Shown: one piece after another, positions 1-64,000 of the stretch
Layout: each line of letters starts with the position of its first letter
Numbering within the stretch: position 1 is the first letter of the stretch
Assembly (NCBI RefSeq): GCF_901765095.1
Contig: NC_044034.1
Location: 62,626,339-62,690,338, forward strand
DNA length: 64,000 nt
Direction of reading: 5' to 3'
Origin: Microcaecilia unicolor
Lineage: Eukaryota
The notes under the pieces: generated by a model
Database searches by the model: none
What the model was told of the DNA's origin: nothing
What the model saw: only the letters and a program-made list of their open reading frames with translations
Program-made: the position numbers and the translations under genes

Positions 1-48
1 AGAAAATTTAGAAGGTATTTTGAGTATTGATATGTCTACCATTCCTCT

Positions 49-636
49 ATGCTCGTGGCCAAAATTCAGTCTTACCAGCTCTACACGAGCATACACATGC
101 GGAACAATGTGCGGCAGTTGGCGGGCTTGGTGGACAAGCTCCCTCCTGAGCAAGCCAAGCCATTTCAGGAGGTGGTCAGGCAGCTGAAGGCGTGCAGAAA
201 ATTCCTGGCCAGAGGGGTGTATGACACCTTTGATGTTGCGTCCAGGGCCGCTGCTCGAGGTGTGGTGATGTGCAGACTCTCATGGCTGCGTGCCTCCGAC
301 CTGGAGAATAGGATCCAGCAGCGGATTGCGGACTCGCCTTGCCGTGCGGATAATATTTTTGGAGAGAAGGTCGAACAGGTGGTAGAGCAGCTCCACCAGC
401 GGAATACCGCTTTCGACAAGTTCTCCCGCCAGCAGCCCTCAGCTTCTACCTCCACAGGTAGACGTTTTTATGGGGGAAGGAAGACTGTTCCCTACTCTTC
501 TGGCAAGCGTAGGTACAATCCTCTTTCTCAACAGCCTGCGGCCCAGGCTAAGGCCCAGCGCGCTCGCTCTCGTCAGCAGCGTGCGCCTCAGCAAGGCCCC
601 TCGGCTCCCCAGCAAAAGCAAGGGACGAGCTTTTGA
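49..636 (+). CDS. DIRS ORF1 (Gag-like), basic Q/R-rich C-terminus
   Basis: 195-aa ORF immediately upstream of and overlapping the pol ORF in a -1 arrangement. No recognisable zinc knuckle, so the call rests on position and composition only. Confidence 0.45.
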   Translation: MLVAKIQSYQLYTSIHMRNNVRQLAGLVDKLPPEQAKPFQEVVRQLKACRKFLARGVYDTFDVASRAAARGVVMCRLSWLRASDLENRIQQRIADSPCRADNIFGEKVEQVVEQLHQRNTAFDKFSRQQPSASTSTGRRFYGGRKTVPYSSGKRRYNPLSQQPAAQAKAQRARSRQQRAPQQGPSAPQQKQGTSF

Positions 637-2560
637 CTGGCTCCAGCAGAGCATAGCCGCCATCCAAGTGTCAGTGCCGGGCGATCTACCGGTCGGAGGG
701 AGGTTGAAAGTTTTTCACCAAAGGTGGCCTCTCATAACCTCCGATCAGTGGGTTCTTCAAATAGTCCGGCAAGGATACACCCTCAATTTGGCCTCCAAAC
801 CTCCAAATTGCCCACCGGGAGCTCAGTCTTACAGCTTCCAGCACAAGCAGGTACTTGCAGAGGAACTCTCCGCCCTTCTCAGCGCCAATGCGGTCGAGCC
901 CGTGGCATCCGGGCAAGAAGGGCTGGGATTCTATTCCAGGTACTTCCTTGTGGAAAAGAAAACAGGGGGGATGCGTCCCATCCTAGACCTAAGGGCCCTG
1001 AACAAATATCTGGTCAAGGAAAAGTTCAGGATGCTTTCCCTGGGCACCCTTCTCCCCATGATTCAGGAAAACGATTGGCTATGCTCTCTGGACTTGAAGG
1101 ACGCCTACACGCACATCCCGATACTGCCAGCTCACAAACAGTATCTGCGATTTCAGCTGGGCACACGTCACTTCCAGTACTGTGTGCTACCCTTTGGGCT
1201 CGCCTCTGCGCCCAGAGTGTTCACGAAGTGCTTGGCTGTAGTAGCAGCGGCACTTCGCAGGCTGGGGGTACACGTGTTCCCATATCTCGACGATTGGCTG
1301 GTGAAGAACACATCCGAGGCAGGAGCTCTACAGTCCATGCAGATGACTATTCGCCTCCTGGAGCTACTGGGGTTTGTGGTAAATTATCCAAAGTCCCATC
1401 TTCTCCCAGTACAGAGACTCGAATTCATAGGAGCTCTGCTGGATTCTCGGACGGCTCATGCCTATCTCCCAGAGACGAGAGCCAACAACTTGTTGTCCCT
1501 CGTCTCTCGGGTACGAGCGTCCCAGCAGATCACAGCTCGGCAGATGTTGAGATTGTTGGGCCACATGGCCTCCACAGTTCATGTGACTCCCATGGCCCGC
1601 ATTCACATGAGATCTGCTCAATGGACCCTAGCTTCCCAGTGGTTTAAGGCTGCTGGGGATCTAGAAGACGTGATCCACCTGTCCACGAATTTTCTCAAAT
1701 CCCTGTATTGGTGGACGATTTGGTCCAATTTGACTCTGGGACGTCCTTTCCAAATTCCTCAGCCACAAAAAGTGCTGACTACGGATGCGTCTCTCCTGGG
1801 GTGGGGAGCTCATGTCGATGGGCTTCACACCCAGGGAAGCTGGTCCCTCCAGGAACGCGATCTGCAGATCAATCTTCTGGAGTTACGAGCGGTCTGGAAC
1901 GCTCTGAAGGCTTTCAGAGATTGGCTGTCCCACCAAATTATCCAAATTCAGACAGACAACCAGGTTGCCATGTATTACATCAACAAGCAGGGGGGCACCG
2001 GATCTCGCCCCCTGTGTCAGGAAGCCGTCAGCATGTGGCTCTGGGCTCGCCGTCACGGCATGGTGCTCCAAGCCACATATCTGGCAGGCGTAAGCAACAG
2101 TCTGGCCGACAGACTGAGCAGGATTATGCAACCTCACGAGTGGTCGCTCAATTCCCGAGTAGTGCGCCAGATCTTCCAGGTGTGGGGCACCCCCTTGGTA
2201 GATCTCTTTGCATCTCGAGCCAACCACAAAGTCCCTCAGTTCTGTTCCAGGCTTCAGGCCCACGGCAGACTGGCATCGGATGCCTTCCTCCTGGACTGGG
2301 GGGAGGGTCTGCTGTATGCTTATCCTCCCATACCTCTGGTGGGGAAGACTTTGTTGAAACTCAAGCAAGACCGAGGCACCATGATTCTGATTGCTCCTTT
2401 TTGGCCGCGTCAGATCTGGTTCCCTCTTCTTCTGGAGTTGTCCTCCGAAGAACCGTGGAGATTGGAGTGTTTTCCGACCCTCATCACACAGGACGAAGGG
2501 GCGCTTCTGCATCCCAACCTCCGGTCTCTGGCTCTCACGGCCTGGATGTTGAGAGCGTAG
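470..2560 (+). CDS. DIRS Pol: reverse transcriptase + RNase H
   Basis: 696-aa ORF. RT motifs: 'RPILDLRALNKY', 'LDLKDAYTHIP', 'QYCVLPFGLASAPRVF' and 'FPYLDDWLV' (YLDD box). RNase H motifs: 'TDASLLGWGA', 'NLLELRAV' and 'QTDNQVAMYYINKQGG'. Confidence 0.85.
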   Translation: MGEGRLFPTLLASVGTILFLNSLRPRLRPSALALVSSVRLSKAPRLPSKSKGRAFDWLQQSIAAIQVSVPGDLPVGGRLKVFHQRWPLITSDQWVLQIVRQGYTLNLASKPPNCPPGAQSYSFQHKQVLAEELSALLSANAVEPVASGQEGLGFYSRYFLVEKKTGGMRPILDLRALNKYLVKEKFRMLSLGTLLPMIQENDWLCSLDLKDAYTHIPILPAHKQYLRFQLGTRHFQYCVLPFGLASAPRVFTKCLAVVAAALRRLGVHVFPYLDDWLVKNTSEAGALQSMQMTIRLLELLGFVVNYPKSHLLPVQRLEFIGALLDSRTAHAYLPETRANNLLSLVSRVRASQQITARQMLRLLGHMASTVHVTPMARIHMRSAQWTLASQWFKAAGDLEDVIHLSTNFLKSLYWWTIWSNLTLGRPFQIPQPQKVLTTDASLLGWGAHVDGLHTQGSWSLQERDLQINLLELRAVWNALKAFRDWLSHQIIQIQTDNQVAMYYINKQGGTGSRPLCQEAVSMWLWARRHGMVLQATYLAGVSNSLADRLSRIMQPHEWSLNSRVVRQIFQVWGTPLVDLFASRANHKVPQFCSRLQAHGRLASDAFLLDWGEGLLYAYPPIPLVGKTLLKLKQDRGTMILIAPFWPRQIWFPLLLELSSEEPWRLECFPTLITQDEGALLHPNLRSLALTAWMLRA

Positions 2561-2562
2561 AC

Positions 2563-3597
2563 TTTGCCTCTTTGGGTCTGTCAGAGGGTGTCTCCCGCAT
2601 CTTGCTTGCTTCCAGGAAAGATTCCACTAAGAGGAGTTACTTCTTTCTATGGAGGAGGTTTGCCGTCTGGTGTGACAGCAAGACCCTAGATCCTCGCTCT
2701 TGTCCTACACAGACCCTGCTTGAATACCTTCTGCACTTGTCTGAGTCTGGTCTCAAAACCAAATCTGTAAGGGTTCACCTTAGTGCAATCAGTGAATACC
2801 ATTACCGTGTGGAAGGTAAGCCGATCTCAGGACAGCCTTTAGTTGTTCGCTTCATGAGAGGTTTGCTTTTGTCAAAGCCCCCTGTCAAACCTCCTACAGT
2901 CTCATGGGATCTCAATGTCGTTCTCACCCAGCTGATGAAACCTCCTTTTGAGCCACTGAACTCCTGCCATCTGAAGTACTTGACCTGGAAGGTCATTTTC
3001 TTGGTGGCAGTTACTTCAGCTCGTAGAGTCAGTGAGCTTCAGGCCCTGGTAGCCCAGGCCCCTTGCACCAAATTTCATCATAACAGAGTAGTCCTCCGCA
3101 CTCACCCTAAGTTCTTGCCAAAGGTTGTGTCGGAGTTCCATCTGAACCAGTCAATTGTCTTGCCAACATTCTTTCCCCGTCCTCATTCCTGCCCTGCTGA
3201 ACGTCAGCTCCACACATTGGACTGCAAGAGAACATTGGCCTTCTATCTGGAGCGGACACAGCCCAACAGACAGTCCGCCCAATTGTTTGTTTCTTTTGAT
3301 CCCAACAGGAGGGGAGTGGCTGTGGGGAAATGCACCATATCCAATTGGCTAGCAGATTGCATTTCCTTCACTTACACCCAGGCTGGGCTGGCTCTTGAGG
3401 GTCATGTCACGGCTCATAATGTTAGAGCCATGGCAGCGTCGGTAGCCCACTTGAAGTCAGCCACTATTGAAGAGATTTGCAAAGCTGCGACGTGGTCATC
3501 TGTCCACACATTCACATCTCATTACTGCCTGCAGCAGGATACCCAACGCGACAGTCGGTTCGGGCAGTCAGTGCTTCAGAATCTGTTCGGGGTTTAG
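2563..3597 (+). CDS. DIRS tyrosine recombinase (phage-integrase-like YR domain)
   Basis: The frame of track ORF 1708..3597 continues directly after the pol stop. Motifs 'LSESGLKTKSVRVHLSAI', 'VAVTSARRVSEL' (Arg box) and 'HTFTSHY' (C-terminal His/Tyr region) are typical of DIRS/Ngaro YRs. The part of that ORF upstream of 2560 overlaps RNase H out of frame and is not considered coding. Confidence 0.7.
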   Translation, partial: FASLGLSEGVSRILLASRKDSTKRSYFFLWRRFAVWCDSKTLDPRSCPTQTLLEYLLHLSESGLKTKSVRVHLSAISEYHYRVEGKPISGQPLVVRFMRGLLLSKPPVKPPTVSWDLNVVLTQLMKPPFEPLNSCHLKYLTWKVIFLVAVTSARRVSELQALVAQAPCTKFHHNRVVLRTHPKFLPKVVSEFHLNQSIVLPTFFPRPHSCPAERQLHTLDCKRTLAFYLERTQPNRQSAQLFVSFDPNRRGVAVGKCTISNWLADCISFTYTQAGLALEGHVTAHNVRAMAASVAHLKSATIEEICKAATWSSVHTFTSHYCLQQDTQRDSRFGQSVLQNLFGV

Positions 3598-3750
3598 GAT
3601 CCAACTCCACCCCCCAAGGCCCATGTTTTATTCTGTTCCAGGCTGCACTCTCAGTTAGTTGGAAAAACTGTTAGGTCAATCTCAGTTATGTCCTCGCCGT
3701 TGCGAGGCCCAATTGACCATGTTTGTTGTTTTGAGTGAGCCTGGGGACTA

Positions 3751-4117
3751 GGGATACCCCATCAGTGAGAACAAGCAGCCTGCTTGTCCTCGGAGAAAGC
3801 GAATGCTACATACCTGTAGAAGGTATTCTCAGAGGACAGCAGGCTGATTGTTCTTACAAACTCGCCCGCCTCCCCTTTGGAGTTGTGTCTTCCCTTGTCT
3901 TTGTCTTGCTACATATGAGACTGACGAACACGAGCCGGTTCGGGCGGGAAGACGGCCGCGCATGCGCGGTACGCATGGGCGCGCGAGGACTAGCAAAGGC
4001 CTTTGCTAGTGAAGTTTCCGATTGGAGGGGCTGCCGTGGACGTCACCCATCAGTGAGAACAATCAGCCTGCTGTCCTCGGAGAATACCTTCTACAGGTAT
4101 GTAGCATTCGCTTTGTC
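3751..4117. repeat. DIRS terminal inverted/complementary repeat structure
   Basis: 'ccatcagtgagaacaaGcagcctgctTgtcctcggagaa' at ~3762 is repeated directly at ~4046. The adjacent 'agcgaatgctacatacctgtagaaggtattctc' (~3800) recurs as its reverse complement 'gaataccttctacaggtatgtagcattcgc' (~4083). An inverted copy 'gaggacagcaggctgattgttctt' sits at ~3833. Confidence 0.55.
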
Positions 4118-4462
4118 AACACTTGCTATACCGCTATAGCTGAGCACAGACCTAAGCGGTTCTCAGACTAAAGTAATGAAATCGGAAAAAGAACTACAAT
4201 GTACGATAGGAAAGTAGGGGATAAAAACAACCGAATTAAATTATAGGCCTCAGGAGTAGAAGGAAAACACAGGAGGGGTAGAGAAAGGAAGGAGGGGTTG
4301 TGGATGAAAAAGGGAAAACTCGCATAAGTTCAGTTAACTAGTCACTGAAAGCTTGCTGAAAAAGCCATGTCTTAATGGCAGTCTTAAACTTGGACAGGGA
4401 TAGCTTGGCATGGATCTCATTAGAGAGACTGTTCCATATCATAGGTGCCAGAAAACACTTTT

Positions 4463-5455
4463 TCAGATCCTTTCACACTTGGCAAGATGAGGTCCTGGAA
4501 GAACCATCCAATGGTCACTGAGCAATTGCAAAACTCGCGCAGGGGTATAGGGAACAATGAGGGAAGCGAGAGAAGAAAGATAACCAATGCAAAAGGTCTT
4601 GAAGGCCAATAAAAGTATTTTACATTGTGTCCAGAAGATAACAGGCAACCAATGGTGTTCTTGGAAAAGGGGGTTTGCTTGGTCATTTTTACCAGTATGG
4701 CAGAGAAGCCTGATAGCAGTGTTTTGTACAAATTGAAGTTTCTTAGTGATAGTTTGTGTAGCACCAGCAAAAACAATATTGCAATAGACAAGTTTGGTTG
4801 TGATGAGAGAAAGAAGAAGAACGTTGAAAGAATCATGAGTGACGAATCTAGAGCATAGTTGCCTAAGTGTAAAGAAACAGGACATTACTACAACAGGAAG
4901 TATAGGATGAGAAGGATAACCGAGAATCAGTTTGGTCACCTAGGTAACGAAAATAGGGGACGGGTGTGATGGATGTTCCAAAAAGGAGACTGGAGGATGG
5001 GTAGGTCTGTTCCCCCGTGATCCAACAGGCTTCAGTCTTACTGGGATTTAGGATCATACTATGAGAAGAAAGCCACTGAGAGAGAGCATCTAAACACAGC
5101 TGAAGTGTTGAGATGCAAGAAGATGGATCATTGTAATAAAGTAGGAGAATATCATCATAAATGTATGTGGAGATACAGAAACTTTGAATCAAAAAGGCTA
5201 GTGGACTGAGGAATAGATTAAATACAAGGGGCAAGAGGATAGAACCTGGAGGAACACCACTGTGGAAAAGTTGAAATGAGTATTACGATGAAGCAGAGAT
5301 GACTTTAAAAGGAGCATGAAGAAAGAAAGGAAGAGATCAGTTGCAACAGTAATCCAGAGATACCGATAGAAGCCAGGCAAGAAAAGAAGCTTGTAATCAA
5401 TGAGGTTGAAAGCTGATGAAAGATCTAAGGATATAGCAAGAGCATAACAACCCAA
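4463..5455 (-). mobile_element. non-LTR retrotransposon fragment: RT C-terminal part followed by conserved 'LDYCN...HWLPV' motif region
   Basis: Broken ORFs 5198..5455, 4863..5234 and 4463..4939 on the minus strand. RT-like 'YIYDDILLL' and 'ILNPSKTE', then '...LVYCNIVFAG...LQFVQNTAIRLL...HWLPVIFW...FKTF'. Confidence 0.5.
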
Positions 5456-5689
5456 ATCTAATTGTGCTTAGAAAGCTAGCTAGGACCGTTTTTGTGCAAT
5501 AATGAGTCCCTATAGCCTGATTGCTTAGGGTGCAAAGTAAAAGTTGATTCAACAAAAGAAGAGATGTTGAAAAACTGCCTTTTCTAAGATCCTGGAGAGG
5601 AAGCATAGATTGGAGACTGTACGGTAATGCTTTGGATCAGAAGGGTCAAGGATAGGCTTCTTAAGAATCTGATAAACTAGAATCCTTAT

Positions 5690-6700
5690 GGATAGAAATT
5701 CCATGTGTTAAGGGGAAAAGGATAGTGATAAGAGTGTACTACTGTCCACCTGTCCAGGATGAACAGACTGATTTAGAAATGCTATCAGAAATTAGGGAGG
5801 CTAACAAACTGGGCAACACAATAATAATGAGTGATTTCAATTAAGCTGATGTTGACTGGTTAAATGTAATAGTGCATGCTAAGGAGGTAAAATTCCTTGA
5901 TGAAATCAACGACTGCTTTATGGAGCAGCTGGTTCAGGAACCAACAAGAGGGGAAAACATTCTGGACCTAGTCCTTAGTGGAGCACATGATCTGATGCAG
6001 GAGGCAATGGTGCTGGGGGCTGCTTGATAACAGTGATCATAATATGATCAGATTTGATATTGGCTTTGGAGTAAGTATACACAGGAAATCCCAATACGTT
6101 AGCATTTAACTTTGAAAAAGGAGACCGTGATAAAATGGGAAAAACAGTACAAAAAAAAAAAACCTTTAGAGGAGCAACTGCAAAGGTCAAAAATTTACAT
6201 CAGGAGTGGATGCTGTTCAAAAATACCATGCTGGAAATCCAGACCAGACATATTCAGTGTATTAAAAAAAGGAGGAAGGAAGGGCAAACGACAGCCAGCA
6301 TTGTTAAAAAGTGAGGTGAAGGAAGCTATTAGAGATAAAAGATAATCCTTCAGAAAATGGAAGAAGCATCTGACTGAAATTAATAGGAAACAGCATAAGG
6401 AATGGCAAGTCAAATGCTAAGTGCTGATAAGGAAGGCAAAGAAAGACTTTGAAAAGAAGATTGCATTGGAGGCAAAAATACAGAATAGTAACTTTTTTAT
6501 GTATATTGGAAGCAAGAAGCTGGCAAAAGAATCAGACAACAAAACAGCAGATACAAACCGGAAGAATGTTCAAAAATTTATTGATGATGTCAAATACCAG
6601 ACTTATTGCCCGACACAGGCCGTGTTTCGCCCAAGAAGGGCTACGTCAGGGGCTAAATCAATTAAAACACATAGAAATAACCCATAAAAGTAAATACTTA
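5690..6700 (+). mobile_element. CR1-like LINE 5' portion (AP-endonuclease domain and ORF2 N-terminal linker), frameshifted
   Basis: Translated pieces 'GDFN'-type EN region, 'EQLVQEPTRGENILDLVLSGAHDLMQE', and ORFs 6112..6345 and 6421..6687 ('FFMYIGSKKLAKES' resembles CR1 'FFKYI.SK'). Confidence 0.5.
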
Positions 6701-8160
6701 AAAATACAACATTACAAATTACTGTAAATAAAATAATAGAATAGAATAAATATAATACACCATGGATTAAATAAAAAATAAATGACTACATTTATAGCTA
6801 ATGATAACTTATAATACAAAAATATATGAGTCAATAAAAGACTACCCACATACATTAGTATCAAGGGCATATACAATAATAAATATTAAAACTGAAAATA
6901 CAGAGACCATATTTCTATAATTTATGAAACCCTAATATTTAAATTAATTGCCTGATAAACTCAATCTGTAATTTTTTAACAATATATACTAAAACCAGAT
7001 AGGACACGGACATTAATAGAATGAAATAAATATAACACATACCAAAAATCTCAGAGATATCATTCATCGTAATAAATGCTATTTGAATAAAATCAGAATA
7101 AAAAAGTTAAAAATAACAAGAAGAAAAAAGGAAAAATAATGGAAAAGACAAATACTTATTCACATGAACCTTGAAATGCTAGGTTCTTGATAGAATAATT
7201 AGTTCTTGAAAAAAACAGCAGGAAGGATATACTCTGGAGCAGTATAAAAATTAACAGAATCAAATTAGTCACTACTCTCATAAATCTTTGTAAGAGAAGT
7301 ACATATAATCCATGGTACTCCATATCAATCAGGTAACCCTATTACATAAGATTGACTAATTCAAAGCAAAAAACAGGACCAAAATGCCTTTAAAACATTT
7401 CTGACTTATAAATACTGGGGAAGCAAATCATCGTACAAAGCACACGTCACTGCAAGGTGAGTGCAGACAAAACTGTAAACTATATAAAAAAAGGTGTATG
7501 AAAATCATAGACTTACAATGACTATCATCACATGCCTTTCCTCCAGTGCTGAAAAAACAGATGGATAAGTGGTCTTGTTTTTATATATAATCAGATCCTA
7601 GTTCAAAGGTCAAAAGGCACGTATGTCATAGGTCAGAGACTGTCCAACACAACAAAACAAAAGACTTACATTGTGGATATAAACCAAAGTGGCGAACATG
7701 CATTAAAAAGCGAATATATATGGAATAGTCACTACAAAGCTAAAAACTGATAAAAACAAATAACTGTGGGCAAGTCCCACATCTAAAATGGCCGTCTTAG
7801 CCCTTCCTGCTTCTTTAGTGGTGCAGTCAGCTTAAAAACAGATGACTATGGGCATATACCACATCCAAAATGGCCGTCTAAGCGCCTGAAAACAAATAAC
7901 TATGGGCATGTACCACATCCAAAACGGCTGTCTTAGCCAACAAAACCTATCGGCCCTTACTGCTTCTTTAGTGATGCCATCTTATCGCAAAAATAGACAT
8001 TAAAATCAAATAGGATATAAAAATGTGGAAAAATAAATAAATAATAAAAAAACGAAAAATGAAAAATGTTGGTAAACAAAAGATAAAAATACAAATAGCA
8101 TATGATAATTAAGGCAAATGGTCGTGTCCTATCAACCCCAAATGAAATCATGGAAATAAA
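6700..8160. repeat. AT/A-rich low-complexity block containing a ~70-bp tandem repeat (about 3 units, ~7770-7990)
   Basis: 'ccacatc(t/c)aaaatggccgtcttagc...' repeated three times, embedded in 'aataaaataat'-type low complexity. Confidence 0.55.
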
Positions 8161-8364
8161 ATCAGAGAAATACTGATAAATCTGTTTCCATGTTTAAACC
8201 ATTAGGATTTAAAGTCTCTAACTCAAATATAAATTGTTCTTCTTTCCGCAGCAGGGCAATTTCACTAGAACCACCCCTCCAATTACGTTTATACACAAAC
8301 AACACACAGAATCAGAAATCCTCAAATTTATGACCCTTAACTACTGAATGTTCCACCAGTTTTA

Positions 8365-9109
8365 TCAAGTGCATTCCTTTTGATTGCTCTTATGTTCAAT
8401 TATTCTGATATTGAATCTCCTTTTAGTCTTACCTATATATGCCATCCCACATGGGCACAAAACTACATAGATAACATTCTGTGTTTTACAATTGGAAAAA
8501 CAATTTAAATGTACCTTAATACTAATATTAATAGCTAGAAAAGGAATAGTTTTAGTGTTGTAGTTCATCTGAAACTTTAGATTGGAGTCAAGTGTATTTA
8601 ACCAAGAGAAAAAATTCTCTAAACTGCTTACAGTCCCTCTCCAAACTAAAAAAAAAAGTGTCATCTGTATACCGTTTCCACAAGTGAATGTTATCTACAA
8701 AATTATTGTTTGAGAGATATTTCTCTTCAAAATTACACACATACAGGTTAGCAATTGAAGGAGCGAAAGTAGCCCCCATAGCAGTACCCTTTACTTGCTA
8801 ATAATATTTCCCATTAAAAGCAAAAAAATTCTTTGTTAGTGCAATGGTGGCTAATTCTACTATAAATTCAGTAGGGATGCGACGATAAAAGTCTCTATTG
8901 GCGATAGTGTTCCTAATGATCTCTATGGATTCGAACTGTGGTATATTTGTATACAGACTCTCTATATCTAAGTTGACTAAAATCATGTCACTACTCGGAG
9001 TCATAGTGTTGAGTAGATTAATCCTGTCAGCTGTATCGCGGATGTAGGATGGAATCTTACTCACAAATGGACGAAGAAATTTATCTATAAAAATGGACAA
9101 TGGTTCCAA
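8365..9109 (-). mobile_element. Penelope-like element (PLE) fragment: RT followed by GIY-YIG endonuclease
   Basis: ORFs 8798..9109 and 8588..8779 carry RT-like 'GATFAPSIANLYV' and 'RYTDDTFFF' (Y-x-DD box). ORF 8365..8664 has 'VIYVVLCPCGMAYIGKTKRRFNIRIIEH', a GIY-YIG core with a CxC insertion, as in PLE endonucleases. Confidence 0.65.
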
Positions 9110-9655
9110 TAGGAAGCAATGTCAATATGAAGACTAGTGTCTTTCACGTTACCTCTTCAAATAAAAAGGTACATTTAAATTGTTTCTCCAGTTGTACGAC
9201 TGGTAGCGCTATAGAAATGATTTGTAGTAGTAGTAACTGCTCAGTTGGTCTCATTAAAGCGGTCTTTCTCTCTCTACTTCCAAATTGAGACTGGCGAAAA
9301 ATCAAGTATTTCCAGACTGAATTTGAGCTCCTGGGCCAATTAGAGCCCAGAACAACATTTTTTAAAAGTAGCTGGCCATATCAATGCAGGATACTTTCTC
9401 TTTGTGTTAAACTAAAGTAGGAACAGTCATTTCTCTGTAGCAGCTTTAAACATAAAACATGCACCACCTGCTGGCCACACTAGAGAAATACACATCAAGA
9501 AATAATACAGTTTACAAACTTTAAAACCCACTGTTTTGTCACAATCTTAAACTAACTGTGAAATTTTCTAGTCAAAAAGAGTAGTCTGTAAATTTAAGTA
9601 GAGTAATCTTTTTTTTATTATTATTTTAATAATAGACGTATAGGTACCAATACAG

Positions 9656-9850
9656 TCCAAGAATATGGATGAAGTTTCTCTTATTTCCTTTTCTTACTGT
9701 AAAGGTAAAAGTGCCTTTCAATCTGAAACGGACTCAGATAGAATCTCTTCCCAGAGAGCTCCGTCTTACATGCCCTGTATGCTGCAGGTACCTGTGGCAC
9801 AAGCCTTTGGAAGTTTAAATACCATGGAAGAATCACAGCAGTCTTCAATG
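9656..9850 (+). other. candidate protein-coding exon (copy 1, exon a) of unidentified host gene; FG-containing peptide
   Basis: Acceptor 'ccaatacag|' at 9651-9655 and donor 'ATG|gtaagc' at 9851. Single open frame from ATG 9665 (62 codons): '...SSQRAPSYMPCMLQVPVAQAFGSLNTMEESQQSSM'. The exon is duplicated at 20991-21188 with conserved splice sites. Confidence 0.35.
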
Positions 9851-9949
9851 GTAAGCAAATACATATTTGATTCTGCAGCCTGGGTACTATACAGAAGGTG
9901 ATTTTTCTTCTCTTTTCCTAGTACAGGGATGCAGGAGTTCAGTTGTCGA

Positions 9950-10130
9950 GTTCAGCAAGCAGGTCAGGTTTTCAGGAAATCCCTAATGAATGTGAATGAG
10001 AGAGATTTGCATACAATGGAGATAGTTTCCATTCAGCTCTTTCATGCATATTTATCTTCATTAGATGCAAATCTCTCTCATGCATATTCATTATCAATAT
10101 TCTGAAAACCTGACCTGTTTGCTGCACTCT
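9950..10130. mobile_element. short palindromic MITE ('caggtcaggttttcagga(a/t)atcc...' TIR family)
   Basis: Self-complementary ~180 bp. Related copies at 21290-21425, 25130-25255 and 40725-40890. Confidence 0.5.
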
Positions 10131-11679
10131 CCTACAACCCTTAACTTTAGTGTACAATAATGCCTTTGCTGACTGGCATCAGTGTTTTTGTTGTAGCTTG
10201 AGCCATGTTGGTTATCCTATGAGGATAATTTTATAACAGGTCACGTAGGCTATAAGCATATATCCTGTCTTCTAATATCCCAGATGCCGGGTTTTAAAAA
10301 TTGCACCATGGCACCTAGGATTTCTCACCCCAGTTAATTGCTTACTTGGCACCCACTGCCACTCATAATAGAGCACATGTACTGGGGGGGGGGGGGGGGG
10401 GATAAAGGATCATGTCCATCTGCACCATAGGAATCTTTTTACATTTGAGCTGCACTATGTACCACTCTTCTCGCCTCAGTCTCAAGAGAAGTCCGTTTTC
10501 CATTTTTTTTAAACACCTCATTACAGATGTGCCATCAAGGCAAAAGGGATGAGAAAAGGCTTAAACATGTTTCTATGTACTTAATGGCAAACATTTACAC
10601 CTGCTTCCGAGCAGGCCTAAATATCTGTGGTTTCATTGTAGCTGCAATTTTTGCAGCTTTTCTGGGACAAATGTATACAAACACATGTGCCTTTAAAAAG
10701 TAGGGCCAAAATAGGTGCTCACTTATCCTCCCAGCCTAGGTGACCTGCTTTAAAATTGGGCTTACAGGGAGCAGTGTTCATTGTCATCATATCCAGTTCA
10801 TGTTAATCATATAATTATTTAATTATCTTTAACTGGGTCTCATTGTTACCATTTTGAATCTGGTGCTGCCAGGAGAAGGAACAACTGAGGATTGGCCCTT
10901 CCCAGGATCACCTAGACCGCCAAGAATTGTTTCAGGTAGGCTGGAGGGTGTAAGGGGGGGGGGGGGTATCTGCATATTAGTAAGTCTCATGGTGAACTAA
11001 TCTGTGGTGAAATGGTTTTTTATTTGTTATTTACCGCAGCTTTGCAATTCCCTCCCCACTCCCCAAATGTCAGTGCTATCTGACCTTGGCATGCCTGTTT
11101 CCCCTCCCACAGTTAACTGGATAAGTTTTGACCAGATATCAAGCTGTCTAGCTAAAATCTAGTCTCTGCAGTGGTGAGGGAACCCAGGGAAAAATGAAAC
11201 CCAGCGATTTGTTCAGGTTACACCAAAATTTGCCTGGAAAAATAATTTTAATATCAACTTTGTAGCTTTCTATGTTGTTTTTCATCTTCCTTTTTCCTCT
11301 TTCATACTTTCCACTCTAATATTGCCCACCAATATTCTTTTTGTTCATTGGTATTGTGTAGCAGTTGACTTTTGGCTTTCATATCCTTCAAAATGAAATG
11401 CCATTGTCTGTCATGCCAACCAGGAATTGCACCAGTCATCATCCAATATCTCCCTGCTGCAGTGTGCCCACCTCTTGATATCTTTCTATTTCCATGACTT
11501 TACCATAGTTACAGATAATCTCATTTTCTTTAGAAATTGTTGCAAAGTTGTATCTAAAATTTGTAGGAAAACAAGTGGCAGTAGTAGTATTATATGCAGG
11601 AAAAGATGTACTAAATGTATATGGTTTCTGGGAAGCATTATACCAGTGTTATACCATGATTTGTTGTATGTTTCATTAG

Positions 11680-11776
11680 GTTCCGTGTCTGATGGAGCAG
11701 GAACTCATGGTAGGAAGTGCGTGCAAATCTAGTTCATCCCTGAACACTGGATTGTTTGGGTCAGCCTCTGGAGCCA
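11680..11776 (+). other. candidate exon (copy 1, exon b): FG/GLFG-type peptide 'VPCLMEQELMVGSACKSSSSLNTGLFGSASGA'
   Basis: Acceptor 'tttcattag|' and donor 'GAGCCA|gtaagtaaag'. Only the phase-0 frame is open, matching the phase-0 end of the exon at 9850. The paralog at 23804-23900 has identical boundaries. Confidence 0.35.
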
Positions 11777-13134
11777 GTAAGTAAAGGCCTAACTTCCAAT
11801 TCTTATGGTAATGGGGTTTTAGGAGTCTAATAAATTGCCTTTCTGAAGAAGTGGTCAGTACAAAAAAAGAGAGGCAATATGGATCTGTAGATGAAAGCGG
11901 TCAGAAGAATAGAACGGATCACAGTGTGTTTTGAACTTCATTGTGATCCGTTCTGTTCTTTCTAAAGAAGTTCCATCTCAGTGGGACTTAAAGATGGACA
12001 GGGAGGATAAAAGGCTTTGCTTATTGTAAAGGAAGAAGGGGGTTCAAAAGGTAGACAGTAAAAGAAAAAGGGTTGAATCAAAGTGAGGAGAGAGCACAGA
12101 ATAAGTAAGGGTATATAATAATTTTAGGGATGAGATTTAGAAAGGAACAGATGAGATCAAGACTTTAAATCAGAGCACGCAGAAGGATCAATTAAATATA
12201 TGGATGGATGGAGAACCGGTAGAGTGACTCAAGCAGGAAAAAACAAAATACAGACATGCAGGAGAAGGAAATGGTTCTTACTACTGCATTCTGAATGAAT
12301 TCCAAGGTAGCAAGGTAAGAAATGGGTAAACCAGAAATAAGGTAACTTCAATATTCAATGTGAGAGAGGATTGGAGCGTTGAGTATTTTGGCTCTAATGG
12401 AACAGAACAGGAGCGAAATTTCAACTTTATGGATAATCAATAGAAATAGAATACAATAAAACATGGAAAAGAAAATAAGCTGATACCTTTTTTATTGGAC
12501 TAACTTAATAACATTTTTGATTAACTTTCGAAGGTAGCCCTTCTTCAACAGATCAGAAATAAGCAAATTTTGATAAGTAATAGCATATATAAGTGAAACT
12601 TTATGGAGGAAGAAGTGAAAAAGTTTTTTTGTTAGGAGAGTGGAAAAAGCATGTAGACTGAATTTCAGGGTGTTTTGAGAGGTTGGTTGCAGGGAAGGTC
12701 CAGTTAGGGAATGTTTGGAAGGGAGGAGCACTATGAGAGAACAGAGCTACAGAGCCCCAGAAGTTAAAGGAGTATAGAAGTGCTTAGAGGTATCAAAAGA
12801 AGAAGAAATATAAAGAAAGATGCTAGTTACACAGCTTAAGTGAGCGAAAAATTATTTTCTCACATTTATTTTAAATCTGCTATTTGCTAGTTTCAGGGAG
12901 TGCCCCTGAGTAATTTTTGAAAGCATAAACTATTGTCTTTACTCTCTGTTTCTTTGTTAGGGGGCAATTGCCATTATCATTTCTGTTGTACTTCTCTGCA
13001 CCTTGTCTAGTTTTTCCAGTGAGAATACTGACCTTTAGTTTAGCTTTCCCCCCCCTATCTTTAACCAGTTACCAACACATAATAGGACATTGCATTCTAT
13101 CCCATGACTTTTTAATTTCTTGAGGAGTCTGTTA

Positions 13135-13330
13135 TGAGGGATTCTACTACTACTACAATTTATCATTTCTATAGAACTACAAGGCATATGCAGTGCTGTA
13201 CACCATACACAAAAAAGACAGTCCCTGCTCAAAGAGCTTACAATCTAGATACCGGTAAGACAGGTAAACAGACAGAACAATTAAGGGTAAGGGGATAAAT
13301 AGGTGAGGATAAAGGACAGGGCAAGTGAGT
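13135..13330 (+). repeat. SINE-like repeat, family A ('...cagtgctgtaca...acagtccctgctcaaagagcttacaatctag...')
   Basis: Second copy at 59208-59410 sharing 'ctactactac' head and 'CAGTCCCTGCTCAAGGAGCTTACAATCTAA' core. Confidence 0.35.
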
Positions 13331-13959
13331 AGTGGTTAGGATTCTATCAAATATCTTCTGAAAATCCAGATACATTGCATCAACCAACTTCCTATTATAT
13401 TTTACTAGCTTGGTAAGACAAGACTTTTATTAGATAAATTCATGCTATCTATTTCCTATTAAATCACGTCTATACATATACCTAGTCGGGCAGCAGAATG
13501 CCTTTTTGTTTGGAGGGCCAAGCTCTGCCTCCAACCCCACCCATGGTCTGTCCCCAGCTCCAGCATATCCCCTTACCTAACATCCCATAACCCTCCCCCT
13601 CCCATGGCATGCAGCATCCTTCCCTACCTTTGAACCTCCCACCACAGTGCCTAGTATTTCTCTCCTCCCCCCCCCACCCCATATCCAGCAATTCTCTGCC
13701 CCCCCCCCCCACGACATGTTTTGTGCCTTACCTCCAAAAGCATAGAGGCCAGCTGGCGCGGGGACTTGATCATCTGTGCATGCTTATGGCCTGCCTGCTC
13801 CCTCCCCCTCCAAACTTCTTATTTCATGCTCATGGCCCCGCGCCTGCCACCTTCAGTGCTTTTGGTGCTGAGCCCATTGGAGTATTGCTGCCCTTGAGGA
13901 GGGAGGTAAGGTACTAAACTCGTTGTAGGGAGAGAGGAAGGTGGAGAGAAGGAGAAACA

Positions 13960-15240
13960 TAGAAACATGACGGCAGATAAAGGCCATATGGCCCATCCAG
14001 TCTGCCCATCCTCTTTAACCCCTAACTCTTCCTTCTAAGCAATCCCACATGCTTATCCCATGGCTTTTAAAATTCTGACACAGTTCTTGACTCCGCAACC
14101 TCCACCTGGAGGCCATGCCATGCCTCCACCACCCTTTCTGTGAAATAATACTTTCTTAGATTACTTCTAAGCCTATTCCCTATTAACTTCATCGTATGCC
14201 CCCTTGTTTCAGAGCTCTCCTTCAGTAGAAAAAGGCTCACTTCCTGTACATAAATGCCCTTGAGATATTTAAACGTCTCTATCATGTCTCCTCTCTCCCT
14301 CCTCTCTTCCAGCATTTACATGTTGAGGTTCATAAGCCTGTCCCTATATTTTTTGTGTTCAAGACCGCTTACTAATTTTGTAGCCGCCCTGTGGACTGAC
14401 TCCATCCTGTTTATATCTTTTTGTAGGTCCGGTCTCCAGAACTGCACACAGTACTCTAAATGGGGCCTCACTAGAGACTTATACAATGGCACTATCACCT
14501 CCTTTTGCTGGAAGAGGGGGTGGTGGTTGGGAGGCGAGGATAGGGGAGGGCAGACTTATACGGTCTGTACCAGAGCCGATGATGGGAGGCGGGACTGGTG
14601 GTTAGGAGGCGGGAAATACTGCTGGGCAGACTTATATGGTCTGTGCCCTGAAAAGGACAGGTACAAATTCAAGGTAAGGTATACACATATGAGTTTGTCT
14701 TGGGCAGTCACCCCCAAGTCCCGCTCTTCCTTTGTACACTGAAGCACTTCACCCCTTATACTGTACCATTCCCTCAGATTCTTGCAACCCAAATGCATGA
14801 CCCTGCATTTTTGGGGATTAAATCTTAGTTGACTAATATCAGGCCATTCCTCCAGCTTCGCTAGGTCCTTCTTCATGTCATTCACATCCTCCAGGGTGTC
14901 CACCTGATTGCAGAGTTTGGTATCATCCGCAAAGAGACAAACCTTACCAGACAGCCCTCCTGCAATATCGCTCACAAAGATGTTAAAAAGAGCCGGCCCA
15001 AGGACCGATCCCTTTGGTACTCCACTGACAACATCCTTTTCTTCAGAGCAAGTTCCATTTACCACTACCCTCTGGGTTAAAAATTGGTTGAATGGAAGGA
15101 GACAATCATATACTCTAGATCCCGTACCAAGGGCACTCAATTTATTTATCAGTCGCCTATGCGGAACTGTGTCAAAGGCTTTGCTGAAATCCAAGTACAC
15201 CACATCAATCGCCCCTCCCACATCCAACTGTTTGGTCACC
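13960..15240 (-). mobile_element. CR1-like LINE, 3' half (RT, C-terminal domain, 3'UTR), interrupted near 14500-14700 by a plus-strand CR1 3'UTR fragment
   Basis: ORF 14556..15239 carries 'VVYLDFSKAFDTVPH', '[16 protein letters not shown]', 'FADDTKL' and 'MHLG'. ORFs 14316..14498 and 14067..14315 carry CR1 C-terminal '[21 protein letters not shown]' and 'RGDMIETFKYL...RGHTMKL'. The 3'UTR tail has 'ggatgggcagactggatgggccatatggcc' (reverse complement) at 13960-14040. Confidence 0.7.
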
Positions 15241-15339
15241 TAGTCGAAAAAGTCAGTCAAATTCGTCTGACACGAGAAGTTGGAGCAATGTTCCCTCTAA
15301 GGACTGACATTGACATGAGCAAAAATTTTATAAGTACAT

Positions 15340-15720
15340 AAGTAGTGCCATACTGGGAAAGACCAAAGGTCCATCTAGCCCAGCATCCTGTCACCGACAG
15401 TGGCCAATCCAGGTCAAGGGCACCTGGCACGCTCCCTAAACGTAAAAACATTCCAGACAAGTTATACCTAAAAATGCGGAATTTTTCCAAGTCCATTTAA
15501 TAGCGGTCCTGAACATGGGTCAGTCGGTCCTAAGAGATAGGCGAGCGCCGTTCGGAAGGGAATCTATCCTTTAGGAATCTATCTAACCCCTTTTTAAACT
15601 CCGTCAAGCTAACCGCCCGTACCACGTTCTCCGGCAACGAATTCCAGAGTCTAATTACACGTTGGGTGAAGAAAAATTTTCTCCGATTCGTTTTAAATTT
15701 ACCACACTGTAGCTTCAACT
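15340..15720 (-). mobile_element. CR1-like LINE 3' end fragment (C-terminus + 3'UTR)
   Basis: ORF 15530..15718 'MKLQCGKFKTNRRKFFFTQRVIRLWNSLPENVV...'. 3'UTR 'cataagtagtgccatactgggaaagaccaaaggtccatctagcccag' at 15340-15400. Confidence 0.55.
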
Positions 15721-16180
15721 CATGCCCTCTAGTCCTAGTATTTTTGGATAGCGTGTTACATTACATTGTGATCACTTCTTGCAGATAACACACACACATA
15801 AGTAAACATTCACAGGGAGGCTGAATAGAATTCCATGAGACACGCATTTCCCCCTGTACTATGCAAATATAAAGATAGAAGATACAAATTCCCAAAACTA
15901 ACAAATACAAATAAAACAAATGTGATGATACCATTGTATTGGACTAACTATATTTTCAATTAGCTTTCAGAGGCCAAAACCTCTTTCCTGTGGTCAGGAC
16001 AGTATACTGCTGTTATAGTATTCTGTTGTGATAAGAGAATGTATTAAAATTAGTCCAATAAATGTATCACCTTATTTCCTTATTTTGTATTAACACAGCT
16101 ACTACACTACGTTATCCTAAACTGAAAATAAAATTCATTTTTTCCATCTTCTGTTATTTGGCTGTTTACTTTTTCTAATA

Positions 16181-16400
16181 TTGTTGGTCCCAATCTCTTG
16201 TTTCTGGTTTCCTCATTGTTGTCTTAACTGTCACCAGTGTCTGCCCCCTTTGTCTCTCTTCCCCCTTTCCATCCATTGTCTCCCCCCCTCTCTCTTTCTC
16301 TCCCCTTCCTATCCATTGTCTGCGCTCTTTCTCTCTCTCTCTCCCTCACATCCTAGCGTCTGCCCTCTCTCACTCTCATTCTTTCCATCCCCCGCCCCAT
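16181..16400. repeat. CT-rich low-complexity tract
   Basis: 'ctctctttctctcccc...' composition. ORF 16181..16402 is a composition artefact. Confidence 0.55.
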
Positions 16401-16439
16401 AGTACTATTTGCTTTCATTTACTGTTTTATTATTTTTCT

Positions 16440-19400
16440 ATGCACTTTTACATAAGAACATAAGAGTAGCCATACTTGGTCAGACCAATGGTCCATCTAG
16501 ACCAGTATCCTGTTTCCAAATAGTGGCCAAGCCAGGTCACAAGTTCCTAGCAAAAATCAAATTAGTAGCAACATTCCATGCTACCAGTCCTGGGGCAAGC
16601 AGTTGCTTCTCCATGTCTGTCTGAATAGCAAACTATGGACTTTTTCTCCACGAACTTTTCCTAACCTTTTTTAAACCCAGATACGCTAACTGCTGTTACC
16701 ACAATCTTCAGCAAAGAGTTCAAGAGCTTAACTATACATTGAGTCAAAAAATATTTGCTCCTATTTGTTTTAAAAGTATTTCCATGTAACTTCCTTGAGT
16801 ATCCCCTAGTCTGTACTTTTGGAACGAGTAGAAAATCGTTTTCTACTCGTTCTACACCACTCAGGATTTTGTAGAGCTCAATCATATCTCCCCTCATCGG
16901 TCTCTTTTCCAAGCTGAAGAGCCCTAACCTCTTTAGCCATGCCTCATACATGAGGATTTCCATCCCCTTCATCATTATTGTCGCTCTTCTTTGAACCATT
17001 TCTAATTGTTATGCATAACTAAAATCTAAAATAAAGATATTAAAAGCTAAAAAACAAAACAAAACCATTTCTAATTCCTCTAAATCTTTTTTTGTGATAC
17101 GGTATCCAGAACTGAACACAGTACTCAAAGTGCAGTCGCACCATGGAGCAATACAGAGGCATTATAGTGTTTTTGGTCTTATTCACTATTCCTTTCCTAA
17201 TAGTTCCTAGCATCCTGTTTGTTTTTTTGGCTGCCACCACACACTGAGCAGACGATTTCAACTTATTATCTACGACGACACCTAGATCTTTTTCTTGAGT
17301 GCTGACACCCAAGGTGGACCCTTGCATCAAGAAACTATGATTCAGATTATACTTTCCAATGTGCATCACCTTGCATTTGTCCACATTAAATTTCATCTGC
17401 CATTTGGATGCCCAGTCTTCCAATTTCCTAAGATGTTCCTTCAGTGTTTCACAGTCCGCATGTATTTTAACAACCGTGAATAGTTTTTTATCATCTGCAA
17501 ATTTAATCACCTCACTTGTCCCAGTACTGATCCCTGTACCGATAGCACCAATCTCAGTACCGATCCTTGCGGAACTCCACTGGCCACCCTCCTCCTTTGA
17601 GAGAAATGACCATTTAAGCCTTCCCTCTGTTTTCCGTCCAATAACCAATTTCTAATCCACACCAGAACCTTGCCTCCTATCCCATGACTCTTTAATTTTC
17701 TCAGGAGTCTCTCATGAGGAACTTTATCAAAAGGTTTCTTAAAATCTAAATACTACATCAACCGGCTCACCTTTATCCACATGTTTATTTATGCCTTCAA
17801 AGAAATTAATCAAATTGGTGAGGCAAGACTTTCCTTGGCTGAAGCCATGCTGACTCTGTTCTAATTAAACCATATTTGTCTATGTGTTCGGTAATTTTAT
17901 TCTTTATAATAGTTTCCACTATTTTGACTGGCACTGACGTCAGGCATACCAGTCTGTAATTTCCCGGATCACCCCTAGAACCCTTAAAAAAAAAATTGGT
18001 GTCACATTGGTCACCCTCCGATCTTCAGATACTACAGATGATTTTAGTGACAGGTTACATATTACTAACAGCAGATCAGCAATTTCAAGCTTGAGTTCTT
18101 TGAGTAATCTTGGATGTATACCATCCGATCCAGGTGATTTACTACTCTTTAATTTGTCAGTACATCTTCCAGGTTCACTGAGACTTATTTCTCTGTATCA
18201 TCACCCTTGAAAACCATTTCCGGTACAGGCCGCTCTCTTATATCTTCTTCCTAAAGACAGAAGCAAAGAATTCATTCAGTTTCTCCTCCTTGGCCATGTC
18301 CTCCCTGAGTGCCCATTTTGCTCCTTTGTGATCTAACGGTCCCACAGATTGCCTCGCAGGCTTTCTTCTGATGTACCTAAAATAGTTGTTACTGTGAGTT
18401 TTAGCCTTTGCGGCAAGTTTCTCTTCATCTTCTCTTGTAGCCTTCTTTATTAATGCTTTGCATCTGACTTGCCAGTGCTTATGTTGCTTCTTATTTTCTT
18501 CATTTGGCCTCTTTTACTTCACCTTTTAAACAGGCTGGCTGTCGTTTTCTCTTCTTTCTACCTTAGCAAATACGTGGAATGCATCTGATCTGGGCTTCCA
18601 GGATGGTATTTTGAATAACATCCTTGCCTTATTTAGAGTCCTAACCTTAGCAGCTGATCCTTTTAATTTCTTTTTCCTCATTTTATTATAGTCGCTCATT
18701 CGAAAATTAAATGCATCTACAATAGATTTCCTTCGTGGGTTCATCCCAGATAGTAGCTCAAACTTGATAACATTATGATCACTGTTTCCCAGGCAGACCC
18801 AACATCGCCATCTCTCGCACTATGCCTTGCATGCCACCAAGGACCAGATCCAAAGTGGCTTACCCTCTTGTCAGTTCCTGGACCAGTTCTTCCTAGAAGC
18901 AGTCATTTATTACATCTAGAAATTTTATCTCCCTGGCACTCCCTGATGCAACGTAAATATTTCTTGGTATCTCTGTTCAATCCCAGTGGACAATAGTACA
19001 GGACAAGAATATTCCTTCCCTTCGCACATGGAATTTCTAGCCATAATGATTCCACGCTGCTATCTTTGTTATGTGGAATGGTTATTTTATATGACTCAAT
19101 TCCCTCTTTAACATATAGCACAACCCCCTTCCATTTTGATCCTCTCTGTCATTGCAATATATCATTTGTACCCTGTTAACACAGTGTCCCATTGATTGTC
19201 CTTTTTCCACTAAGTCTCTGAGATGCCTATTATATCTACCTCATCATTTAGTGCTATATACTCTTCCTTCTTATTTTTTAGGCTTCTAGCATTTGTATAC
19301 AGGCCCTTCATATTGTGTTTTTTCCTTTGATTTACAAGCTGCTTAGAAGTTGAAGGGGATAATTTGCATCCTTTATCCTGCTCTCTCATTAAACACACCT

Positions 19401-19500
19401 GGCTTACTTTCAGCACTGTTGAAACTTCTCTACTGGGATTCCCTAAATGTCCTGTTTCAATAGTATCCTTCAAGGATATTCCACACTGAACCATTTGCTC
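16440..19500 (-). mobile_element. CR1-like LINE, degraded near-full-length copy (EN start through 3'UTR)
   Basis: ORF 19210..19494 has the EN N-terminus '...NARSLKNKKEEYIALNDEVDIIGISET'. ORF 17040..17648 has RT motifs 'FADDKKLF' and 'MHIGKYNL'. ORF 16661..16999 has the C-terminus 'RGDMIELYKIL...KLHGNTFKTNRSKYFLTQ'. The 3'UTR at 16440-16660 is 'cataagaacataagagtagccatacttgg...'. Confidence 0.65.
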
Positions 19501-19855
19501 CTGGGCGACTGTCGGCTTTCCCCCGCATTGTAGTCTAAAAGCTGCTCTATCTCCTTTTTAAAGCGCCATCTCCATCCATGTTAAGGCAGAGGCCATCCTT
19601 TCGGAACAGTCTCCCCCTTTCCCAGAACGTTGCCCAGTTCCCAACAAATTTAAATCCCTCATCCCTGTGCCATCGTCTCAACCATACATTGAGACTTCGG
19701 AGCTGTGCCTGCCTTTTGGGTCCTGCATATGGAACAGGGAATATTTCTGAAAATGCAACCCTAGAGGTTCTTGATTTGAGCTTTCTAGCCAAGAGCCTAA
19801 ATTTGGCTTCCAGAACCTCTCTTCCACATTTTCATTTGAAGGAGTAAACAAACAT

Positions 19856-20930
19856 GTGGACAAAGGGGAACCGGTTGATATTGTGTATCTGGATTTTCAA
19901 AAGGCGTTTGACAAGGTACCTCATGAAAGGCTACAGAGGAAATTGGAGGGTCATGGGATAGGAGGAAATGTCCTATTGTGGATTAAAAACTGGTTGAAGG
20001 ATAGGAAACAGAGAGTGGGGTTAAATGGGCAGTATTCACAATGGAGAAGGGTAGTTAGTGGGGTTCCTCAGGGGTCTGTGCTAAGACAGCTGCTTTTTAA
20101 TATATTTATAAATGATTTGGAGATAGGAGTAACTAGCGAGGTAATTAAATTTGCTGATGACACAAAGTTATTCAAAGTTCTTAAATCGCGACAGGATTGT
20201 GAAAAATTACGAGACTGGGAGACTGGGCGGCTAAATGGCAGATGACGTTTAATGTGAGCAAGTGCAAGGTGATGCATGTGGGAAAAAAGAACCTGAATTA
20301 TAGCTACGTCATGCAAGGTTCCACGTTAGGAGTTACGGACCAAGAAAGGGATCTGGGTGTCGTCGTCGATAATACACTGAAACCTTCTGCTCAGTGTGCT
20401 GCTGCGGCTAGGAAAGCGAATAGAATGTTGGGTATTATTAGGAAAGGTATGGAAAACAGGTGTGAGGATGTTATAATGCCGTTGTATCACTCCATGCTGC
20501 GACCGCACCTTGAGTATTGTGTTCAATTCTGGTCGCCGCAACTCAAGAAAGATATAGTAGAATTGGAAAAGGTGCAGCGAAGGGTGACTAAAATGATAGC
20601 GGGGATGGGACGACTTCCCTATGAAGAAAGATTAAGGAGGTTAGGGCTATTCAGCTTGGAGAAGAGACGGCTGAGGGGAGACATGATAGAGGTACATAAA
20701 ATAATGAGTGGAGTGGAACAGGTGGATGTGAAGCGTCTGTTCACGCTTTCCAAAAATACTAGGACTAGGGGGCATGATATGAAACTACAGTGTAGTAAAT
20801 TTAAAACAAATCGGAGAAAATTTTTCTTCACCCAACGTATAATTAAACTCTGGAATTCGTTGCCGGAGAAAGTGGTGAAGGCCCAGTTCTTAAACTAATT
20901 GTGAAATTTTCTGGACAAAAAGAGTAGTCT
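19856..20930 (+). mobile_element. CR1-like LINE, 5'-truncated (RT through C-terminus), one frameshift
   Basis: ORF 19856..20245 has '[20 protein letters not shown]', '[16 protein letters not shown]' and 'FADDTKLF'. ORF 20242..20898 has 'KCKVMHVGKKN', '[13 protein letters not shown]', 'RGDMIEVHKIM' and 'RGHDMKLQCSKFKTNRRKFFFTQR'. Confidence 0.75.
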
Positions 20931-20990
20931 GTAAATGTAAGTAGAGTAATCACTTTTTATTTAGAAATAGTTGTATGAGTACCATTGCAG

Positions 20991-21188
20991 TCCAATAATA
21001 TGGATGACTTTTGTCTTATTTACTTTTCTTATTGTGTAGGTACAAGTGCTTTTCAATCTAAAATGGTGTCAAATGGAATCTCTTCCCAGAGAGCTCCATC
21101 TCTGTTCAGCATGCCCTGTATGGAGGCACCTATGTCACAGGCCTTTGGAAGTTTAAGTACCTTGGAAGAATCGCAGTCATCTTCAATG
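20991..21188 (+). other. candidate exon (copy 2, exon a), paralog of 9656-9850
   Basis: Acceptor 'ccattgcag|' and donor 'ATG|gtaagt' at 21189. 63 open codons from ATG 21000: 'MDDFCLIYFSYCVGTSAFQSKMVSNGISSQRAPSLFSMPCMEAPMSQAFGSLSTLEESQSSSM'. Confidence 0.35.
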
Positions 21189-21289
21189 GTAAGTAATACA
21201 TGTTTGATTCTGCAGCTTGGGTACTACACAGAAAGTGATTTTTCTTCTTTTTTCCTAGTACAGGGATGCAGGAGTTCAGTTGTCGAGTG

Positions 21290-21425
21290 CAGCAAACAGG
21301 TCAGGTTTTCAGGATAACCCTAATGAATGTGCGTGAGAGAGATTTGCTTACAATGGAGATAGTTTCCATTCAGATCTCGCTCATGCATATTCATTATGGA
21401 TATTCTGAAAACCTGACCTGTTTTT
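21290..21425. mobile_element. short palindromic MITE (same family as 9950-10130), inside the duplicated block
   Basis: 'caggtcaggttttcaggataaccctaatgaatgtg...cattatggatattctgaaaacctgacctg'. Confidence 0.45.
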
Positions 21426-23803
21426 CTGCACTCGAGGACTGAACTCCTACATCCCTGTCCTAGTGTACGTATCCCTTTGCTGACTGACATCAGTGTTTTT
21501 GTTGTAGCTTGAACCATATTTGATTTACTGAAGGTCATAGAAGATATATTTGCTTGAGTTGGTTATACTGTGAGGATAATTTTATAACAGGGCAGCTAGG
21601 CTATGAACACACATGGGCGTATTTTCTGGCTTCTAATATCCCAGATGCCGGGTTCTAAAAATTGCACCATGGCACCTGGGATTTCTTACCCCAATTATTT
21701 CCTTATTTGGCAGCCACTCAGAATAGAGCACATGTACTGGTGGTGGTGGTGGTGGGGAGGGGGGGGGGGGGGGGGGGGGATAAAGGACCATGTCCATCTG
21801 CACCATGGGAATCTCTTTACATTTGAGCTGCACTATGCACCACTCTTCTCACCTCAATCTCAAGAGACTTCCATTTTCCATTTTTATTTAACACAACTCA
21901 TTATAGATGTGCCATCAAGGTGAAATGAATGAGACCATCTTGAACATGTTTGTATGTACTTAATGGTAAACATTTACACCTGCTTGCGAGCAGGCATAAA
22001 TGTCTGTGGTTTCATTGTAGCTGCAATTTTTGCAGCTTTTCTGAGGAAATGTATACACACATGTGCCTTTAAAAAGAAGGGCCAAAATAGGTGCTCACTA
22101 TCCCTCCCAGCCTAGGTGACCTGCTTTAAAATGGGCTTACAGGGAACAATATTCACTGTCATCATATTCAGTTCGTTAATCATATAATTATTTAATTATT
22201 TTTAACTGGATATATCAAGTGACTTATCCAGTTAAGCCTAATCTGCTGAATATAGTCAATTAAAGATAACTGTTATCTGTTATCTTAGGCTTGTCATATA
22301 TGCAGCCAGATTTAACCAGAAATGTTTTACCAGATAGCTCTAAAGGGGGTAGTTATAATACACAATTTTTGACTGTAACTTGGCATTAAATGGCAAAATT
22401 ATACATTGTTTTACTGTAACACATGCAAATAACCTAATTATTATTCTAATAAAGTAACAAAAATTAACCCTGCAAGTTCCATTATCCGTGGAAATACAGT
22501 GCAAGCTCAAAGCTGGCATTAATTGTCCTGCTTAGGAGCATCTGTCCACTAACATGTGGCCCAGTGACCCTAGCCATCATCATAAAGGGGCTAGGACTGC
22601 ACAAAGCTGAACAGTGTTCCCCATCCCAAACATTCCCACCTCCTTGTAGGCTACCTCTATCCATTCCTGGTGGTATAGGGAGTCTGGGGTAGGAACAATC
22701 CCCAGTACCCTTACATGGTGGCTGACTCTTTGTTGTAGTACTATGAGACTACCACTAGGGCTGATTGGTGTCACTTTGAATCTGGTGCTGCCAGGGGAAG
22801 GAGCAACTGAGGATTGCCCCTACCCTGGATCACCTAGACCACCAAGAATTGATTGAAGTAGGCTGGGGGAGGAATATCTTTAAGGGGAAAGGGAGCACTG
22901 ATCAGCTTTGTGCAGCTCCACTCCTTTTCCCTAGGAGCATTGGGCCATGCAAGCTTTGTGCAGCTCCACCCCCTTTCCCTAGGAGCATCGGGCCATGCAT
23001 TAGTAGCCACTTGCTTCCAGGGAGCAGAATAATGGATCTTGCATTATTGATTACAAGTTGCATTATTAATTTCCTACAGGAGCCACTAACCTGCGGTGTT
23101 GAGTTACTAAACATTAGTAAGTCTCATGGTAAACTAATCTGTGGTAAAATGCCTTTTTATTTTTTTATTGCAGCTTTATAACCTCCCCCACTAAATGTCA
23201 GTGCTATCTGTCCTTGGCATGCCTGTTTCCCCTCCCACAGTTAAGTTTTGACCAGATATCAAGCTGTTTTGCTAAACTCTACAGTGACTGCAGTGGTATG
23301 AGAACCCAGGGAAAAATGAAACACAGTGATTTGTCCAGGGAACACCAAAAATTGCCTGGAAAAATAATTTTAATATCAACCTTGAAGCTTTCTAAGTTGT
23401 TTTTCATCTTCCTTTTTTCTTGTTTCATACTTTCCACTCTAATATTACCCACCAATATTCTTTTTGTTCACTGGTATTGTGTAGCAGTTGATTTTTTGGC
23501 TTTCATATCCTCCAAAATGAAATGCCATTGTCTATCATGCCAACCAGGAATTGCACCAGTCATCATCCAATATCTCCCTGCTGCAGTGTGCCCACCTCTT
23601 GATATCTTTCTATTTCCATGACTTTACCATGGTTACAGATAATCTCATTTTCTTTAGAAATTGTTGCAAAGTTGTATCTAAAATTTGTAGGAAAACAAGT
23701 GGCAGTAGTAGTATTTTATGCAGGGAAAGATGTACTAAATGTATATGGTTCCTGGGAAGCATTATACCAGTGTTATACCATGATTTGATTTATGTCTCAT
23801 TAG

Positions 23804-23900
23804 GTTCAGTCTCAGATGGATTGGGAACCGTTGAGAAGAACTATGGTAGAAAGTGTAGGCGGATCTACTGGATTTACCTTTGGAACAACCTTTGGAGCCA
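23804..23900 (+). other. candidate exon (copy 2, exon b): 'VQSQMDWEPLRRTMVESVGGSTGFTFGTTFGA' (FxFG-type repeats)
   Basis: Acceptor 'ctcattag|' and donor 'GAGCCA|gtaagtaaag'. Same 97-nt length and phase as 11680-11776. Confidence 0.35.
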
Positions 23901-25129
23901 GTAAGTAAAGGCCTAACTTCCAGTTCTTCTGGGTATTGGGTTTTTAGGAATCAGATTGCCTTTCTGAAGAAGTGGTTGGTTCAAAAAAGAGAGGCAATAT
24001 GGATCTGTAGATGAAAGCGGTCAGAAGAGCATAACGGATCACAGTGAAGTTCAAAACAGAGCAAAGCTTTATTGGAAAATAAAGCTTTGCTGTGTTTTGA
24101 ACTTCATTGTGATCCGTTCTGTTCTTTCTAAAGAAGTGCCGTCTCAGTGAGACTTAAAGATGGACAGGAGGAAAAAGGCTTTGCTTATTGCAAAGGAAGA
24201 AGGGAGTTCAAAAGGTAGACAGTAAAAGAAAAAGGGTTGAGGAATCAAAGTGATCAGAGAGCACAGGATAAGTAAGGGTATGTAACAGTTTTAGGGATGA
24301 AATTTAGAAAGGAACAGATGAGATCAAGACCTTCAAAACAGAGAATGCGGAAGGATCAATTTAATATAAAGATGTTTGGAGAACAGGGAAAACAAAAAAC
24401 AGACGTGCAGGAGAAGGAAATGCTTACTACTGCATTCTGAATGAATTCCAAGGTAGCAAGGTAAGAAATGAGTGAACCAGAAAAAAGGTAACTACATTAG
24501 TCAATGTGAGAGAGGACTGGAACGTCATAGGCGTAGCCAGGTTTTGATGTCAGGGGGAGCAAACGTTTGTAAAGTAGTCACCAGTTGGTGTCGGCTAGTG
24601 TTGTCACTCAGGTGGGGTGGCTGTGGCAATGATTTAACAGTGGCTGCCTTTTTTGTGTCCCGCCTATGAGGAAAATAGGAAGTTACATCAGGAGGAGGGA
24701 TGCAGCAGAGAGCAGGCAGCCTGTCGTCTTAACTACAAGTAAAAATATTCAAATTGTGACCATCACCTCAGGGACTACACAACCACTGTTATACTCCTTC
24801 CACTGCTAGACACTTTTAAAAATTAGATGGGCTTTTGTTTTTATGGTGACTGTACAGGATGTAGAGACCAGTAGTCCCGAGCATTTTTACTTTGGGTAAC
24901 AAGGGCAATCAACCCCATAGCCTACTTTCAAATAGGGCCAGAAACTTTGTGAAATAACACAAAATCGTGCATGAAGACACTCAAAACTTATACTGAAAAC
25001 TTACCACACCATAACAGCCCTAACTCACTTATAAAAAGACAGTGACAAATATTATATTGGGCCCTAGAGCACCAATGTACCTGCTACTTGGAAACTGGCA
25101 CAAACACTACATGCTAGCACAGGGGTGGG

Positions 25130-25255
25130 CAGCCCAGTTGAGTTGTCAGGATTTCCTCAATGAATATGTTTGAGATCATTCATTGGGGAAATCCTAAAGA
25201 CCAGACTGGGTTGAGGCCCTCGAGGACTGAGGTTTCCCACCCCTGTGCTAGCAGA
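25130..25255. mobile_element. short palindromic MITE with 'gctagcacaggggtgggcagc' TIR
   Basis: 'tgctagcacaggggtgggcagcccagttgag...ggtttcccacccctgtgctagc'. Internal 'ggatttcctcaatgaatatg...cattcattggggaaatcc'. Confidence 0.4.
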
Positions 25256-25559
25256 ATCCTTCACCTCATTATATATAAAGCCTCTCAACTGATACAAAAT
25301 AGGGAGCTAAAAAAAACATGGAGACAAAACCTAAATTGGAGACCCTCAAGAAAACCTGACTCTTTAAGCAGGGCAATATTGGTAAAAAAAAAAAAAAAAG
25401 AAATTAATTTTCCCTATATTTTGGAAAATAAAAACAAATTTACAGTTAACAAAGCAGGCATAGCTCAGTACTTATAAATTATTACATAAAAATATTTTTT
25501 CTTTTCTACATCTGGGAATTTTCTTTTTCTAATTAAGCTGGTCTCCATCTCTTTTCCAC

Positions 25560-26100
25560 TTTCAATGAGTCAGGGTTCTCCCAAATTCTTTTCCAGTTTG
25601 GCCTTTCCATTTCTTCTCTCTCCTGTCTTCTACCTTTCCTTCTGTCTGGCACTGATCTTTCATTTTGTTGTCCCTCCCCCCCCCCCCCCCCACACTTTTC
25701 TCTTCTCTGCATTTATATCCACCCATTTGATTTTACTTTCATACTCTTTAACTCACCTTCTAGTCCTTAGTGTGCTTTTCACAGATTTTTCTTGTCTACC
25801 AACTGGCTTTTCCCATCTCCCTCATTCCCTCTCCAGCACTCCCTTTGCCCCTCTGTATTTCTCCTTCCTCTGTCTGCTATCCCCCCCCCCCCCCCCGCCA
25901 TCTTTCACCCACTTCCTTACTCATTCCCATCCCCTGTACTCACCCTCTTAGCCCTCATCTGCCCTCCACTGCTTCTCATTCTTTCACCACCCCAGCTCCA
26001 TCCCTGTCTCTTCTTTCTTCTCTTGCCTACAGGCCATACTTCCATCTCTTCCATTTGCCTATACCTCATTTCCTATTACTACCATCTTTTTAACCCCATT
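25560..26100. repeat. pyrimidine (C/T)-rich low-complexity region with two C homopolymers (25676-25691, 25881-25896)
   Basis: Base composition. P/S/L-rich ORFs 25565..26157 are artefacts. Confidence 0.55.
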
Positions 26101-26599
26101 TCCACCCTTATTCAACCTCTTCCTCGATCCCCTTCCTCGCATACTGGTAACCATTGACTATCAATGTTTTTCAACATTTTTATTGATGGCACTTCAAAGT
26201 AAATACATCCAATCAGATGTATACAGAGATTCAAATATGAAGATGTACACCATAAACATAAAATGATACAGTCCGTCATCAAACATTTAACAATTGTCCC
26301 CACCCCACCCCTCTATGTAGTAATTGAAACAATTTTAGTGATGCTAATTCTCAGCCTTGCGAACGATAAAAAAAATATAAGGCATCAATAAGTAAAGCAG
26401 AACTTGAAGTTCCCCATTCCAAATCCTCCCTGCTTCCTCATTACTGAACTCACCCCATCCACCCCCATACCCATCCTCAATCTCACCCACTCCTAATCTC
26501 GTAAGAGACAGCATGAAGGAGAACAGAAGATCCTCTTTAACAAAGAGACTGTGCACCAAAAAAAAAAGGAAAATGAAAATCGCCCCAGTCTCCCAAGCC

Positions 26600-29500
26600 C
26601 TCAAAGGGAATTAATCCCTCGGGGATTCAAAGATTGTGTATGTGGCCCCCCAAATGGAGAGAAACCAGTCTCTACCTCTTGGAGACAAGCGTGCTCCCCT
26701 AGTTCCAATAACATGAGGTCATGAAACTTATTACACAAATGCCAGTAGTCCAGAGGCAAGTCTCTTTTCAAGAGGCTCAGAATGACACATTTGTCCAAAA
26801 TACAGGATTTACGAATAAGTTGTTGAGCATCTCTACCCTGCAATGCAAAGAGTTCATATTTATCCAAAAGAGTTCCAAGAGGGGAGATTGAAATGCCAAA
26901 TATTGAAAAATGGCAGTCCAAAACGCCTGTACAAAAAAAAAAAAACAATTCCGGAGAGAGAGTGAAAGAATGAGCCCGGAGTGCATTGACATTTTGAGCA
27001 TAAAGGCATATCCGTATCCCCAATTTTAAATATTTGAGCTTTGGAAAGGTATGTCCGATGCAATATCTGAAATTGGCACTCCCTTAGGTCTGCACTCACT
27101 GCCAAAGTGGGAATCCGGGAGGTCAAATTTAAGGAAATCCAAAGAAAGGTTGGGTCTACCCAAATCTTGTGCCCAGCGGAATCAAGTAGCCTCATTATCC
27201 TTTGGGGGGGGGGGGGGGAAGAGGGTCATAAATGCTTTATAAAGACCAGAAACTGAAAGCTTATCTCCCTTCACCAAAGTAAAAATGTTTCGCACATGGT
27301 GACTATACCAAGACCCTAGAGCTACAGCACTCAAGGAGCTGATATAGTGAGATAATTGGTTATATGCGTAAGCATTATTGATCTCTATGCCTATACCCAA
27401 CACCCCTAAACTCTGCAATGAACCCCTATCAGTCAGAACATGGTCTAATCTCTTTCTACACAGACATTCTGACGCCCGAAAAGTGCTATTTTCATTGCTG
27501 GGATAAACGACAGATTACCGCAAATCGGCAACAGATCTGACATATTTGGGTCAACACCTCAATACCTAATCATATCTCTCCAGATCTCCTGCAACGGACT
27601 CAGCAAAAAACTATTCTGAAAAGTCAAAGGAACAACATGCCTTGGGTTCTGTAACAAAAAATATAAATGTTAAGTTTTCACGGAAACAGTGGGTTTGTGA
27701 GCCCTTGGACCACTGCCGTGGAGCAGCAGTGGCAGGCAAAACCACCTTAAACCAGAGACAAGGCAGAACTCTGACAGGAACAGCTAGACTTCACCTGCAC
27801 TTGACCGCTATTCCCCAGGAGTTGAGCTCCTGGGTGCAGGTGGCCGGCAGGACTTACAGGACAGGAACCGGATACCAACAGGATACACACAGGGTCTAGA
27901 ATACACAAGGGAGGCAAGGTAGAATAGTAGACTAGGACTCTCAGACAAACACTACCACACTAGGTAGAAAGCAGGCAGGCTCAAGAACAAGGACTGAAAG
28001 CTGCCAAGCAGCCACTAAGAAAGAAACACAGACAGGTAAGAGTCAAGACTGAAAGCTGCCAAGCAGCCACTGAGAAAGAAACACAGACAACCAAGAACCA
28101 GACAAGGAATACAGACCAGAAACAAGACTAGAATACAAGCAACACAGACTAAGCTATAACCAGGCAAGGATTTCAGACAAGGAACTAAACTAGGCAAAAA
28201 TGCAACTGAGCACACCAACATACCCAGAGACCTTAGACGATGCAAAGGCAAACACATAAGTTTCCAGGAGGTTAATAAAGCCCATTGGCTGCTGAAGTTC
28301 AACTGCAGGAATCACCAGGCAACTACGGGTGCTGTTCAGGCACAAACAAGAAAAGCAAGTCTGACAGCCCGGAAGATCCGGACTGGACTGGGCTGAAGTC
28401 TGGAACGAGTGACAGTCCATAGCAGCCACCGGTTTTTGCCACCAGAGGGCGAGGTGAGCACAGACAAGGAAACAGTCACCACCATGACAATAAATTACAT
28501 GGAGCAAAATAGTCGATTTTTAACTGTCGTGAAGTATAATCCTGTTGATCCAAAAACCAATCGCCCAGGTGACAAAGCATGCAGGCTTGGTTATACCGTT
28601 GCAAATTGGGCAGTCCCATACCTCCCTCCCTCCAGGAGCCCATCATCTGTTGCAAGGGATTTTAGATTTTGTTCCTCCCCAGCAAAACCGCCCCAACAGT
28701 TTATGTAACAGTTTCAAGTCTTTTTTAAGTAGTCAAACTGGCAGTAGTTGCAGAATGTAGAGCCATCTTGGGTATTCGAGCATATGAAATAACTGAATTC
28801 TACCATGTAGCATGAGTGGCAAGGCCATCCATTCCTTCAAATGCCCAGCTGTTGCCTCCAACAAGTGCAAGATATTTTAGATACCTGCATAGAAAGCAGT
28901 ATACCTAAATAAGGAAAGGAATTTCGTACCTGTTGAATTGGGAAGTTAGGCCCCACATTAACTCCTCCCTAGACGCCAATTCCAGGGACTTAGTGAATCC
29001 AGCAAAATCACCAAATTCTTGAAACAGTTCTAACAGCGCGGACAAGGACTTCATAGACTCTGTATTATGGACCAGCATATTATGGCTGTATTATGGCTGA
29101 GATAATGAACTTAGAATTAACAATTGGGACTCCAGAGATTTCTGAATGCTGAGCCACCTCCTGAATGAGATTGTCCAGAGATAACACAGATAAGAAGGGT
29201 GACAATGGATATCCCTGTCGAGTAATGATGATGACCCAAAGGTACCATTGTTTTGTCTCATTTCTTATGCTTTTTAGTAGCATGTTCTTGTCCGTTACAG
29301 TTAGCATTCATGTCTGCTATACCTCTTCTCTGAAATATTGACCACAACCTTGTATGTGTTTTTGCAGAGGTTGCACTATGCAGATTTTCTTCATTAGTCT
29401 CACATTAATTGCTGATCATTTTTCTTTCTTTCTTTCTTTTTTTTTAATAGCTGGTCAGCATTTTCAGTTACTGTTGCTCCAGCATCAAAACAGTAGCTAG

Positions 29501-31000
29501 CAGAACTTCCATTTTATAGGTGTCTTCAGTCTGTATGTGTATCTGGAGTAGTAAGTCTAAGTATTAATCACAGTTCATAATGTAGCACAGCCTGCCTCTC
29601 TCTTTTTTTTTTTTCTGGATAATCTGCCTTAAAAGGAGTTCTGTTGTCTTTCAGTGCTCATTTTTATTGCTAATTTAAAATTTCTCTGTTTCTACCTGGT
29701 TTCTGTTAGTCTTGTCTAGACTTTCATTCACTAACTTTGAATGAAGTCTAGAAGCTTAGTGCAGGAGTAGTTCAGTTAAGACTGGAGTATTTTTTTCACG
29801 GAGAGATTGGTGGATGCTTGGAATGCTCTCTCGCGGGAGGTGGTGGAGAGGAAAACGGTAACGGAATTCAAACATGCGTGGGATAAACATAAAGGAATCC
29901 TGTTCCGAGGGAATGGATCCTCAGAAGCTTAGCCGAGATTGGGTGGTGGGAGGCGGGGATAGTGCTAGGCAGACTTATACGGTCTGTGCCAGAGCCGGTG
30001 GTTGGGAGGCAAGGATAGTGCTGGGCAGACTTATACTGTCTTGTGCCCTGAAAATGACAGATACAAATCAAGGTAAGGTATACACAAAAAGTAGCACATA
30101 TGAATTTATTTTGTTGGGCAGACTAGATGGACCATGCAGGTCTTTTTCTGCCGTCATCTACTATGTTACTATGTTACCTCTATGAATATGGAACTGCCTG
30201 GAGCGCTGTCCATTGACCCACATGAATGCCTGCGGGTCAGAATAGAGGATCCAAATCGTATCCCCCAAAGAAAACCTCCATCCCATTTCACCACATTACC
30301 ACAAAAAGAAAAGGCTAGATCACCAATTGGATGCCTTCGCATCAAAACTGAAAAGGAGAGAAATCATCCAACTTCCAGATACCACCTCCAGGGAAGCCAA
30401 AATAGATTGAATATTTTTAACTGCCACCTGTCCCTTCACAAACCCCACCTGGGCTGTATCAGTCAGGTCTGGGAGTACATGCGATAATCTATTAGCTAGA
30501 ATTTTGTTATATAACTTTACCTCAGCGTTTAAGAGATTTATGTGCTGATATAAGCTTAGGTCCTCCGGATCTTTGTTCAATTTTAACACAATTATCTGAG
30601 CTGTCTTTAAAGAGTCCAGAAGGGTCCCCTCAGCGACCATCGAGTTGAACAAATAAAGCAAAGGGGGGGATTTCACCCACTCATAAAACTTTTTTTTTTT
30701 TTTTAAATAGAACTCCACACCGTCCGGGCCTGGAGTCTTATGCATTGCACTTTGCTGCAAAGCCAACAAAAGGTTTCCCTCTGTAAAAGGCATGCTCAAA
30801 AATTCATGCTGGCGAGGGGAAAGCTGAGGAAGATTTAAATTGTCTAGATATAACTCAGTATCCAAAACTCCCCAAATCCTCAGGTGCTGCATAAAGAGCC
30901 TATCTAGCCCAGTATATGAGTTGAAGCCAGTAGGTGGAACTTGCCACCATTTTCCTTCACCCAAAACAATAGCAAACGCTATTGAAAAGATTGCCAAATA
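26600..31000 (-). mobile_element. L1/Tx1-like LINE, degraded (RT N-terminal region at 30320-30997, ORF2 C-terminal Cys-rich domain at 26601-27195), with nested insertions
   Basis: ORF 30320..30997 has 'PGPDGVEFYLKK', 'LLYLFNSM', 'AQIIVLKLNKDPEDLSLYQHINLLNAEVKLYNKILANRL' and 'QVGFVKGQ' (L1 RT boxes). ORF 26860..27195 has 'ECQFQILHRTYLSKAQIFKIGDTDMPLCSKCQ' (L1 ORF2 C-terminal domain). Confidence 0.6.
29770..30180 (+). mobile_element. CR1 3' end (ORF2 C-terminus + 3'UTR) nested inside the minus-strand L1
   Basis: Translation 'FFTERVVDAWNALSREVVERKTVTEFKHAWDKHKGIL'. 3'UTR 'ggcagacttatacggtctgtgcc...gggcagactagatggaccatgcaggtctttttctgccgtcatctactatgttactatgtta'. Confidence 0.6.
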
Positions 31001-31390
31001 TTATTAGAAATAACGGACTGCTGGGGGCGCTGTGGAGCTACCGATGAGAATAGACGCTTGAAGATCTCTCTCCCCTGTTTTTGCTAGAATATTGATCCAA
31101 ACTATCAGTTGGAATCCTTTTTCCTCTATCTTTGTCTAAAGTAAATCTACTCTCATAATGTCTTTAAATCGTCTAAGCTGGATTCTCACAGTCTACCACA
31201 GGCTGGATCTAAGCGAACTAAAACTGATTCGCCAACACCGGAAAAGGCCGCACAAACTAGGTTACCGCCTTCCTTATCGGATATCATCATGGAAGAAATG
31301 CAAGCTCTAAAAAGGTGGGAAAATGTGGGATACAAATGCAATAAATAAATAAAAGAGCTCACGACTAAACACTTTCAAACGACTTGTGAT

Positions 31391-31906
31391 TTGAAATTGG
31401 ACCTACAATCCCTTACATCTGCCTTAACAGTGTTTCAGATCCATGTTGAGACCTTGGAAACATGTGCAGATCAATCTGCTCTGACTATGGTGCAACAATA
31501 TGAAAAAACAGATCAAGATCTCCGCAAACTAGAACTAGAGATTGAAGATCTCTCTAATAGGAACAGGAGAAACAACACTAGAATTATTGGCTTAAAAGAA
31601 GGTGCAGAAGGATCTGATGTCATACAATTTCTTATCACATGGCTTCCACAGATTCTACATATCAAGACTGACCTCCCGCTACAGTTCAAAAGAGCTCACA
31701 GATCGCCGTCGCATCGTAAACAAGGCCTTCAACACCCAAGGCTGATTATTGCAAAACTTCTTCACTTTCAGCAGGCAATACAAATTTTGACAGCGGCTCG
31801 ACCAGCCAAAGATCTTCAATTTGACGGGAAACGACTTTTGATCCAGATTTGGCCAAAACTACCGCTAGGAAATGGAAAGCTTTTTTGGATACGAGACCGT
31901 ACGTAA
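31391..31906 (+). mobile_element. L1/Tx1-like ORF1p (Transposase_22-type) coding region
   Basis: 'LEIEDLSNRNRRNNTRIIGLKEGAEG' and 'AHRSP...PRLIIAKLLHFQQAIQILTAARPAKDLQFDGKRLLI' are the hallmark L1 ORF1p RRM/CTD motifs. Confidence 0.65.
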
Positions 31907-33149
31907 AATCTTTGGGCGCTAGGTATGGTTTACAGTATCCTGATCGTATGCAAGTAACTGTCACGTTCCCTGTCTGTGCAGAGTGTGGGCACCGGAGGAT
32001 CGGACGGCCATCTTGTATTTGGGCTTGTTCCAGGTTTGGGCGGCCATCTTAGTAGGGGGCAGCTTAGGTTATGGCAGCCATCTTGGAGTGGGGCAGCTTC
32101 AGGAAGGAAGCCCATATTTGGGTGTAGGGTGTCACCGATGGGGGCAGCCATCTTGATTTCAGCTGTGCTTGTTTGGGCCTAATTTCTACTCTATTTCTGC
32201 CCTCAGTCCTTCCGTTCTTCGGCTTCTACTCAGTTTGCTAGATAGTTGCAGTGCTTTTTGGATCTACGGTTGTCGGCTGCCTGGTACTGACCTGTGCCTG
32301 TCCCTGGATCTGCTACTGACTGCTGCCTGGTACTGACCTGTGCCTGTCCCTGGATCTGCTACTGACCGCTGCCTGGTACTGACCTCTGCCGGTTGCTAGA
32401 TCTGCTGTTCCCTGCTGCCTGGTCTAACCCTGTGGACTTTGTGCTGGACTTTGTTCTTTCTGCTGTTGGCTACACGCACTCAGGGGCTCAACCTCTGGGG
32501 AACGGTGGGTGACACAGGGGGAACTCGGGGTTTTGACAGACAGCCCGGTGAGGGGTTTCCCTCGAGTACAAGGGCTCACCTCTCCTTGTGGAAAGCATTA
32601 CAGTAACTATGCATAATACTACCAAATGTTTTCACTCTCCTGATCAATTGCATCAATATCTTGATCAACTTCAATCTCATGTCATGGCTCCTTGTCTTCT
32701 CACCAGACCAATAAGGGTGTCTGCTTTTTGTATAAAGCCTTTTCAATAGGCTTTCATTTGTTCTAATATGATATTAACTATGTTATAAGGTTAATTACTT
32801 TAGATCATACTGTGTTCTCATGCTGTTACCACAGTTTTGACTTAAATATGTAAGTTTATATTAATATTGCTATAGAGGGGTTTTTTTTCTATTTGTACCA
32901 TACTAATGGTTTGGTCAACCTATGTCACTTTTTTTTTAATCAAGATATACAGGGTTGTCTTTGAGTGTCACCCTATCTCTACTCTCATTCTCACTTATCT
33001 CGGGTTCATTTCTTTGGTTGAACTAATTTCTTAGTTCTTTATGCCGTTTCTCTCTGTTATATGTCAGGTATGCATAATGTTTCTCAATCAAAATTACCTG
33101 CCTATTTTTTGTAATGGACTATGTGCTATGTATCCATTTCTTCCTATAT

Positions 33150-33700
33150 ACTATGATTAACATAGTGACTTGGACTGTAAATGGTTTAAGTCACCCTATA
33201 AAACACAAGGAGGTACTTATATATCTTAAAAAACTTAAACCAGGAATAATGTTTTTTTACAAGAAACTCATTCTCCCAATACTTTACCACTTATTAAGCA
33301 ATGTAACTGGATTTCATCCTCTATAGATTCTCCTTCTATTGATAGGAAACATGGAGTTTCAATATTGTTTCATAAAGATGTTAATCCAACTATTTTAGAA
33401 TGTATTATTGACCCTAATGGTAGATGGATAAATGTCAAGGTATCTATACATATCTATCTATAAATAATGTTTCAGTATTGTTAGTAAATTTATATGCCCC
33501 AAATATTGACTCTCCTGATTTTTTCTCCAACCTTTTTCAAACAATACAGTCGCTGGAATTTATTCCGATTATTATGTCAGGGGACTTTAACATTCCTTTG
33601 GATTATTATCTTGACAGACGTTCCCAAATTAAGGTGTCACATTCTAAATCGTCTTATCACTTTACATTTGTTATGATTGGGGTCAGAACCCCTCTCAAAC
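33150..33700 (+). mobile_element. L1-like ORF2 N-terminal endonuclease fragment (frameshifted)
   Basis: 'MINIVTWTVNGLSHPIKHKEVLIYLKKLKP', '...FLQETHS-like', 'GRWINVK', 'LVNLYAPN' and 'IMSGDFNIPLD'. Confidence 0.5.
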
Positions 33701-34960
33701 TTACCTCTTTCCTGGGGGTCAGCTTCTTAGCTGGCTTCTGTTTCTTTTCTCTGTCCTTTCTGAGCTGGCTCTGTCTCTCTGTGCTGGCAGCTTCCAGCAG
33801 CATGGGGTTAATTGTCTCACTTCACTGCAGCTGTGGGTGTGGTCTGAGTTGCTCTACCTCTCCCTAGGTGTACTGGCTTCAAGAGCTTCTCGGTGCTGCA
33901 TTGATATGGGTTGGGCCTCTTGGGGTTTGAATGTGTTCTGCCTGGCTCTAGGGAGAGTGACATCATCTGGGAGGGCCTTGATAAGGAAGTGGGTTCTTTC
34001 CTTCAGGGCCTTCGCAACGTTTGCTTCTGGCTACTTGCTTTAGGTCCAGGTTAGTTTAGTGCAGTGTGCACTTGTGACTTGTGTGTTTGACTTCCCTGTT
34101 TTTCCCTTTGGCTCCTCTGCTTTCCCTTTTGTTACGGTGAGTAGCACTGCTGTTAGTGCAGTGCTGGAGCTTGATGCTGGGAGCACCCTTGTTAGTAAGT
34201 ACTTAGGAAGCACCTTTTGTTGTTTGGGGATTTGGCTTTCCTGCTTGTTTCCTTGTGTCTTCCCCGCTTTTCCTTGTGACCTGTGTTTAGCTGCTGTAGC
34301 TTGGTGCTTAGGAAGCACCGGGGTGAGAACCCGTGTTTAGCTGCTGCAACTTGGTGCTTAGGAAGCACCAGTGTTAGGTCTGGCATTTGTCTTCCCTTCC
34401 TTTTCCCTTGTGGCTTCCCTGCACTTCTGTTAGTGTAGGGCGTAGGGGCACCCCTGTTAGTTTCTGTTAGGAGCACTGCTGTTAGTGGAGGGCTTAGGAG
34501 CTTTTCTGTTGGTGCTGGGCTTAGGAACACTTTTGGTCACTTTAGGAGTTAGGTGCACTTCAGTTACAGCTTGTTCTAGTCCTGGTCCCTGTGTCGTCCA
34601 GTAAGTCCTGCCGGCTACTCGAACCCAGGAGCTCAACTCCTGGGGGGCTTAGTAGCTAAGTGCAGGTGAAGCTGTGTGGACCAGTCCAGTGTTCCAGTCC
34701 TGTGTCCTCCAGTCCGGGGGATTTCAGTCCAGTGTTCCAGTCCGGGGGATTCCAGTTCAGTGTTCCGGTCCGGTGTTCCAGTCCTGTGTCCTCCAGTCCG
34801 GGGGATTCCAGTCCAGTGTTCCAGTCCGGGGGATTCCAGTCCAGTATTCCAGTCCGGTGTTCCAGTCCTGTGTCCTCCAGTCTGGGGAATTCCAGTCCAG
34901 TGTTCCAGTCCGTGTGTTCCAGCTCGCTGGGCGGTGCCTGCAGTCCCTGCCGGTGTCGGT
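33700..34960. repeat. block of tandem repeats ('cttaggaagcacc' ~50-bp units at 34290-34390, ~60-bp 'ccagtccagtgttccagtccgggggattccagt' units at 34680-34940)
   Basis: Direct tandem periodicity seen in sequence. Overlapping ORFs 34633-35123 on both strands are artefacts. Confidence 0.6.
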
Positions 34961-35480
34961 GTGCTTGCCCAGCGTTGGTTGGTGGGTTTTGCCTGCTGCT
35001 GTCGCTCCTCGTCAGCAGCCCAAGGGCTCACGTTTGCTCCAGAGCCTGGCCCCATGGGCTCTGAACCTGAGAACCTGGCAACATTCTTTTATAGATCAAT
35101 TACATCTCATTGATCCTCATTGATCTCCCTCCTCCTTCCCCAGGGCCGTGCCTAGGGTCTCTGGCGCCCCCTGCAGACCATCAGTTGGTGCCCCCCTGCG
35201 CCCCCCCCCCCGGACCTGCCTGGCTCCAAGGCGCATGGAAGAGCTGGGCGGTGCCAAAGAGCTGAGCGTTGCTCCCCCAAACTGCCGTCTGGGGCGCAGT
35301 GGAGGAAATGGCTAGGTTTGGCATACTTCTCATTCAGCCTGAGCCTCCTCTGCTCCATCTCCGATTTCCCGGCGCTTTAAATTTACCTCTCTCCGCCTCC
35401 GACATCTGCGCAGCGTCAGTGAAAGCGCTGCCTGTCTGACGTCTCTCCACCAGCCTTCCCTTCGCTCGTTCGTTTACTCT

Positions 35481-35496
35481 GTGCCCCGCCTTCTTC
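35481..35496. repeat. target-site duplication, left copy ('gtgccccgccttcttc')
   Basis: Identical 16-mer at 37051-37066, immediately flanking the A-tailed insertion. Confidence 0.7.
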
Positions 35497-37050
35497 TTTT
35501 TTTTATTATTATTTTTATTGAATTTACAATTTTACAAGCATACACTTGAATCAAGCAATATCGAGCTAATATTTTTCCAATCATAATATTTGAACAATTA
35601 AAGAAAGGAATTAATATAAAGAATTTCCTAAATTATTCCAGGTATTACTTAAAGTAAATATAGCTCAGCCTCAGACCACTATTAATAGTAGAGGGCTGTA
35701 AAAATAATAGGAGAACAAAAAGAAGCATTTATTTATAGGAAATATGGCCTGGTCAATTGCACATCGTTTCTCATTAATACAACTTACGATGGAAATTTAT
35801 TTGGTTAAACTTTTCTGATCCAGGAAAAATTTGAGCTGATCAGGCTCGATGAAGACATACTTATTATTCATATAATAAACAATACATTTGCAAGGATATG
35901 TCAACATGAACTTTGCTCCTATAGCTTTAGTCCTTTCTCTTAAAGCCAAGAATAATTTTTGTCTGTCCTGAGTTGTTTTAGTCACATCAGGATATATCCA
36001 TATCCTGGCCCCACAGAAAAAAGTCAAAGCATTTTTAAAGTACATTTTCATCAGGGAATTCAAGTCCTGTTCGAAGACAAATGAAACCAGGACAGATCTT
36101 CGAGTCTTTATATCTGATAGTGACTGTTCTAAAATTGTAGAAATATCCAGGGGTTCTTTCTCTTGTTCTTGCTCTAAAGAAACTACATTTTTCTCATCTT
36201 CCACTGATTTTATTGAATTTGGTAAGTAATAAATCTTATTAATTGGAGGCAACAAGGAAGATGAGTAATGAAGTATTTCAATGAGGTATTTCTTAAAAAG
36301 TTCAAGAGTGGAGATTCCAGAAACAACTGGGAAATTCAGTATTCTCAGATTCAATCTCCTATTATAATTTTCAATCTGATCAATTTTTCGGTTTATTATC
36401 ATATTATCTTTCATCACTGCTGTTGTCATTGATTTGAAATTTATTAAGTCCGTTTGGACCTGAGATATTTGAGATGTCGAGTCACTTTTCAACTGTTCAA
36501 ACGCAGTAGATAAGGAGTCAAGTTTACTCACTATTGAAGCAGTCTCTAAAGCTGTCTTCCTCGAAGCCAAAGTCAGTTCTTGAATCGCTTCCCAAATCAA
36601 TTCCAACGTCACCACCTGGGGAACTTTCCGTTCCCAGCTTGTTGTCTCAGCTTCTCGGGGCCAGCTACCGCCGAACGAGGAGTCGTGATCGCCGGTTTTC
36701 GCGGCTCCTTCAGCTCACCCTTTTCAAAAGCTGGTCGCGGTGGAGGGTTGATTTCTGGCGGAGACAAAGATGTTTCAAACCCTTGGGGCGTCGATGCTCC
36801 TTCATCGGCGGCCCCTGCAGGGGTTACCACGCCAGCTTCCGGTGCTCGACTCGTTGTGAAGCGGTCTATCGTTAGCTGTACCGGTGAAGATGTAAGACTC
36901 ATCGACGGTTGAATTCTTACCAGACCTTTTCTCTTGGTATGTGGCATTATTTCATTTGTATAATTTCAAAAAGATTAAGAGACCAGCCAAACGCGACCTG
37001 ATCACACACGAGTCGTGACCGCCATTTTGACACGCCCCCCTGTAAAAGGT
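35497..37050 (-). mobile_element. ORF1-only L1-derived retroposed unit (HAL1-like): short 5'UTR, L1 ORF1p-like ORF with one frameshift, 3'UTR, A-rich tail
   Basis: ORFs 36609..36947 and 35797..36615 have a coiled-coil region plus 'ENYNRRLNLRILNFP...' (L1 ORF1p RRM motif). The A-rich 3' tail reads 'ttttttttattattatttttatt' on the plus strand at 35497-35520. A 16-bp target-site duplication flanks the unit. Confidence 0.6.
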
Positions 37051-37066
37051 GTGCCCCGCCTTCTTC
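37051..37066. repeat. target-site duplication, right copy ('gtgccccgccttcttc')
   Basis: Identical to 35481-35496. Confidence 0.7.
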
Positions 37067-38212
37067 TGACATCATTTCCTTGAGGGTGGGACACAGAGGG
37101 AACAAATGAGCGAAGGGAAGGCTGGTGTAGAGACGTCAAACAGGCAGCGCTTTCACTGACGCGCAGATGTCGGAGGCGGAGCGAGGTAAATTTAAAGCGC
37201 CGGGGAATCGGGGATGGAGCGGAGGAGTAAGGTTTTTTTTTAAAAATACAACTCGATGGCGCGGCGCCCTTGAAGGCAGGCGCCCCCCTGCGGCACTTAC
37301 CGTGTTGGCACAGCCCTATCCTTCCCCATCCATCATTCCTCTCATTCTTCCTGCCTGCCTGCCTCCCTCCCTGTCCATGTGGTCTAGCATCTCTTCCTCT
37401 TTCCCCCTCTCTCCTTCACTTGGAGGTCCATCAATTCTCTGTTTCTTCCCTTGGGTCCATTAATTCTCCCTCTCTCCCTCCATTCCCCCCCCCCCCCCTT
37501 TTAATGCACCTCTCCCTATCTCCCGGGGTACTTGTTGCTTGCTTGGAGCTTCTGTACTGCTGTGACTCCCCCCCCTCCATATAAATGGGAAGTCGCATCA
37601 GAGGAGTGGGTTGTGGCAGAGGAGAGGCTCTGAGCAGGCCTCAAGCAGCATATGGCAAGTGCTGCCACTGCCGGGGACCCCCTGAGAGACACAGTGTAAG
37701 ATAGACTGAGGGGGGAAGCTGGATTGTAGAAGAGACAGGGAGAAATGCTGGGTGGAGAGGAGATAATAGCATGGTGGAAATACTAGTCCCTCAGACACTG
37801 CCCTGTTGCCCAAGTGGTCATTTTGTCCCCTGATGCATGGTAACTTTTTCTTTATAAAAATCATTGCTTTTCATTTTTCCTCCTAAATTTTTTATTTCCC
37901 ACCATATTGTGGACTGAGAGAGTATTATATCTGGATTGTTTTTTGTTTTATTTATCTTACAGATTTTCTTTTTCTTTTTTTCTCTCATTTCTGCATCAAG
38001 ATTTTTGCTTGTAAAATTTTCATTATACTACATAAATAAAAAAAAATTATTATATGTAACCATTTCAAAATTAATTTTCAAGACTCCGCTTGATACAGAA
38101 ATACATTGGGAAAAAAAACACATTTTTTTTTTACGTGAGAGAAAATCATGTATTTGACAAGGAGCCATAAAGAATTTGATCCTTTTTAAAAATAACATTT
38201 AATATAACTCTT

Positions 38213-38626
38213 AGGGGCCCTTTTACCAAACTACGGTAAAAAGTGGCCTTAGCGCTTGCTTACGCGGGTTATTCTTGTGCTCTAAGGACATTTTTACCAC
38301 ATGGATAAAATCTCCAAGTTTTCTATTTTTTAAATTAATGGCCACACACTAATTTTCCCATTTGCGCGTGTGCCCACCACTGCTTATTTTGTAGGCAGTA
38401 AAGATTCATATGTTAACCACGCACTAATTGGTTAGTGCACAGCAACGTAGCTGTGCTAACTGATTATCACAGTACATGTGTACTCTCCGCCCTTGACCTG
38501 CCCCCAGCACACACAGATGCCAGTATTACCGCAGAACACCTGAGCGCACCCCGCAGTAAGGCATTTTAAGCTGCAGTAAGTATGCATTAGTGCTTACCAC
38601 TGCTTAGTAAAAGGACCCCTTAAAAT
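38213..38626. mobile_element. Harbinger/PIF-type MITE, copy 1 (TIR 'GGGGCCCTTTTACTAAG'; TTA target-site duplication)
   Basis: 'cTTAggggcccttttaccaa...cttagtaaaaggaccccTTAaa'. The terminal inverted repeats and flanking TTA are seen directly. Confidence 0.55.
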
Positions 38627-38631
38627 GTTAT

Positions 38632-39025
38632 GGGGCCCTTTTACTAAGGCATATAGGCGCCTACACGCGTCCAACGCACGTCAATTTTGAACTACCGCAT
38701 GTCCCAGGTGGTAATTACATTTTTTACAGACGGCAGAAAATATTTTTTATTTTCTACCGTGTGGTGCTAACCAGATGGTAATCGGTAGTGTACGCACACT
38801 AACGATTACCGCCCAGTTAACACATGAGACCTTATCGCTAAGTCAGTGGGTGGTGGTAAGGTCTCTGGCCCCAAATTTTGTCACATGTCCATTTTTGGCT
38901 AACCAAAAAAAAAAAGGCCTTTTTTTTTTTTTTGCAGGTGTGCTGAAAAATGGACCTGCATTTGTCCAATACACTCATCTACACCAGTGCAGGCCATTTT
39001 TAAATGCACCTTAGTAAAAGGACCG
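38632..39025. mobile_element. Harbinger/PIF-type MITE, copy 2, in tandem with copy 1
   Basis: 'gTTAtggggcccttttactaagg...ccttagtaaaaggaccgTTAta'. Confidence 0.55.
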
Positions 39026-39433
39026 TTATATAAGGTATTAAACTTGTAATAAAATATTCAGAATGGTGATATGGTAGACAAGAATTGAAAAAAAAAAAGA
39101 TTTAGTTTTTACTTTTATATAGTACAATATATGGTGTAAAAAAAAAAGACCCCCAGCATTTTTCCAAGTAACCCAAAAATGTCCAATTGTAGCAGATACT
39201 TCTGCCTGAAATTCAAGACATTTCTGAGTGGCTTATTTTTCAATAGGATGGAGCACCAGTGCATCAAGCTGGCAAAACAATTGAGCTCTTAATTAATGAA
39301 ACTGTAGAATTCATTGAGCCAACAGCTCAGGGTTATCGAAGACTTTGTGAACGTGTCAAGGTTGAAAGAGGACACTTTGAACACAAATTATGAATTAACT
39401 AAAAAAATTCATACTAATGTATTTTCGTACTCA

Positions 39434-39868
39434 GAGGCCCTTTTACTAAGTGGCACTATGCACTAGCATGTGCTTCTCGTACGCTAAAAGGCACTACCTC
39501 AGGACACGCTAGTTTTGGAATCGGTGTGCGCTACCCATGTGCTAAAAATAGGTTTTATCTTTTAGTGTGGGGGGGTGTGTTTAGAGGCGGAGAGTATGTG
39601 TGCCCTGTGCTAATCATGTAGCATGGGTAAATTGCTGCACACTGCACGATTAGCTCGGGGTTAGCACAGGAGCCCTTACCACCTAGTAAATAGGTGGCAG
39701 TAAGGGCTCTTGTACTAATTGAGAAATTAGAGCGTGACCATTAATGGAAAAAAGGAAATTGCAGCCATTTTACAGCCATGCTAAAAGTGGCCTCAGCACA
39801 TGGGACACCCACGCGCTAAAAATAGCGCAGGACACATTTTAGCGCAGTTTTGTAAAAGGGCCCCTAAG
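39434..39868. mobile_element. Harbinger/PIF-type MITE, copy 3
   Basis: 'gaggcccttttactaagtggcactatgcac...ttttgtaaaagggcccctaag'. Confidence 0.5.
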
Positions 39869-39971
39869 TGCTTAAACAATTGAAAGTATTTTGAAACTGG
39901 GTAAGGGGTCCAGTTTTTTCTGGAAACCATGTAAACATGCTCATGTATGAATATTGGTGCCATCTGAGAAA

Positions 39972-40155
39972 ATGGATGATTTTTGTCGTATTTCCTTACT
40001 ATGAAGGTTCAAGTAGCTTTCCAGTTGAAACGGTTTCAGGCAGAGGTGGTTTCCCAAGCTCTAATATGGAATTCAAATTGCCCTGGGTGCAGGCAGCTGT
40101 GTCACAGACATTTGGAAGTATTGGTGCCAGTGAACAGTCACAACCATTTTCTGTG
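39972..40155 (+). other. diverged third copy of the exon-a-like segment; original ATG frame disrupted
   Basis: Homologous to 9665-9850 and 21000-21188 ('atggatgatttttgtcgtatttcc...'). The MDD frame hits TGA after 10 codons. The FG frame stays open: '...SSSFPVETVSGRGGFPSSNMEFKLPWVQAAVSQTFGSIGASEQSQPFSV'. Donor 'GTG|gtaagtaaa' is conserved. Confidence 0.25.
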
Positions 40156-40724
40156 GTAAGTAAATGCAAATTTATACGAACCGTAATTTAGATGATAAGA
40201 GCATTGGGCCGAGAACTAGGGGAAGTTAAGGGTTTGGATATCATTTCTTTCACCATTCTGTTCATGATCCTCCATTGCCTTAGACAACTGTAAACTCTCT
40301 AGGGCAAGGCAGCTGTCCAGTGTACTTGATTGCAATTTGTTACACTTGTATTTGGAAGGTGAGCAGTAGATTTGAAAGGAGAACAATTAACAATTCTTTT
40401 ACTCCCACTTCCTCAAGGTATGGATCACCTTCCTACTTCTGCTTCCTGGAGCTACAGAGCATCTATTAATCTAATCTATGCCCATGCTTTTTTTGTCCAC
40501 TTAATCCCTGCATAGGTCCTCAGTGTTTCACAATCAGGAAAACCAATGTAATCATTGTGAAATTACAGGCATTAACTGATACAAATATTAAACAATATAA
40601 TAATCATCGAATTTAAATATTTTCTTAAGAGAAATGTTTTTAAATGCTTCTAAAATATAAGTGGGTAGGGTTACTGTATCTTACATATCTTTATGGTCCA
40701 TCTTTGCTTACAACAGGGGTGTCC

Positions 40725-40890
40725 AACCTTGGTCCTCACCAGGTCAGATTTTCAGGATTTCCCTATTGAATATGCATAAGTTCCATTTGCATACAATGGG
40801 TTCATGCAGATATATCTTATACATAGTCATTGGGGAAATCCTGAAAACCCAACTGGATTACAGCCCTCAAGGACCAAGGTTGGACAACCC
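40725..40890. mobile_element. palindromic MITE (longer variant of the 9950 family)
   Basis: 'cagggttgtccaaccttggtcctcaccaggtcagattttcaggatttccc...gggaaatcctgaaaacccaactggattacagccctcaaggaccaaggttggacaaccctg'. Confidence 0.5.
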
Positions 40891-40939
40891 TGGCTTACAC
40901 CCTATGCTGTCTATTAAAATGTTTTATTATATATTGTGT

Positions 40940-41260
40940 TGACATTGTAAGTAGTATACTATCCTGCTTATAATCGAAAGAGAAAAACGCCTATATTGCG
41001 ACCCAAATTGGGAGATGGGCGTTTTTCTCGCAAAGGCACCCAAATCGGTATAATCGAAAGCCGATTTTGGGCGTTTCCAACTGCACTCCGACGCGGAAAC
41101 GAATAAAGTTGATGGGGGCATGTCGGAGGCGGGACTGGGGCGTGGTTAGCAGCCGAGGAGAGATGGGTGTCTTTAGCTGATAATCGAAAAAAAGGCGTTT
41201 TTACCGTGATTTTGGGTCCCTTTTTTTCACGACTAGATCCCAAAAAAGTGCCCCAACTGA
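40940..41260. repeat. unclassified repeat with 'ataatcgaaag' direct repeats and 'gggcgttttt' motifs (related piece at 42280-42370)
   Basis: 'ataatcgaaag' occurs three times. 'gggcgtttttctcgcaaagg' and 'gggcgtttttagtttcc...aaacgcccagctcaaaaatg' recur. Confidence 0.3.
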
Positions 41261-43311
41261 CCAGATGACCACTGGAGGGAATCGAGGATGACCTCCCCGG
41301 ACTCCCCCAGTGGTCACTAACCCCCTCCCACCAAACAAAACCACTTTACAAACTTTTTTTCCAGCCTGTATGCCACCCTCAAATGCCGTACCCACCTCCA
41401 TGACAGCAGAATATGTTCGATCCTCTCACAGCCTTTCCCTGGGTCAGATGTGGCTCTCGGGTGCACTACAGGGTCACATCAGCATTGCATTGTGGTGGGT
41501 GTAGGGTATTGGGCTCCGTGATTTCATTAGCTTGTGTTAGAGTCTCACGATGTTGGTAGTTGGTAGGCTCTTCTCCCATGGTGCTTTTCCCCCTGCCTAC
41601 TGGGTCAGAGTGTGCCCTGTTGTGTTTCCGGTAGTCCATGAGGTAGTGGCCATTTTTGTTAGCCAGTTTTAGATCCCTTCCATGTGTTAGCCACGTTAGA
41701 GAACTTAGTTCTTACCTTGAATGTGGCTGAAAGAGGGCATTGTACAGCATTCTGCCAGCTCTGACCTGCTAATCTCACTACCAGGGAGACTCATTGCCAG
41801 TGGTGGGGCACAACCTCTGATCTGCAGTTTAACTGTGAGTAAGCGTGCTTATTCCAATAAAGGACGTTTTCAGAGAGATTAGTCTTCAGGTGTAAACTGG
41901 TGTGCCAATGTTATACTGCAGTAACAAGTCCTAGAGGCCTGCGTGTATGCAGGTCCGTGGAGCACTTTTAGTGGGTACCGCAGTGCACTTCAGCCAGGTG
42001 GACCCAGGCCCATCCCCTCCCCCACCTGTAACACGTGTGCTGGTAAATGGGAGGCCTCCAAAACCCACTGTACCCACATGTAGGTGCCCCCTTCACCCCT
42101 AAGAGCTATGATAGTGTTGTACATTTGTGGGTAGTGGGTTTTGGGGGAGGGGGGTTGGGAGCTCAGCACCTGTGGTAAGGGAGCTATGAATGTGGGAGCT
42201 TTTTCTGAAGTCCACCGCACTGATCTAGGGTGCCCAGTTGGTGTCCTGGCATATCTGGCCCCTCCCACGACCAAATGGCTCGGATTGGGACGTTTTTGAG
42301 CTGGGCGTTTTTAGTTTCCATTATTGCTAAAAAAGCAAACGCCCAGCTCAAAAATGTCCATTTTTTTCAAAAATACGGTTTGATTATGCCCCTCCACATC
42401 ATACTTTGTATTATTTGAATATTTTTACTGCTCTAATTCTCTACTGCTTATGTTTGACTTTTTCTTGATGTACACTGCCTTGAGTAAATTCTTTAAAAAG
42501 GCAGTAAATAAATCTAAAATCCAAATTCAACAATTGGGTAAAACAATTGGGTACAACTGAATGTTTTTTGTTTTGTTTTCTTCCCATTTCTCCCTAAGAT
42601 AAATATCCCTTTGGTGACTAGAGTGAGAATTTTGATTGTGGCATGAACTGTGTTTGGTTTACTGATGGTCAGAAACAATATAATTCAGTAAATCGTCTGT
42701 ACCAAAGACATAAGAACATAAGCATTGCCATATTGGGACAGGCTGAAGGTCCAAGTCCAGTATGCTGTTTCCAACAGTGGCCAATCCAGGTCACAAGTAC
42801 CTGGCAAGATCCCAAAACAGTAAAACAGATTTTATGCTGTTTATCCTAGAAATAATCAAAAAATATAACAAAAAATGGCAACCCTCCACCACTTATAATT
42901 TGAACCATACACAACAAACTGTCAGTGGAGCAGCTCACACTTATTTATGTTTTAATGAGGGGATGTCTCATACTGTCACACAGGCACTTCTTTTTTGTGC
43001 TTCCTTAAAGCCTCAGCTTTAGTGACTCAGTTATAATCATCGACTACCCCCAACCACCGATAGTGCCGTCAACCACCTCAAAATCAGAGTTCTACAGTAA
43101 ATTAATCCATATTTCAACTGTGCTTATATAACAAAAAATTCTTCTTTGGTTCATATCATTTTTTTGTAAATTTTTATGCACTATCGTTTGTAGCGTATAT
43201 ACAGAGCTTAAACCCGTGCAGAAACAATGTTTATACTTGTTAAGCAGGATCAATGTTTAGACTTATCTGGCTGAAAAACCCCCTGCTGCTTTATATTCTG
43301 TAGCTCATCCT

Positions 43312-43806
43312 GTGGATTCAGCCGTCCTGCATTTCTTAGAACTCACTTGTCAGCATTCCATTAAACAGCCGGTGAATGCTTTGGACAGGAACCTGTTTCG
43401 CGGTGCCTCGCTTTGTCAAGGGAACTTGCATATACTTCACCAGCACGTTGGTGTTTTGATTGATAATTCTCTGTCATTGAAATGCCATATTTCCAGGATG
43501 GTACAAAAATCGTTTGTCTTTTTTGGAAGATCAGGTCTATGAAACCATATTTAGAACCCAGTGCTGATTCATGGACTGATTCTTAATCAATTAGATTACT
43601 GTAATGCCTTATTTGTTAATGTGCCTCTTTACTCACTTAGGCATTTACAGCTCGTTCAGAAATTGATTTACAATTCTAATAAAAATATGATCATTTGTCA
43701 TCTCTTTTATTTGAACAACATTGGTTACGTGTTCAATATAGGATGCATTATAAAATACTATTTCTTGTACATAAATACTTTTTTCTGGTCTCCCTTTGTA
43801 TCTTAA
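43312..43806 (+). mobile_element. fragment encoding the conserved TE-associated 'LDYCN...LQLVQ' motif region
   Basis: ORF 43561..43806 has 'LILNQLDYCNALFVNVPLYSLRHLQLVQK', the same motif family as minus-strand ORF 4463..4939. Confidence 0.35.
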
Positions 43807-45311
43807 TTCTTTGCTAGTTCTTTATCAACCATAAAGATCATTATGTTTTGCGGGTAGTAACCAATTTGTTATACCTTCTCTACGAAAACATGTCCTTGTC
43901 TCTTCCCAGTAAACAGCTTTTTGTTGTGTCGCACCTACCCTTAGGAATTCTCTTCCTGTGGATATCTGCTATGAATTTTCTTTACTTAAATTTAAAGTGC
44001 TCTTAGATACCTGGCTATTTGGCCAGGCTTTCTCAGAATTTGTAGTTTGAGATCTTGGATTTTTTTCCTTTTTTTTTTTATATCCCCCTCTTGTAGGGAG
44101 CTGGGTAGCTCCCCTGGTAGGCCTTACCTGGCTACCTTTGGGGATAAACACAACCAACAATATCAGGTATACAACATAGGCAATTTTATTGTATGGCAGA
44201 AAGAATATCATAGATAATACAATAAATGTAAGGTACTTACAGTACAGGAGAATAATCTGGCAAAGACAATGAAATAATATTGTTAGCTGAGGAGAAAGTT
44301 CTTTCTCAGATACTGGCTGCAAAGCACTGCTCAGGGACTGCGTCAGGTACTTTCCCAAATTTGTCTTGTGCAGTTCATTATATACGTAGGTTATCTTAGA
44401 ATAGTTTAAACACATGCTTCTGTGCTTTTGCTACATCAGCAGGAAACTAATCAGGCTGCAGAAACATAAGGATGTCAGATATATCTATTATGCCCCTGGT
44501 ACACATTGTCTGTTTAGCAAAAGGTGGTATCGTGTGTGTCACTATGGATCCTCATGGGAGCTGGGTGAGGCCAGCTGCAATGAGTTATATGTACTGACTT
44601 GCTTAGGCTATCAGATTGTGTACGTACAAGGTCATGAATAGTTCAGGGTTCTTACACAGTATTGCTAACTGTACAGGTATTATGGTGGAGGGCTATCACT
44701 CTGTATTCTTTTCTGGTTTTTTAAAAATGTTTAATTACTGTTGTGCTATTACATTTGTCTTAATCCCAGTGTTTCTTGTTTATTGATTATATATTCGAAT
44801 ATTGTCTGTATTGTTGTAGTATTATAGCTTTTAATGGATTTAAAATTTTATTTTGTTTTATATTCACATAATAGGTCACAATAGATTTACAATATACAGA
44901 GGTATGTTTCTATGTTGACATTGGACCTTAGGCACTGTTTCCTTGACTGTAGGGTTATTGCTATTCCTCAATGGGATGCTATATTTGCATCCAGCTTTAA
45001 CTTCACAAGTGGCTCAATCAAGGCGGTAAAGAATAAAAACAAAATCAGCAGAACATAATATAAATATTGTGAATTCTAACTTTTAAAATATTTGGCCTGT
45101 AATCCTACACTTGTGTTGCTCCCTTCCCAGTTAGCACATTTGAACAGCTCAGGGAACATTTCCTAGCCTGAAGTCCAGAGGGATGACTCCTTCACAAATC
45201 ATCTACAGCACTGCTTGATGATATCCCTCTCTGTATTCCGGTGGTGTGTCCAGCCCCAACTGGATCCAGGTTATTTATTGATAAGAGAATCACTCTATTG
45301 TTTATTTGCAG

Positions 45312-45446
45312 ATGGATCTTGATGGGCGTGAACTAAAGCAAGAAGTAAGAATGAAATTAATGGACCTAAAACTACTACTTCCTCCAAAGACATACAAGAT
45401 GAATTTTGCACCCAGTGTGACATCTTTACTTGCACTACAAAATCAG
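45312..45446 (+). other. candidate coding exon (135 nt, phase 0-0): 'MDLDGRELKQEVRMKLMDLKLLLPPKTYKMNFAPSVTSLLALQNQ'
   Basis: Acceptor 'gtttatttgcag|' and donor 'AATCAG|gtacag'. Single open frame. Confidence 0.3.
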
Positions 45447-45721
45447 GTACAGTGCTGAAGTCCACTTTTTTTATGTTGATTTTTAAAAAAAATCATCTTT
45501 ATTCAGTTTATAACAAAAAGAAGCACATATCAGTAAAGAAACAAAACAAAGTATGTATCCAAAAAGCAAATACCCCAACCCACCCCACCACCCAACCTCT
45601 ACTAACAGCTATTAGTGCATACCCATATGGTTTTTAACCATTACCATAATAAATATAGTTAATGGCAGGGCCGTAGCCACGGGTGGGCCTGGGGTTTTGG
45701 TTCAGGCCCACCCAGCAGTGG

Positions 45722-46060
45722 AGGCAGCAGGCTGAACTCCGATCCCGCATCTGCCTCCCTCTCTCTCACGGCAGCGCTTCCCAAACGCTGCCCACCGCCG
45801 CCACGATCGCAGGATTTACCTCCCTCCGTCTCAGCACTCAGCAGCAGTGGTAGCGAATCATACACGCTGCCTCCTTCTAACCCGGAAGCGGCAGAGGAGA
45901 CGCTTCCGGGTTAGAAGGAGGCAGCATGTATGATTCGCTACCGCTGCTGCTGAGTGCTGAGACGGAGGGAGGTAGATCCTGCGATCGTGGCGGTGGTGGG
46001 CAGTGTTTGGGAAGCGCTGCCGTGAGAGTGAGGGAGGCAGATGCGGGAACGGAGCTCTGC
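45722..46060. repeat. near-perfect long palindrome (~2 x 165 bp arms, centre ~45896)
   Basis: Left arm 'ggctgaactccgatcccgcatctgcctccctctctctcacggcagcgcttcccaaacgctgcccaccgccgccacgatcgcagg...' matches the reverse complement of 45900-46060 with only a few mismatches. It generates mirrored near-identical ORFs 45659..45865(-) and 45926..46162(+). Confidence 0.85.
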
Positions 46061-46109
46061 CTGCACTGTAAATTTTTTTTGGGGGGAGAAGAGGGCTCCG
46101 GGCGGGCAG

Positions 46110-46900
46110 GTGGAATCGCAGGACATGGATGGGAGCGGGAGGGGCGAGAGGATAATCGCTGATGGCTGGAGGGAGGGGACAGGGGAGAAAAGAGAATTGC
46201 TGGGTATGGTATAGATGGATAGAGGGGGGCAGGGGCAAGAACAGAATTGCTGGGTATGGCTGGATAGGGGCAGGGCAGAGAGGAGAATTGCTGGGTATGG
46301 TATAGATGGATAGAGGGGGGCAGGGGCAAGAACAGAATTGCTGGGTATGGCTGGATAGGGGCAGGGCAGAGAGGAGAATTGCTGGGTATGGTATAGATAG
46401 ATAGAGGGGGGCAGGGGCAAGAACAGAATTGCTGGGTATGGCTGGATAGGGGCAGGGCAGAGAGGAGAATTGCTGGGTATGGATGAATGGAGGGGGCAGG
46501 GGAGGGAAGAGAATTGCTGGGGATGGATGGATGGAGGGGACAAGGGGAGAGAGAAGAGAATTGCTGGGTATGGATGGTTAGAGGGGGCAGGGGAGAGAAA
46601 AGAATTGCTAGGTATGGATGGCTGGAGGGGAGAGGAGAGTTGCTGGACATGCGTGGATGGAGGGGAGGAAATAGGAGATAGGAAGGTTGCTGGACATGGG
46701 TGTATGAAGGGGAGGGCAGGGGAGAGGAGGGTTGCTGGACATGGATGGAGGGAAGGACAGGGGAGAGGAGGGTTGCTGGACATGGATGGAAGAGAGGGAA
46801 GGGAGAGAGAAGAAATGCTGGATATGGATGGAGGGAATGGAAGAGTGAGGAAGGAGATGAGATGAGGGAAAAGGAAGAGAGGAGAAAAACTGCACATGGA
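46110..46900. repeat. minisatellite (~45-50-bp units, first three as perfect 97-bp higher-order repeats)
   Basis: 'gagaattgctgggtatggtatagatggatagaggggggcaggggcaagaacagaattgctgggtatggctggataggggcagggcagagag' three times, then degenerating units '...gttgctggacatggatgga...'. ORFs 45877..47130, 45938..46897 and 46470..46865 are artefacts. Confidence 0.8.
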
Positions 46901-47734
46901 TGAAGAAAATAGGCAGAAGCTGGATCCACTGGACAGTCAAGTCTGCGGAGGACCCAGCTTTTACTTATGGATATAGAGCAAGAAATGAAGAAGAAAGGAG
47001 GAAAGTAAAGAAATAAATGGAAAGGAAGCCCTGGAAACAGAGTTAAGAGGACAGATAGCAGCAGAATCGGATACTGGGCCAGCATGTTCAGAAAAACAGT
47101 CACCAGACAACAAAGGTAGAAAAAAATCATTTTATTTTCGTTATAGTGTTTGGAATATGTCCACTTTGAGAATCAGGTGCACAACATTAAAAGTTTATAT
47201 TTATTTACTTATTTTTGGCATTTTATCCCACATTAAACATGAATTAAATTGGAACCTGGGATCATTTAATTTTTTTTTCCTGGAGAGAGTAATGCATTGC
47301 CGCCCCCCCCCCCCCCCAGGCTCTCTCCCCGGCTATAGCCAGCCCTGCAATTTTGAGGGGAGGTGCACAGGTGGACACGGGGGGGGGGGGGGGGGGGGGG
47401 GTGCAGAGGTGGACCGGGGAGAGAGCCTGTTGTTAAACATTTACCAACACACCACTGTCTAGTGCCCACCCATCCAACCTGTTGGCCCACCCAAAAATTG
47501 ACTTCTGGCTACGCCACTGGAAGTTGATGGGAGAGGGAGGATATACATTTTCATGTTTTAGATTAGACATAATTTTTAGTTTGTTGTATTTTAATGTTTT
47601 TATAGTGCTGTATACTGCAAATGGGTAAATGGGATATAAGCATTTTAAATAAATTAAATAATTGTCAGAACTCCCTAATTCTCTTATTTGTCCTGTTTAT
47701 CCATCTTGAATAGATAGTCCAGTGGTTCCCAAAC

Positions 47735-47935
47735 CTAGTCCTGGGGGCACCCCAGCCAGTCAGGTTTGAAAGATACCCACAATGAATATTCATGAGAGAC
47801 ATTTGCATGCAATAGAGGCAGTACATTCATATCTCTCATGAGTATTCACTGTGGGTATCTTTCAAACCTGACTGGCTGGGGTGCCCCCAGGACTAGGTTT
47901 GGGAAACACTGAGATAGTCCCTTCTCAATATGGCT
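47735..47935. mobile_element. palindromic hAT-type MITE (TIR 'CAGTG(G/T)TTCCCAAACC'), 8-bp target-site duplication 'AGATAGTC'
   Basis: 'tagatagtc|cagtggttcccaaacctagtcctggg...cccaggactaggtttgggaaacactg|agatagtcc'. Confidence 0.6.
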
Positions 47936-48087
47936 TACAATCACTTATGTGTATGCCTACATGTCCAGTGGCACTATAGAAATGGTAATTGGTACTGGTG
48001 GTAGTGGTAGTAGTAGTAATTTAGGGGGGTAGCTATTAAGGTGCAGTAAAAATTGGGCTTTTACCATACCTTAATTCGAGGAGTCAC

Positions 48088-48850
48088 ATGACACTATGTA
48101 CAGGAGCAGTCGCTGAAAGCTCTGCTCCGTGTACCTCCGGCAAATTCCATTCTTTTAAACCCCAAAATCGGCGGTTGCAGAACGCATTGGACCGAGATAA
48201 CAACTCTCTGCTCTGCGGTGAAAGAAATCAAGTCGAGAAGCGGCTTATGGCAGCAAAAAACTTGCGCAAAGACAAAGAAAAAAGTAAGGCGCTGGAAGAA
48301 AAGATGGCGGCGCCAGCCAGCCCGTCGGCCTCCGCGGTTGGATCGGCATGGGCAGCCGAAATCGTGGGTGAGATCACAGTGGCTATGAAAACGATCTTGG
48401 ATCAGAAACTACAAGGGCTGGACACAAAGCTGGAGGGATTGCAGACCAATATGATACAGCTGAGACACGACCTTACAGCTTACCAGCAACGGACTGGGAA
48501 ACTTGAGGACCAGGTGACGGCAGTTGAAAAAAATTACTCTAAGCTGCAGAAACTTGTTGAAGCACAAGCGGAGAAGATAGAAGACCTTGAAAACAGGTCA
48601 CGACGTAACAACCTCAGATTTGTTGGCCTTCCGGAGGACCTGGTGGACCGAGAACTTGGGCTTTTTTAGAGACTTGGCTGGCCAAAGAACTTAATCTTCC
48701 CCAGGAAATGGGACCCTTAATCATTGAACGGGCACACCGCATAGGGCCGCTGAGGCCTGAAGCTACTAGACCACGTGTGGTGATTTGTCAGCTGTTAAAC
48801 TTTGCCCAAAAAGTTAAAATCATACCATACCTTAATTCACCATGGGAGAT
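48088..48850 (+). mobile_element. L1-like ORF1p (Transposase_22-type) fragment with frameshift
   Basis: ORF 48088..48669 has a coiled-coil region plus 'LENRSRRNNLRFVGLPE'. Downstream in another frame it reads 'ERAHRIGPLRPEATRPRVVICQLLNFAQKVKII' (ORF1p C-terminal domain). Confidence 0.6.
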
Positions 48851-50358
48851 TAGTACCAAAAGATAGCGACTCCCATGGTGCACTATTTACAATCAACCTT
48901 GCAAGTAGCGTTATTCATACTGCCCAGGAGCATCAGGCTGTTAACCCACAGTCCAATTCTTCTTCTGGATCACATTTTAAAAGGGCCAATCATTAGTTTT
49001 GTCCCCTACCCCTGATATCCCCCCACTCACATTGCTTCCTCCCTGAAGAACACTCCCAGGCCTACCTTTACAAATCATTGGAGTCTAGTGGTGTCAGGGC
49101 AGGAGCAATACTTAGTTGCTCCTTCCCTAGCCAGTACCAGGTTTAAAATGGCATTGGGAACCCCTAGCAGTACTCTTTTGGTGTTACCACTAGATGTCAA
49201 TCTGCCTACAGCACTGGAAACCATGCTATTCAAATTACATATTAATGAGATGTTTTGCATGCATTTGCATCCTTTTCATCTCACTACTAAGTGTCCCATG
49301 ATAACACGTGTTTATTTTTATTTATTTATTTAAAATTTTATATTCCGCAATTATTTACAATCCTAAACGGATTACAAAATAGCATACACGATTTCAATAA
49401 AACAAACATCACAACATCACAAATTACTTATATTCATTGCATCATTTCCTCTTTTGGTTATATGACTGATTCAAGACACCCCCTTACTGATCCAAGACCC
49501 CTCCCCTTACTGATCCATGTGGTCTTACACAACACAGTTACTCTCTACATGTGTCCTCTAGGGTCTCCTCCTAGCCCATGTAACGTACAGTAGATGATGA
49601 TGGCAGGTAAAGACCTGTATGATCCATCCAGTCTGCCCAATAAGAAAAACTCATGGCATATGATAAGCTGATTAGCGCCATCCATGCCCATTCTCCGCCC
49701 CTGACATTCCCCTCCCCAAAAAAATACAAAAAAATAAATGTCGTGGACTTAGCACACGCAGATGGCAAAACTAACCTAGAATGCTTCAACATGTATTGTG
49801 TTGGGCCATTTTTGTTGCGTTAGACGCATATTAGTGCCTAATGCAACTTACTAAAAGGTCCCTATAGTTAGCTAGTGCTGCCATAGCAAGAGTGAGCAAG
49901 GTGGGATAAGGACATGGCAGAAGGAAAGGATAGGGAAGGGTGGTAATGGCAAGTTTCAACACCTCTCACACTCTTTATTTTGTGGCCACTAGCCACCATG
50001 GGGCAGATAATTATGGAAAACCAAGTATCTTGTATATAATTAAATTTTTTTACATAATGGATTGTTATGAAGAGATATACTTTTGTTTTTTAGGTTTTTA
50101 GTGTTTTTTGTTTTTTTTAAGATTTTTATCGAGAAACATGTCAATGGGTAAAATAGTAGGTTTAACTTTAAATGTGAATTTTCAAAGCCATACTTATACA
50201 GATAGTACCACTGAAAATGCATATATCCTAGTTGTATGTTTAAAGTTAAATGGCAGCTGTTCTTCTGAATACTGATATCTGAATTTTTAATAAGTATTAT
50301 TCACCTGCAACCTCTTAAGAATCAGCACATCTGTAATTGTTTTGTTTTTGTTTCATAG

Positions 50359-50461
50359 ACTGGTTTTTGGAATCTTAATCCAGACCTTGGGGATTTGTTG
50401 AAAGTGGATGTTAATTACCTATGCAATGTCATCCTTGCTCAGAAGGGCATCCATTCACTAG
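50359..50461 (+). other. candidate coding exon (103 nt): 'TGFWNLNPDLGDLLKVDVNYLCNVILAQKGIHSL'
   Basis: Acceptor 'tttgtttcatag|' with a polypyrimidine tract. Donor 'CACTAG|gtaaaa'. Single open frame. Confidence 0.3.
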
Positions 50462-51821
50462 GTAAAAATCATGTCTGTTTCACAAGGGTAAAAGATGTTT
50501 TTTCAGCACAAACTTGACCTTCACATTAGGACAACACCTTGAACAATACCGTAAGATCAGAATTTCTTTGCGTGATCAATGGACTGACTTAGCAGGAAAA
50601 AGATCCGTGTGGCCCCATTAGCCACTACAGAGCTATAAGTTGAACAGATTGTACTTTGTCCATTCTTTTTTTTTAACTCCAAACATTTTCATTGAATGAA
50701 CAAGAAAATACATCCACATGATACAGGATAGGGTGATTGCTTTGCACATACCCATATACAATTGTCCAGTCCTTACACATAATTGCTAGTGTATAACCTT
50801 ACTGCCACAGGACAGATGTTTAATATTTAAATCTGAGGATAATTCTTTAAATAAGTATTAATTTATATAAAAGAAGATAATTTTAATGTGTTTTAGCTTT
50901 TTACAAGCTGACAACAGCACAGGTTAATAGACACATAAATCTCTGTGCTATGCAACTAATGCTGAACCTGAATGCCATTCAGTGAGCTTCATTGATATCC
51001 ATATTTTACTTCTCCGGATTTACAATCACAAGTGCGAATCGTAAGAGATTTTACAGTTGACCAGGAAAGTGGCATGTTCTTTTCTAGGCCCTAGAGGAAA
51101 AGAAGAGGTACTGCAGTTGATTGCCACCCTTCTTGTGCTGCAGCTCTTGAGGTTCACACAAGTGCTACAACTGATCACCTTCAAGTCTCTAATGAAACTG
51201 GATGACTCATCCACTGAGAGGTTTGTTCATAAAATAGAATAAAATTCTATGCAGTCAGAATGTATGAGTTTTTTTTTCTGTTCCTGTTTTAAAATTGTCA
51301 TGAAAAATAATAGAAATAAACAAATGTTAGCATTAAAGGTATGATAATTTATTTGTAGCATTTGTATCCCACATTTTCCCACCAATTTGCAGGCTCAATG
51401 TGGCTTACATTTGCCGTCATGGCAGTTGCTTAAGCTATCATAGTGAATCCTATAGGGTCTGGGAATAGAGCCATGTGTTATCCGAGATTTTTTTTTTTTT
51501 TTTTGGGGGGGGGGGGGGTTTGTATAAATATTTTGTCAGGGGGTAGAGAAGTATAGCAGTTTCCCAGTTTCCTCCTACTTTTTTGTGCTTCCAGCAAAAC
51601 TGGAACTAGAGCAGGGGAATCCAGTCAGAGGCAGGCCAACTGATCAAAATTGGCCTGAAGTCTGGGTTTGGGTTTTGGCCAAACAGTCAAGCGCATTTTC
51701 AGCTGAAACTGAAACGCTTCTTCTTTCCCCCTCCACCGGGCTGCTTGACCCCACCCAAGGGCCCTCCCTTTAAATGCCCTAGTAGTCTAGTGGCCTTTTC
51801 TGGGTAATTGTGATCCTCAGT

Positions 51822-52005
51822 TACTCTTGCCCCTGCCAGTTTCTCAGCCAAAATGGCTGCTGGGACTTGGTCCCAGCAGTCATTCTGAGATTGGAACTAG
51901 CATAGACAGGAGCGACTGAAGATTGTTCCTGCTTATGCTGGTTCAGATCTTAAAATGGCTGCTGGGACCTCCTGCAGCAATCATTGTGGCTGAGGAACTA
52001 GCAGG
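51822..52005. repeat. small inverted-repeat (MITE-like) structure
   Basis: 'ctcttgcccctgccagtttctcagcc' at the left versus 'ggctgaggaactagcaggggcaagag' at the right. Internal direct repeat 'aaaatggctgctgggac' occurs twice. Confidence 0.3.
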
Positions 52006-52039
52006 GGCAAGAGCTACTGTGGATTCCTCTTGCCCAGAA

Positions 52040-52235
52040 GTGGCCACTAGACCAGTGTTTCCTAAGTCCTGTCCTGGAGTACTCCTTGCCAGTTAGGTTT
52101 CAGGATATCTACAATGATTATGCATGAAACAGATTTGCCTATAATGGAGTCAGTGTATGCAAATCAAGTTCATTCATATTCATTGTGGATATCCTGAAAA
52201 CCTAACCGGCAAGGGGTACTCTATGACTGGACTTG
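52040..52235. mobile_element. palindromic hAT-type MITE (same family as 47735), 8-bp target-site duplication 'CACTAGAC'
   Basis: 'gccactagac|cagtgtttcctaagtcctgtcctgg...ggacttgggaaacactg|cactagacc'. Confidence 0.55.
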
Positions 52236-52677
52236 GGAAACACTGCACTAGACCACCAAAGCACTTAAAGGTAGACCGGGGGAGTCTTCAGATGGTGGGA
52301 AGACGGAGGGGTTGTGGTCGGGAGGAGCTGCATTCTGCTGGGGGTGGCAGTGCTGTTTTCGGTTTTGTCTTTGCTTTCAGCTGAAACCCAGTGGCAAATT
52401 TCAGCTGCTGATTCAGTTTTGGTTGAAACCAAGAACCCCAGTTTCGGTCACCCTCAAGATCTAGTATCATGAACCTTCTGCTTGAACATTTCCCCTACTT
52501 TGTCACTGCAATGGAAGGAGATACCTTTGCAGTGCCTAGGTTTCCTACTGTATTATACCAAAGAGTGCTGGTATGACTTTCATTCCAAATGGCGCGTTTG
52601 ATTGCTAATTGTTGCAATTTGTGTACTTCTCTATTTTTGAATTAGAAAGAAAGCATGGGACAGGCACGTGGTGTCAC

Positions 52678-53100
52678 TTAGGGGTGCTTTTATTAAGCTA
52701 CTTAGGCGCCTACATGCGTCCACTGCGTGTCTGTTTGGAGTTACCTCCCGGCTACTGCGTGGCCCTTGTGGTGATTTTATTTTTGACTTGTGTCCACTAT
52801 GCGCACCAGAAAATAATTTTTATTTTCTGGTGCGCAGTAGACACTGAGCGGTAATCATCATTCTACACACGTAGATGATTACCGCACGGTTAACGCATGA
52901 GATCTTACCGCTAAGTCAGTGGGTGGCGGTAAGGTCTCAGACTCAAGATGGACGCACGCCAATTTTTATTTTGTCGCACGTCCGTTTTGGGCAAAAATTT
53001 TAAAAAGGCCTTTTTTACAGGCACGCTGAAAAATGGATCTGTGTACACCCAAAACACACACCTACATTAGCGCAGCGCACCTTAGTGAAAGGACCCCTTA
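52678..53100. mobile_element. Harbinger/PIF-type MITE, copy 4 (TTA target-site duplication)
   Basis: 'cTTAggggtgcttttattaagc...ccttagtgaaaggaccccTTAgg'. The interior shares 'ttaccgc...agtcagtgggtggcggtaaggtctc' with the 38213-39025 copies. Confidence 0.55.
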
Positions 53101-54285
53101 GGAAGAGGAGGCGATGGTGGATGCTGTGGATGGGCAGACTGGATGGGCCATTTAGCCTTTATCTACCTTCATTTTTATGTTTCTATGCAGAAAGCCAGCC
53201 TCATGGTTGAGCCTGCACTCTACCATGAAATTAGTGCTTCATAAATACTGCAGCATGCTATAAATTAATGAGCATGCAAATTATGGTAGTAATAGACACC
53301 TGATTGCTAAATGTCAACTTTCCTGTCGGGGGGGGGGGGGGGGGGGGTCCTGAGCAGTGATCGGTTCATGCACTGACAGGATGGGTGACATTTTAAAATA
53401 AAAACACAAGCATGCTGCGTCATTTCACGTTGGCCCCATGCCCCCCTCCCCACTTGATGTACTAATAAACATTCACCTCAACCCAACCTTTTCCCTCCTC
53501 CTCCAAAAACGTATCCCTAGTGTCTAGTAGCATCTCCCCTCCCGGTAGAATGGCCCTCCTCTCTCTCCACCACACTTCCAAAAAATTCCCTGGTAATCTA
53601 GTGTGATACCCCACCCCATGACCCCTTGCCTGGGACCCTCCCCAGACCTCGTGCATTAAGTGAGGCAGGAGCAAAACCCATTTGCTCCTATCTACGGCAT
53701 TGCCATCTTCAAAATGGTGGCTTGATGCACTGGATGCAGTCAATTTGCCATATAATGTTTTGGAAGTGGGAGTTAGATTGGGAGGAGGCTACTAGACTAC
53801 CAGGGCAACTTGTTTTTTTAATATTAAAGGAAGGGAGAGTTCAGGTTGGGGATTCTCACTGCAGAAAGCAATCCGGGAGTGTTGGGATTAGAGTGAGAGA
53901 GGGGGTGCTGATAGACGCCCACTCCTCTCAACAAACCTTTCTACACTGCCCCAGGCCTGGAAAAAAGTTTCCCATGCACAACATACGTCAAACTTTTTTT
54001 TTTTTTGTTAATGACCACATTACTATGCATTTTAATGCAGTGTGCAGTAATGGTTTCCACGCAGGTTTAACAGAAGCATTTGTGTGTTCCTCTGGAGGAC
54101 TCTAGGAGGCTATTTTCTAAAAGCACATACACACATATGTTGTCTTAAATACCTACAACTTGTTGACTATTATATTATGTATCAGATGTTTGCCATTATC
54201 TTTATTGGTATATAACATAACAGGTAATAAGCACAACTTGCGAAAGTACAATAGTAATTAACGTAGATCCCTAGACCCCACTCCA

Positions 54286-54490
54286 GTGGCGTAGCTAGGT
54301 GGGGTGCCAGGGGAGCTGCCTTTCCCCCAAACGGAGTTCTGCCAGCGCCTATTTTTTTTGTTGTGCAGCACTGAAAATGTGCGCCGGCACCGGCCGAAGT
54401 CCGCTCTCTCTCCCCCTGCGCCATCAACCTGGCTGAACCGGGCTATGCTGCCCCACCCCCACCCTTGGATTCCCACCCCTGCAGTGTGTT
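54286..54490. mobile_element. 5' end of a third copy of the 'CAGTGGCGTAGC' hAT-like element family (3' end not identified)
   Basis: 'cagtggcgtagctaggtggggtgccagggg...gcgccggcaccggcc...' resembles the 60091 copy ('...gacaccggcacctgcgc...'). Confidence 0.35.
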
Positions 54491-54942
54491 CCATATCATT
54501 GTATAGTCTCTATCAAAGTTAAGTCCAAAGTCAAGAAAAACTAATACAGCCATAATAGTGGCATCTTTCAGTCTTAATTCCGAATTATTAAAGAAAACAA
54601 ACCGCACATGGGCACTCGATGTATGTAAGGCATCCAAATGCGCAAAAAGTGCTTCTTAGCTTTTTAACCTTTGAGATTGACTGACCTGCGCTCCATATTA
54701 AGGAGTTTGTGATCTGAATTTGACATTGAGTAAGGGTGGGCGGGTCAGAGCGAATCCATTGAAGCAATATGCAGCACTTGACGATCAAGGTTGCCTTACA
54801 AAGAAATAAAACTGGAAACTTGTGTACCCTTCACAATTGTGGATGTATCATCCAAAAGAAAAGCTTTGGTCCCCTCGGTGTCGCAACCTGGCTACGCTTC
54901 TGGATGGACTCTAGGACCACCTCAAATATACCCCCCCGTTTA

Positions 54943-55058
54943 CTAAGCCACGCTAGTGGCTGCCATGCATTACTGCCGACACAGCCCATTCACTTTGAAT
55001 GGGCTGCGTCGGCATTGCTGTGCGGCAGCTGGTAGCGCAGCTTAATAAACAGGGGGGA
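54943..55058. mobile_element. short MITE with 'CCCCCCGTTTACTAAGCC' / 'GCTTAATAAACAGGGGGG' TIRs
   Basis: Internal 'cagcccattcactttgaatgggctg' hairpin. Relatives at 57545-57700, 59436-59585 and 60030-60505. Confidence 0.45.
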
Positions 55059-55679
55059 TAATGTTTGTGCAAAGCATCCTCAGCCTGACATTTCTGACAG
55101 GTTCCATCAGAAGGGAGACCCATGTTCTTTGCTCTGGACGGATATATATACGTGCGCATGAGGAATTTATAATGCAGTTCTTGAAGTTGAAATGAAGGCC
55201 ATTTTTAAACCTACTTAGACAATCCTCCACAGCATATCCCTTGCCACAATCCAGACCAATAACAACCCAACATACCTGGTATATAATCCACTACTTGTGG
55301 ATATAGCTGTCTATATCAGGTACATTTTTCAAAATGTTTTCTGCGACTTGTTATTATAAGTTTATTTCCATTGTGTGTGTGTGTGTATAAACACATATAA
55401 CCATGCAATGCAGTATTTCGACCTTTTCTTAATGAGGAGCAGGAGGCAGAAGCGACAGCATGTATTTCCCCCTCCCCCCCATCACAGCAGGAGAGTGGCT
55501 GCATGTCAGGCCAAATTATCCTCCTGTACGATCCTGGGCCTGACAGCTGATTTGAATTGTACAGGACACTGTATATCTATGTACATCTATGCAGTTTAAA
55601 TCAGCAGATGTACTCCAGGTGGCAGAGGAGAAGGATGTGGCCCAATGTGCAGACGCTCTTCTTTTGCCATGTGATTAGC

Positions 55680-56200
55680 ACATGGGGATATGGAGATGTG
55701 TGCTATTGAGGGGAGGGAAGAGAACAAGTTGTGGGCATGTGCTTGGGGGGGGGGGGGGGGGGGGGTAGGGGATAGAGAGTAAGCTGATATGCTGAGGATG
55801 TGTGCCATGGGGATAGAGAACAAATGGGAATATGGGCTGCAGGAGCAGATGGAAAACAAGCTGGGGATATCTGCCATTGGGGGGTAGGGTTGATAGAGAG
55901 CAAACTGGGGATGTCAGGAATGGTGGATAAAGGGATAGAGAGCAAGCTGGGGATGTGTCAAGAATAGTGGATAGAGAGCAAGCTGGGGGTGTATGCCACA
56001 TAGGGGCAGGAGGGATACAGAGCAAACTGGGAGTATATGTCACCAAGGAATGGATAGAGAACAAGCGGGGAGTTAGTAAGAGAGAACTAGTGGGTAAAGA
56101 GGCTAATTGTGGAGAAACAACTGGGGAGGGCTTTGTGGGGGAGGGGGGTAGGTAGAAAGAGGTAGCTATAAGATGAAGAGAGAGATGGATGTATTGTGTG
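55680..56200. repeat. minisatellite (~38-40-bp units 'ggatagagagcaagctggggatgtg...')
   Basis: Repeated 'gatagaga(g/a)caa(g/a)ctgggg(a/g)t' units. The motif is related to the 46110-46900 minisatellite ('agaattgctgggtatgg...ggatagagggg'). Confidence 0.6.
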
Positions 56201-56516
56201 GATTAGGAAGAGAGAACAGGGGAGCAGAAACAGATGGGTGTGAGGTGAAAGAATAAGGGACAGAGAAATTTGTCCCTTCCTTTCTGAGCATACTACAAAA
56301 AACTTTAACCACACTCTCATCATATTCCATCTAGACTGCAACCTGCTCTTCCCAAGTTTACCACTAAACCATCTCTCTCTCCTTCAAGCTATTCAAAGTT
56401 CTGTTGCACAATTTATCTTCCACCTAAACTCACATAACCAAATTAAGCCCTGCATGTAACAAGTATTTTACTTTACTTTATATGGTTATATACCCAGCTA
56501 ACCAATGTTGTTTCTT

Positions 56517-56702
56517 ATATACAGCGCTGTCCGTTGGAATGTACAAAAAGCTGTGGCATGGGCAAGAAAGATAGATAGACAATATCCAGCCATCTGCAGT
56601 CGGCTTGAATTGGGAACGAACTGGGACTCATTCACTCGGCAGCTGCTGCGTATTGACCCATTCGGGGCCAACTCACCCCTTCTGAAGGCAATTAAGTTCT
56701 GA
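56517..56702 (+). other. weak candidate terminal coding exon ('...RQLLRIDPFGANSPLLKAIKF*')
   Basis: Acceptor 'tgtttcttatatacag|' followed by a 61-codon open frame ending in TGA. No supporting homology and the phase does not join the 50359-50461 candidate directly. Confidence 0.15.
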
Positions 56703-57544
56703 TAGTACTATAGTACTCTTCGGTGTTTAATATTGCATGAAACATTCAATTTATTTAATAGGCACAATAATTACAAAATGAAATAAGCATATATTTTTTT
56801 TTTTAAATTGTCATAACATATCTGCAATTTATAGTACCGAGCATTGTGTTAAATCAGGAAAGCAAGACAACTAATTATCAAAATAGCCTTTAAATAACTA
56901 TTTTTCTGCTTTACAATGCAAAAAGTGTTGTAATAAGCTGTGGAGGATAAGGCTTTGAAAATATAAATGACTACATTATTTTATGTGTATTATTAGAAAA
57001 CATATACTTAACATACACATACATAAATAGATATGACCCGCTGATTAAAAAGGTACCAAAAGTGAGGTATGAGACTTATTTATATCACAGGATAAAGAGA
57101 TCTCAGCTACATAATCCTGCAAAATGTTAGCCTCTGGTATGGCTGTAAAACATACAAGACATCAAAGTTGTGAAACAAAAATTGCACAGTCCCATTCCAC
57201 CCCTCCAAACTTTTATAGCCTTTATCTCTGTTATTTCTAATCTTACTTTTGGTACCTTTTTGCTTAATGGGTCACAAATTGTTAAAATATAATTTTTATA
57301 TTTTTAATCTTAAAAATCAGTTTGATAGAATAGTTTTTATTTGTAGAACCTTTGATAGGAAATATTTTACAAAATGTTTGATTACAGTAGCTCTTGATAT
57401 CTTCTAATTTACCTGTAATTTGATTGCATAACTTGTTATACTGGATGCCAACAGTTTTATGATACTTAAAAATCATACATACTGAAACATTTTGCAGTGT
57501 CTGATCACCAGCTTGGTAGAAATATCAGAATTTAGACCATTGTA

Positions 57545-57700
57545 ATAGTCTAAGGTCCCAGTTCACTAAGGTATGCTAACATTTTTAGCATGCACTAATA
57601 CTAGACACCCATTGGAATAAATAGGTGTCTCTAGTATTATAATGCGCTAATTTTTAGCAACTACAGCGTGGCTTAGTAAACAGGGCCCTAAGTGTGAAAC
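57545..57700. mobile_element. short MITE of the 'GTTTACTAAG' TIR family
   Basis: 'ggtcccagttcactaagg...gcgtggcttagtaaacagggccctaag'. Confidence 0.45.
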
Positions 57701-57949
57701 AATCGAAGCCTGTACTAATACAGAGTAATGTTCTAAAAATTAAGATCTGATGGTATGAAGCTGTCACAATTTTAAGAATATTGCTTTAATAAGTTAATTA
57801 ATCTGAAGAACTGTAGTAGATTTGTGTATCTGTAGGGACGGACCAGTAGACAGAGTCAGAGTCTGAGTAATCAGTCTGTTAGGGTTGCTTAGACGTAACA
57901 ATTTGGTCTTACCTTTATTCACTCACCAAAAGTAATCATGTACACATTA

Positions 57950-58140
57950 ACAGGAGTGGAGGAGTAGCCATGACACCAGTCTTGACATCCAGAGCTGGCC
58001 AGTTCAAATCTCAGTGCTGCTCCTTGTGATCTTGGGCAAGTCACTTAACCCTCCATTGCCTCAGGTACAAAATTAGATTGTGAGCACTCCAGGGACAGAG
58101 AAATACCCAGAGTACCTGAATACTGGCAACTGGATGAAAA
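57950..58140 (+). repeat. tRNA-derived SINE with MIR-like core
   Basis: tRNA-like head 'ggaggagtagccatgacaccagtcttgacatcc...ggccagttcaaatctcagtgctgctcc'. Core 'cttgggcaagtcacttaaccctccattgcctcaggtacaaaattagattgtgagc'. Confidence 0.5.
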
Positions 58141-59207
58141 CTTGAAGGTAATATCTAGGCCAGTCTTTTTTTTTTTTTTAAGAGCTGTGTTAAAATGTTA
58201 TTACCTAAATTAGAAGGATAGTTGCTTAGTGTGAAAAAAAGACTATTTGTCAAACAATGTAAGCCACAAAATGACAGAAAGGAAGGAGGATTGGACATCA
58301 AATAAGCAAGGCAACTGGCCAACAGACAAGAGGATGAAGTTAACCTACACAACAATCTAGATACAGGAATATCATTATGGGAAATCTTGTTAAATGATAC
58401 AGAGCCAAATAAATAATCTATAGTTGGAGATGCTAACTGTCCCCACAGAAGGGGTGGTTTCGTATAAGTTTCTTTAGATGTGGCTGTACTTGCTATCGAA
58501 GTATTTTGCTAAGATTTTTCAACTGTTTTGTATAATCCTGTGTGAATTCCTGAGTCAGTTTCCTATATTATGTATTGACCTAGGTCTGTGCCCCTCTTGT
58601 TTGTATTCAAAACCATCCAGGAATATAAAACCTTTTTGAATTTAAAATTGTGAACTATTTTGACTCCCACCAGACAAGACTTAAAGATCTGGGTTTCCTA
58701 TCACATCATAAACCATAAAATTATACTTCTTTGTCACTCTGATCACCTATCCATCTTTCCCAGTGTCTCTTCTCCCCCCCCCCCCCCCCCCCGACTCCTT
58801 TTCCCATGAGTCCATCATTGGAATGCTTTTGTTTCACATATATATTCTGATATGTCATCATCTGTTTGTTTCTGTTTTGAAGAAGGTATTGCTTTCAAAA
58901 GCTAATCAAAAAATGTATGAAGTTAGTGCAATAAAAAAAGATCTTATTTTCTTTTATTTTGTATTTATTACCTTTAAAAGTGGAGTAACATGGCTACCAC
59001 ACCACTTCACTATTAGAGCAAACAATTTGTAATACAGCAGTCCAAAACTCATCCTTTTATGTGAAAAAAATAAAAAAATTACAAAAGTTCAAGCATGTAA
59101 CTTGTGCCAACTTCTTATGTGCCTGACATAGAAAATAAAATCGACCATTCTCAACATTTTTAATCACCTTTACCCAGAGATAGTCACAAATAGCAAATAT
59201 CACTTAG

Positions 59208-59410
59208 ATACTACTACTACTTAACATTTCTAAAGCGCCACCAGGGTTACGCAGCGCTGTACAGCTTAACATAGGACAGTCCCTGCTCAAGGAGCTTACA
59301 ATCTAAAGGACAAATGTACAGTCAGTCAAATAGGGGCAGTCTAGATTTCCTGAATAGGTATAAAGGTTAGGTGCTGACGGCAACATTGAAGAGGTGAGCT
59401 TTGAGCAAGG
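59208..59410 (+). repeat. SINE-like repeat, family A (second copy)
   Basis: 'ctactactacttaacatttctaaagcgccaccagggttacgcagcgctgtacagcttaacataggacagtccctgctcaaggagcttacaatctaaagg...' matches 13135-13330. Confidence 0.35.
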
Positions 59411-59435
59411 ATACAACATATAGAGCCCTGATTAC

Positions 59436-59585
59436 TAAGCCACATTGTAGGCACGCTAGCATTTTTAGTGCACGCTAAAAATGAGTGCGTGCTAATTCTA
59501 GCGACACCCATATATACCTATGGGTGTCTCTAGTGTTGGCGCTCGCAAAAAATGCTAGCAAACCTTAGTAAACAGGGCCCCCTAG
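59436..59585. mobile_element. short MITE of the 'GTTTACTAAG' TIR family
   Basis: 'gagccctgattactaagccac...aaccttagtaaacagggcccccta'. Confidence 0.45.
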
Positions 59586-59814
59586 GCTTTTCTGGGAGCT
59601 AGTAATGTATCAATTTTGTTGCTAATTTGCTGCTCTGGCCCAGGAATTGCTATGCATATCTTTCACTGACAGTCTTATTACATATGTTTTCAATGCTTGT
59701 CCCTTCTTGCCTAGCAGGCAGGCAAGCAGAGTGTCAACACTGAGTGCTGGCGCCCCTCACCCATTGGTTTAATTAAGAAGTCTGTAATAATGGTGAAAGA
59801 TCCAGGAAGTATAT

Positions 59815-60010
59815 GCACAGTGGTTCCCAAACCTGGTCCTGGAGGCACCCCAACCAGTCAGGTTTTCTAGATATCCACAATGAATATTCATGAGAGAGAT
59901 TTGCATACCAAGGAGGCAGTACATGCCTCATTGTTAAAGCTTTTTGGGACCCCTATTCATTGTGGATATCCAGAAAACCTGAGTGGCTGGGGTGCCTCTA
60001 GGACCAGGTT
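59815..60010. mobile_element. palindromic hAT-type MITE (third copy of the 47735 family)
   Basis: 'cagtggttcccaaacctggtcctggaggcacccc...ggggtgcctctaggaccaggtttgggaaccactac'. Confidence 0.5.
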
Positions 60011-60029
60011 TGGGAACCACTACACTAAC

Positions 60030-60339
60030 CCCCCCCTCGTTTATAAAGCCACGCAGCAATGCTGACATAGCCCATTCAAAGTGAATGGGCCAGTGGCGTA
60101 GCCACAGGTGGGCTTGGGTGGGCCAGGGCCCACCCATTTATGGCTCAGGCCCACCCAACAGTAGCACATGTTTAGTGCTAACTGGTGGAAATCCCAAGCT
60201 CCACCAGCTGAAGATTTTCCCCTGATGGTAACAAAAACGCTACTCTCCGTGACACCGGCACCTGCGCATGCTCAGTTTTCAGAGCATGCCTGCTGCCAAG
60301 GTAGAAAGAAGCGTTTTCCCACCAGCTGAGATCATTTTT

Positions 60340-60370
<31 letters not shown>

Positions 60371-60505
60371 GGGGGGAGGAGAACACTTGGTGCCCAACCA
60401 ATTCTTGCCTAGGCCCACACAAAATCTGTTGTCTGGCTACGCCCCTGGAATGGGCTGTGTCGACATTAGCGCACCGGCAACCACTAGTGCGGCTTTGTAA
60501 ACGGG
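60030..60505. mobile_element. MITE of the 'GTTTA(C/T)AAAG' TIR family, split by a nested insertion
   Basis: 'ccccctcgtttataaagccacgcagcaatgctgacatagcccattcaaagtgaatgggc' ... [insert] ... 'gaatgggctgtgtcgacattagcgcaccggcaaccactagtgcggctttgtaaacggggg'. Confidence 0.5.
60091..60447. mobile_element. 357-bp non-autonomous hAT-like element ('CAGTGGCGTAGCC...GGCTACGCCCCTG') with perfect 8-bp target-site duplication 'GAATGGGC', nested in the MITE above
   Basis: Target-site duplication at 60083-60090 and 60448-60455. TIRs are seen directly. The interior has T15 then G27 homopolymers (60335-60376). Confidence 0.65.
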
Positions 60506-61839
60506 GGTAAGTGTGCAGATGCTGCCACTGTCTGATATTTTACACAAGGTGGAAATGAAGACGAGAAGGATGAACAGGTCTCCTATTGCCTTAAATACAA
60601 AATCATAAAAAAAGGAGAGTCTTCAGAATGGTATAAAATAGCTGTAGAAATTATTTACAAAATTGGATAAATCAGAGGTAAATAAAATCTAGGTCCTACA
60701 GTGCCTGCTAGGGGCTGTTAATGCTGTGGTACAAATTTTTCAGGTTTTAAAACTAGGGAGGGGGGGGGAAGAGTATGGAGATTAGTTGATACAGTTTGCT
60801 TTTTTTTTTATATTTTTATTCTGCCTATCACTAACCTACAATTCCTCCTTTAAACCCCAATCTTTGTTTCCAAAGCACAAGGCAAAATAATATTCACTTA
60901 CTTACCAGAGAAATGTCCTCTTCTCTTAGAACTTCTCAGAAAGAAAGCTAAGTGGGACCTTTCCTGTTTATATAGTTTTGAATCAAACTTCAAACAGACT
61001 CTTTCAAACTAAGTCAAGTAATCAGATTGCCCTTAGTAACCTCTGCAACTATTTTCCTTCCTCACACAACTTGATAAGTGTATTCTATAAAGTGATGCGC
61101 ATAAATTCTAATGCATGCTGTCAAAAAGGGGGTGTGACCATGGGCGGATCATGGGTGTTCCTAAAAATTATACGTGCTGTTATAGAATACACCCAGTCTG
61201 CGCCTTAGTCACTGACATTTACACCGTGTTACTTGGCATAAATTCCCACGACTAGATATAGTCGTGTAGACAGGCCCTAGGTGTATTCTATAAACCGCGC
61301 CTAACTGTAGGTGTAGTTTATAGAATACACCTAGGTGTATTTTTTTTCAGCACCATATATAGAATCTAGTCCTTCATCCCTAACTTTGGGCACCAGCATT
61401 TACACCTGCCAAAAGCTGATATAAATGCAGGCACCTAATTTATGGCAGGTGTGCAAAATTCTATAACAATCATGTCTAACTTCAGGGAATGCCACTTGAT
61501 CTGCCCACACCCCTTCTATAGCTATGCCCCATTGCCACTGCACACTATTAAATTTAGGTGTATATTTTATAGATCTGCAATCGGTGCCCAAATTTGTGTG
61601 CTCAACTTTGGTCGACCTATATCAAATCCGTGGGTATGTGTTTCTGTGTCCCAACATGTAGTCCTGGAAAGCAAAATATGCAGGCTGTAGCAATGCTACC
61701 TTAGGCTAGTTGATGCCAGTCTTAGCTCTTGTAATTAAAAATGTGATATTTTAGCGTGGGCTGCATTTCGATGAAAGGTTTTTTTATCATGATTATTCTT
61801 GTGAATAAAAGGATCAGTATCAGAAGCGTAGGCTGATGC

Positions 61840-62340
61840 TGTTATGCTATGGGTAGTATCCCTATCTCACCCTTTTCCAGTTCCAGTATTGCTTGTGTGG
61901 CCTAGCTCACCCATTTCTAGCATTGTCACCCTCTCCCCATTTCCCAATTCCAGAACTACTCATGTATGTTTTTTTTTATTTCACCCAGCTTTACGCCTTC
62001 TGTCCCTACGTTCCCTTCCTGCCCATCATCTCTTGTGTCCTTGCCCCTCTTCTTGCTCTCAAAGGCAAGGATTCTTTCTCTGTACATCTCGCTTGCACCC
62101 CTCTCCCCATGGTCTGTTATCCCATCCTTCCTCTGTGAATCCATTGTTCTTCCCCTCTCACTGCCCCCCTCCCCAGTCTGTCCACTAAGTTTAGTCCACT
62201 TCAGCCATGATTCTCCCTCCTCCTCTTTGCCTCTAGCCCACCACACCTGGCAATGCCAGCACCCACTGCAGCCCTGCTCCCAAGTCCCACCAGCATTAAA
62301 AATTAATTTTATTCTTTACACTCTACTCCCCAAAATCCAG
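61840..62340. repeat. C/T-rich low-complexity tract
   Basis: Composition. ORFs 61844..62188, 61966..62343 and others are artefacts. Confidence 0.5.
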
Positions 62341-62384
62341 TGAACTTGCCTTCATTGGTGGTGCTCAGTTGATGCACTAGAGTG

Positions 62385-62520
62385 CTGCTGGAGGAGTAGC
62401 CTAGTGGTTAGTGCAGCAGACTTTGATCCTGGGGAACTGGGTTTGATTCCCACTTCAGCTCCTTGTGACTTAACCCTCCATTGCCCCAGCTACAAACAAA
62501 ATAAGTACCTGTATATATGG
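62385..62520 (+). repeat. tRNA-derived SINE (same family as 57950)
   Basis: 'ggagtagcctagtggttagtgcagcagactttgatcctggggaactgggtttgattcccacttcagctccttgtgacttaaccctccattgccccag'. Confidence 0.5.
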
Positions 62521-63879
62521 AAACTTTGACTGTAGTTGCAAAATACTACAAAGGTGGTATATCAAGTCCCATTTCCCTTTCTCCTTCTTTTTGCCACATC
62601 CCACCTATATGATGCAACAGGATTGACATGTGGCAGAGGAAAGATCCCATGGTTGGCCACAGGAAGTTTATAGTTTATTAAGATTTGCTATACTGCCCAA
62701 GCTAACTTTTGCAGTCCTGGGTGGTTTACAAACTAAACAAAACCTATAAATTTGAGTAAAGGACTACACTCTTGGACAGGAAAGAATTCTTCCCTTCAAA
62801 CAAATCATTTAGTCTAGCTAGACAATAGTAAAGAAGGGGAATAGGGATTAGGAGAGTACAAGGGGAGGGAAACAGACTGATGCAGGCTCAACTTATTGGT
62901 CCATGAATTAAAATCATAACAAGTCTTTTGATTAAAATTTAAAAATATACATGTTTAATGTTTTTCATTGGTTATAGGCCTACAAAATGCCTTATATAAT
63001 ATATAAAAATGCAAAACATGCAGAGGCAGGGTCAGAGCTTACAGGGATGGGTCCCAACTATCCCTATGTCATTCTCTAGAGAGCTGGTAAAATTAACTTA
63101 TAAATACAAAGGGGAGTTTGAAAAAGATAGTGAAGAAATGGAGAAAATTGTGTATTGGGAGGAGGGGATAGGGACATTACTGTGTTATAGTGTTTGTCTT
63201 TTATGCAATGGTTTGTGTTGAAACAAAAAAAAGTGTAAAAATTGTTAAAAATAAAAGTTAAACTGCATGTAAATAGACTTAATAAACACAATCGTGTGCA
63301 AACTTATTTTCAGACGTACTAATGAATATATATTCCTAATGCTAGCCCACATTAAATTTTGTTGTATGTTAGCCAGACATGTGGATGTATTTGTCCCACA
63401 GACCACACTTTGAATTAGATTTGACAAGGTTCACCATCATATCAGCATGTATTAACACACAATAATATGCACTGCTTACTGCAGTTCAAAAATGAAAGTA
63501 GGAGAGAACCAATACAATTCCAACTCAAGGGTAAAAAAAACTATTTTATTAGTCGAACAGACGCATATTTGCATTTTGGTGCCTGCCGCCGGAGTCAACC
63601 AATCAATCCAGGTGAGTGTGGATATTAGCATATACAAATTCATGCAGATACTTTACAAAACATATGAAAAAAAAATCCCTAAAAAAGTGTCCTTGGTAAT
63701 GTAAATACCAAGAGTAAAATATTGTGCGCTGCAACTAAATTGCAGGTTCAAAAAAACATGGTCACAAGGAACAGCAATGCATTTCCAGATCTTTAACTCT
63801 CCTTTATGGCTGCCAGCAACTAGGTCAGATTGGGAAGAAACAGTTTTAGATACTATGTCTTCTGCATTGGCATCACTCA

Positions 63880-64000
63880 ATGTGGAGGAGTGGCCTAGTG
63901 GTTAGAGCACTGGTCTTGCAATCCACAGGTGGCCGGTTCAAATCCCACTGCTGCTCCTTGTGATCTTGGACAAGTCACTTAACCCTCCATTGCCTCAGGT
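63880..64000 (+). repeat. tRNA-derived SINE (same family), runs off the window end
   Basis: 'ggaggagtggcctagtggttagagcactggtcttgcaatccacaggtggccggttcaaatcccactgctgctccttgtgatcttggacaagtcacttaaccctccattgcctcaggt'. Confidence 0.5.

Follow-up and report, generated by a model that had tools for sequence, protein, structure and literature searches.

Organization of the duplicated units

The window, by which we mean the whole 64-kb stretch of DNA analysed, very probably contains the 3' portion of a gene for PARP4 (vault poly/mono-ADP-ribosyltransferase), lying on the + strand in a TE-rich, amphibian-type genome. The closest relative available for comparison is the caecilian Rhinatrema bivittatum. 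Positions 1-9500 consist of TE sequence only, and beyond them two tandem copies of a unit with two small exons, a and b, flank a cluster of retrotransposon fragments. The features of this region are as follows.

9545..12379, + strand: duplicated block copy 1, corresponding to cassette 1 (exon a1, intron, exon b1 and flanks; self-blastn)
9705..9850, + strand: putative PARP4 linker exon a1, 146 nt, phase 1 in and 0 out, encoding KSAFQSETDSDRISSQRAPSYMPCMLQVPVAQAFGSLNTMEESQQSSM; acceptor ttcttactgtaaag/GT, donor ATG/gtaagc
9948..10129, no strand: MITE-like palindromic element within the intron that separates a1 from b1, with arms at 9948-10024 and 10053-10129
11224..11679, + strand: intron tract of unusual conservation directly 5' of exon b1; counterpart at approximately 23348-23803
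11680..11776, + strand: putative PARP4 linker exon b1, 97 nt, phase 0 in and 1 out, encoding VPCLMEQELMVGSACKSSSSLNTGLFGSASGA; defined by splice sites
11905..11960, no strand: short palindrome (hairpin) AACGGATCACAGTG...CATTGTGATCCGTT, 3' of exon b1; counterpart with longer arms at 24025-24126
13960..20887, no strand: retrotransposon cluster (LINE-type reverse transcriptase fragments) between the cassettes, defined by RVT_1 matches and internal inverted matches, with the left boundary as estimated in the initial annotation
20888..24525, + strand: duplicated block copy 2, corresponding to cassette 2, with insertions at 22210-22753 and 22870-23112 (self-blastn)
21040..21188, + strand: putative PARP4 linker exon a2, 149 nt, phase 1 in and 0 out; donor ATG/gtaagt, tblastn
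23804..23900, + strand: putative PARP4 linker exon b2, 97 nt, phase 0 in and 1 out, encoding VQSQMDWEPLRRTMVESVGGSTGFTFGTTFGA; defined by splice sites

Self-blastn of the window aligned the two copies in three segments, namely 9545-10836 with 20888-22209 (79.7% identity with gaps counted), 10832-10947 with 22754-22869 (85%) and 10976-12379 with 23113-24525 (84.4%). With gaps excluded, 2135 of the 2348 aligned non-coding positions are identical (90.9%). The same search of the 64-kb window found no further copies of either block. The paralogous segments proposed in the initial annotation (9600-12500 and 20940-24500) were thus recovered, as was the LINE cluster placed between them, in which Pfam RVT_1 matches lie at 14556-15239 (-), 17040-17648 (-) and 19856-20245 (+); the left edge of copy 2 adjoins the 3' end of a LINE fragment. 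The proposed period of about 11.3 kb holds for the a exons, which are offset by 11,335 bp. The b exons are 12,124 bp apart because the copy-2 intron contains approximately 790 bp of additional insertions (22210-22753 and 22870-23112).

The three elements said to be shared by the copies were all located in both. The MITE-like palindrome, with its counterpart at 21255-21463, is older than the duplication; poly-G runs occur at approximately 10386-10402 in copy 1 and at 21757-21780 in copy 2; and the hairpin has arms of 49 nt in copy 2, the inner part having been lost from copy 1. The intron tract at 11224-11679 is 96.1% identical between the copies, whereas the remaining non-coding sequence reaches 89.7% (p = 7e-6). 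An analysis of this tract gave no RNA structure signal (z = +1.5). We infer that it represents either a gene-conversion tract or a splicing-regulatory region.

Exon b had been described as 97 nt long with the same boundaries in both copies, and this is the case (...cattag/GTTC...GAGCCA/gtaagtaa). The proposal that exon a extends for 186-189 nt from an ATG did not hold. An AG acceptor 40 nt 3' of the ATG, at 9705 and 21040, makes exon a an internal exon of 146 or 149 nt. The choice between the two starts was decided by comparison with PARP4 of Rhinatrema, in which the protein is continuous across both the b-to-a junction (FGAS/TSGAEF, compared with GAS/TSAFQS in the window) and the a-to-b junction (PSSM/VQSE, compared with SSSM/VQSQ). 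The AG acceptor is therefore used, which places the ATG within the intronic polypyrimidine/branch region.

The units are in frame with the C-terminal part of PARP4

In the protein homology search suggested by the initial annotation, an exhaustive phmmer (HMMER) comparison with 1.84 billion representatives, the spliced a1-b1-a2-b2 peptide gave one relevant match (E = 4.2e-7, 46% identity), to residues 1470-1553 of XP_029458356.1 (P0001), 'PARP4 isoform X3 [Rhinatrema bivittatum]', from a caecilian. The comparator for the a and b units is this one protein, and the match is modest (E of about 1e-7 to 1e-5) in a low-complexity sequence. P0001 has the Pfam architecture BRCT, PARP_reg, PARP catalytic, VIT and VWA, and has its own repeats in the order B-A-B-A-(20 aa)-B at residues 1460-1698, of which profile HMMs recover two A and three B units. 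In tblastn searches exon a1 matched residues 1504-1549, and exon a2 matched both 1501-1551 (E = 7e-6) and 1589-1640 (48% identity). The exon b1 peptide SSSSLNTGLFGSAS matches Rhinatrema SSSLMSTNLFGAS and SSSVMSTSLFGASS, and exon b2 has the VQS... start and ...FGA(S) end common to the Rhinatrema B units.

Comparison of P0001 with the window by tblastn also revealed colinear + strand exons at 45.3, 50.4, 51.1 and 56.5 kb. These, together with a third exon-a copy that had been missed when only the two tandem units were recognized, are listed below.

40007..40155, + strand: exon a3, a third, older and more diverged exon-a copy, 149 nt, phase 1 in and 0 out; tblastn and splice sites
45312..45446, + strand: PARP4 exon, 135 nt, phase 0 in and out, containing the linker end and the MVP-ID start; acceptor tttatttgcag/ATG, donor CAG/gtacag
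50359..50461, + strand: PARP4 MVP-ID exon, 77% identity to P0001 1817-1851 (tblastn), splice sites
51088..51220, + strand: PARP4 MVP-ID exon, 86% identity to P0001 1850-1898 (tblastn), splice sites
56525..56702, + strand: final coding exon of PARP4, with the TGA stop, 74% identity to P0001 1895-1952 (tblastn)

The first of the four downstream exons is the least similar to P0001 (52%, residues 1786-1816). Spliced together, exons 45312-56702 matched seven proteins of PF26156 ('PARP4 MVP-ID C-terminal domain'), with a best E value of 5e-48 and with turtle, lizard, bat, bird, fish and tuatara proteins among the matches. They also match residues 1573-1719 of human PARP4 (E = 8e-36; PDB 9bw6/9bw7/11jf, vault cryo-EM entries), the alignment running from residue 1573 on with VTSLLALQNQ of the 45.3-kb exon.

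All nine exons are bounded by AG and GT, lie on the same strand and splice in silico into one 395-codon open reading frame, which has no internal stop, terminates at the PARP4 TGA and follows the exon order of P0001. An a+b cassette comprises 243 or 246 nt (approximately 81 aa) and is in phase 1 at both entry and exit, so that its gain, loss or skipping leaves the frame intact. In the gene model the frame is maintained after deletion of cassette 1, cassette 2 or both. The paired units are thus very probably tandemly duplicated exon pairs within PARP4 (vault PARP), encoding a disordered linker that precedes the MVP-ID. Rather than a tandem array of genes, as had been proposed, they would be internal cassettes of a single gene, in frame with its C-terminal domain and stop. 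From the computational annotation of the orthologue (an XP_ model), all cassettes are likely to be spliced into the mRNA. The exons for the BRCT, PARP catalytic, VIT and vWA domains, all present in P0001, would sit 5' of the window.

Exon a3 can be aligned with the other a copies only over its own length plus about 50 nt of flanking sequence at either end, and shares approximately 37-38% amino-acid identity with a1 and a2. No b-type exon was found 3' of it. In Rhinatrema PARP4 some 145 aa separate the last A unit from the counterpart of the 45.3-kb exon, and fast-evolving exons may therefore be missing from the model between 23.9 and 45.3 kb.

The abundance of TEs in the window, the MITE-like palindrome held by the units and their proximity to LINE fragments would be expected if the segments were TE-internal sequence with chance splice-like motifs and open frames, a possibility also raised in the initial annotation. 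We consider this extremely improbable. There are only three a and two b copies in the window, all on the + strand, colinear and in phase with PARP4 exons; the units show neither TE-domain homology nor similarity to the TE ORFs of the window, and their homologue in another species is a single-copy host protein.

Divergence between the cassettes

High non-synonymous divergence between the copies had been noted, chiefly in exon b, and our measurements agree. Copy 1 and copy 2 are 84.6% identical in exon a (p = 0.018) and 69.4% in exon b (p = 4e-8), compared with 90.9% in non-coding sequence. The dN/dS analysis that had been suggested gave for exon b a dN of 0.47, a dS of 0.28 and an omega of about 1.7, a value that derives from comparisons of 28-49 codons and is not by itself significantly above 1. 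Against the non-coding level of 0.091, non-synonymous divergence in exon b is 0.35 (p = 4e-8). We infer that the divergence of the exons is driven by selection rather than by mutation bias. Synonymous sites, too, show somewhat more divergence than introns (p = 0.05-0.09), so part of the contrast between exons and introns may reflect homogenization of the introns by gene conversion and not positive selection.

These data bear on whether every unit is in use. It could be argued that the PARP4 duplication is real but that one cassette, or a3, is a dead, unspliced pseudo-exon pair, with the divergence of exon b reflecting relaxed constraint. In accordance with such a view, b1 and b2 share just 11 of 28-32 amino acids, and a3 is without a partner b exon. 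On the other hand, all five exons maintain open frames and AG/GTAAG sites, and indels within exons are exclusively multiples of three (4/4, compared with 7/30 in the non-coding flanks). Moreover, exon b is three to four times more diverged than its flanks, and relaxed constraint cannot take divergence beyond the neutral (intronic) level. The Rhinatrema protein model also carries two A units and three B units one after another. Loss of function of a unit is therefore unlikely, although it is the most credible of the alternatives considered here, and the open frames, splice sites, 3n indels and PARP4 homology support the earlier view that the two segments are genuine coding exons.

The additional cassette was probably gained by a segmental duplication of approximately 3-4 kb, most simply through unequal crossing-over, with a3 as the record of an earlier round of duplication. 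LINE insertions would later have widened the spacing of the copies to 11.3 kb. After the duplication, the coding parts outpaced the neighbouring non-coding DNA in divergence, and at least one intron tract stayed or became near-identical, probably via gene conversion.

Composition of the linker

The FG-containing peptides described in the initial annotation are present as stated. The units contain xAFGSL, GLFGSA and FTFGTTFGA, and Rhinatrema has LFGAS and FGAS. FG dipeptides are enriched, with 6 in 212 aa where residue shuffling predicts 1.1 (P = 0.0002), or approximately 1 per 35 aa. The cassette peptide is 22% serine. In an AF2 model, residues 1-217 are without secondary structure (pLDDT 33-53) and the C-terminal domain is helical (pLDDT 84-90); the underlying alignment is without depth over the cassettes, so the low pLDDT there is weak evidence for disorder. 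No PDB match to the linker was found, not even to full-length human PARP4.

The FG peptides had been taken as nucleoporin-like, and together with the in-frame ATG kept in all three a copies their enrichment could point to two separate genes of FG-nucleoporin-like type in tandem, each with its start at the ATG approximately 40 nt 5' of exon a. This we regard as very unlikely. The 162-aa peptide matched no Pfam family at E <= 10 (hmmscan), neither an FG-repeat profile nor any nucleoporin appeared among the matches, and PARP4 alone proved to be a true homologue. One reading frame runs through both units into the PARP4 MVP-ID and stop, no unit has a stop codon of its own, and the orthologous protein crosses the b-to-a junction without a MDDFCLIYFSYC-like, ATG-proximal segment. 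The density of FG is well under that of FG-Nups, and the dense repeats of that class (tens of FGs with spacers of about 10-20 aa) are absent; an FG-nucleoporin identity was accordingly rejected. What the window sequence has in common with FG-nucleoporins (NUP98 GLFG, NUP62/NUP153 FxFG) is a disordered S/T/G-rich composition and GLFG-, FxFG- and xFGS-type motifs. It differs from them in showing no family homology and no NPC-anchoring domain, and in forming part of a vault-resident enzyme. The assignment to PARP4 sets right what would be a tempting misannotation, a family of FG-nucleoporin-like genes.

Within a PARP4 linker the FG motifs might act as short linear motifs, their number tuned by cassette duplication, that provide either multivalent affinity of a nucleoporin-like kind, directed at nuclear-transport receptors or FG-Nups, or cohesion in the vault lumen. 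This is a speculative suggestion to which we attach little probability. An association of vaults with the nuclear pore or transport machinery was reportedly proposed decades ago and is still unexplained. If the suggestion were true, the FG-motif linker would tie vaults physically to that machinery, and cassette number, inclusion and diversification would modulate the FG-motif interaction or its hijacking by viruses.

Comparison with other systems

PARP4 is, to our knowledge, the sole enzyme housed in the vault particle, whose function is still a puzzle. The linker tethers the PARP4 body, with its enzymatic and ITIH-like parts, to the C-terminal MVP-interaction domain, which docks the protein inside the vault shell. 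The disordered linker is the one strongly adaptive part of the gene and is thought to contact viral factors. In mammals it is encoded by one large exon of about 1.1 kb; in the window it comprises at least five small exons across some 30 kb, arranged as tandemly duplicated, phase-symmetric two-exon cassettes, with FG motifs that, unlike in the mammalian linker, recur in each unit. The gene is the same, as is the position directly 5' of the MVP-interaction domain, and both linkers are disordered and S-rich, with the window sequence little or not conserved with human. Length differs between lineages here as it does for the PARP4 linker elsewhere.

The human exon 30 region corresponds to the linker that joins the ITIH-like region to the MVPID (Suskiewicz et al., 2023, PMC10450202). 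It is disordered, varies in sequence and length among vertebrates and shows positive selection (Daugherty et al., 2014, PMC4038475), with which the divergence pattern of the window exons agrees. In both cases coding divergence exceeds the neutral expectation, with an omega of about 1.7 here, between paralogous cassettes in one gene, compared with a dN/dS of 1.75 between human and rhesus orthologues. The frame-neutral cassette architecture is an undescribed variation in this known hypervariable region. It suggests a modular route, besides point substitutions, by which linker length, valency and possibly isoform content can be altered, and the cassette variants offer natural material for probing the binding partners of the linker.

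Exons that diverge faster than adjacent introns are also a feature of recent duplicates among snake-venom PLA2 and three-finger toxin genes. Unlike those genes, the duplicates in the window are cassettes within one gene and not whole genes, and gene conversion of the intron is a plausible contributor to the contrast.

The closest likeness is to Rhinatrema PARP4, which has the same A and B units, the same junction residues (FGAS/TS and SSM/VQS) and an MVP-ID after the repeats that is 74-86% identical to the last three exons of the window. Cassette number and arrangement differ between the window and Rhinatrema, the one other species compared. The units are ordered B-A-B-A-x-B in Rhinatrema and a-b-a-b-a in the window, and B units measure 40 aa and 32-33 aa, respectively. 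Units cluster by species, a1 and a2 being 70% identical, compared with 37-49% across species, and the Rhinatrema units bR1 and bR2 being 92% identical. The diverged units are the A units in Rhinatrema and the B units in the window.

Exon structure of the cassettes

The feature consists of exon cassettes, duplicated in tandem, that belong to PARP4's hypervariable linker, the disordered stretch that precedes the C-terminal, vault-docking MVP-interaction domain (MVP-ID, also termed MVPID or MINT). The cassettes lie in two blocks, copy 1 (9545-12379) and copy 2 (20888-24525), whose paralogy, proposed in the initial annotation, was borne out both by reading the two regions and by self-blastn of the window, which returned no additional copy in the 64 kb. 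Each cassette pairs an exon a with an exon b. The boundaries originally proposed for these segments hold, except for the 5' start of exon a, since in both copies a strong acceptor lies 3' of the ATG at which this exon had been said to begin (ttcttactgtaaag/GT and ttcttattgtgtag/GT, the slash marking the junction). With these AG acceptors exon a is 146/149 nt long, entered in phase 1 and left in phase 0, and the 97 nt exon b is entered in phase 0 and left in phase 1. The a+b unit (243/246 nt) is phase-symmetric, and a1-b1-a2-b2 forms a single continuous ORF.

Exons of the PARP4 chain in the window (P0001 is PARP4 isoform X3 of the caecilian Rhinatrema bivittatum)
9705-9850, + strand: a1, first copy of exon a
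11680-11776, + strand: b1, first copy of exon b
21040-21188, + strand: a2, second copy of exon a
23804-23900, + strand: b2, second copy of exon b
40007-40155, + strand: a3, third copy of exon a
45312-45446, + strand: E45, tblastn match to P0001 (weaker, 52% identity)
50359-50461, + strand: E50, tblastn match to P0001
51088-51220, + strand: E51, tblastn match to P0001
56525-56702, + strand: last exon, tblastn match to P0001, ending at the PARP4 stop codon

With refined boundaries, AG and GT are present at all junctions of this nine-exon chain, which comprises 395 codons, contains no internal stop and terminates at the PARP4 stop codon. The frame is kept when cassette 1, cassette 2 or both are omitted. 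The older, diverged a3 copy retains the acceptor context and the GTAAGT donor, and its exit in phase 0 gives an in-frame junction with the 45312 exon; neither a partner b exon nor flanking homology was detectable for it. Across all stop-free segments of the two strands, profile searches yielded exactly three A exons and two B exons. No b3, b0 or extra cassette was found in the window with nhmmer DNA profiles, with tblastn using the window and Rhinatrema units, or with protein profile HMMs on all stop-free segments. Two weak similarities were rejected as extra exons: the match at 44502-44552 overlaps in query residues with E45, which matches better, and that at 36564-36665 (+ strand) falls within an element that has, judged by eye, an L1 ORF1-like ORF on the minus strand (35797-36615). 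Because about 145 Rhinatrema residues are unplaced between 23.9 and 45.3 kb, the gene model may be incomplete there for fast-evolving exons.

Identification of the gene as PARP4

The spliced a1b1a2b2 peptide gave no matches in a word-indexed homology search, and Pfam returned no family for the cassette peptide even at E <= 10. Exhaustive phmmer against 1.84 billion representatives gave a sole meaningful match, P0001 (E = 4.2e-7, 46% identity), which is XP_029458356.1, 'protein mono-ADP-ribosyltransferase PARP4 isoform X3 [Rhinatrema bivittatum]', a protein with BRCT, PARP_reg, PARP catalytic, VIT and VWA domains. The matched region is an internally repeated stretch, in which profile HMMs resolved the order B(1460-1499)-A(1500-1548)-B(1549-1588)-A(1589-1638)-20 aa-B(1659-1698). 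Residues at the unit junctions are common to the window and Rhinatrema (FGAS/TS from b to a, SSM/VQS from a to b), which supports the AG acceptor and disfavours an ATG start of exon a. A second match from the exhaustive search, the 648-aa repeat protein P0002, showed no a/b-unit or MVP-ID match and was discarded; we judge it to be bacterial and its match a compositional artefact.

Searching the window with P0001 by tblastn placed colinear plus-strand exons at 45.3, 50.4, 51.1 and 56.5 kb, the last three with 74-86% identity. After splicing, the C-terminal exons encode a peptide with matches to PF26156 ('PARP4 MVP-ID C-terminal domain') in proteins from turtle, lizard, bat, bird, fish and tuatara; the peptide also aligns to human PARP4 residues 1573-1719 from vault cryo-EM entries (E = 8e-36). 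We hold the gene identity and the exon model with good confidence. Partial PARP4 proteins from turtle, lizard, bat, bird, fish and tuatara gave no convincing a/b motif. The one hint among them comes from a PARP4-like fragment of Anolis sagrei (P0004), which carries 'SSGLFGSA' at residues ~21-31, upstream of the MVP-ID, resembling 'NTGLFGSA' of b1 and 'STSLFGAS' of Rhinatrema; this is a weak match, with an i-E of 0.066 in a tiny database. An (L)FG(S/A) motif may thus have been conserved for a long time in a linker that is hypervariable elsewhere.

The initial annotation had seen here a tandem array of FG-nucleoporin-like genes. Its coding exons and their duplication stand; the nucleoporin identity, the gene array and the ATG start do not. 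The cassette peptide of 212 aa has a serine content of 22% and many disorder-promoting residues, and contains six FG dipeptides where 1.1 are expected (residue shuffles, P = 0.0002). A nucleoporin is nevertheless disfavoured by the absent family match, the low FG density and the lack of an independent gene, and an array of genes by units that read as one ORF. We consider it very unlikely that the FG motifs work as nucleoporin-like interaction motifs that link this vault PARP to the transport machinery. AlphaFold2 assigned no secondary structure to the cassette peptide (pLDDT 33-53, with alignment depth only over the C-terminal domain) and predicted a helical MVP-ID after the cassettes (pLDDT 84-90). 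Similarity of the cassette region to PDB chains, full-length human PARP4 included, was undetectable.

Divergence between the cassettes

The non-coding parts of the two copies share 90.9% identity over ungapped aligned positions. The a-b intron is longer in copy 2 (2615 nt) than in copy 1 (1829 nt) because of extra insertions at 22210-22753 and 22870-23112. Against this background the exons are more diverged, with 84.6% identity for exon a (Fisher p = 0.018 versus non-coding) and 69.4% for exon b (p = 4e-8). All four exon indels are multiples of three (6, 3, 12 and 12 nt), compared with 7 of 30 in non-coding sequence. Nei-Gojobori estimates gave dN 0.17, dS 0.24 and omega 0.69 for a1/a2; dN 0.56-0.57, dS 0.54-0.60 and omega about 1 for a1 or a2 against a3; and dN 0.47, dS 0.28 and omega 1.7 for b1/b2, which were aligned with frame-preserving gaps. 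The high non-synonymous divergence noted earlier in exon b was upheld (0.35 versus 0.091 per non-coding site, p = 4e-8), and that of exon a (0.15) is marginally above the same non-coding value (p = 0.04). Synonymous sites are likewise somewhat elevated (p = 0.05-0.09), so homogenisation of the introns by gene conversion may account for part of the contrast between exons and non-coding sequence.

One tract directly 5' of exon b (11224-11679 and ~23348-23803) is exceptionally similar, at 96.1% identity (p = 7e-6 versus 89.7% in other non-coding sequence) and 98-99% over ~300 nt. Its edge at exon b is sharp: identity is 96% in the tract versus 69% in the exon and ~90% in other non-coding sequence. 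A structured RNA as the cause of this conservation was rejected on a fold z of +1.5, which gives no RNA-structure signal, and on the absence of an Rfam family for the tract. We suspect a gene-conversion tract or an unstructured splicing-regulatory sequence.

The units group by species: identity is 70% between a1 and a2 versus 37-49% when these are compared with the A units of Rhinatrema, and it reaches 92% between B units of Rhinatrema; a3 is about equidistant from all other units. On this grouping the duplications would be either lineage-specific or homogenised within lineages, above an older repeat.

Comparison with known PARP4 and a model for the cassettes

The largest human PARP4 exon, exon 30, encodes a segment of ~360 aa that is predicted to be disordered and that varies greatly from one vertebrate to another, in length as well as in sequence (Daugherty et al. 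2014, PMC4038475). It is the only PARP4 site of recurrent positive selection (human-rhesus dN/dS 1.75), seen also in bats and other vertebrate pairs, and was proposed to contact viral factors directly (PMC4038475). The segment lies within an intrinsically disordered linker from the ITIH-like region to the MVPID (Suskiewicz et al. 2023, PMC10450202), and a 2025 cryo-EM study assigns the MINT domain to residues 1562-1724 (PMC12280208). The window cassettes match this linker in behaviour and in position, immediately 5' of residues aligning to human 1573. Unlike the single large human exon, the linker here is built from several small exons, including phase-symmetric two-exon cassettes in tandem duplication. 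The rapidly evolving PARP4 region was already known and the cassette architecture is a new variant of it; this is no new gene family. Our literature search found no paper containing both 'PARP4' and 'exon duplication'.

We propose that a segment of ~3-4 kb with exons a and b was duplicated tandemly inside the PARP4 intron-exon array, for which unequal crossing-over would be the simplest route. Being 3n nt long and in phase 1-1, the duplicate cassette is, at the level of sequence, translatable at once and lengthens the tether by ~81 residues. Later LINE insertions widened the cassette spacing; the coding parts diverged faster than the flanks, and homogenisation presumably acted on one or more intron tracts. 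The cassettes may add length and repeated short motifs (PC-x2-AP, xFGS, LFGSA/FGAS) to the flexible linker that joins the enzymatic body to its anchor in the vault wall, and following the published model this linker could be a surface facing viral antagonists or targets.

Other elements in the window

The window overall is TE-rich eukaryotic sequence with several LINE fragments. That the a/b segments are TE-internal sequence is very improbable, judging from the three a and two b copies in the window, all on the + strand, and from the lack of TE-domain homology. The LINE cluster described between the copies was recovered as reverse-transcriptase fragments (Pfam RVT_1) occupying much of the intervening space. 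Both copies also share, as first described, a MITE-like palindrome, a poly-G run and a AACGGATCACAGTG/CATTGTGATCCGTT hairpin. The arms of this hairpin are 49 nt in copy 2 (24025-24126) and only 22 nt in copy 1 (11905-11960), where ~46 nt are gone from the hairpin centre, a deletion of the type expected at a long perfect palindrome.

A DIRS-like retrotransposon lies within 1-4140 (ORFs at ~0.5-3.6 kb), a GC-rich stretch (53-54%) relative to the remaining window. It encodes RT and RNase H (470-2560) and, in an overlapping ORF, a phage-integrase SAM-like domain (1708-3597), with short inverted repeats 3' of the ORFs (3793-3857/4053-4117, 95%). The element at 35345-37227 is flanked by 149-nt inverted repeats (35345-35493/37082-37227, 89%); its ORF at 35797-36615 (- strand) is 272 aa long and by eye carries 'NYNRRLNLRI', a motif like that of L1 ORF1. 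Two similar coiled-coil ORFs of ORF1-like type occur at 31391-31906 and 48088-48669. In Pfam, 35797-36615 had no match, and 48088-48669 matched ATG16 only below threshold. A marginal Rfam match to the H/ACA snoRNA SNORA17 (45856-45925, - strand; 29.7 bits versus a gathering threshold of 29, E ~0.1) covers 70 nt of the 132-position model in the E45-E50 intron, opposite in strand to PARP4, and is probably spurious. An 84-nt tandem repeat with a 28-nt sub-unit (34681-34912, 2.8 copies, 94% identity) gives rise to mechanical, overlapping ORFs in both orientations. Finally, a G-rich minisatellite at 46113-46854 (41/91-nt units, ~10 copies) accounts for a strong GC-skew peak at 46-48 kb and for long artefactual minus-strand ORFs of up to 417 aa.

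Follow-up and report, generated by a model that had tools for sequence, protein, structure and literature searches.

What is a unit that carries an L1-like ORF1 and no ORF2, and does it matter that the unit lies at the centre of a palindrome? Both questions arise from a locus in a 64,000-nucleotide stretch of the Microcaecilia unicolor genome (contig NC_044034.1; hereafter the window), for which the original prediction offered two readings: a half-L1 resembling mammalian HAL1, or a retrocopy of a transcript comparable to L1TD1, a mammalian gene domesticated from L1 ORF1 (PMC4161310). We conclude, with a probability of roughly three in four, that the window holds a recent insertion of a nonautonomous, HAL1-like ORF1-only LINE-1 derivative, which belongs to a diversified family found only in caecilians.

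The insertion and its palindromic target

The unit has the layout of a retroposed element, with these features in window coordinates:

35498–37049, minus strand: whole retroposed ORF1-only unit (5′UTR, ORF1, 3′UTR, A-rich tail), 1552 bp, bounded at both ends by 18-bp perfect direct repeats
37050–37067, unstranded: target site duplication on the element's 5′ side, TGTGCCCCGCCTTCTTCT on the plus strand, one of two exact copies
35480–35497, unstranded: target site duplication on the element's 3′ side, the second exact copy; its final base is equally assignable to the A tail
36948–37049, minus strand: 5′UTR, 102 nt, with a G-rich start and a YY1-box-like CAAAATGGCGG (core AAAATGGC at 37021–37028), aligned with Rhinatrema relatives
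35514–35796, minus strand: 3′UTR, 283 nt, 26% GC, with AATAAA at 35514–35519 and no ORF2 remnant
35498–35513, minus strand: A-rich tail, AATAATAATAAAAAAA(A), directly after AATAAA

The minus-strand insertion and its perfect target site duplication (TSD) had been recognized correctly, but the extent first given (1554 bp, 35497–37050) and the length of the duplication (16 bp) give way to the values listed here. In the window the 18-mer has two exact occurrences, those listed (0/100 shuffles gave a match). A check for longer homology around the flanking 16-mers found none past the 18-bp repeats on either side of the unit, which is itself single copy in the window. The predicted leader of ~100 nt and the ~290-nt 3′UTR with its A-rich tail are both borne out. 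Over its whole length the leader aligns with the 5′ ends of loci L007 and L005 of Rhinatrema (CCAAGATGGCCG); 5′ truncation was rejected, and the leader appears full-length from this alignment.

Hallmarks of L1-mediated target-primed reverse transcription are present in the unit, namely a poly(A) tail, the 18-bp TSD, and a nick at TTCT/GA, the first-strand nick being CTTCTTCT^GACATC on the plus strand. The window copy is a young insertion. It holds no ORF2, as predicted: 1552 bp leave no space for one, tblastx recovered no ORF2 remnant from the unit, and neither an endonuclease nor a reverse transcriptase is encoded. Elsewhere in the 64-kb window L1 fragments are plentiful, and an intact DIRS ORF is 48–50% identical to turtle and newt proteins.

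The site of insertion is an inverted repeat, made up as follows:

35345–35493, plus strand: left arm of the pre-existing target palindrome, sharing 14 nt with the TSD
37082–37227, plus strand: right arm, the reverse complement of the left arm
37068–37081, unstranded: right-hand 14 nt of the 18-nt loop in the reconstructed hairpin, the other 4 nt being 35494–35497, with the nick between them

The original description of an inverted-repeat target with ~90% identity and a central insertion stands, but its arms of ~170 bp shrink to 149 nt, of which 133 are identical (89%, with one 3-nt gap). When the insert is removed, the arms fold into a single hairpin with an 18-nt loop (−164.6 kcal/mol, DNA parameters), and the first-strand nick falls 4 nt into this loop. 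Because removal restores a continuous palindrome, the arms are best taken as target rather than as part of the element. A comparison of ages is ambiguous (arms 89% identical, TSD 18/18; at 11% divergence, 18 bp would stay identical with a probability of ~0.12), so the order of events is based on the restored continuity, which indicates that the palindrome predates the insertion. Neither the window nor the eight related loci described below yielded a further copy of the arms, and no Rfam family was found in or around the palindrome. A relationship between the arms and the family's 5′UTR monomers was rejected, as blastn gave no match. An imperfect outer inverted match of 11 nt (AGGGCCGTGCC and GGCACAGCCCT, near 35143 and 37316) may be due to chance. 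The neighbouring VNTR-bearing repeat (34596–35031) stops before the palindrome.

The encoded protein and its relation to L1 ORF1p

ORF1 comprises 383 codons on the minus strand, starting at an ATG at 36947 and interrupted by one frameshift; its frames contain no in-frame stops. Its parts are:

36612–36947, minus strand: N-terminal part, frame A, 112 codons, beginning MPHTKRKG and containing the motif ETSLSPP, predicted disordered, 57% GC
35797–36615, minus strand: main part, frame B, 272 codons plus stop (35797–35799), with the coiled coil, RRM, and C-terminal domain
36612–36714, minus strand: interval open in both frames, holding the single ±1 frameshift
36361–36606, minus strand: coiled-coil helix, aa 115–196 of the repaired protein (AlphaFold, pLDDT >94 for aa 120–245)
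36328–36372, minus strand: family signature ENYNRRLNLRILNFP, across the junction of coiled coil and RRM
36019–36351, minus strand: RRM-like domain, aa ~200–310 (AlphaFold model and family alignment)
35800–36000, minus strand: C-terminal domain (CTD), WIYPDVTKTTQDRQK followed by YPCKC (family-only profile, match to the mouse L1 ORF1p CTD)

Since frame A is open to 36612 and frame B from 36714, a single ±1 shift is placed between these positions, in agreement with the one frameshift originally put near 36610; a mutation or an assembly indel would account for it. The repaired protein was modeled with AlphaFold from an alignment of 128 sequences that includes canonical ORF1p sequences (pLDDT 80 overall and >94 in the folded parts). 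This model supersedes an earlier one from 5 sequences, which was too uncertain (pLDDT 54).

Profile searches and the predicted fold both lead to L1 ORF1p. A family profile (A1) compared with 1.84 billion proteins gave 643 matches, the distant ones being canonical vertebrate L1 ORF1p (E = 1e-11 to 1e-16) that carry ENRSRRxNxRxxGxPE and YPAKLRV; the source records of some distant matches call them L1 RRM-domain or LINE-1 type transposase proteins. With a family-only profile (A3), the best PDB match was the mouse L1 ORF1p CTD (2jrb, E = 0.0023). Foldseek searches with the AlphaFold model returned human L1 ORF1p for all ten best PDB matches (E = 8.6e-11 to 2.2e-7; nine trimer chains and the RRM-CTD solution structure, target TM 0.48–0.75). 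The predicted L1 ORF1p-like frame with coiled coil and RRM thus finds agreement among profile search, AlphaFold model, and Foldseek.

Other searches returned little. The Pfam models for Transposase_22 (PF02994), trimerization, and C-terminal domains had no match at E ≤ 10 to the window protein and four relatives. Pfam likewise had no match to relatives P0005, P0007, and P0010, and for each half of the ORF, for the repaired protein, and for relatives it gave weak coiled-coil noise alone; more distant canonical-type proteins reach E ~5e-3, below the gathering threshold. When the 5-sequence alignment was run as a profile against the PDB, coiled coils alone came back; hhalign against residues 215–309 of human ORF1p produced a sensible register at 9% probability; and no new relatives emerged when the family profile was used in a third, word-indexed protein search. 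Homology of the window protein to L1 ORF1p is supported by the iterated profile search and by the predicted fold, the latter from a model built with canonical ORF1p in the alignment.

The window protein shares with canonical L1 ORF1p (human 2ykp/2yko, mouse CTD 2jrb) the same order of disordered N terminus, long coiled coil, RRM, and CTD, as well as the motifs E-N-x-x-R-x-x-N-[LI]-R and [FY]PD...YP[AC]K. It differs in being only 13–15% identical to human ORF1p, in having LLNFP for GxPE and YPCKC for YPAKL, in its family-specific N terminus MPHTKRKG, and in being followed by no ORF2. The nearest non-caecilian profile relatives are coelacanth (Latimeria) L1 ORF1p proteins (P0039 and P0050, E = 3e-26 and 8e-18; UniRef name "L1 transposable element RRM domain-containing protein"), which lack both the MPHTKRKG N terminus and the NFP signature. 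Within the window, two further ORF1 regions (31391–31906 and 48088–48850) match this ORF1 weakly (tblastn E = 3e-4 and 3e-3), consistent with the marked difference noted at the outset.

A caecilian family of ORF1-only units

Relatives of the window unit form a deeply divided family with a uniform layout. Each of the 30 named close relatives belongs to Rhinatrema bivittatum, Geotrypetes seraphini, or M. unicolor, and the closest annotated protein is 40% identical to the window ORF1. NCBI annotates relatives as genes, some with several isoforms. Because each annotated relative stands alone in its 90%-identity protein cluster, copy number per lineage may be low. Caecilian lineages share <50% protein identity with one another, and the N-terminal motifs MPHTKRKG and SLSP are kept across roughly the whole caecilian tree. 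In a neighbor-joining tree the caecilian sequences form a single clade (100%), with coelacanth L1 ORF1p as its sister group (81% bootstrap). Deep lineages are common to different caecilian families, and some span Rhinatrematidae and other caecilians.

Eight Rhinatrema loci repeat the organization of the window unit. In all eight the CDS is single-exon and the locus is ORF1-only, with AATAAA and a 7–20-nt A tail 220–320 nt past the ORF1 stop; no continuation into ORF2 was found in any of them. This was a check set in advance, and its outcome leaves a deleted L1 unsupported: lack of an ORF2 characterizes the family as a whole and is no accident of the window copy. TSDs of 14–18 bp flank 7/8 loci, perfect in five (L001, 14 bp; L003, 16 bp; L004, 16 bp; L006, 17 bp; L008, 15 bp) and with one mismatch in two (L002, 15 bp; L005, 18 bp). 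At seven nick sites, that of the window copy and six in relatives (TTTT/C, GCTT/A, TTTA/A, TCTT/A, TTTC/A, TCCT/G, and TTCT/G), a pyrimidine-rich stretch lies 5′ of the nick, and the next base is C in L001 and a purine in the other six. Each lineage has either a short 5′UTR with a YY1 box or 2–3 tandem monomers of 130–200 bp with TGACGTCA and TATAAAG; judged from these motifs, the 5′UTRs appear promoter-like. With <50% identity between lineages and a near-perfect TSD in each copy, each lineage would have kept retroposing in the manner of a transposable element.

Current annotations of caecilian genomes list dozens of these elements as genes for an "uncharacterized protein", in some cases joined to the model of a host gene. 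Annotation of elements as genes would inflate counts of caecilian-specific gene families.

Origin and significance of the family

The loss of ORF2 from a one-off L1 copy, by internal deletion at or after insertion, would be easy to imagine in a window rich in L1 fragments and for an element class whose copies are frequently rearranged. It is nevertheless contradicted by the dedicated ~280-nt 3′UTR, with its own AATAAA and tail, that follows the ORF1 stop within the TSDs, by the same ORF1-only layout in 8/8 relatives from separate lineages, and by the failure of tblastx to find an ORF2 remnant; this explanation is already largely refuted and we give it hardly any weight. Somewhat less remote, yet still very unlikely, is a role for the palindrome, either because a cruciform or hairpin loop drew the nick or because arms and insert make up one composite foldback unit. 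Here the nick position is suggestive: in a hairpin with a 149-bp stem and a predicted −164.6 kcal/mol, it lies 4 nt inside the 18-nt loop, and the arms directly abut the TSDs. However, this is a single event, for which the chance of landing within ±10 bp of the centre, given a hit anywhere in the ~316-bp palindrome, is ~6% (computed post hoc), and TTCT/GA is an ordinary L1-type nick motif. A composite unit fits poorly with arms that lack a second copy in the window or loci and that rejoin as a continuous palindrome once the insert is removed. Six other insertion sites of the family have no flanking palindrome, so we attach no meaning to this one; the landing near its centre is most likely a coincidence.

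A more serious alternative is that the family is an expanded set of host genes, domesticated from ORF1 and spread by retroposition; they would be L1TD1-like, perhaps fast-evolving antagonists of L1, and the window copy would be a processed pseudogene of one of them. The family does share with L1TD1 its L1 ORF1-type domains without ORF2, and caecilian relatives are annotated as ordinary genes: in the NCBI annotation >30 intact members are protein-coding loci, and for some of these more than one transcript isoform is given. The small clusters at 90% identity (1–2 members each), the conservation of MPHTKRKG and SLSP across roughly the whole caecilian tree, and the frameshift in the window copy, like that of a dead retrocopy, point the same way. 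Against this, each examined locus is itself a retrocopy with poly(A), 7/8 with near-perfect TSDs, and no intron-bearing parent locus was seen among them; the structure of a host gene (introns, no TSD or poly(A)) was found in neither the window copy nor the Rhinatrema loci examined. Recent insertions in lineages <50% identical would require many independent, continuously active sources, and each lineage has a LINE-style 5′UTR (tandem monomers or YY1 box). L1TD1 has a duplicated RRM-CTD arrangement, whereas a single RRM and CTD are predicted here. L1TD1 is also one syntenic gene, in contrast to the many caecilian lineages of intronless retrocopies with LINE-like 5′UTRs, poly(A) in all, and TSDs in the window copy and 7/8 Rhinatrema loci. 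Host-gene retroposition, put forward as an alternative in the original prediction, is therefore disfavoured, and we consider it improbable.

The HAL1-like reading, by contrast, accommodates the ORF1p homology, the poly(A), the TSD, the T-rich nick, and the 8/8 ORF1-only relatives. HAL1 is the mammalian half-L1 (Smit 1999; Bao and Jurka 2010, both cited in PMC5753468), and several independent origins are reported for such elements, a pattern that another independent HAL1-type origin fits. The caecilian elements and HAL1 are alike as nonautonomous L1 derivatives that encode ORF1p alone, with poly(A), L1-type TSDs, and ORF2p presumably supplied in trans, a likeness of element type, apart from any sequence kinship to the mammalian HAL1 consensus. 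The two differ in host (caecilian amphibians versus mammals), in an ORF1p too divergent for Pfam Transposase_22, and in the monophyly of the caecilian family with its many deep lineages (<50% identity) and two types of 5′UTR/promoter. We found no description of an ORF1-only half-L1 in amphibians in the searchable literature.

Under the HAL1-like reading, the unit's short 5′UTR, where the YY1-box-like motif lies ~20 nt from the 5′ end, would itself drive transcription by Pol II, and the transcript would be polyadenylated at its own AATAAA. Homology and predicted fold suggest that translation of the mRNA yields an L1-type ORF1p (disordered N terminus, trimerizing coiled coil, RRM, and C-terminal domain) that may coat its own RNA. 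Since the element lacks both endonuclease and reverse transcriptase, we infer that ORF2p is borrowed in trans from an autonomous L1 of the same genome. As read from the sequence, the endonuclease nicked the plus strand at CTTCTTCT^GA, the T-rich end priming reverse transcription on the poly(A), and a second nick 18 bp off produced the 18-bp TSD.

A broader proposal, tentative and in our view somewhat short of even odds, is that the MPHTKRKG family represents a single ancient ORF1-only radiation that diversified before the split of Rhinatrematidae and has persisted without an ORF2 of its own. Its members would be hyperparasites of L1 with their own promoters and divergent ORF1p, a few of them perhaps co-opted as host genes.

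The window insertion is otherwise an ordinary transposable-element insertion. Half-L1 elements have been described for mammals, with several origins, and a caecilian family of many lineages would extend the phenomenon beyond mammals; a monophyletic ORF1-only family across three caecilian families would suggest long persistence and diversification. The finding bears on the open question of why L1 needs ORF1p and how nonautonomous RNAs compete for ORF2p. If the ancient radiation is real, ORF1p in cis would be enough to sustain a nonautonomous lineage over deep time, and caecilians would offer a natural system for the contribution of ORF1p to the capture of ORF2p.

An ORF1-only insertion at the centre of a palindrome

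The window copy is a 1552-bp block of 25–38% GC over most of its length and 57% GC in its 5′ third, against GC-rich surroundings, and the window holds a single copy of the unit. It is bounded on both sides by an exact 18-mer that occurs twice in the window and in none of 100 shuffles. Because the sequences outside the two 18-mers are unrelated, these are a target site duplication (TSD) rather than the margin of some longer repeat, the alternative named in the original prediction. That prediction correctly described the duplication as perfect, with a length of 16 bp that is here corrected to 18 bp.

Features of the window copy and its target (window coordinates)
35498–37049, minus strand: ORF1-only unit
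35480–35497 and 37050–37067: TSD, TGTGCCCCGCCTTCTTCT
102 nt, minus strand: leader
36947, minus strand: ORF1 start ATG
36612–36714, minus strand: interval of the single ±1 shift in ORF1 (383 codons, stop-free)
35797–35799, minus strand: ORF1 stop
35514–35519, minus strand: AATAAA at the end of the 283-nt, AT-rich 3′UTR
After AATAAA, minus strand: tail, AATAATAATAAAAAAA
35345–35493 and 37082–37227: palindrome arms

Both the frameshift proposed near 36610 and the lack of ORF2 were borne out: there is one shift, and the 1552-bp unit has neither room for ORF2 nor a detectable remnant of it. The composition step inside the copy is sharp, separating 36600–36950 (encoding the disordered N-terminus, 57% GC) from 35500–36500 (remaining ORF and 3′UTR, 25–38% GC). 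A 19-nt direct repeat, GAGTCGTGA(T/C)CGCC... (36680–36698 and 37010–37028, 84% identical), connects the YY1-like region of the leader with a GC-rich N-terminal coding site and may be due to chance.

The target is an inverted repeat with the insertion at its centre, as predicted, with arms of 149 nt rather than about 170 bp (133/149 identical, one 3-nt gap). Once the insert and one copy of the TSD are taken out, what remains folds into one hairpin with an 18-nt loop, TTCTGACATCATTTCCTT (−164.6 kcal/mol, DNA parameters). The palindrome is unbroken in this reconstructed site and hence older than the insertion. The first-strand nick falls 4 nt into the loop; of the left stem, the final 14 nt belong to the TSD. 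Six other family insertion sites have no palindromes, so the central insertion, a single case, is most simply a coincidence. Outward from the centre, both arms carry GACGTCA, TGACG and TTTAAAG in a promoter-like order. The arms have no second copy in the window or in the Rhinatrema loci described below, match nothing in Rfam and show no relation to the 5′UTR monomers of the family. Farther out, near 35143 and 37316, lies an imperfect inverted 11-mer (AGGGCCGTGCC / GGCACAGCCCT), each copy adjoining 'ccttcccc'.

Other repeats share the window. A tandem array at 34681–34925 (84-bp period, 93% identity, ATTCCAGTCC-like subunits) is a separate repeat family that stops short of the palindrome; its unique flanks (34596–34671, 34985–35031) recur inverted at 27697–27862 (minus strand), without the expansion. 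A DIRS-like retroelement at 470–3597 (plus strand) has an intact 696-aa RT/RNase H ORF overlapped by a 629-aa tyrosine-recombinase-like ORF; its best database relatives are 48–50% identical (turtle, Pleurodeles), and many relatives carry a Pfam LAP2alpha domain.

Homology of the encoded protein to L1 ORF1p

A Pfam scan of the window protein and its relatives gave no domain match, and a shallow profile against the PDB recovered coiled coils only. An initial protein search returned four full-length relatives at 30–41% identity, all caecilian, and a profile built from these produced 643 matches among 1.84 billion representative proteins. Matches with E below about 1e-30 are proteins of 300–440 aa sharing N-terminal MP(H)(T)KRKG, SLSP, LENxxRxxNLRLLNFP, FPDxxKxTQxRRKxFL and YPCKC, while the range E 1e-11 to 1e-16 contains canonical L1 ORF1 proteins of fish, frog and coelacanth, which carry ENRSRRxNxRxxGxPE and YPAKLRV and are in part labelled as L1 proteins by their source databases. 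Against the PDB, the top match of a caecilian-only profile was the mouse L1 ORF1p C-terminal domain (E 0.0023), and a wider alignment matched human ORF1p at 7e-33. An AlphaFold model guided by the wider alignment, which contained canonical ORF1p sequences, is confident (pLDDT 80 overall, >94 in folded parts) and contains a helix of 80 residues, an RRM-like domain and, at the C-terminus, a small alpha/beta domain. A Foldseek comparison of the model with the PDB puts human L1 ORF1p in all of the top ten positions (nine trimer chains and the RRM-CTD solution structure; E 8.6e-11 to 2.2e-7, target TM 0.48–0.75). The relationship to L1 ORF1p proposed in the original prediction is thus solid, although ordinary domain searches miss it.

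Close relatives with a readable source name were caecilian in 30/30 cases (Rhinatrema bivittatum, Geotrypetes seraphini or Microcaecilia unicolor), with canonical L1 ORF1p more distant; most are labelled "uncharacterized protein LOC...". Five matched NCBI gene models (P0002, P0009, P0036, P0034, P0118) are apparently mis-named or chimeric owing to ORF1-derived ORFs. Family members carry the names proteasome assembly chaperone 1 X1, mitochondrial peptide chain release factor 1 X2 and PKI-gamma X1, and another is a fusion with a VWD-domain protein. P0118 lies beyond the close family; it is an L1 ORF1p match of canonical type and carries a fused LAP2alpha domain.

Shared layout and two kinds of leader

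We retrieved eight Rhinatrema loci (L001–L008), each of a separate lineage. All eight have a single-exon CDS and AATAAA with a 7–20-nt A tail 220–320 nt past the stop, and all lack ORF2. TSDs flank 7/8, perfect in L001 (14 bp), L003 (16), L004 (16), L006 (17) and L008 (15), and with one mismatch in L002 (15) and L005 (18). Read in sense orientation, 6/7 TSDs start A-rich, so that the bases 5′ of the first-strand nick are pyrimidine-rich. L1 endonuclease is expected to nick at degenerate TTTT/A, and the sites conform (TTTT/C, GCTT/A, TTTA/A, TCTT/A, TTTC/A and TCCT/G in relatives; TTCT/G in the window copy). Between lineages, 3′UTRs are unrelated save the final 25–45 nt around the poly(A) signal. 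The L002 element interrupts an older CR1/L2-like LINE within its reverse-transcriptase region (L002 11340–11990), and CR1-like repeats common to the window (about 15300–20900) and the Rhinatrema loci are 71–81% identical.

Long leaders in L001, L002, L004, L006 and L008 consist of 2–3 tandem monomers of 130–200 bp bearing TGACGTCA and TATAAAG-like boxes; the 458-nt leader of L003 also belongs to the long kind and has one GCTGACGTCATC box plus two short repeats. Four repeat-bearing long leaders contain a splice-donor-like (A/C/G)(A/G)GTGAGT(A/G) 35–105 nt upstream of the ORF1 ATG (L001 ~9940, L002 ~9893, L004 ~9955, L008 ~5965), possibly either a site bound by U1 or a genuine 5′UTR intron. Short leaders of ~100 nt, in L005, L007 and the window copy, start with a G-rich stretch (GGGGCGT..) followed by a YY1-box-like motif, CCAAGATGGCCG, in the window version CAAAATGGCGG.

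YY1-box-like leader starts
Window 37019–37035, minus strand
L007 5903–5935
L005 9889–9912

Human L1 carries a YY1 box at nearly the same distance from its 5′ end. Slightly downstream of the motif, AGCAGCTCCCG is common to L005 and L007. The leaders of the window copy and L007 align over their full length, which indicates that the window copy is complete, aside from about 10 additional bases, CCTTTTACA (37040–37049, minus strand), between the 5′ TSD and the shared G-rich start; these bases could be filler DNA at the 5′ junction, or transcription at the source locus may have begun slightly farther upstream.

Classification, mobilization and family history

With an L1-type ORF1p, no ORF2 and L1-type insertion hallmarks, the window element is by definition of HAL1 type, which supports the half-L1 reading. 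The caecilian family differs from mammalian HAL1 in host group, in an ORF1p too divergent for Pfam, in the depth and breadth of its radiation, and in having two promoter types, a role suggested by motifs. The original prediction had also considered an L1TD1-like origin. Unlike L1TD1, the caecilian loci examined are intronless, encode a single RRM-CTD unit and carry poly(A), with TSDs at the window copy and at seven Rhinatrema loci; structurally, the element is not an L1TD1-like gene, though individual family members may have been co-opted. In the searchable literature we found no description of ORF1-only L1 derivatives in amphibians, nor are they mentioned in the caecilian genome paper.

The sequence itself shows a T-rich nick site, an 18-bp TSD and a poly(A) signal followed by its tail. 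Homology and fold suggest a trimeric RNA-binding ORF1p that would coat its own transcript; as the element encodes no enzyme, nicking and reverse transcription would be supplied in trans by L1 ORF2p, and motifs suggest that the leader may act as an internal promoter. The window also contains L1 fragments with at least two further kinds of ORF1 (31349–31903, 48088–48669), both of the canonical NRxRRNN type and distinct from the window copy, as predicted, in agreement with the multiple L1 lineages known in non-mammalian vertebrates (PMC5381506). The canonical fragments are all interrupted (31349–32746, 33078–33640 and 48088–48669, plus strand; 30323–31000, minus strand) and comprise these two ORF1 types (NRNRRNNTRIIGLKEG, ENRSRRNNLRFVGLPE), an endonuclease piece and a reverse-transcriptase piece. 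Among L1 fragments in the 64-kb window there is no obvious candidate partner.

In a neighbor-joining tree (266 columns, 100 bootstraps), caecilian proteins are monophyletic (100%), with coelacanth L1 ORF1p as sister (81%) and the L1 ORF1p of other vertebrates branching outside. Two Geotrypetes sequences and one from Microcaecilia, each ~40% identical to the window protein, form a clade with it (100%), and the sister of this clade is Rhinatrema-only (85%); the tree also includes another clade of Geotrypetes and Microcaecilia and additional Rhinatrema clades. The window sequence probably stems from a non-rhinatrematid caecilian. By the pattern of clades, the origin of several lineages appears to lie before the basal split of caecilians. 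Despite the apparent age of their lineages, examined copies have TSDs that are near-perfect and A tails that are clean. Such recent insertions in old lineages are how a transposable element family with many sources active at once behaves, rather than a single gene that sheds pseudogenes.

Follow-up and report, generated by a model that had tools for sequence, protein, structure and literature searches.

The locus and its features

Positions 45666-47519 of the window, by which we mean the whole 64-kb stretch of DNA that was analysed, are occupied by a 1.85-kb unit that carries the termini of a hAT-like transposon family at its ends and an inverted duplication, a G-rich minisatellite and homopolymer runs in between (Table 1). 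The terminal inverted repeats (TIRs), CAGGGCCGTAGCCA at 45666-45679 (+) and CAGTGGCGTAGCCA at 47506-47519 (-), are complementary in 12 of 14 nt. The left terminus aligns to the left end of a 357-bp copy of the same family at 60091-60447; mean column identity over the whole alignment is 78%. A TIR pattern search of the window yielded 8 matches, while 0.77 were expected, and the family is dense here, with three paired copies in 64 kb; one copy lies at 54284-54902. TIR-like matches at 24526 and 49203, with 2 mismatches each, are compatible with this chance expectation and were discarded.

An earlier note had called the 1.85-kb copy composite, and rightly so: the other copy shares with it no more than some 60 bp at the left end and, at the right, three short blocks. 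The interior has no other match in the window. A clean 8-bp target site duplication (TSD) was not found at 45666-47519. The left flank reads GTTAATGG, the right one GAAGTTGA, and it takes a 3-nt shift of the right side for a TSD-like match of 7/8 to emerge (GTTAATGG vs GTTGATGG), for which we calculate a chance of roughly 1% over a few offsets. It is therefore probable, though unproven, that the 1.85-kb unit is a single element.

Table 1. Features of the element at 45666-47519 and of the reference copy of its family
Feature	Position	Strand	Description
Left terminus	45666..45726	+	14-nt TIR CAGGGCCGTAGCCA and subterminal inverted motif GGGTGGGCC...GGCCCACCC; pattern match
Palindrome, left arm	45727..45890	.	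164 nt, GC 62%, CpG o/e 0.99
Palindrome, spacer	45891..45900	.	10 nt, asymmetric, GCAGAGGAGA
Palindrome, right arm	45901..46064	.	164 nt, CpG o/e 0.86; 9 substitutions vs left arm, 4 at CpG sites
T8 G6 junction, then AGAAGAG	46073..46086	+	Resembles T15 G27 AGGAGAAC module of copy 60091-60447
G-rich minisatellite	46116..46840	+	~17 units of 41-50 bp; TRF, unit profile HMM
Youngest minisatellite block	46197..46469	+	3 x 91-bp higher-order units (50 + 41), single substitution
AT-rich single-copy filler	46901..47255	.	No match elsewhere in window
Family module GGGATCATTTAA-T9	47257..47278	+	Homologous to GAGATCA-T15 of copy 60091-60447 (alignment)
Copy-specific 100-bp insert	47279..47378	.	Between T run and G run; holds C15
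G23 homopolymer	47379..47401	+	Position-equivalent to G27 of copy 60091-60447
Right terminus	47460..47519	+	Two subterminal motifs GCCCACCC, then TIR TGGCTACGCCACTG; pattern match and alignment to copy 60091-60447
Reference family copy, 357 bp	60091..60447	+	Perfect 8-bp TSD GAATGGGC on both sides; paralogous empty site

The family and its relatives

The TIRs of hAT elements are short (about 10-25 bp) and begin with (C/T)A(G/A)NG; the autonomous transposase has a BED finger, an RNase-H-like DDE domain and a hAT C-terminal dimerisation domain. Both CAGGGCCGTAGCCA and CAGTGGCGTAGCCA are short TIRs of this kind. No ORF for a hAT transposase was found among the window ORFs of at least 130 aa. Further evidence comes from the 357-bp copy. 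When its two flanks are rejoined, they can be aligned without any gap to 54931-55057, a paralogous repeat. With its 8-bp TSD and this paralogous empty site the copy is a true insertion, and the family is therefore hAT-like, as had been proposed; its mobility and its 8-bp TSD are proven by this one copy. The TSD thus holds at the family level, but is not clean in the 45666-47519 copy itself. TSDs of 8 bp are, however, also made by P elements, and for this reason the superfamily call rests on the form of the TIR in addition to the TSD.

The family has relatives elsewhere. Fifty-four metagenome contigs carry a 23-nt terminus, CAGTGGCGTAGCCA-NN-GGTGGGC, that is identical to the family's, and seven metagenome elements of 250-743 bp, which are MITEs bounded by this terminus, each have a perfect 8-bp TSD. 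The terminus is thus common to a CpG-depleted vertebrate-like genome and to CpG-rich invertebrate-like host DNA in metagenomes. This conservation may hint, in a small way, that the hAT lineage is old or has spread horizontally. A literature search with the exact TIR 12-mer gave no match, while a 10-mer match led to the silkworm element BmMITE-15 ('Pegasus-like'), which has the TIR CAGTGGCGTACCTA and an 8-bp TSD (PMC2997013). The first 10 nt of its TIR (CAGTGGCGTA) are identical to those of the present family. Like hAT-type MITEs, the family has an 8-bp TSD, lacks coding capacity and displays short GGTGGGC/GCCCACC subterminal repeats. The element at 45666-47519 differs from them in being about five times as long as a typical copy, in its unique 1.5-kb interior and in the missing clean TSD.

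The palindrome

The earlier note had described a palindrome of two 165-bp arms at 45722-46060. The inverted duplication is real; its arms, however, measure 164 nt and are placed slightly differently (Table 1), with the centre at 45895.5. They differ by 9 mismatches and no indels (5.5%), and their inner ends read ...GGAAGCG / CGCTTCC.... Folded as DNA, the palindrome reaches -221.5 kcal/mol (z = -37 vs shuffles). The left arm abuts the end point of family homology, and the flanks on both sides of the palindrome are unique. The 64-kb window contains no second copy of the arms, and neither a TSD nor a TIR was seen at the palindrome borders.

The base composition of the arms is peculiar. Their CpG o/e of 0.86-0.99 contrasts with 0.36 for the window and with 0.19-0.29 for termini, minisatellite and filler. 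As 4 of the 9 arm differences fall on CpG sites, the arms appear to have been methylated like bulk DNA and not protected like an island. The same CpG bias, together with the 5.5% divergence, implies that the palindrome is neither an artefact nor recent. The epithet "very recent" does not fit it and can be kept only for a block of three 91-bp units in the minisatellite (see below).

The minisatellite and the homopolymers

An array had been noticed at 46110-46900, and it is indeed present. TRF calls it at 46173-46842 with periods of 41, 50 and 91. The unit core is TTGCTGG(G/A)(T/C)ATGG...GGGGCAGGGG...AGAGAA; TTGC is the reading of the later units, while the two leftmost ones retain TCGC. With 351 G and 53 C in 725 nt (48% and 7%, respectively) the array is strongly biased. 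Its higher-order unit is 91 bp long, not 97 bp as first reported, and only two of the three copies are identical: 46197-46287 and 46288-46378 agree completely, the third (46379-46469) differs at 46399. A very recent expansion can thus be claimed for this block, but not beyond it. G-quadruplex enrichment was considered for the minisatellite and dropped, since it contains a single canonical short-loop G4 motif.

The core defined by Jeffreys for GC-rich hypervariable vertebrate minisatellites is GGGCAGGAXG. The heptamer GGGCAGG occurs 9 times in the array, as compared to 12 times on the + strand of the whole window. Units of 41-50 bp and a strong purine/G strand bias are further likenesses to the hypervariable class, and so are the near-identical higher-order units, which would imply ongoing turnover. 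The locus would make a reasonable candidate marker for length polymorphism.

The idea that the minisatellite is an internal component of the family had been based on a second, "related" array at 55680-56200. This array is unrelated. The nhmmer unit profile finds nothing there, and its local alignment score against the minisatellite is 24, compared to 23.9 +/- 4.3 for shuffles, 92/200 of which were at least as good. In fact, the unit HMM has no significant match in the window outside 46116-46836. The only array with a weak relationship, at 13500-13730 (-), is not accompanied by a family terminus, even with 2 mismatches allowed. Moreover, the minisatellite is absent from the family copies 60091-60447 and 54284-54902, while in tandem-repeat MITEs the array is found in several copies.

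Nor can all homopolymers be considered as acquired. The C15 run is located at 47303-47317, as had been stated; the G run, previously given as G22 (47379-47400), comprises 23 nt. The 357-bp copy has a T15 G27 junction at 60335-60376, which in the alignment is position-equivalent to the T-run/G-run of 45666-47519. The G run is therefore inherited, and C15 is the only homopolymer that sits in a copy-specific insert. Also the T8 G6 stretch beside the palindrome matches 60342-60355 in 14/14 positions. The window holds 20 runs of G or C that reach 11 nt or more, and homopolymers are thus not special to this element. The exact lengths given here (C15, G23) are unreliable. The 100-bp insert contributes one half (47317-47332) of a perfect 16-nt inverted repeat, the partner being 47414-47429; the C15/G23 inverted repeat folds no better than dinucleotide shuffles (z = -1.65). 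The wider stretch 46901-47292 has a GC content of 36%.

Coding capacity and RNA models

The element encodes nothing. The mirror-image ORFs that had been reported, 45659..45865 (-) and 45926..46162 (+), do exist, but they are a trivial product of the palindrome and meaningless. The ATG of the right-arm ORF was created by a CpG-to-TpG change (C at 45865, T at 45926); the left-arm ORF starts with GTG. A 68-aa ORF of arm and terminus has no homologue among 5.8 billion proteins, a 417-aa ORF across minisatellite and right arm has none among 1.84 billion representative proteins, and no Pfam domain was found in 7 ORFs. An exon-like ORF at 45311-45447, which has AG...GT borders and would place the palindrome in an intron, was rejected: it is without PDB, Pfam or protein homologue.

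The RNA models fared no better. All Rfam miRNA models scored below their gathering scores, the best one being MIR8622 with 125 vs 197 bits, and the matches were symmetric on both strands of the palindrome. Because of this symmetry and of scores so far below gathering, they reflect structure only. A SNORA17 match at 45856-45925 (-) reached 29.7 bits and thus just exceeded the gathering score of 29. H/ACA snoRNAs comprise two hairpins, a hinge (H box) and an ACA tail. The match spans 70 nt of the 132-position model and lies exactly on the palindrome centre; from this coverage and this position it was dismissed as a structural false positive. The caution to be drawn is a general one: mirror-image ORFs and miRNA-model matches on palindromes are symmetry artefacts.

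How the element may have arisen

Probably, though not with certainty, 45666-47519 is an inactive non-autonomous hAT-type copy of the 8-bp TSD family with the CAGTGGCGTAGCCA-TIR that was reshaped by fold-back repair and slippage. The family "shell" would be retained as about 60 bp on the left and, on the right, as the T-run/G-run module with ~60 bp of terminal sequence, and it would enclose some 1.5 kb of filler that is missing from other copies. A double-strand break or a stalled fork at ~45900 may have been repaired by fold-back (snap-back) priming or by intrastrand template switching on a 2-nt CG microhomology. The repair would have copied 164 nt of adjacent CpG-rich sequence as reverse complement and left the 10-nt loop. 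The event must be presumed old, because the arms have since diverged by 5.5% with a CpG-biased spectrum as in methylated germline DNA. A G-rich unit of ~41-50 bp would have been multiplied to ~17 units via replication slippage or unequal exchange, with the triplication of the 91-bp double unit as the latest step. The family's T(n)G(n) tract and the C tract of the local insert would have been lengthened by slippage, like G/C runs throughout the genome.

The single steps find parallels in the literature. Among animal TIR elements, hAT elements are those that most commonly acquire foreign filler, in a process of gap filling in which template switching is guided by microhomology (PMC8277862), and MITEs that contain tandem repeats are known (PMC3879986). 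The fold-back mechanism itself is inferred from the geometry of the palindrome, i.e. the short 10-nt spacer and the inner arm ends, and the microhomology of 2 nt is weak evidence for it. Why the arms are so rich in CpG while the genome is depleted of it does not follow from the model; their source would have to be young or similar to a CpG island. There is no sign of function in 45666-47519: its structures are of the ordinary kind left behind by DNA repair and by slippage in replication. The passive effects to be expected are length polymorphism of the minisatellite and a potential to form a cruciform or hairpin, if the DNA is unwound or transcribed.

The CpG-rich arms, with their GC content of 62% amidst CpG-poor surroundings (see above), would suit a Pack-TIR. 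Accordingly, gap filling or template switching would have brought a copied piece of a CpG island or 5' UTR of the host into the hAT shell, with the inverted duplication following or occurring in the same step, and we would be dealing with a transduplicate instead of a simple deletion derivative. hAT elements account for 208 of 370 animal Pack-TIRs, including the frog hAT-N8_XT with its captured 291-bp 5' UTR (PMC8277862), and the interior is not common to the other family copy. Nevertheless, we consider this origin rather unlikely. The arm ORFs retrieved neither homologues nor domains in protein and Pfam searches, high CpG could equally mean young TE-derived sequence, and CpG decay as in methylated bulk DNA is not what a protected island would show.

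The mismatch of the 8 bp directly flanking the termini invites the suspicion that we are dealing with two elements, i.e. with the solo left end (45666-) and the solo right end (-47519) of separate truncated insertions, or with ends joined by aberrant ("alternative") transposition or deletion, the interior being ordinary genomic DNA. The density of the family in the window and the lack of family homology in the interior would fit, and for the termini of the hAT elements Ac/Ds such alternative transposition has been documented (bioRxiv 10.1101/2020.01.07.897926). Yet the left end matches a left end, the right end a right end, and their mutual orientation is correct. The shifted 7/8 TSD-like match also speaks for unity, and the likeness of T8G6-AGAAGAG, beside the palindrome, to the right-hand module of the family points to family sequence in the interior. 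The two-element origin is thus unlikely.

The window contains about ten close-spaced palindromic repeats with arms of 43-83 nt, for instance that at 47720-47911 with 4 related copies. The palindrome could accordingly be a separate fold-back or palindromic MITE nested in the hAT element, but with arms that are single-copy in the window, no TSD at either candidate border and a left arm that abuts the end of family homology this is quite improbable.

Mu killer is a hairpin-type silencing locus, and the very stable hairpin predicted here could tempt one to see a similar one. To think of a fragile site or a hairpin RNA, as the earlier note did, is legitimate. A putative dsRNA stem of ~160 bp would give rise to endo-siRNAs or piRNAs that silence the hAT family or the source gene of the arm, like maize Ac composites. 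Generic miRNA models of long hairpins, such as MIR8622 (see above), do score on the two strands, and there is a precedent, since inverted hAT duplications give silencing siRNAs (bioRxiv 10.1101/2020.01.07.897926). The miRNA matches, however, indicate structure only, the arms are not common to the other family copies of the window, so that there is no obvious target, the exon-like ORF 220 bp upstream is without homologue, and the arms decay neutrally. A functional hairpin locus is hence very improbable. Just as improbable is its extension by analogy, in which the inverted duplication would be the vertebrate counterpart of maize Ac composite-insertion and Mu killer loci: a putative transposon-borne hairpin, transcribed by read-through from a nearby promoter, would give rise to endo-siRNAs or piRNAs directed at the origin of the CpG-rich sequence, be this an autonomous hAT or the 5' UTR of a host gene, and the adjacent G-rich minisatellite and homopolymers would form a replication-stalling site of polymorphic structure. 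The likeness to the maize Ac/Ds composite insertions consists in a hAT-associated inverted duplication with dsRNA potential if transcribed (bioRxiv 10.1101/2020.01.07.897926). The maize Ac/Ds and Mu killer duplications, however, contain transposon termini or transcribed transposon sequence, and their siRNAs have been demonstrated; in 45727-46064 the terminus lies outside the arms, and these are not matched by any other copy in the window.

Palindromes and homopolymers are, of course, classic long-read error contexts, but artefactual palindromes are near-perfect and kilobases long, and a chimeric or missed-adapter read is a hardly credible source of 164-nt arms with 9 substitutions, 4 of them with the signature of CpG decay, around an asymmetric 10-nt loop and between unique flanks.

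Related systems and significance

Whatever their precise origin, the structures recall known systems. As in Pack-TIRs (PMC8277862), family termini surround sequence foreign to the family, the geometry fits microhomology-guided template switching, and the CpG-rich filler recalls the captured 5' UTR of frog hAT-N8_XT; the difference is that the present filler is inverted-duplicated and joined to a minisatellite. With the tandem-repeat MITEs of the DTC84/pearl type (PMC3879986) and the fold-back element Tetris (PMC4079207) the element shares a terminal cassette around a variable tandem array that is linked to a simple-sequence tract, and palindromes near the repeats. In DTC84/pearl-type elements and Tetris, however, the array belongs to the conserved components of the family and recurs in many copies, while that of 45666-47519 is locus-specific within the window, and the superfamilies differ.

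Beyond annotation, the significance of 45666-47519 is little. At this single locus one can see clearly how a dead DNA transposon gathers repeats that form secondary structure, namely an inverted duplication, a minisatellite and homopolymers. As a side observation, a 696-aa ORF of the window contains a reverse transcriptase (RT), and its best protein matches, from Chrysemys and Pleurodeles, reach only 48-50% identity.

Identity of the element

The 1.85-kb unit at 45666-47519 is a decayed non-autonomous hAT copy; its structure is real but ordinary. Its interior was probably reshaped by an old fold-back duplication, by minisatellite expansion and by homopolymer slippage. Elements with terminal inverted repeats (TIRs) that bear tandem repeats or filler are known (PMC3879986, PMC8277862). 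Ours is a new instance of these kinds.

Its termini are genuine, as the earlier note had it: CAGGGCCGTAGCCA occupies 45666-45679, and CAGTGGCGTAGCCA, reverse-complemented, occupies 47506-47519. A degenerate terminus pattern finds 8 matches in the window, 0.77 being expected. On the left, 60 bp can be aligned with the left end of a 357-bp family copy (60091-60447); on the right, three blocks (GATCA with the T run; the G run; the last ~58 bp) align with that copy's right end. Both ends thus lie on the proper side and in the proper orientation. The 8 bp adjoining the termini, GTTAATGG and GAAGTTGA, do not match; a 7/8 likeness to a target-site duplication (TSD), GTTGATGG, appears only with a 3-nt shift, with an estimated chance of ~1% over a few offsets. 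Since the ends are correctly placed but the flanks mismatch, a single old insertion is probable, though not proven; two truncated copies in juxtaposition would be the minor alternative.

The family itself is better documented. The 357-bp copy has GAATGGGC on either side, and its flanks minus one octamer align without gaps to the paralogous repeat 54931-55057. The latter is a paralogous empty site, and the family is therefore a cut-and-paste element making 8-bp duplications. The insertion into a palindromic repeat, together with its empty paralogue, proves the 8-bp TSD directly. No transposase was seen, so that it is the form of the TIRs and the length of the TSD that place the family in hAT. 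A silkworm MITE named 'Pegasus-like' has the TIR CAGTGGCGTACCTA and an 8-bp TSD (PMC2997013).

A third copy (54284-54902, 619 bp) has the TIRs CAGTGGCGTAGCTA and CAGAAGCGTAGCCA, with weaker similarity further inward by our reading. It shows neither the subterminal motifs GGTGGGCC/GGCCCACC nor a TSD, has no internal sequence in common with the other family copies and probably belongs to a different subfamily.

Scanning JGI/WGS metagenome contigs with CAGTGGCGTAGCCANNGGTGGGC yielded 54 contigs, in which a 23-nt terminus, CAGTGGCGTAGCCA-NN-GGTGGGC, sits on MITEs of ~250-750 bp. Where the right end was also located, the elements measure 250-743 bp (one weaker pairing, 1190 bp); seven have perfect 8-bp duplications. 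The contigs checked look like invertebrate host DNA, because they are mostly not CpG-depleted (observed/expected 0.9-1.2 in five of six). This distribution suggests that the lineage is ancient or horizontally spread, being common to the metagenome hosts and this vertebrate-like genome.

The palindrome

A near-perfect palindrome had been reported inside the element. It exists, at 45727-46064; its arms (45727-45890 and 45901-46064; 10-nt spacer GCAGAGGAGA) are 164 nt long, with 9 substitutions between them and no indel. Of ~10 close-spaced palindromes in the window none is longer; folded as single-stranded DNA, the region reaches -221.5 kcal/mol, 37 SD below shuffles.

CpG to TpG/CpA changes account for four of the nine differences between the arms. 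By our count ~13% of CpG site-copies were lost, versus ~2% of other positions changed per arm, which is the ratio expected of methylated germline DNA. With nine differences and this decay pattern, the palindrome is genuine and not recent. Chimeric reads produce near-perfect and much longer palindromes; such an artefact is rejected for arms so diverged and of only 164 nt.

CpG observed/expected is 0.99 and 0.86 in the arms, at 62% GC, and 0.19-0.29 in termini, minisatellite and AT-rich filler. The source of the arms was unusually CpG-rich when duplicated; either the interior of a then-young transposon or a captured CpG-island/5' UTR fragment would fit. Capture of such fragments has been described for animal hAT Pack-TIRs (PMC8277862).

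Most likely, a break was followed by fold-back priming or by intrastrand template switching, which would have produced the inverted duplication; this fits the brevity and asymmetry of the spacer, the inner arm ends (...GGAAGCG/CGCTTCC...) and the bare borders. Nested insertion does not fit these features; neither TIRs nor TSDs are found at the palindrome borders.

Coding and RNA potential

The palindrome was also said to encode nearly identical proteins on opposite strands. Both open reading frames exist (45659..45865, minus; 45926..46162, plus), but the 'mirror proteins' arise from the symmetry itself. The ATG of the right-arm frame was created by CpG decay (45865 C, 45926 T) and its counterpart starts with GTG; protein and domain searches with the element's frames gave no homologue and no domain. 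Some 220 bp upstream of the element lies an exon-like stretch of 137 bp (45311-45447, plus strand; one frame open; borders ...tttgcag and gtacag), for which PDB, Pfam and a 5.8-billion-protein set contain no homologue; it thus gives no sign of transcription through the palindrome.

As an idea, the palindrome might give rise to hairpin RNA. There is a real precedent in hAT biology: inverted duplications of Ac/Ds yield silencing siRNAs (bioRxiv 10.1101/2020.01.07.897926). No target is apparent, however, because nothing in the other family copies matches the arms. At gathering score, Rfam returned SNORA17 alone (29.7 bits; gathering score 29), a structural false positive covering 70 nt of a 132-position model and centred on the palindrome. 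Long-hairpin plant miRNA models, seen on both strands at relaxed thresholds and far below cut-offs, are likewise structural false positives.

Minisatellite and homopolymers

From ~46116 to 46840 run ~17 units of 41-50 bp. Three higher-order copies, described as identical, are present (46197-46469), but they measure 91 bp (50 + 41), not 97, and one of them, the third, departs from the other two at 46399. The triplication of this 91-bp unit came last in the array's history. TCGC is kept in the two leftmost units and TTGC stands in all later ones; expansion thus mostly began from a unit already without CpG.

That the minisatellite is a family-internal component is not supported. The array at 55680-56200, thought to be related, gives nothing with a profile of the units, and its best local alignment is chance (score 24; shuffles 23.9 +/- 4.3). 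The sole sequence in the window significantly related is a short degenerate array at 13500-13730 (minus), whose likeness is weak (30 versus 17.8 +/- 3.0; 0/200 shuffles as good). No family terminus accompanies it, even with 2 mismatches allowed, and the minisatellite is missing from the other two family copies. A G12 run precedes that array, which contains GAGAATTGCTGGATATGG, in agreement with the minisatellite core at 17 of 18 positions.

C15 lies at 47303-47317 as claimed. The G run starts at 47379 but has 23 nt (47379-47401), not 22, and was not acquired by this copy: T15 G27 stands at the corresponding position of the 357-bp copy. Between T run and G run the element carries a copy-specific 100-bp insert; of the two homopolymers only C15 is inside it. 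The C15/G23 inverted repeat does not exceed dinucleotide shuffles in stability (z = -1.65).

Neighbouring repeats

The window has 42% GC, a CpG observed/expected of 0.36 and abundant retroelement frames, including one with reverse transcriptase at 470-2560. A long retroelement (49-3600) has overlapping frames of 696 and 629 aa; the former has RT/RNase H (PF00078) relatives, the best in the database being from Chrysemys (turtle) and Pleurodeles (salamander), at 48-50% identity. Judged from its layout, the retroelement is probably DIRS-like. By these figures and relatives the window looks like methylated, transposon-rich tetrapod DNA.

Five copies of a palindromic MITE-like repeat, ~190 bp each, occur in the window; several have the motif TTTTCAGGATATCC...AATGAATATGCAT in common.

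Repeats neighbouring the element and metagenome occurrences of the family terminus
Feature	Position	Details
Palindromic MITE-like repeat	47720-47911	arms 83 nt, 95% complementary, 26-nt spacer; 200 bp right of element
Palindromic MITE-like repeat	59818-60027	
Palindromic MITE-like repeat	52048-52250	
Palindromic MITE-like repeat	21300-21417	
Palindromic MITE-like repeat	9963-10114	
Another palindromic repeat	54931-55057; flanks of 60091-60447	arms 62 nt, 3-nt spacer
Poly-T/poly-G junction	51488-51518	T17G14; assigned to no element
Poly-T/poly-G junction	60335-60376	T15G27
Poly-T/poly-G junction	46073-46086	T8G6
Metagenome loci with 23-nt terminus	L007 2768-2790	L001-L054, e.g. L007, L022, L039, L043

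Homopolymers of G or C reaching 11 nt or more number 20 in the window, several within other repeat families. In two copies of one such repeat, G18 (10384-10401) and G21 (21759-21779) stand at matching positions, between ...agagcacatgtact and ataaaggaNcatgtccatctgcaccat... Several repeat families of this genome seem to carry long G runs that lengthen within them. The poly-T/poly-G junction recurs, two of three cases being in the hAT family.

Follow-up and report, generated by a model that had tools for sequence, protein, structure and literature searches.

A nested non-autonomous hAT-like element with a perfect 8-bp target-site duplication and Tip100/Pegasus-like termini

Introduction

The termini of hAT transposons invariably have G as their third base, and Pegasus counts among these transposons, with 8-bp duplications (PMC1131882). 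The inverted repeat of Tip100 is 11 bp long and reads CAGGGGCGGAG (PMC12511174). MITEs of the silkworm described as "Pegasus-like" are flanked by 8-bp duplications, and CAGTGGCGTACCTA is an example of their inverted repeats (PMC2997013).

Here we describe a 357-bp element in a stretch of 64,000 nucleotides, the whole of which was analysed and is called the window below. From its sequence features we consider it very probable that this element belongs to the hAT superfamily of DNA transposons as a non-autonomous, MITE-sized and non-coding member, with a Tip100/Pegasus-like lineage as the probable affiliation. This reading is drawn from its CAG...CTG termini, its 8-bp duplication, its clustered subterminal GTGGGC/GCCCAC repeats and its relatives outside the window. 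The original prediction of a hAT-like non-autonomous element was thus upheld, by the duplication, by an empty site and by outside relatives which themselves carry 8-bp duplications. Features and their coordinates are collected in Table 1.

Table 1. Positions of the 357-bp element, its parts, its host MITE and related sequences in the window
Feature	Position	Strand	Remarks
Non-autonomous hAT-like element, nested insertion	60091..60447	+	357 bp; 56% G+C
Left terminal inverted repeat CAGTGGCGTAGCC	60091..60103	+	13 nt
Right terminal inverted repeat GGCTACGCCCCTG (CAGGGGCGTAGCC on minus strand)	60435..60447	-	
Left subterminal repeat cluster	60104..60158	+	GTGGGC at 60108, 60118; GCCCAC at 60128, 60149; small palindromes
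T15 then G27, directly adjoining, inside the element	60335..60376	+	T15 60335-60349; G27 60350-60376
Right subterminal region	60390..60434	+	GTGCCCAACC at 60390-60399; GCCCAC at 60413-60418
Target-site duplication GAATGGGC, left copy	60083..60090	.	8 bp; once in paralogous empty site
Target-site duplication GAATGGGC, right copy	60448..60455	.	8 bp; perfect match to left copy
Host MITE, GTTTAY[A/T]AAGCC family	60039..60502	.	99 bp without insert and one duplication copy; palindromic
Paralogous uninterrupted host-MITE copy	54938..55050	.	113 bp; reads ...GCCCATTCACTTTGAATGGGCTGCGTCGG...; acts as empty site
1,854-bp member of the element's family	45666..47519	+	homologous over ~50 bp at left end, ~60 bp at right end
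619-bp element, inverted repeat CAGTGGCGTAGCT / CAGAAGCGTAGCC	54284..54902	+	shares ~13-16 nt of terminus only
Solo terminus CATAGGCGTAGCCAGGTT...	24526..24565	+	by eye like right end of 54284-54902

Results

Ends and interior of the 357-bp element

The element begins with CAGTG... and, on the opposite strand, with CAGGG..., which gives CAG...CTG ends with G at position 3 in both. These ends agree with the YARNG start and third-position G that serve as the criterion for short hAT inverted repeats. The two inverted repeats are complementary at 12 of 13 positions, and at 14 of 15 when one extra base per side is included. The coordinates and sequence statements of the original prediction for positions 60030-60505, including the T15-G27 pair, proved correct on recheck.

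The hexamers GCCCAC and GTGGGC occur five times within the element, compared with 0.44 per kb over the whole window (28 in 64 kb). When a cluster was defined as at least three of these hexamers within 120 bp, clusters were confined to two places in the window, the left end of this element and that of the 1,854-bp copy described below. In the 1,854-bp copy and in the metagenome relatives, the right-end GCCCAC is as far from the terminus as it is here. Clusters of short subterminal repeats near both ends are usual in hAT elements, although they are not strictly defining, and the clustering at the left ends is the pattern that would be expected of subterminal transposase-binding repeats.

Reading frames of at least 75 aa overlapping the element gave no protein-family match. 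With a length below about 800 bp, inverted repeats, a target-site duplication and a non-coding sequence, the element has the structure of a MITE. MITE families characteristically comprise many near-uniform copies per genome; the interior of the 357-bp element has no second copy within the 64-kb window. No role is evident for the long T15-G27 tract, which is unusual compared with known non-autonomous hAT elements. G-rich runs are present also in the 1,854-bp copy and the metagenome relatives, and such runs are perhaps simply inherited and slippage-prone.

Insertion into an older MITE

The element is located just 3′ of the central loop of its host MITE, which is bounded by GTTTATAAAGCC (60039) and GGCTTTGTAAAC (60502). 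The filled site reads ...GACATAGCCCATTCAAAGTGAATGGGC(357 bp)GAATGGGCTGTGTCGACATT..., and the uninterrupted paralogue reads ...GACACAGCCCATTCACTTTGAATGGGCTGCGTCGGCATT..., with the octamer present once and in direct orientation. After removal of the 357 bp and one octamer, host MITE and paralogue align straight over the junction; they share 68% identity overall and are near-identical at the centre. Because the paralogous MITE contains GAATGGGC once and aligns across the junction, the octamer was single before insertion, and because the element landed within an older palindromic MITE, its insertion is younger than the host. The paralogous empty site thus reinforced the nested, 8-bp-duplicating insertion into a GTTTAY MITE that had been predicted. 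It follows that the nesting can serve as a relative-age marker, placing the hAT-like element after the GTTTAY host MITE.

The host MITE is itself palindromic, with GCCCATTC...GAATGGGC at its centre, so that flanking repeat and inverted termini might be imagined as a chance product of this palindrome, formed without any transposition. This explanation is already refuted by the empty-site comparison, where the octamer appears singly and in direct orientation and the alignment crosses the junction cleanly. Moreover, shuffled sequences give a mean of 0.04 such structures per window, and the same terminus recurs in 49 foreign contigs (both below). We therefore give a chance origin practically no credence and retain a transposition event.

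Target preferences of hAT elements are weak, nTnnnnAn for the Ac group and nnnTAnnn for the Buster group. The octamer GAATGGGC fits neither.

Copies of the host-MITE family, at 54938-55050, 60039-60502, 59430 and 57681, have a C-run as their left flank and a G-run as their right one, and because of these runs the family may in truth extend further at both ends. If so, the flanks TAA/TAA and ATA/ATA would correspond to a 3-bp duplication, which hints at a PIF/Harbinger-like family.

Chance expectation and other hAT-like MITEs in the window

A scan for 13-nt inverted repeats with at most two mismatches, 50-3000 bp apart and flanked by perfect 8-bp direct repeats, covered the entire window. Four structures were recovered, whereas 100 shuffles gave 0.04 on average and never more than 1, an excess of about 100-fold. 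Each of the four (25120-25245, 47720-47911, 52053-52245 and 60091-60447) has CAG at its start and CTG at its end, which indicates that the source genome harbours several hAT-like MITE families. The structure of the 357-bp element is accordingly credible, and by the same token routine.

Two further types of hAT-like MITE were observed. The first is a family of ~190-205 bp with long inverted arms starting from CAGTGGTTCCCAAACCTGG (47720-47911, 52053-52245 and 59818-60022). Two of its copies have perfect 8-bp duplications (AGATAGTC and CACTAGAC); the copy at 59818-60022, situated 17 bp upstream of the host MITE, has 68-nt arms that are 94% complementary and is without a clean duplication. The second, a third hAT-like MITE type in the window, is the 126-bp element at 25120-25245, with termini CAGGGGTGGGCAG / CAGGGGTGGGAAA and the perfect 8-bp duplication TGCTAGCA.

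Relatives of the element within the window

The original prediction also held that the same termini delimit a 1.85-kb copy. Both subterminal regions of this 1,854-bp copy are indeed homologous to those of the 357-bp element, with ~78% identity over the alignable left end. Homology includes GGTGGGC beside the left inverted repeat, TCAGGCCCACCCA, and GGCCCAC(A/C)CAAAA ~30 nt from the right end. Its left inverted repeat nevertheless carries two mismatches and a perfect 8-bp duplication is lacking, since the flanks GTTAATGG and GAAGTTGA differ. A 7/8 match between GTTAATGG and GTTGATGG appears only with an outward shift of 3 bp on the right side; it is marginal, and we did not accept it because such a match has an estimated chance of ~0.03-0.06 over the 169 offset pairs.

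The interior of the 1,854-bp copy is unrelated to that of the 357-bp element. It comprises a hairpin with 164-nt arms (45727-45890 and 45901-46064, 95% complementary, 10-nt loop) and, 3′ of this hairpin, a G-rich minisatellite with a 41/91-bp unit in ~10 or 5 copies (46173-46842). A C15/G24 palindrome is also found inside this copy.

A third copy had been proposed to start at 54286. The corresponding 619-bp element starts at 54284 and matches the 357-bp element only by its inverted repeat, without target-site duplication and without GCCCAC subterminal repeats; we excluded it from the family for this reason, and it is probably at best a sister family. The solo terminus at 24526-24565, for which no partner end was found, is treated together with it as one putative sister family. 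The suggestion that the family is present in several size variants consequently holds for the 357-bp and 1,854-bp copies, which are related, and not for the 619-bp element.

How recent are these elements? They could represent one young, abundant and still-active family comprising the four window elements with CAGNGNCGTAGC termini. The terminus motif, allowing at most two mismatches, occurs seven times in the 64-kb window where 0.63 are expected (its core GCGTAGC lies in the context CAnnnGCGTAGC in 6 of 6 occurrences), and the 357-bp copy combines a perfect duplication with long, unbroken T15 and G27 runs. We nonetheless find a single young family unlikely, as the 357-bp and 1,854-bp copies have diverged to the ~78% given above at the alignable left end and have unrelated interiors, the longer copy has two mismatches in its inverted repeat and no clean duplication, and the 619-bp element has the inverted repeat alone in common. 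The elements with CAGNGNCGTAGC termini look rather like a set of old or diverged subfamilies that was joined by a single insertion of more recent date: only the 357-bp copy, with its perfect duplication, its position in an older MITE and its long unbroken homopolymers, looks comparatively recent. It is also the only one of these window copies with a clean 8-bp duplication.

Relatives in metagenome contigs

We searched three collections with a 23-nt terminus pattern, CAGKGSCGTAGCCACRGGTGGGC. No contig matched in the viral collection and none in 596 Gb of bacterial and archaeal genomes, and 49 contigs matched in the JGI metagenomes (L001-L049). We take the JGI samples concerned to be marine gutless-worm symbiont metagenomes. 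The contigs are eukaryote-like in appearance, with a piggyBac-type transposase frame in one and TTAGGG repeats in one.

The first ~45 bp of the 357-bp element are 82-87% identical to these relatives. Outside this portion the contigs have no similarity to the window, and the interiors are unrelated. The shared ~45 bp take in the 13-nt inverted repeat as well as the GGGTGGGC...GCCCACCC palindrome next to it. In the aligned relatives the layout is conserved: the inverted repeat is directly followed at the left end by GGGTGGGC...GCCCACCC, and GCCCACCC recurs ~30 nt in from the right terminus.

By pairing of ends, 16 independent complete elements of 212-409 bp were delimited in the metagenome contigs. 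Their flanking octamers match at 8 of 8 positions in five elements, at 7 of 8 in two and at 6 of 8 in three, while for control octamers, sampled 12 bp farther from the elements, agreement is 4 of 8 positions at most. One of the five perfect cases sits in a TTAGGG array and is uninformative. The matches at 10 of the 16 elements (6-8 of 8) indicate that elements with this terminus repeatedly make 8-bp duplications. The original prediction would be refuted by other copies lacking 8-bp duplications; by this criterion the other window copies do not support it, and the support comes from the metagenome relatives. The duplications of the relatives, ATCTCTGA, GTGTAAGC, GATAGAAA and TGTCATCT, have no clear consensus, the sites being few.

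Two peculiarities of these contigs were noted. In L049 a MITE relative (936-1235) lies within a TTAGGG telomere-like array and is adjoined by a 521-aa piggyBac-type transposase frame (1344-2906; DDE_Tnp_1_7, E = 1e-51). A variant terminus, CAGTGCCGTAGCCACGGGTGGGCAAC, is found in L007, L022, L032, L038 and L045, always preceded by the flank cagtgaccacca; this is either a single locus that was recovered from five metagenomes or an element lying within a larger repeat.

Search for a transposase

Pfam searches of the 190 reading frames of at least 75 aa in the window detected no hAT domain. Only reverse-transcriptase and integrase-type matches were obtained, in agreement with a window filled by DIRS, CR1/L2 and L1-like elements. 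A DIRS-like retroelement occupies positions 1-3600, with reverse transcriptase/RNase H at 386-2557 and a tyrosine-recombinase-like frame at 1648-3594; its best protein matches are from turtle and Pleurodeles, at ~50% identity, and a look-up of the exact DIRS frame gave no match. An intact L1-ORF1-like frame of 272 aa is present on the minus strand (35797-36615), and its database relatives are only two proteins of the caecilian Geotrypetes seraphini, at 44% identity. These nearest matches, the L1-ORF1-like frame being the most informative, point to an amphibian and possibly to a caecilian as the source of the window.

For the 49 contigs, the 150 longest non-redundant frames among 169 of at least 95 aa were likewise free of hAT domains in Pfam. 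The contig whose terminus is closest to that of the 357-bp element, L029, has no transposase within 2.8 kb. A crude search of six-frame translations with a hAT C-terminal motif retrieved only a short degenerate fragment in L014, L020 and L026; we rejected this fragment as a partner, as it is degenerate and not flanked by the termini of the 357-bp element. Among the frames searched in the window and the 49 contigs, no transposase had termini matching those of the element.

A Tip100-type C-terminal motif matched 3,016 proteins. Among the matches listed, the hAT dimerisation domain was present in 120 of 120, and most were short, plant-like fragments. Three contigs of Tip100-type matches led to one complete element of 4,128 bp, L051:4327-8454, which encodes DUF4371, a FAM200/ZBED5 RNase-like domain and a hAT dimerisation domain, and has the inverted repeat CAGGGCCGGCTC and the perfect 8-bp duplication TTTATTAG. 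Its first 8 nt are those of the left end of the 1,854-bp copy; its terminus is related but different. The JGI contig that contains it also has a zf-RVT reading frame.

Duplications of 8-9 bp are made by P, Merlin, Zisupton and some Mutator-like elements too and are thus not unique to hAT. The 357-bp element could then be a non-autonomous member of another 8-bp superfamily (P, Merlin, Zisupton, Novosib or Mutator-like), which duplication length alone cannot separate from hAT and which would be compatible with the lack of a hAT transposase tied to its termini. Several features speak against such an origin. The CAG start and the G at position 3 are hAT-like (PMC1131882), the right terminus agrees with the Tip100 inverted repeat at 10 of 11 positions (PMC12511174), and the first 10 bases are the same as those of one of the Pegasus-like MITEs of the silkworm (PMC2997013). 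The combination of short inverted repeats with subterminal clusters is the usual hAT layout, and three more CAG...CTG MITEs with 8-bp duplications are present in the window. An origin in one of these other superfamilies is in our view very improbable, and membership in hAT is preferred.

Discussion

We propose that a transposase supplied in trans would recognise the 13-nt inverted repeats together with the clustered subterminal GTGGGC/GCCCAC repeats. The enzyme would excise the 357-bp element and integrate it at cuts staggered by 8 bp. The target would have been the centre of the older palindromic MITE, which before insertion presumably read ...AAAGTGAATGGGCTGTG..., and repair of the gaps would have duplicated GAATGGGC on either side of the insert. 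In this scheme, we infer from established hAT biology both which kind of enzyme acted and that it worked by cut-and-paste chemistry.

That a ~45-bp terminus should be so nearly the same in unrelated hosts is mildly unexpected and could reflect either conserved transposase-binding ends or horizontal transfer. If the window stems from a caecilian-like amphibian and the contigs from marine gutless-worm samples, it is conceivable, but in our estimate a long shot, that all these ends belong to one Tip100/Pegasus-like hAT lineage whose transposase-binding ends stayed near-unchanged across animal phyla or which moved horizontally between them. Should a transposase be found, the lineage would be a candidate for a study of horizontal transfer or of end conservation, as terminus and subterminal motif recur in unrelated hosts.

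Comparison with known systems

A literature search for the exact inverted repeat of the 357-bp element gave no match, and searches with looser repeat strings led only to the silkworm MITE paper (PMC2997013) and the Tip100 paper (PMC12511174). The element is a new or unnamed example of a very well-known kind, ordinary for repeat-rich vertebrate genomes. It has little significance outside repeat annotation, where its exact termini can seed a repeat library for the source genome.

Identity with Tip100 of Ipomoea purpurea amounts to 10 of 11 positions, between CAGGGGCGGAG and the right terminus CAGGGGCGTAG (PMC12511174). This likeness is confined to 8-11 nt of terminus, which makes membership in the clade no more than a lead. 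Tip100-type transposases carry DUF4371 and a hAT dimerisation domain, and none is linked to the family of the 357-bp element.

The Pegasus-like BmMITE-13 to -16 of Bombyx mori are 263-431 bp long, with inverted repeats CAGTGGCGTACCTA or CAGTGGCGGATTA and an 8-bp duplication whose sequence is not fixed (PMC2997013). Their first 10 nt are identical to those of the 357-bp element, and the likeness does not extend beyond 10-12 nt. These MITEs and Pegasus itself (Anopheles gambiae) reside in insect hosts, unlike the element described here.

Similarly to the 357-bp element, the non-autonomous hAT elements Ds1 of maize and Mar of Drosophila have short inverted repeats starting with CAG and an 8-bp duplication. 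They are also non-coding, a few hundred bp long, furnished with subterminal repeats and represented by size variants that share only their ends, whereas the internal sequence of the 357-bp element is unlike that of any described element compared. The MITE family of the JGI contigs L001-L049 shares with it a 23-nt terminus that is identical or nearly so, and a GCCCAC ~30 nt from the right end.
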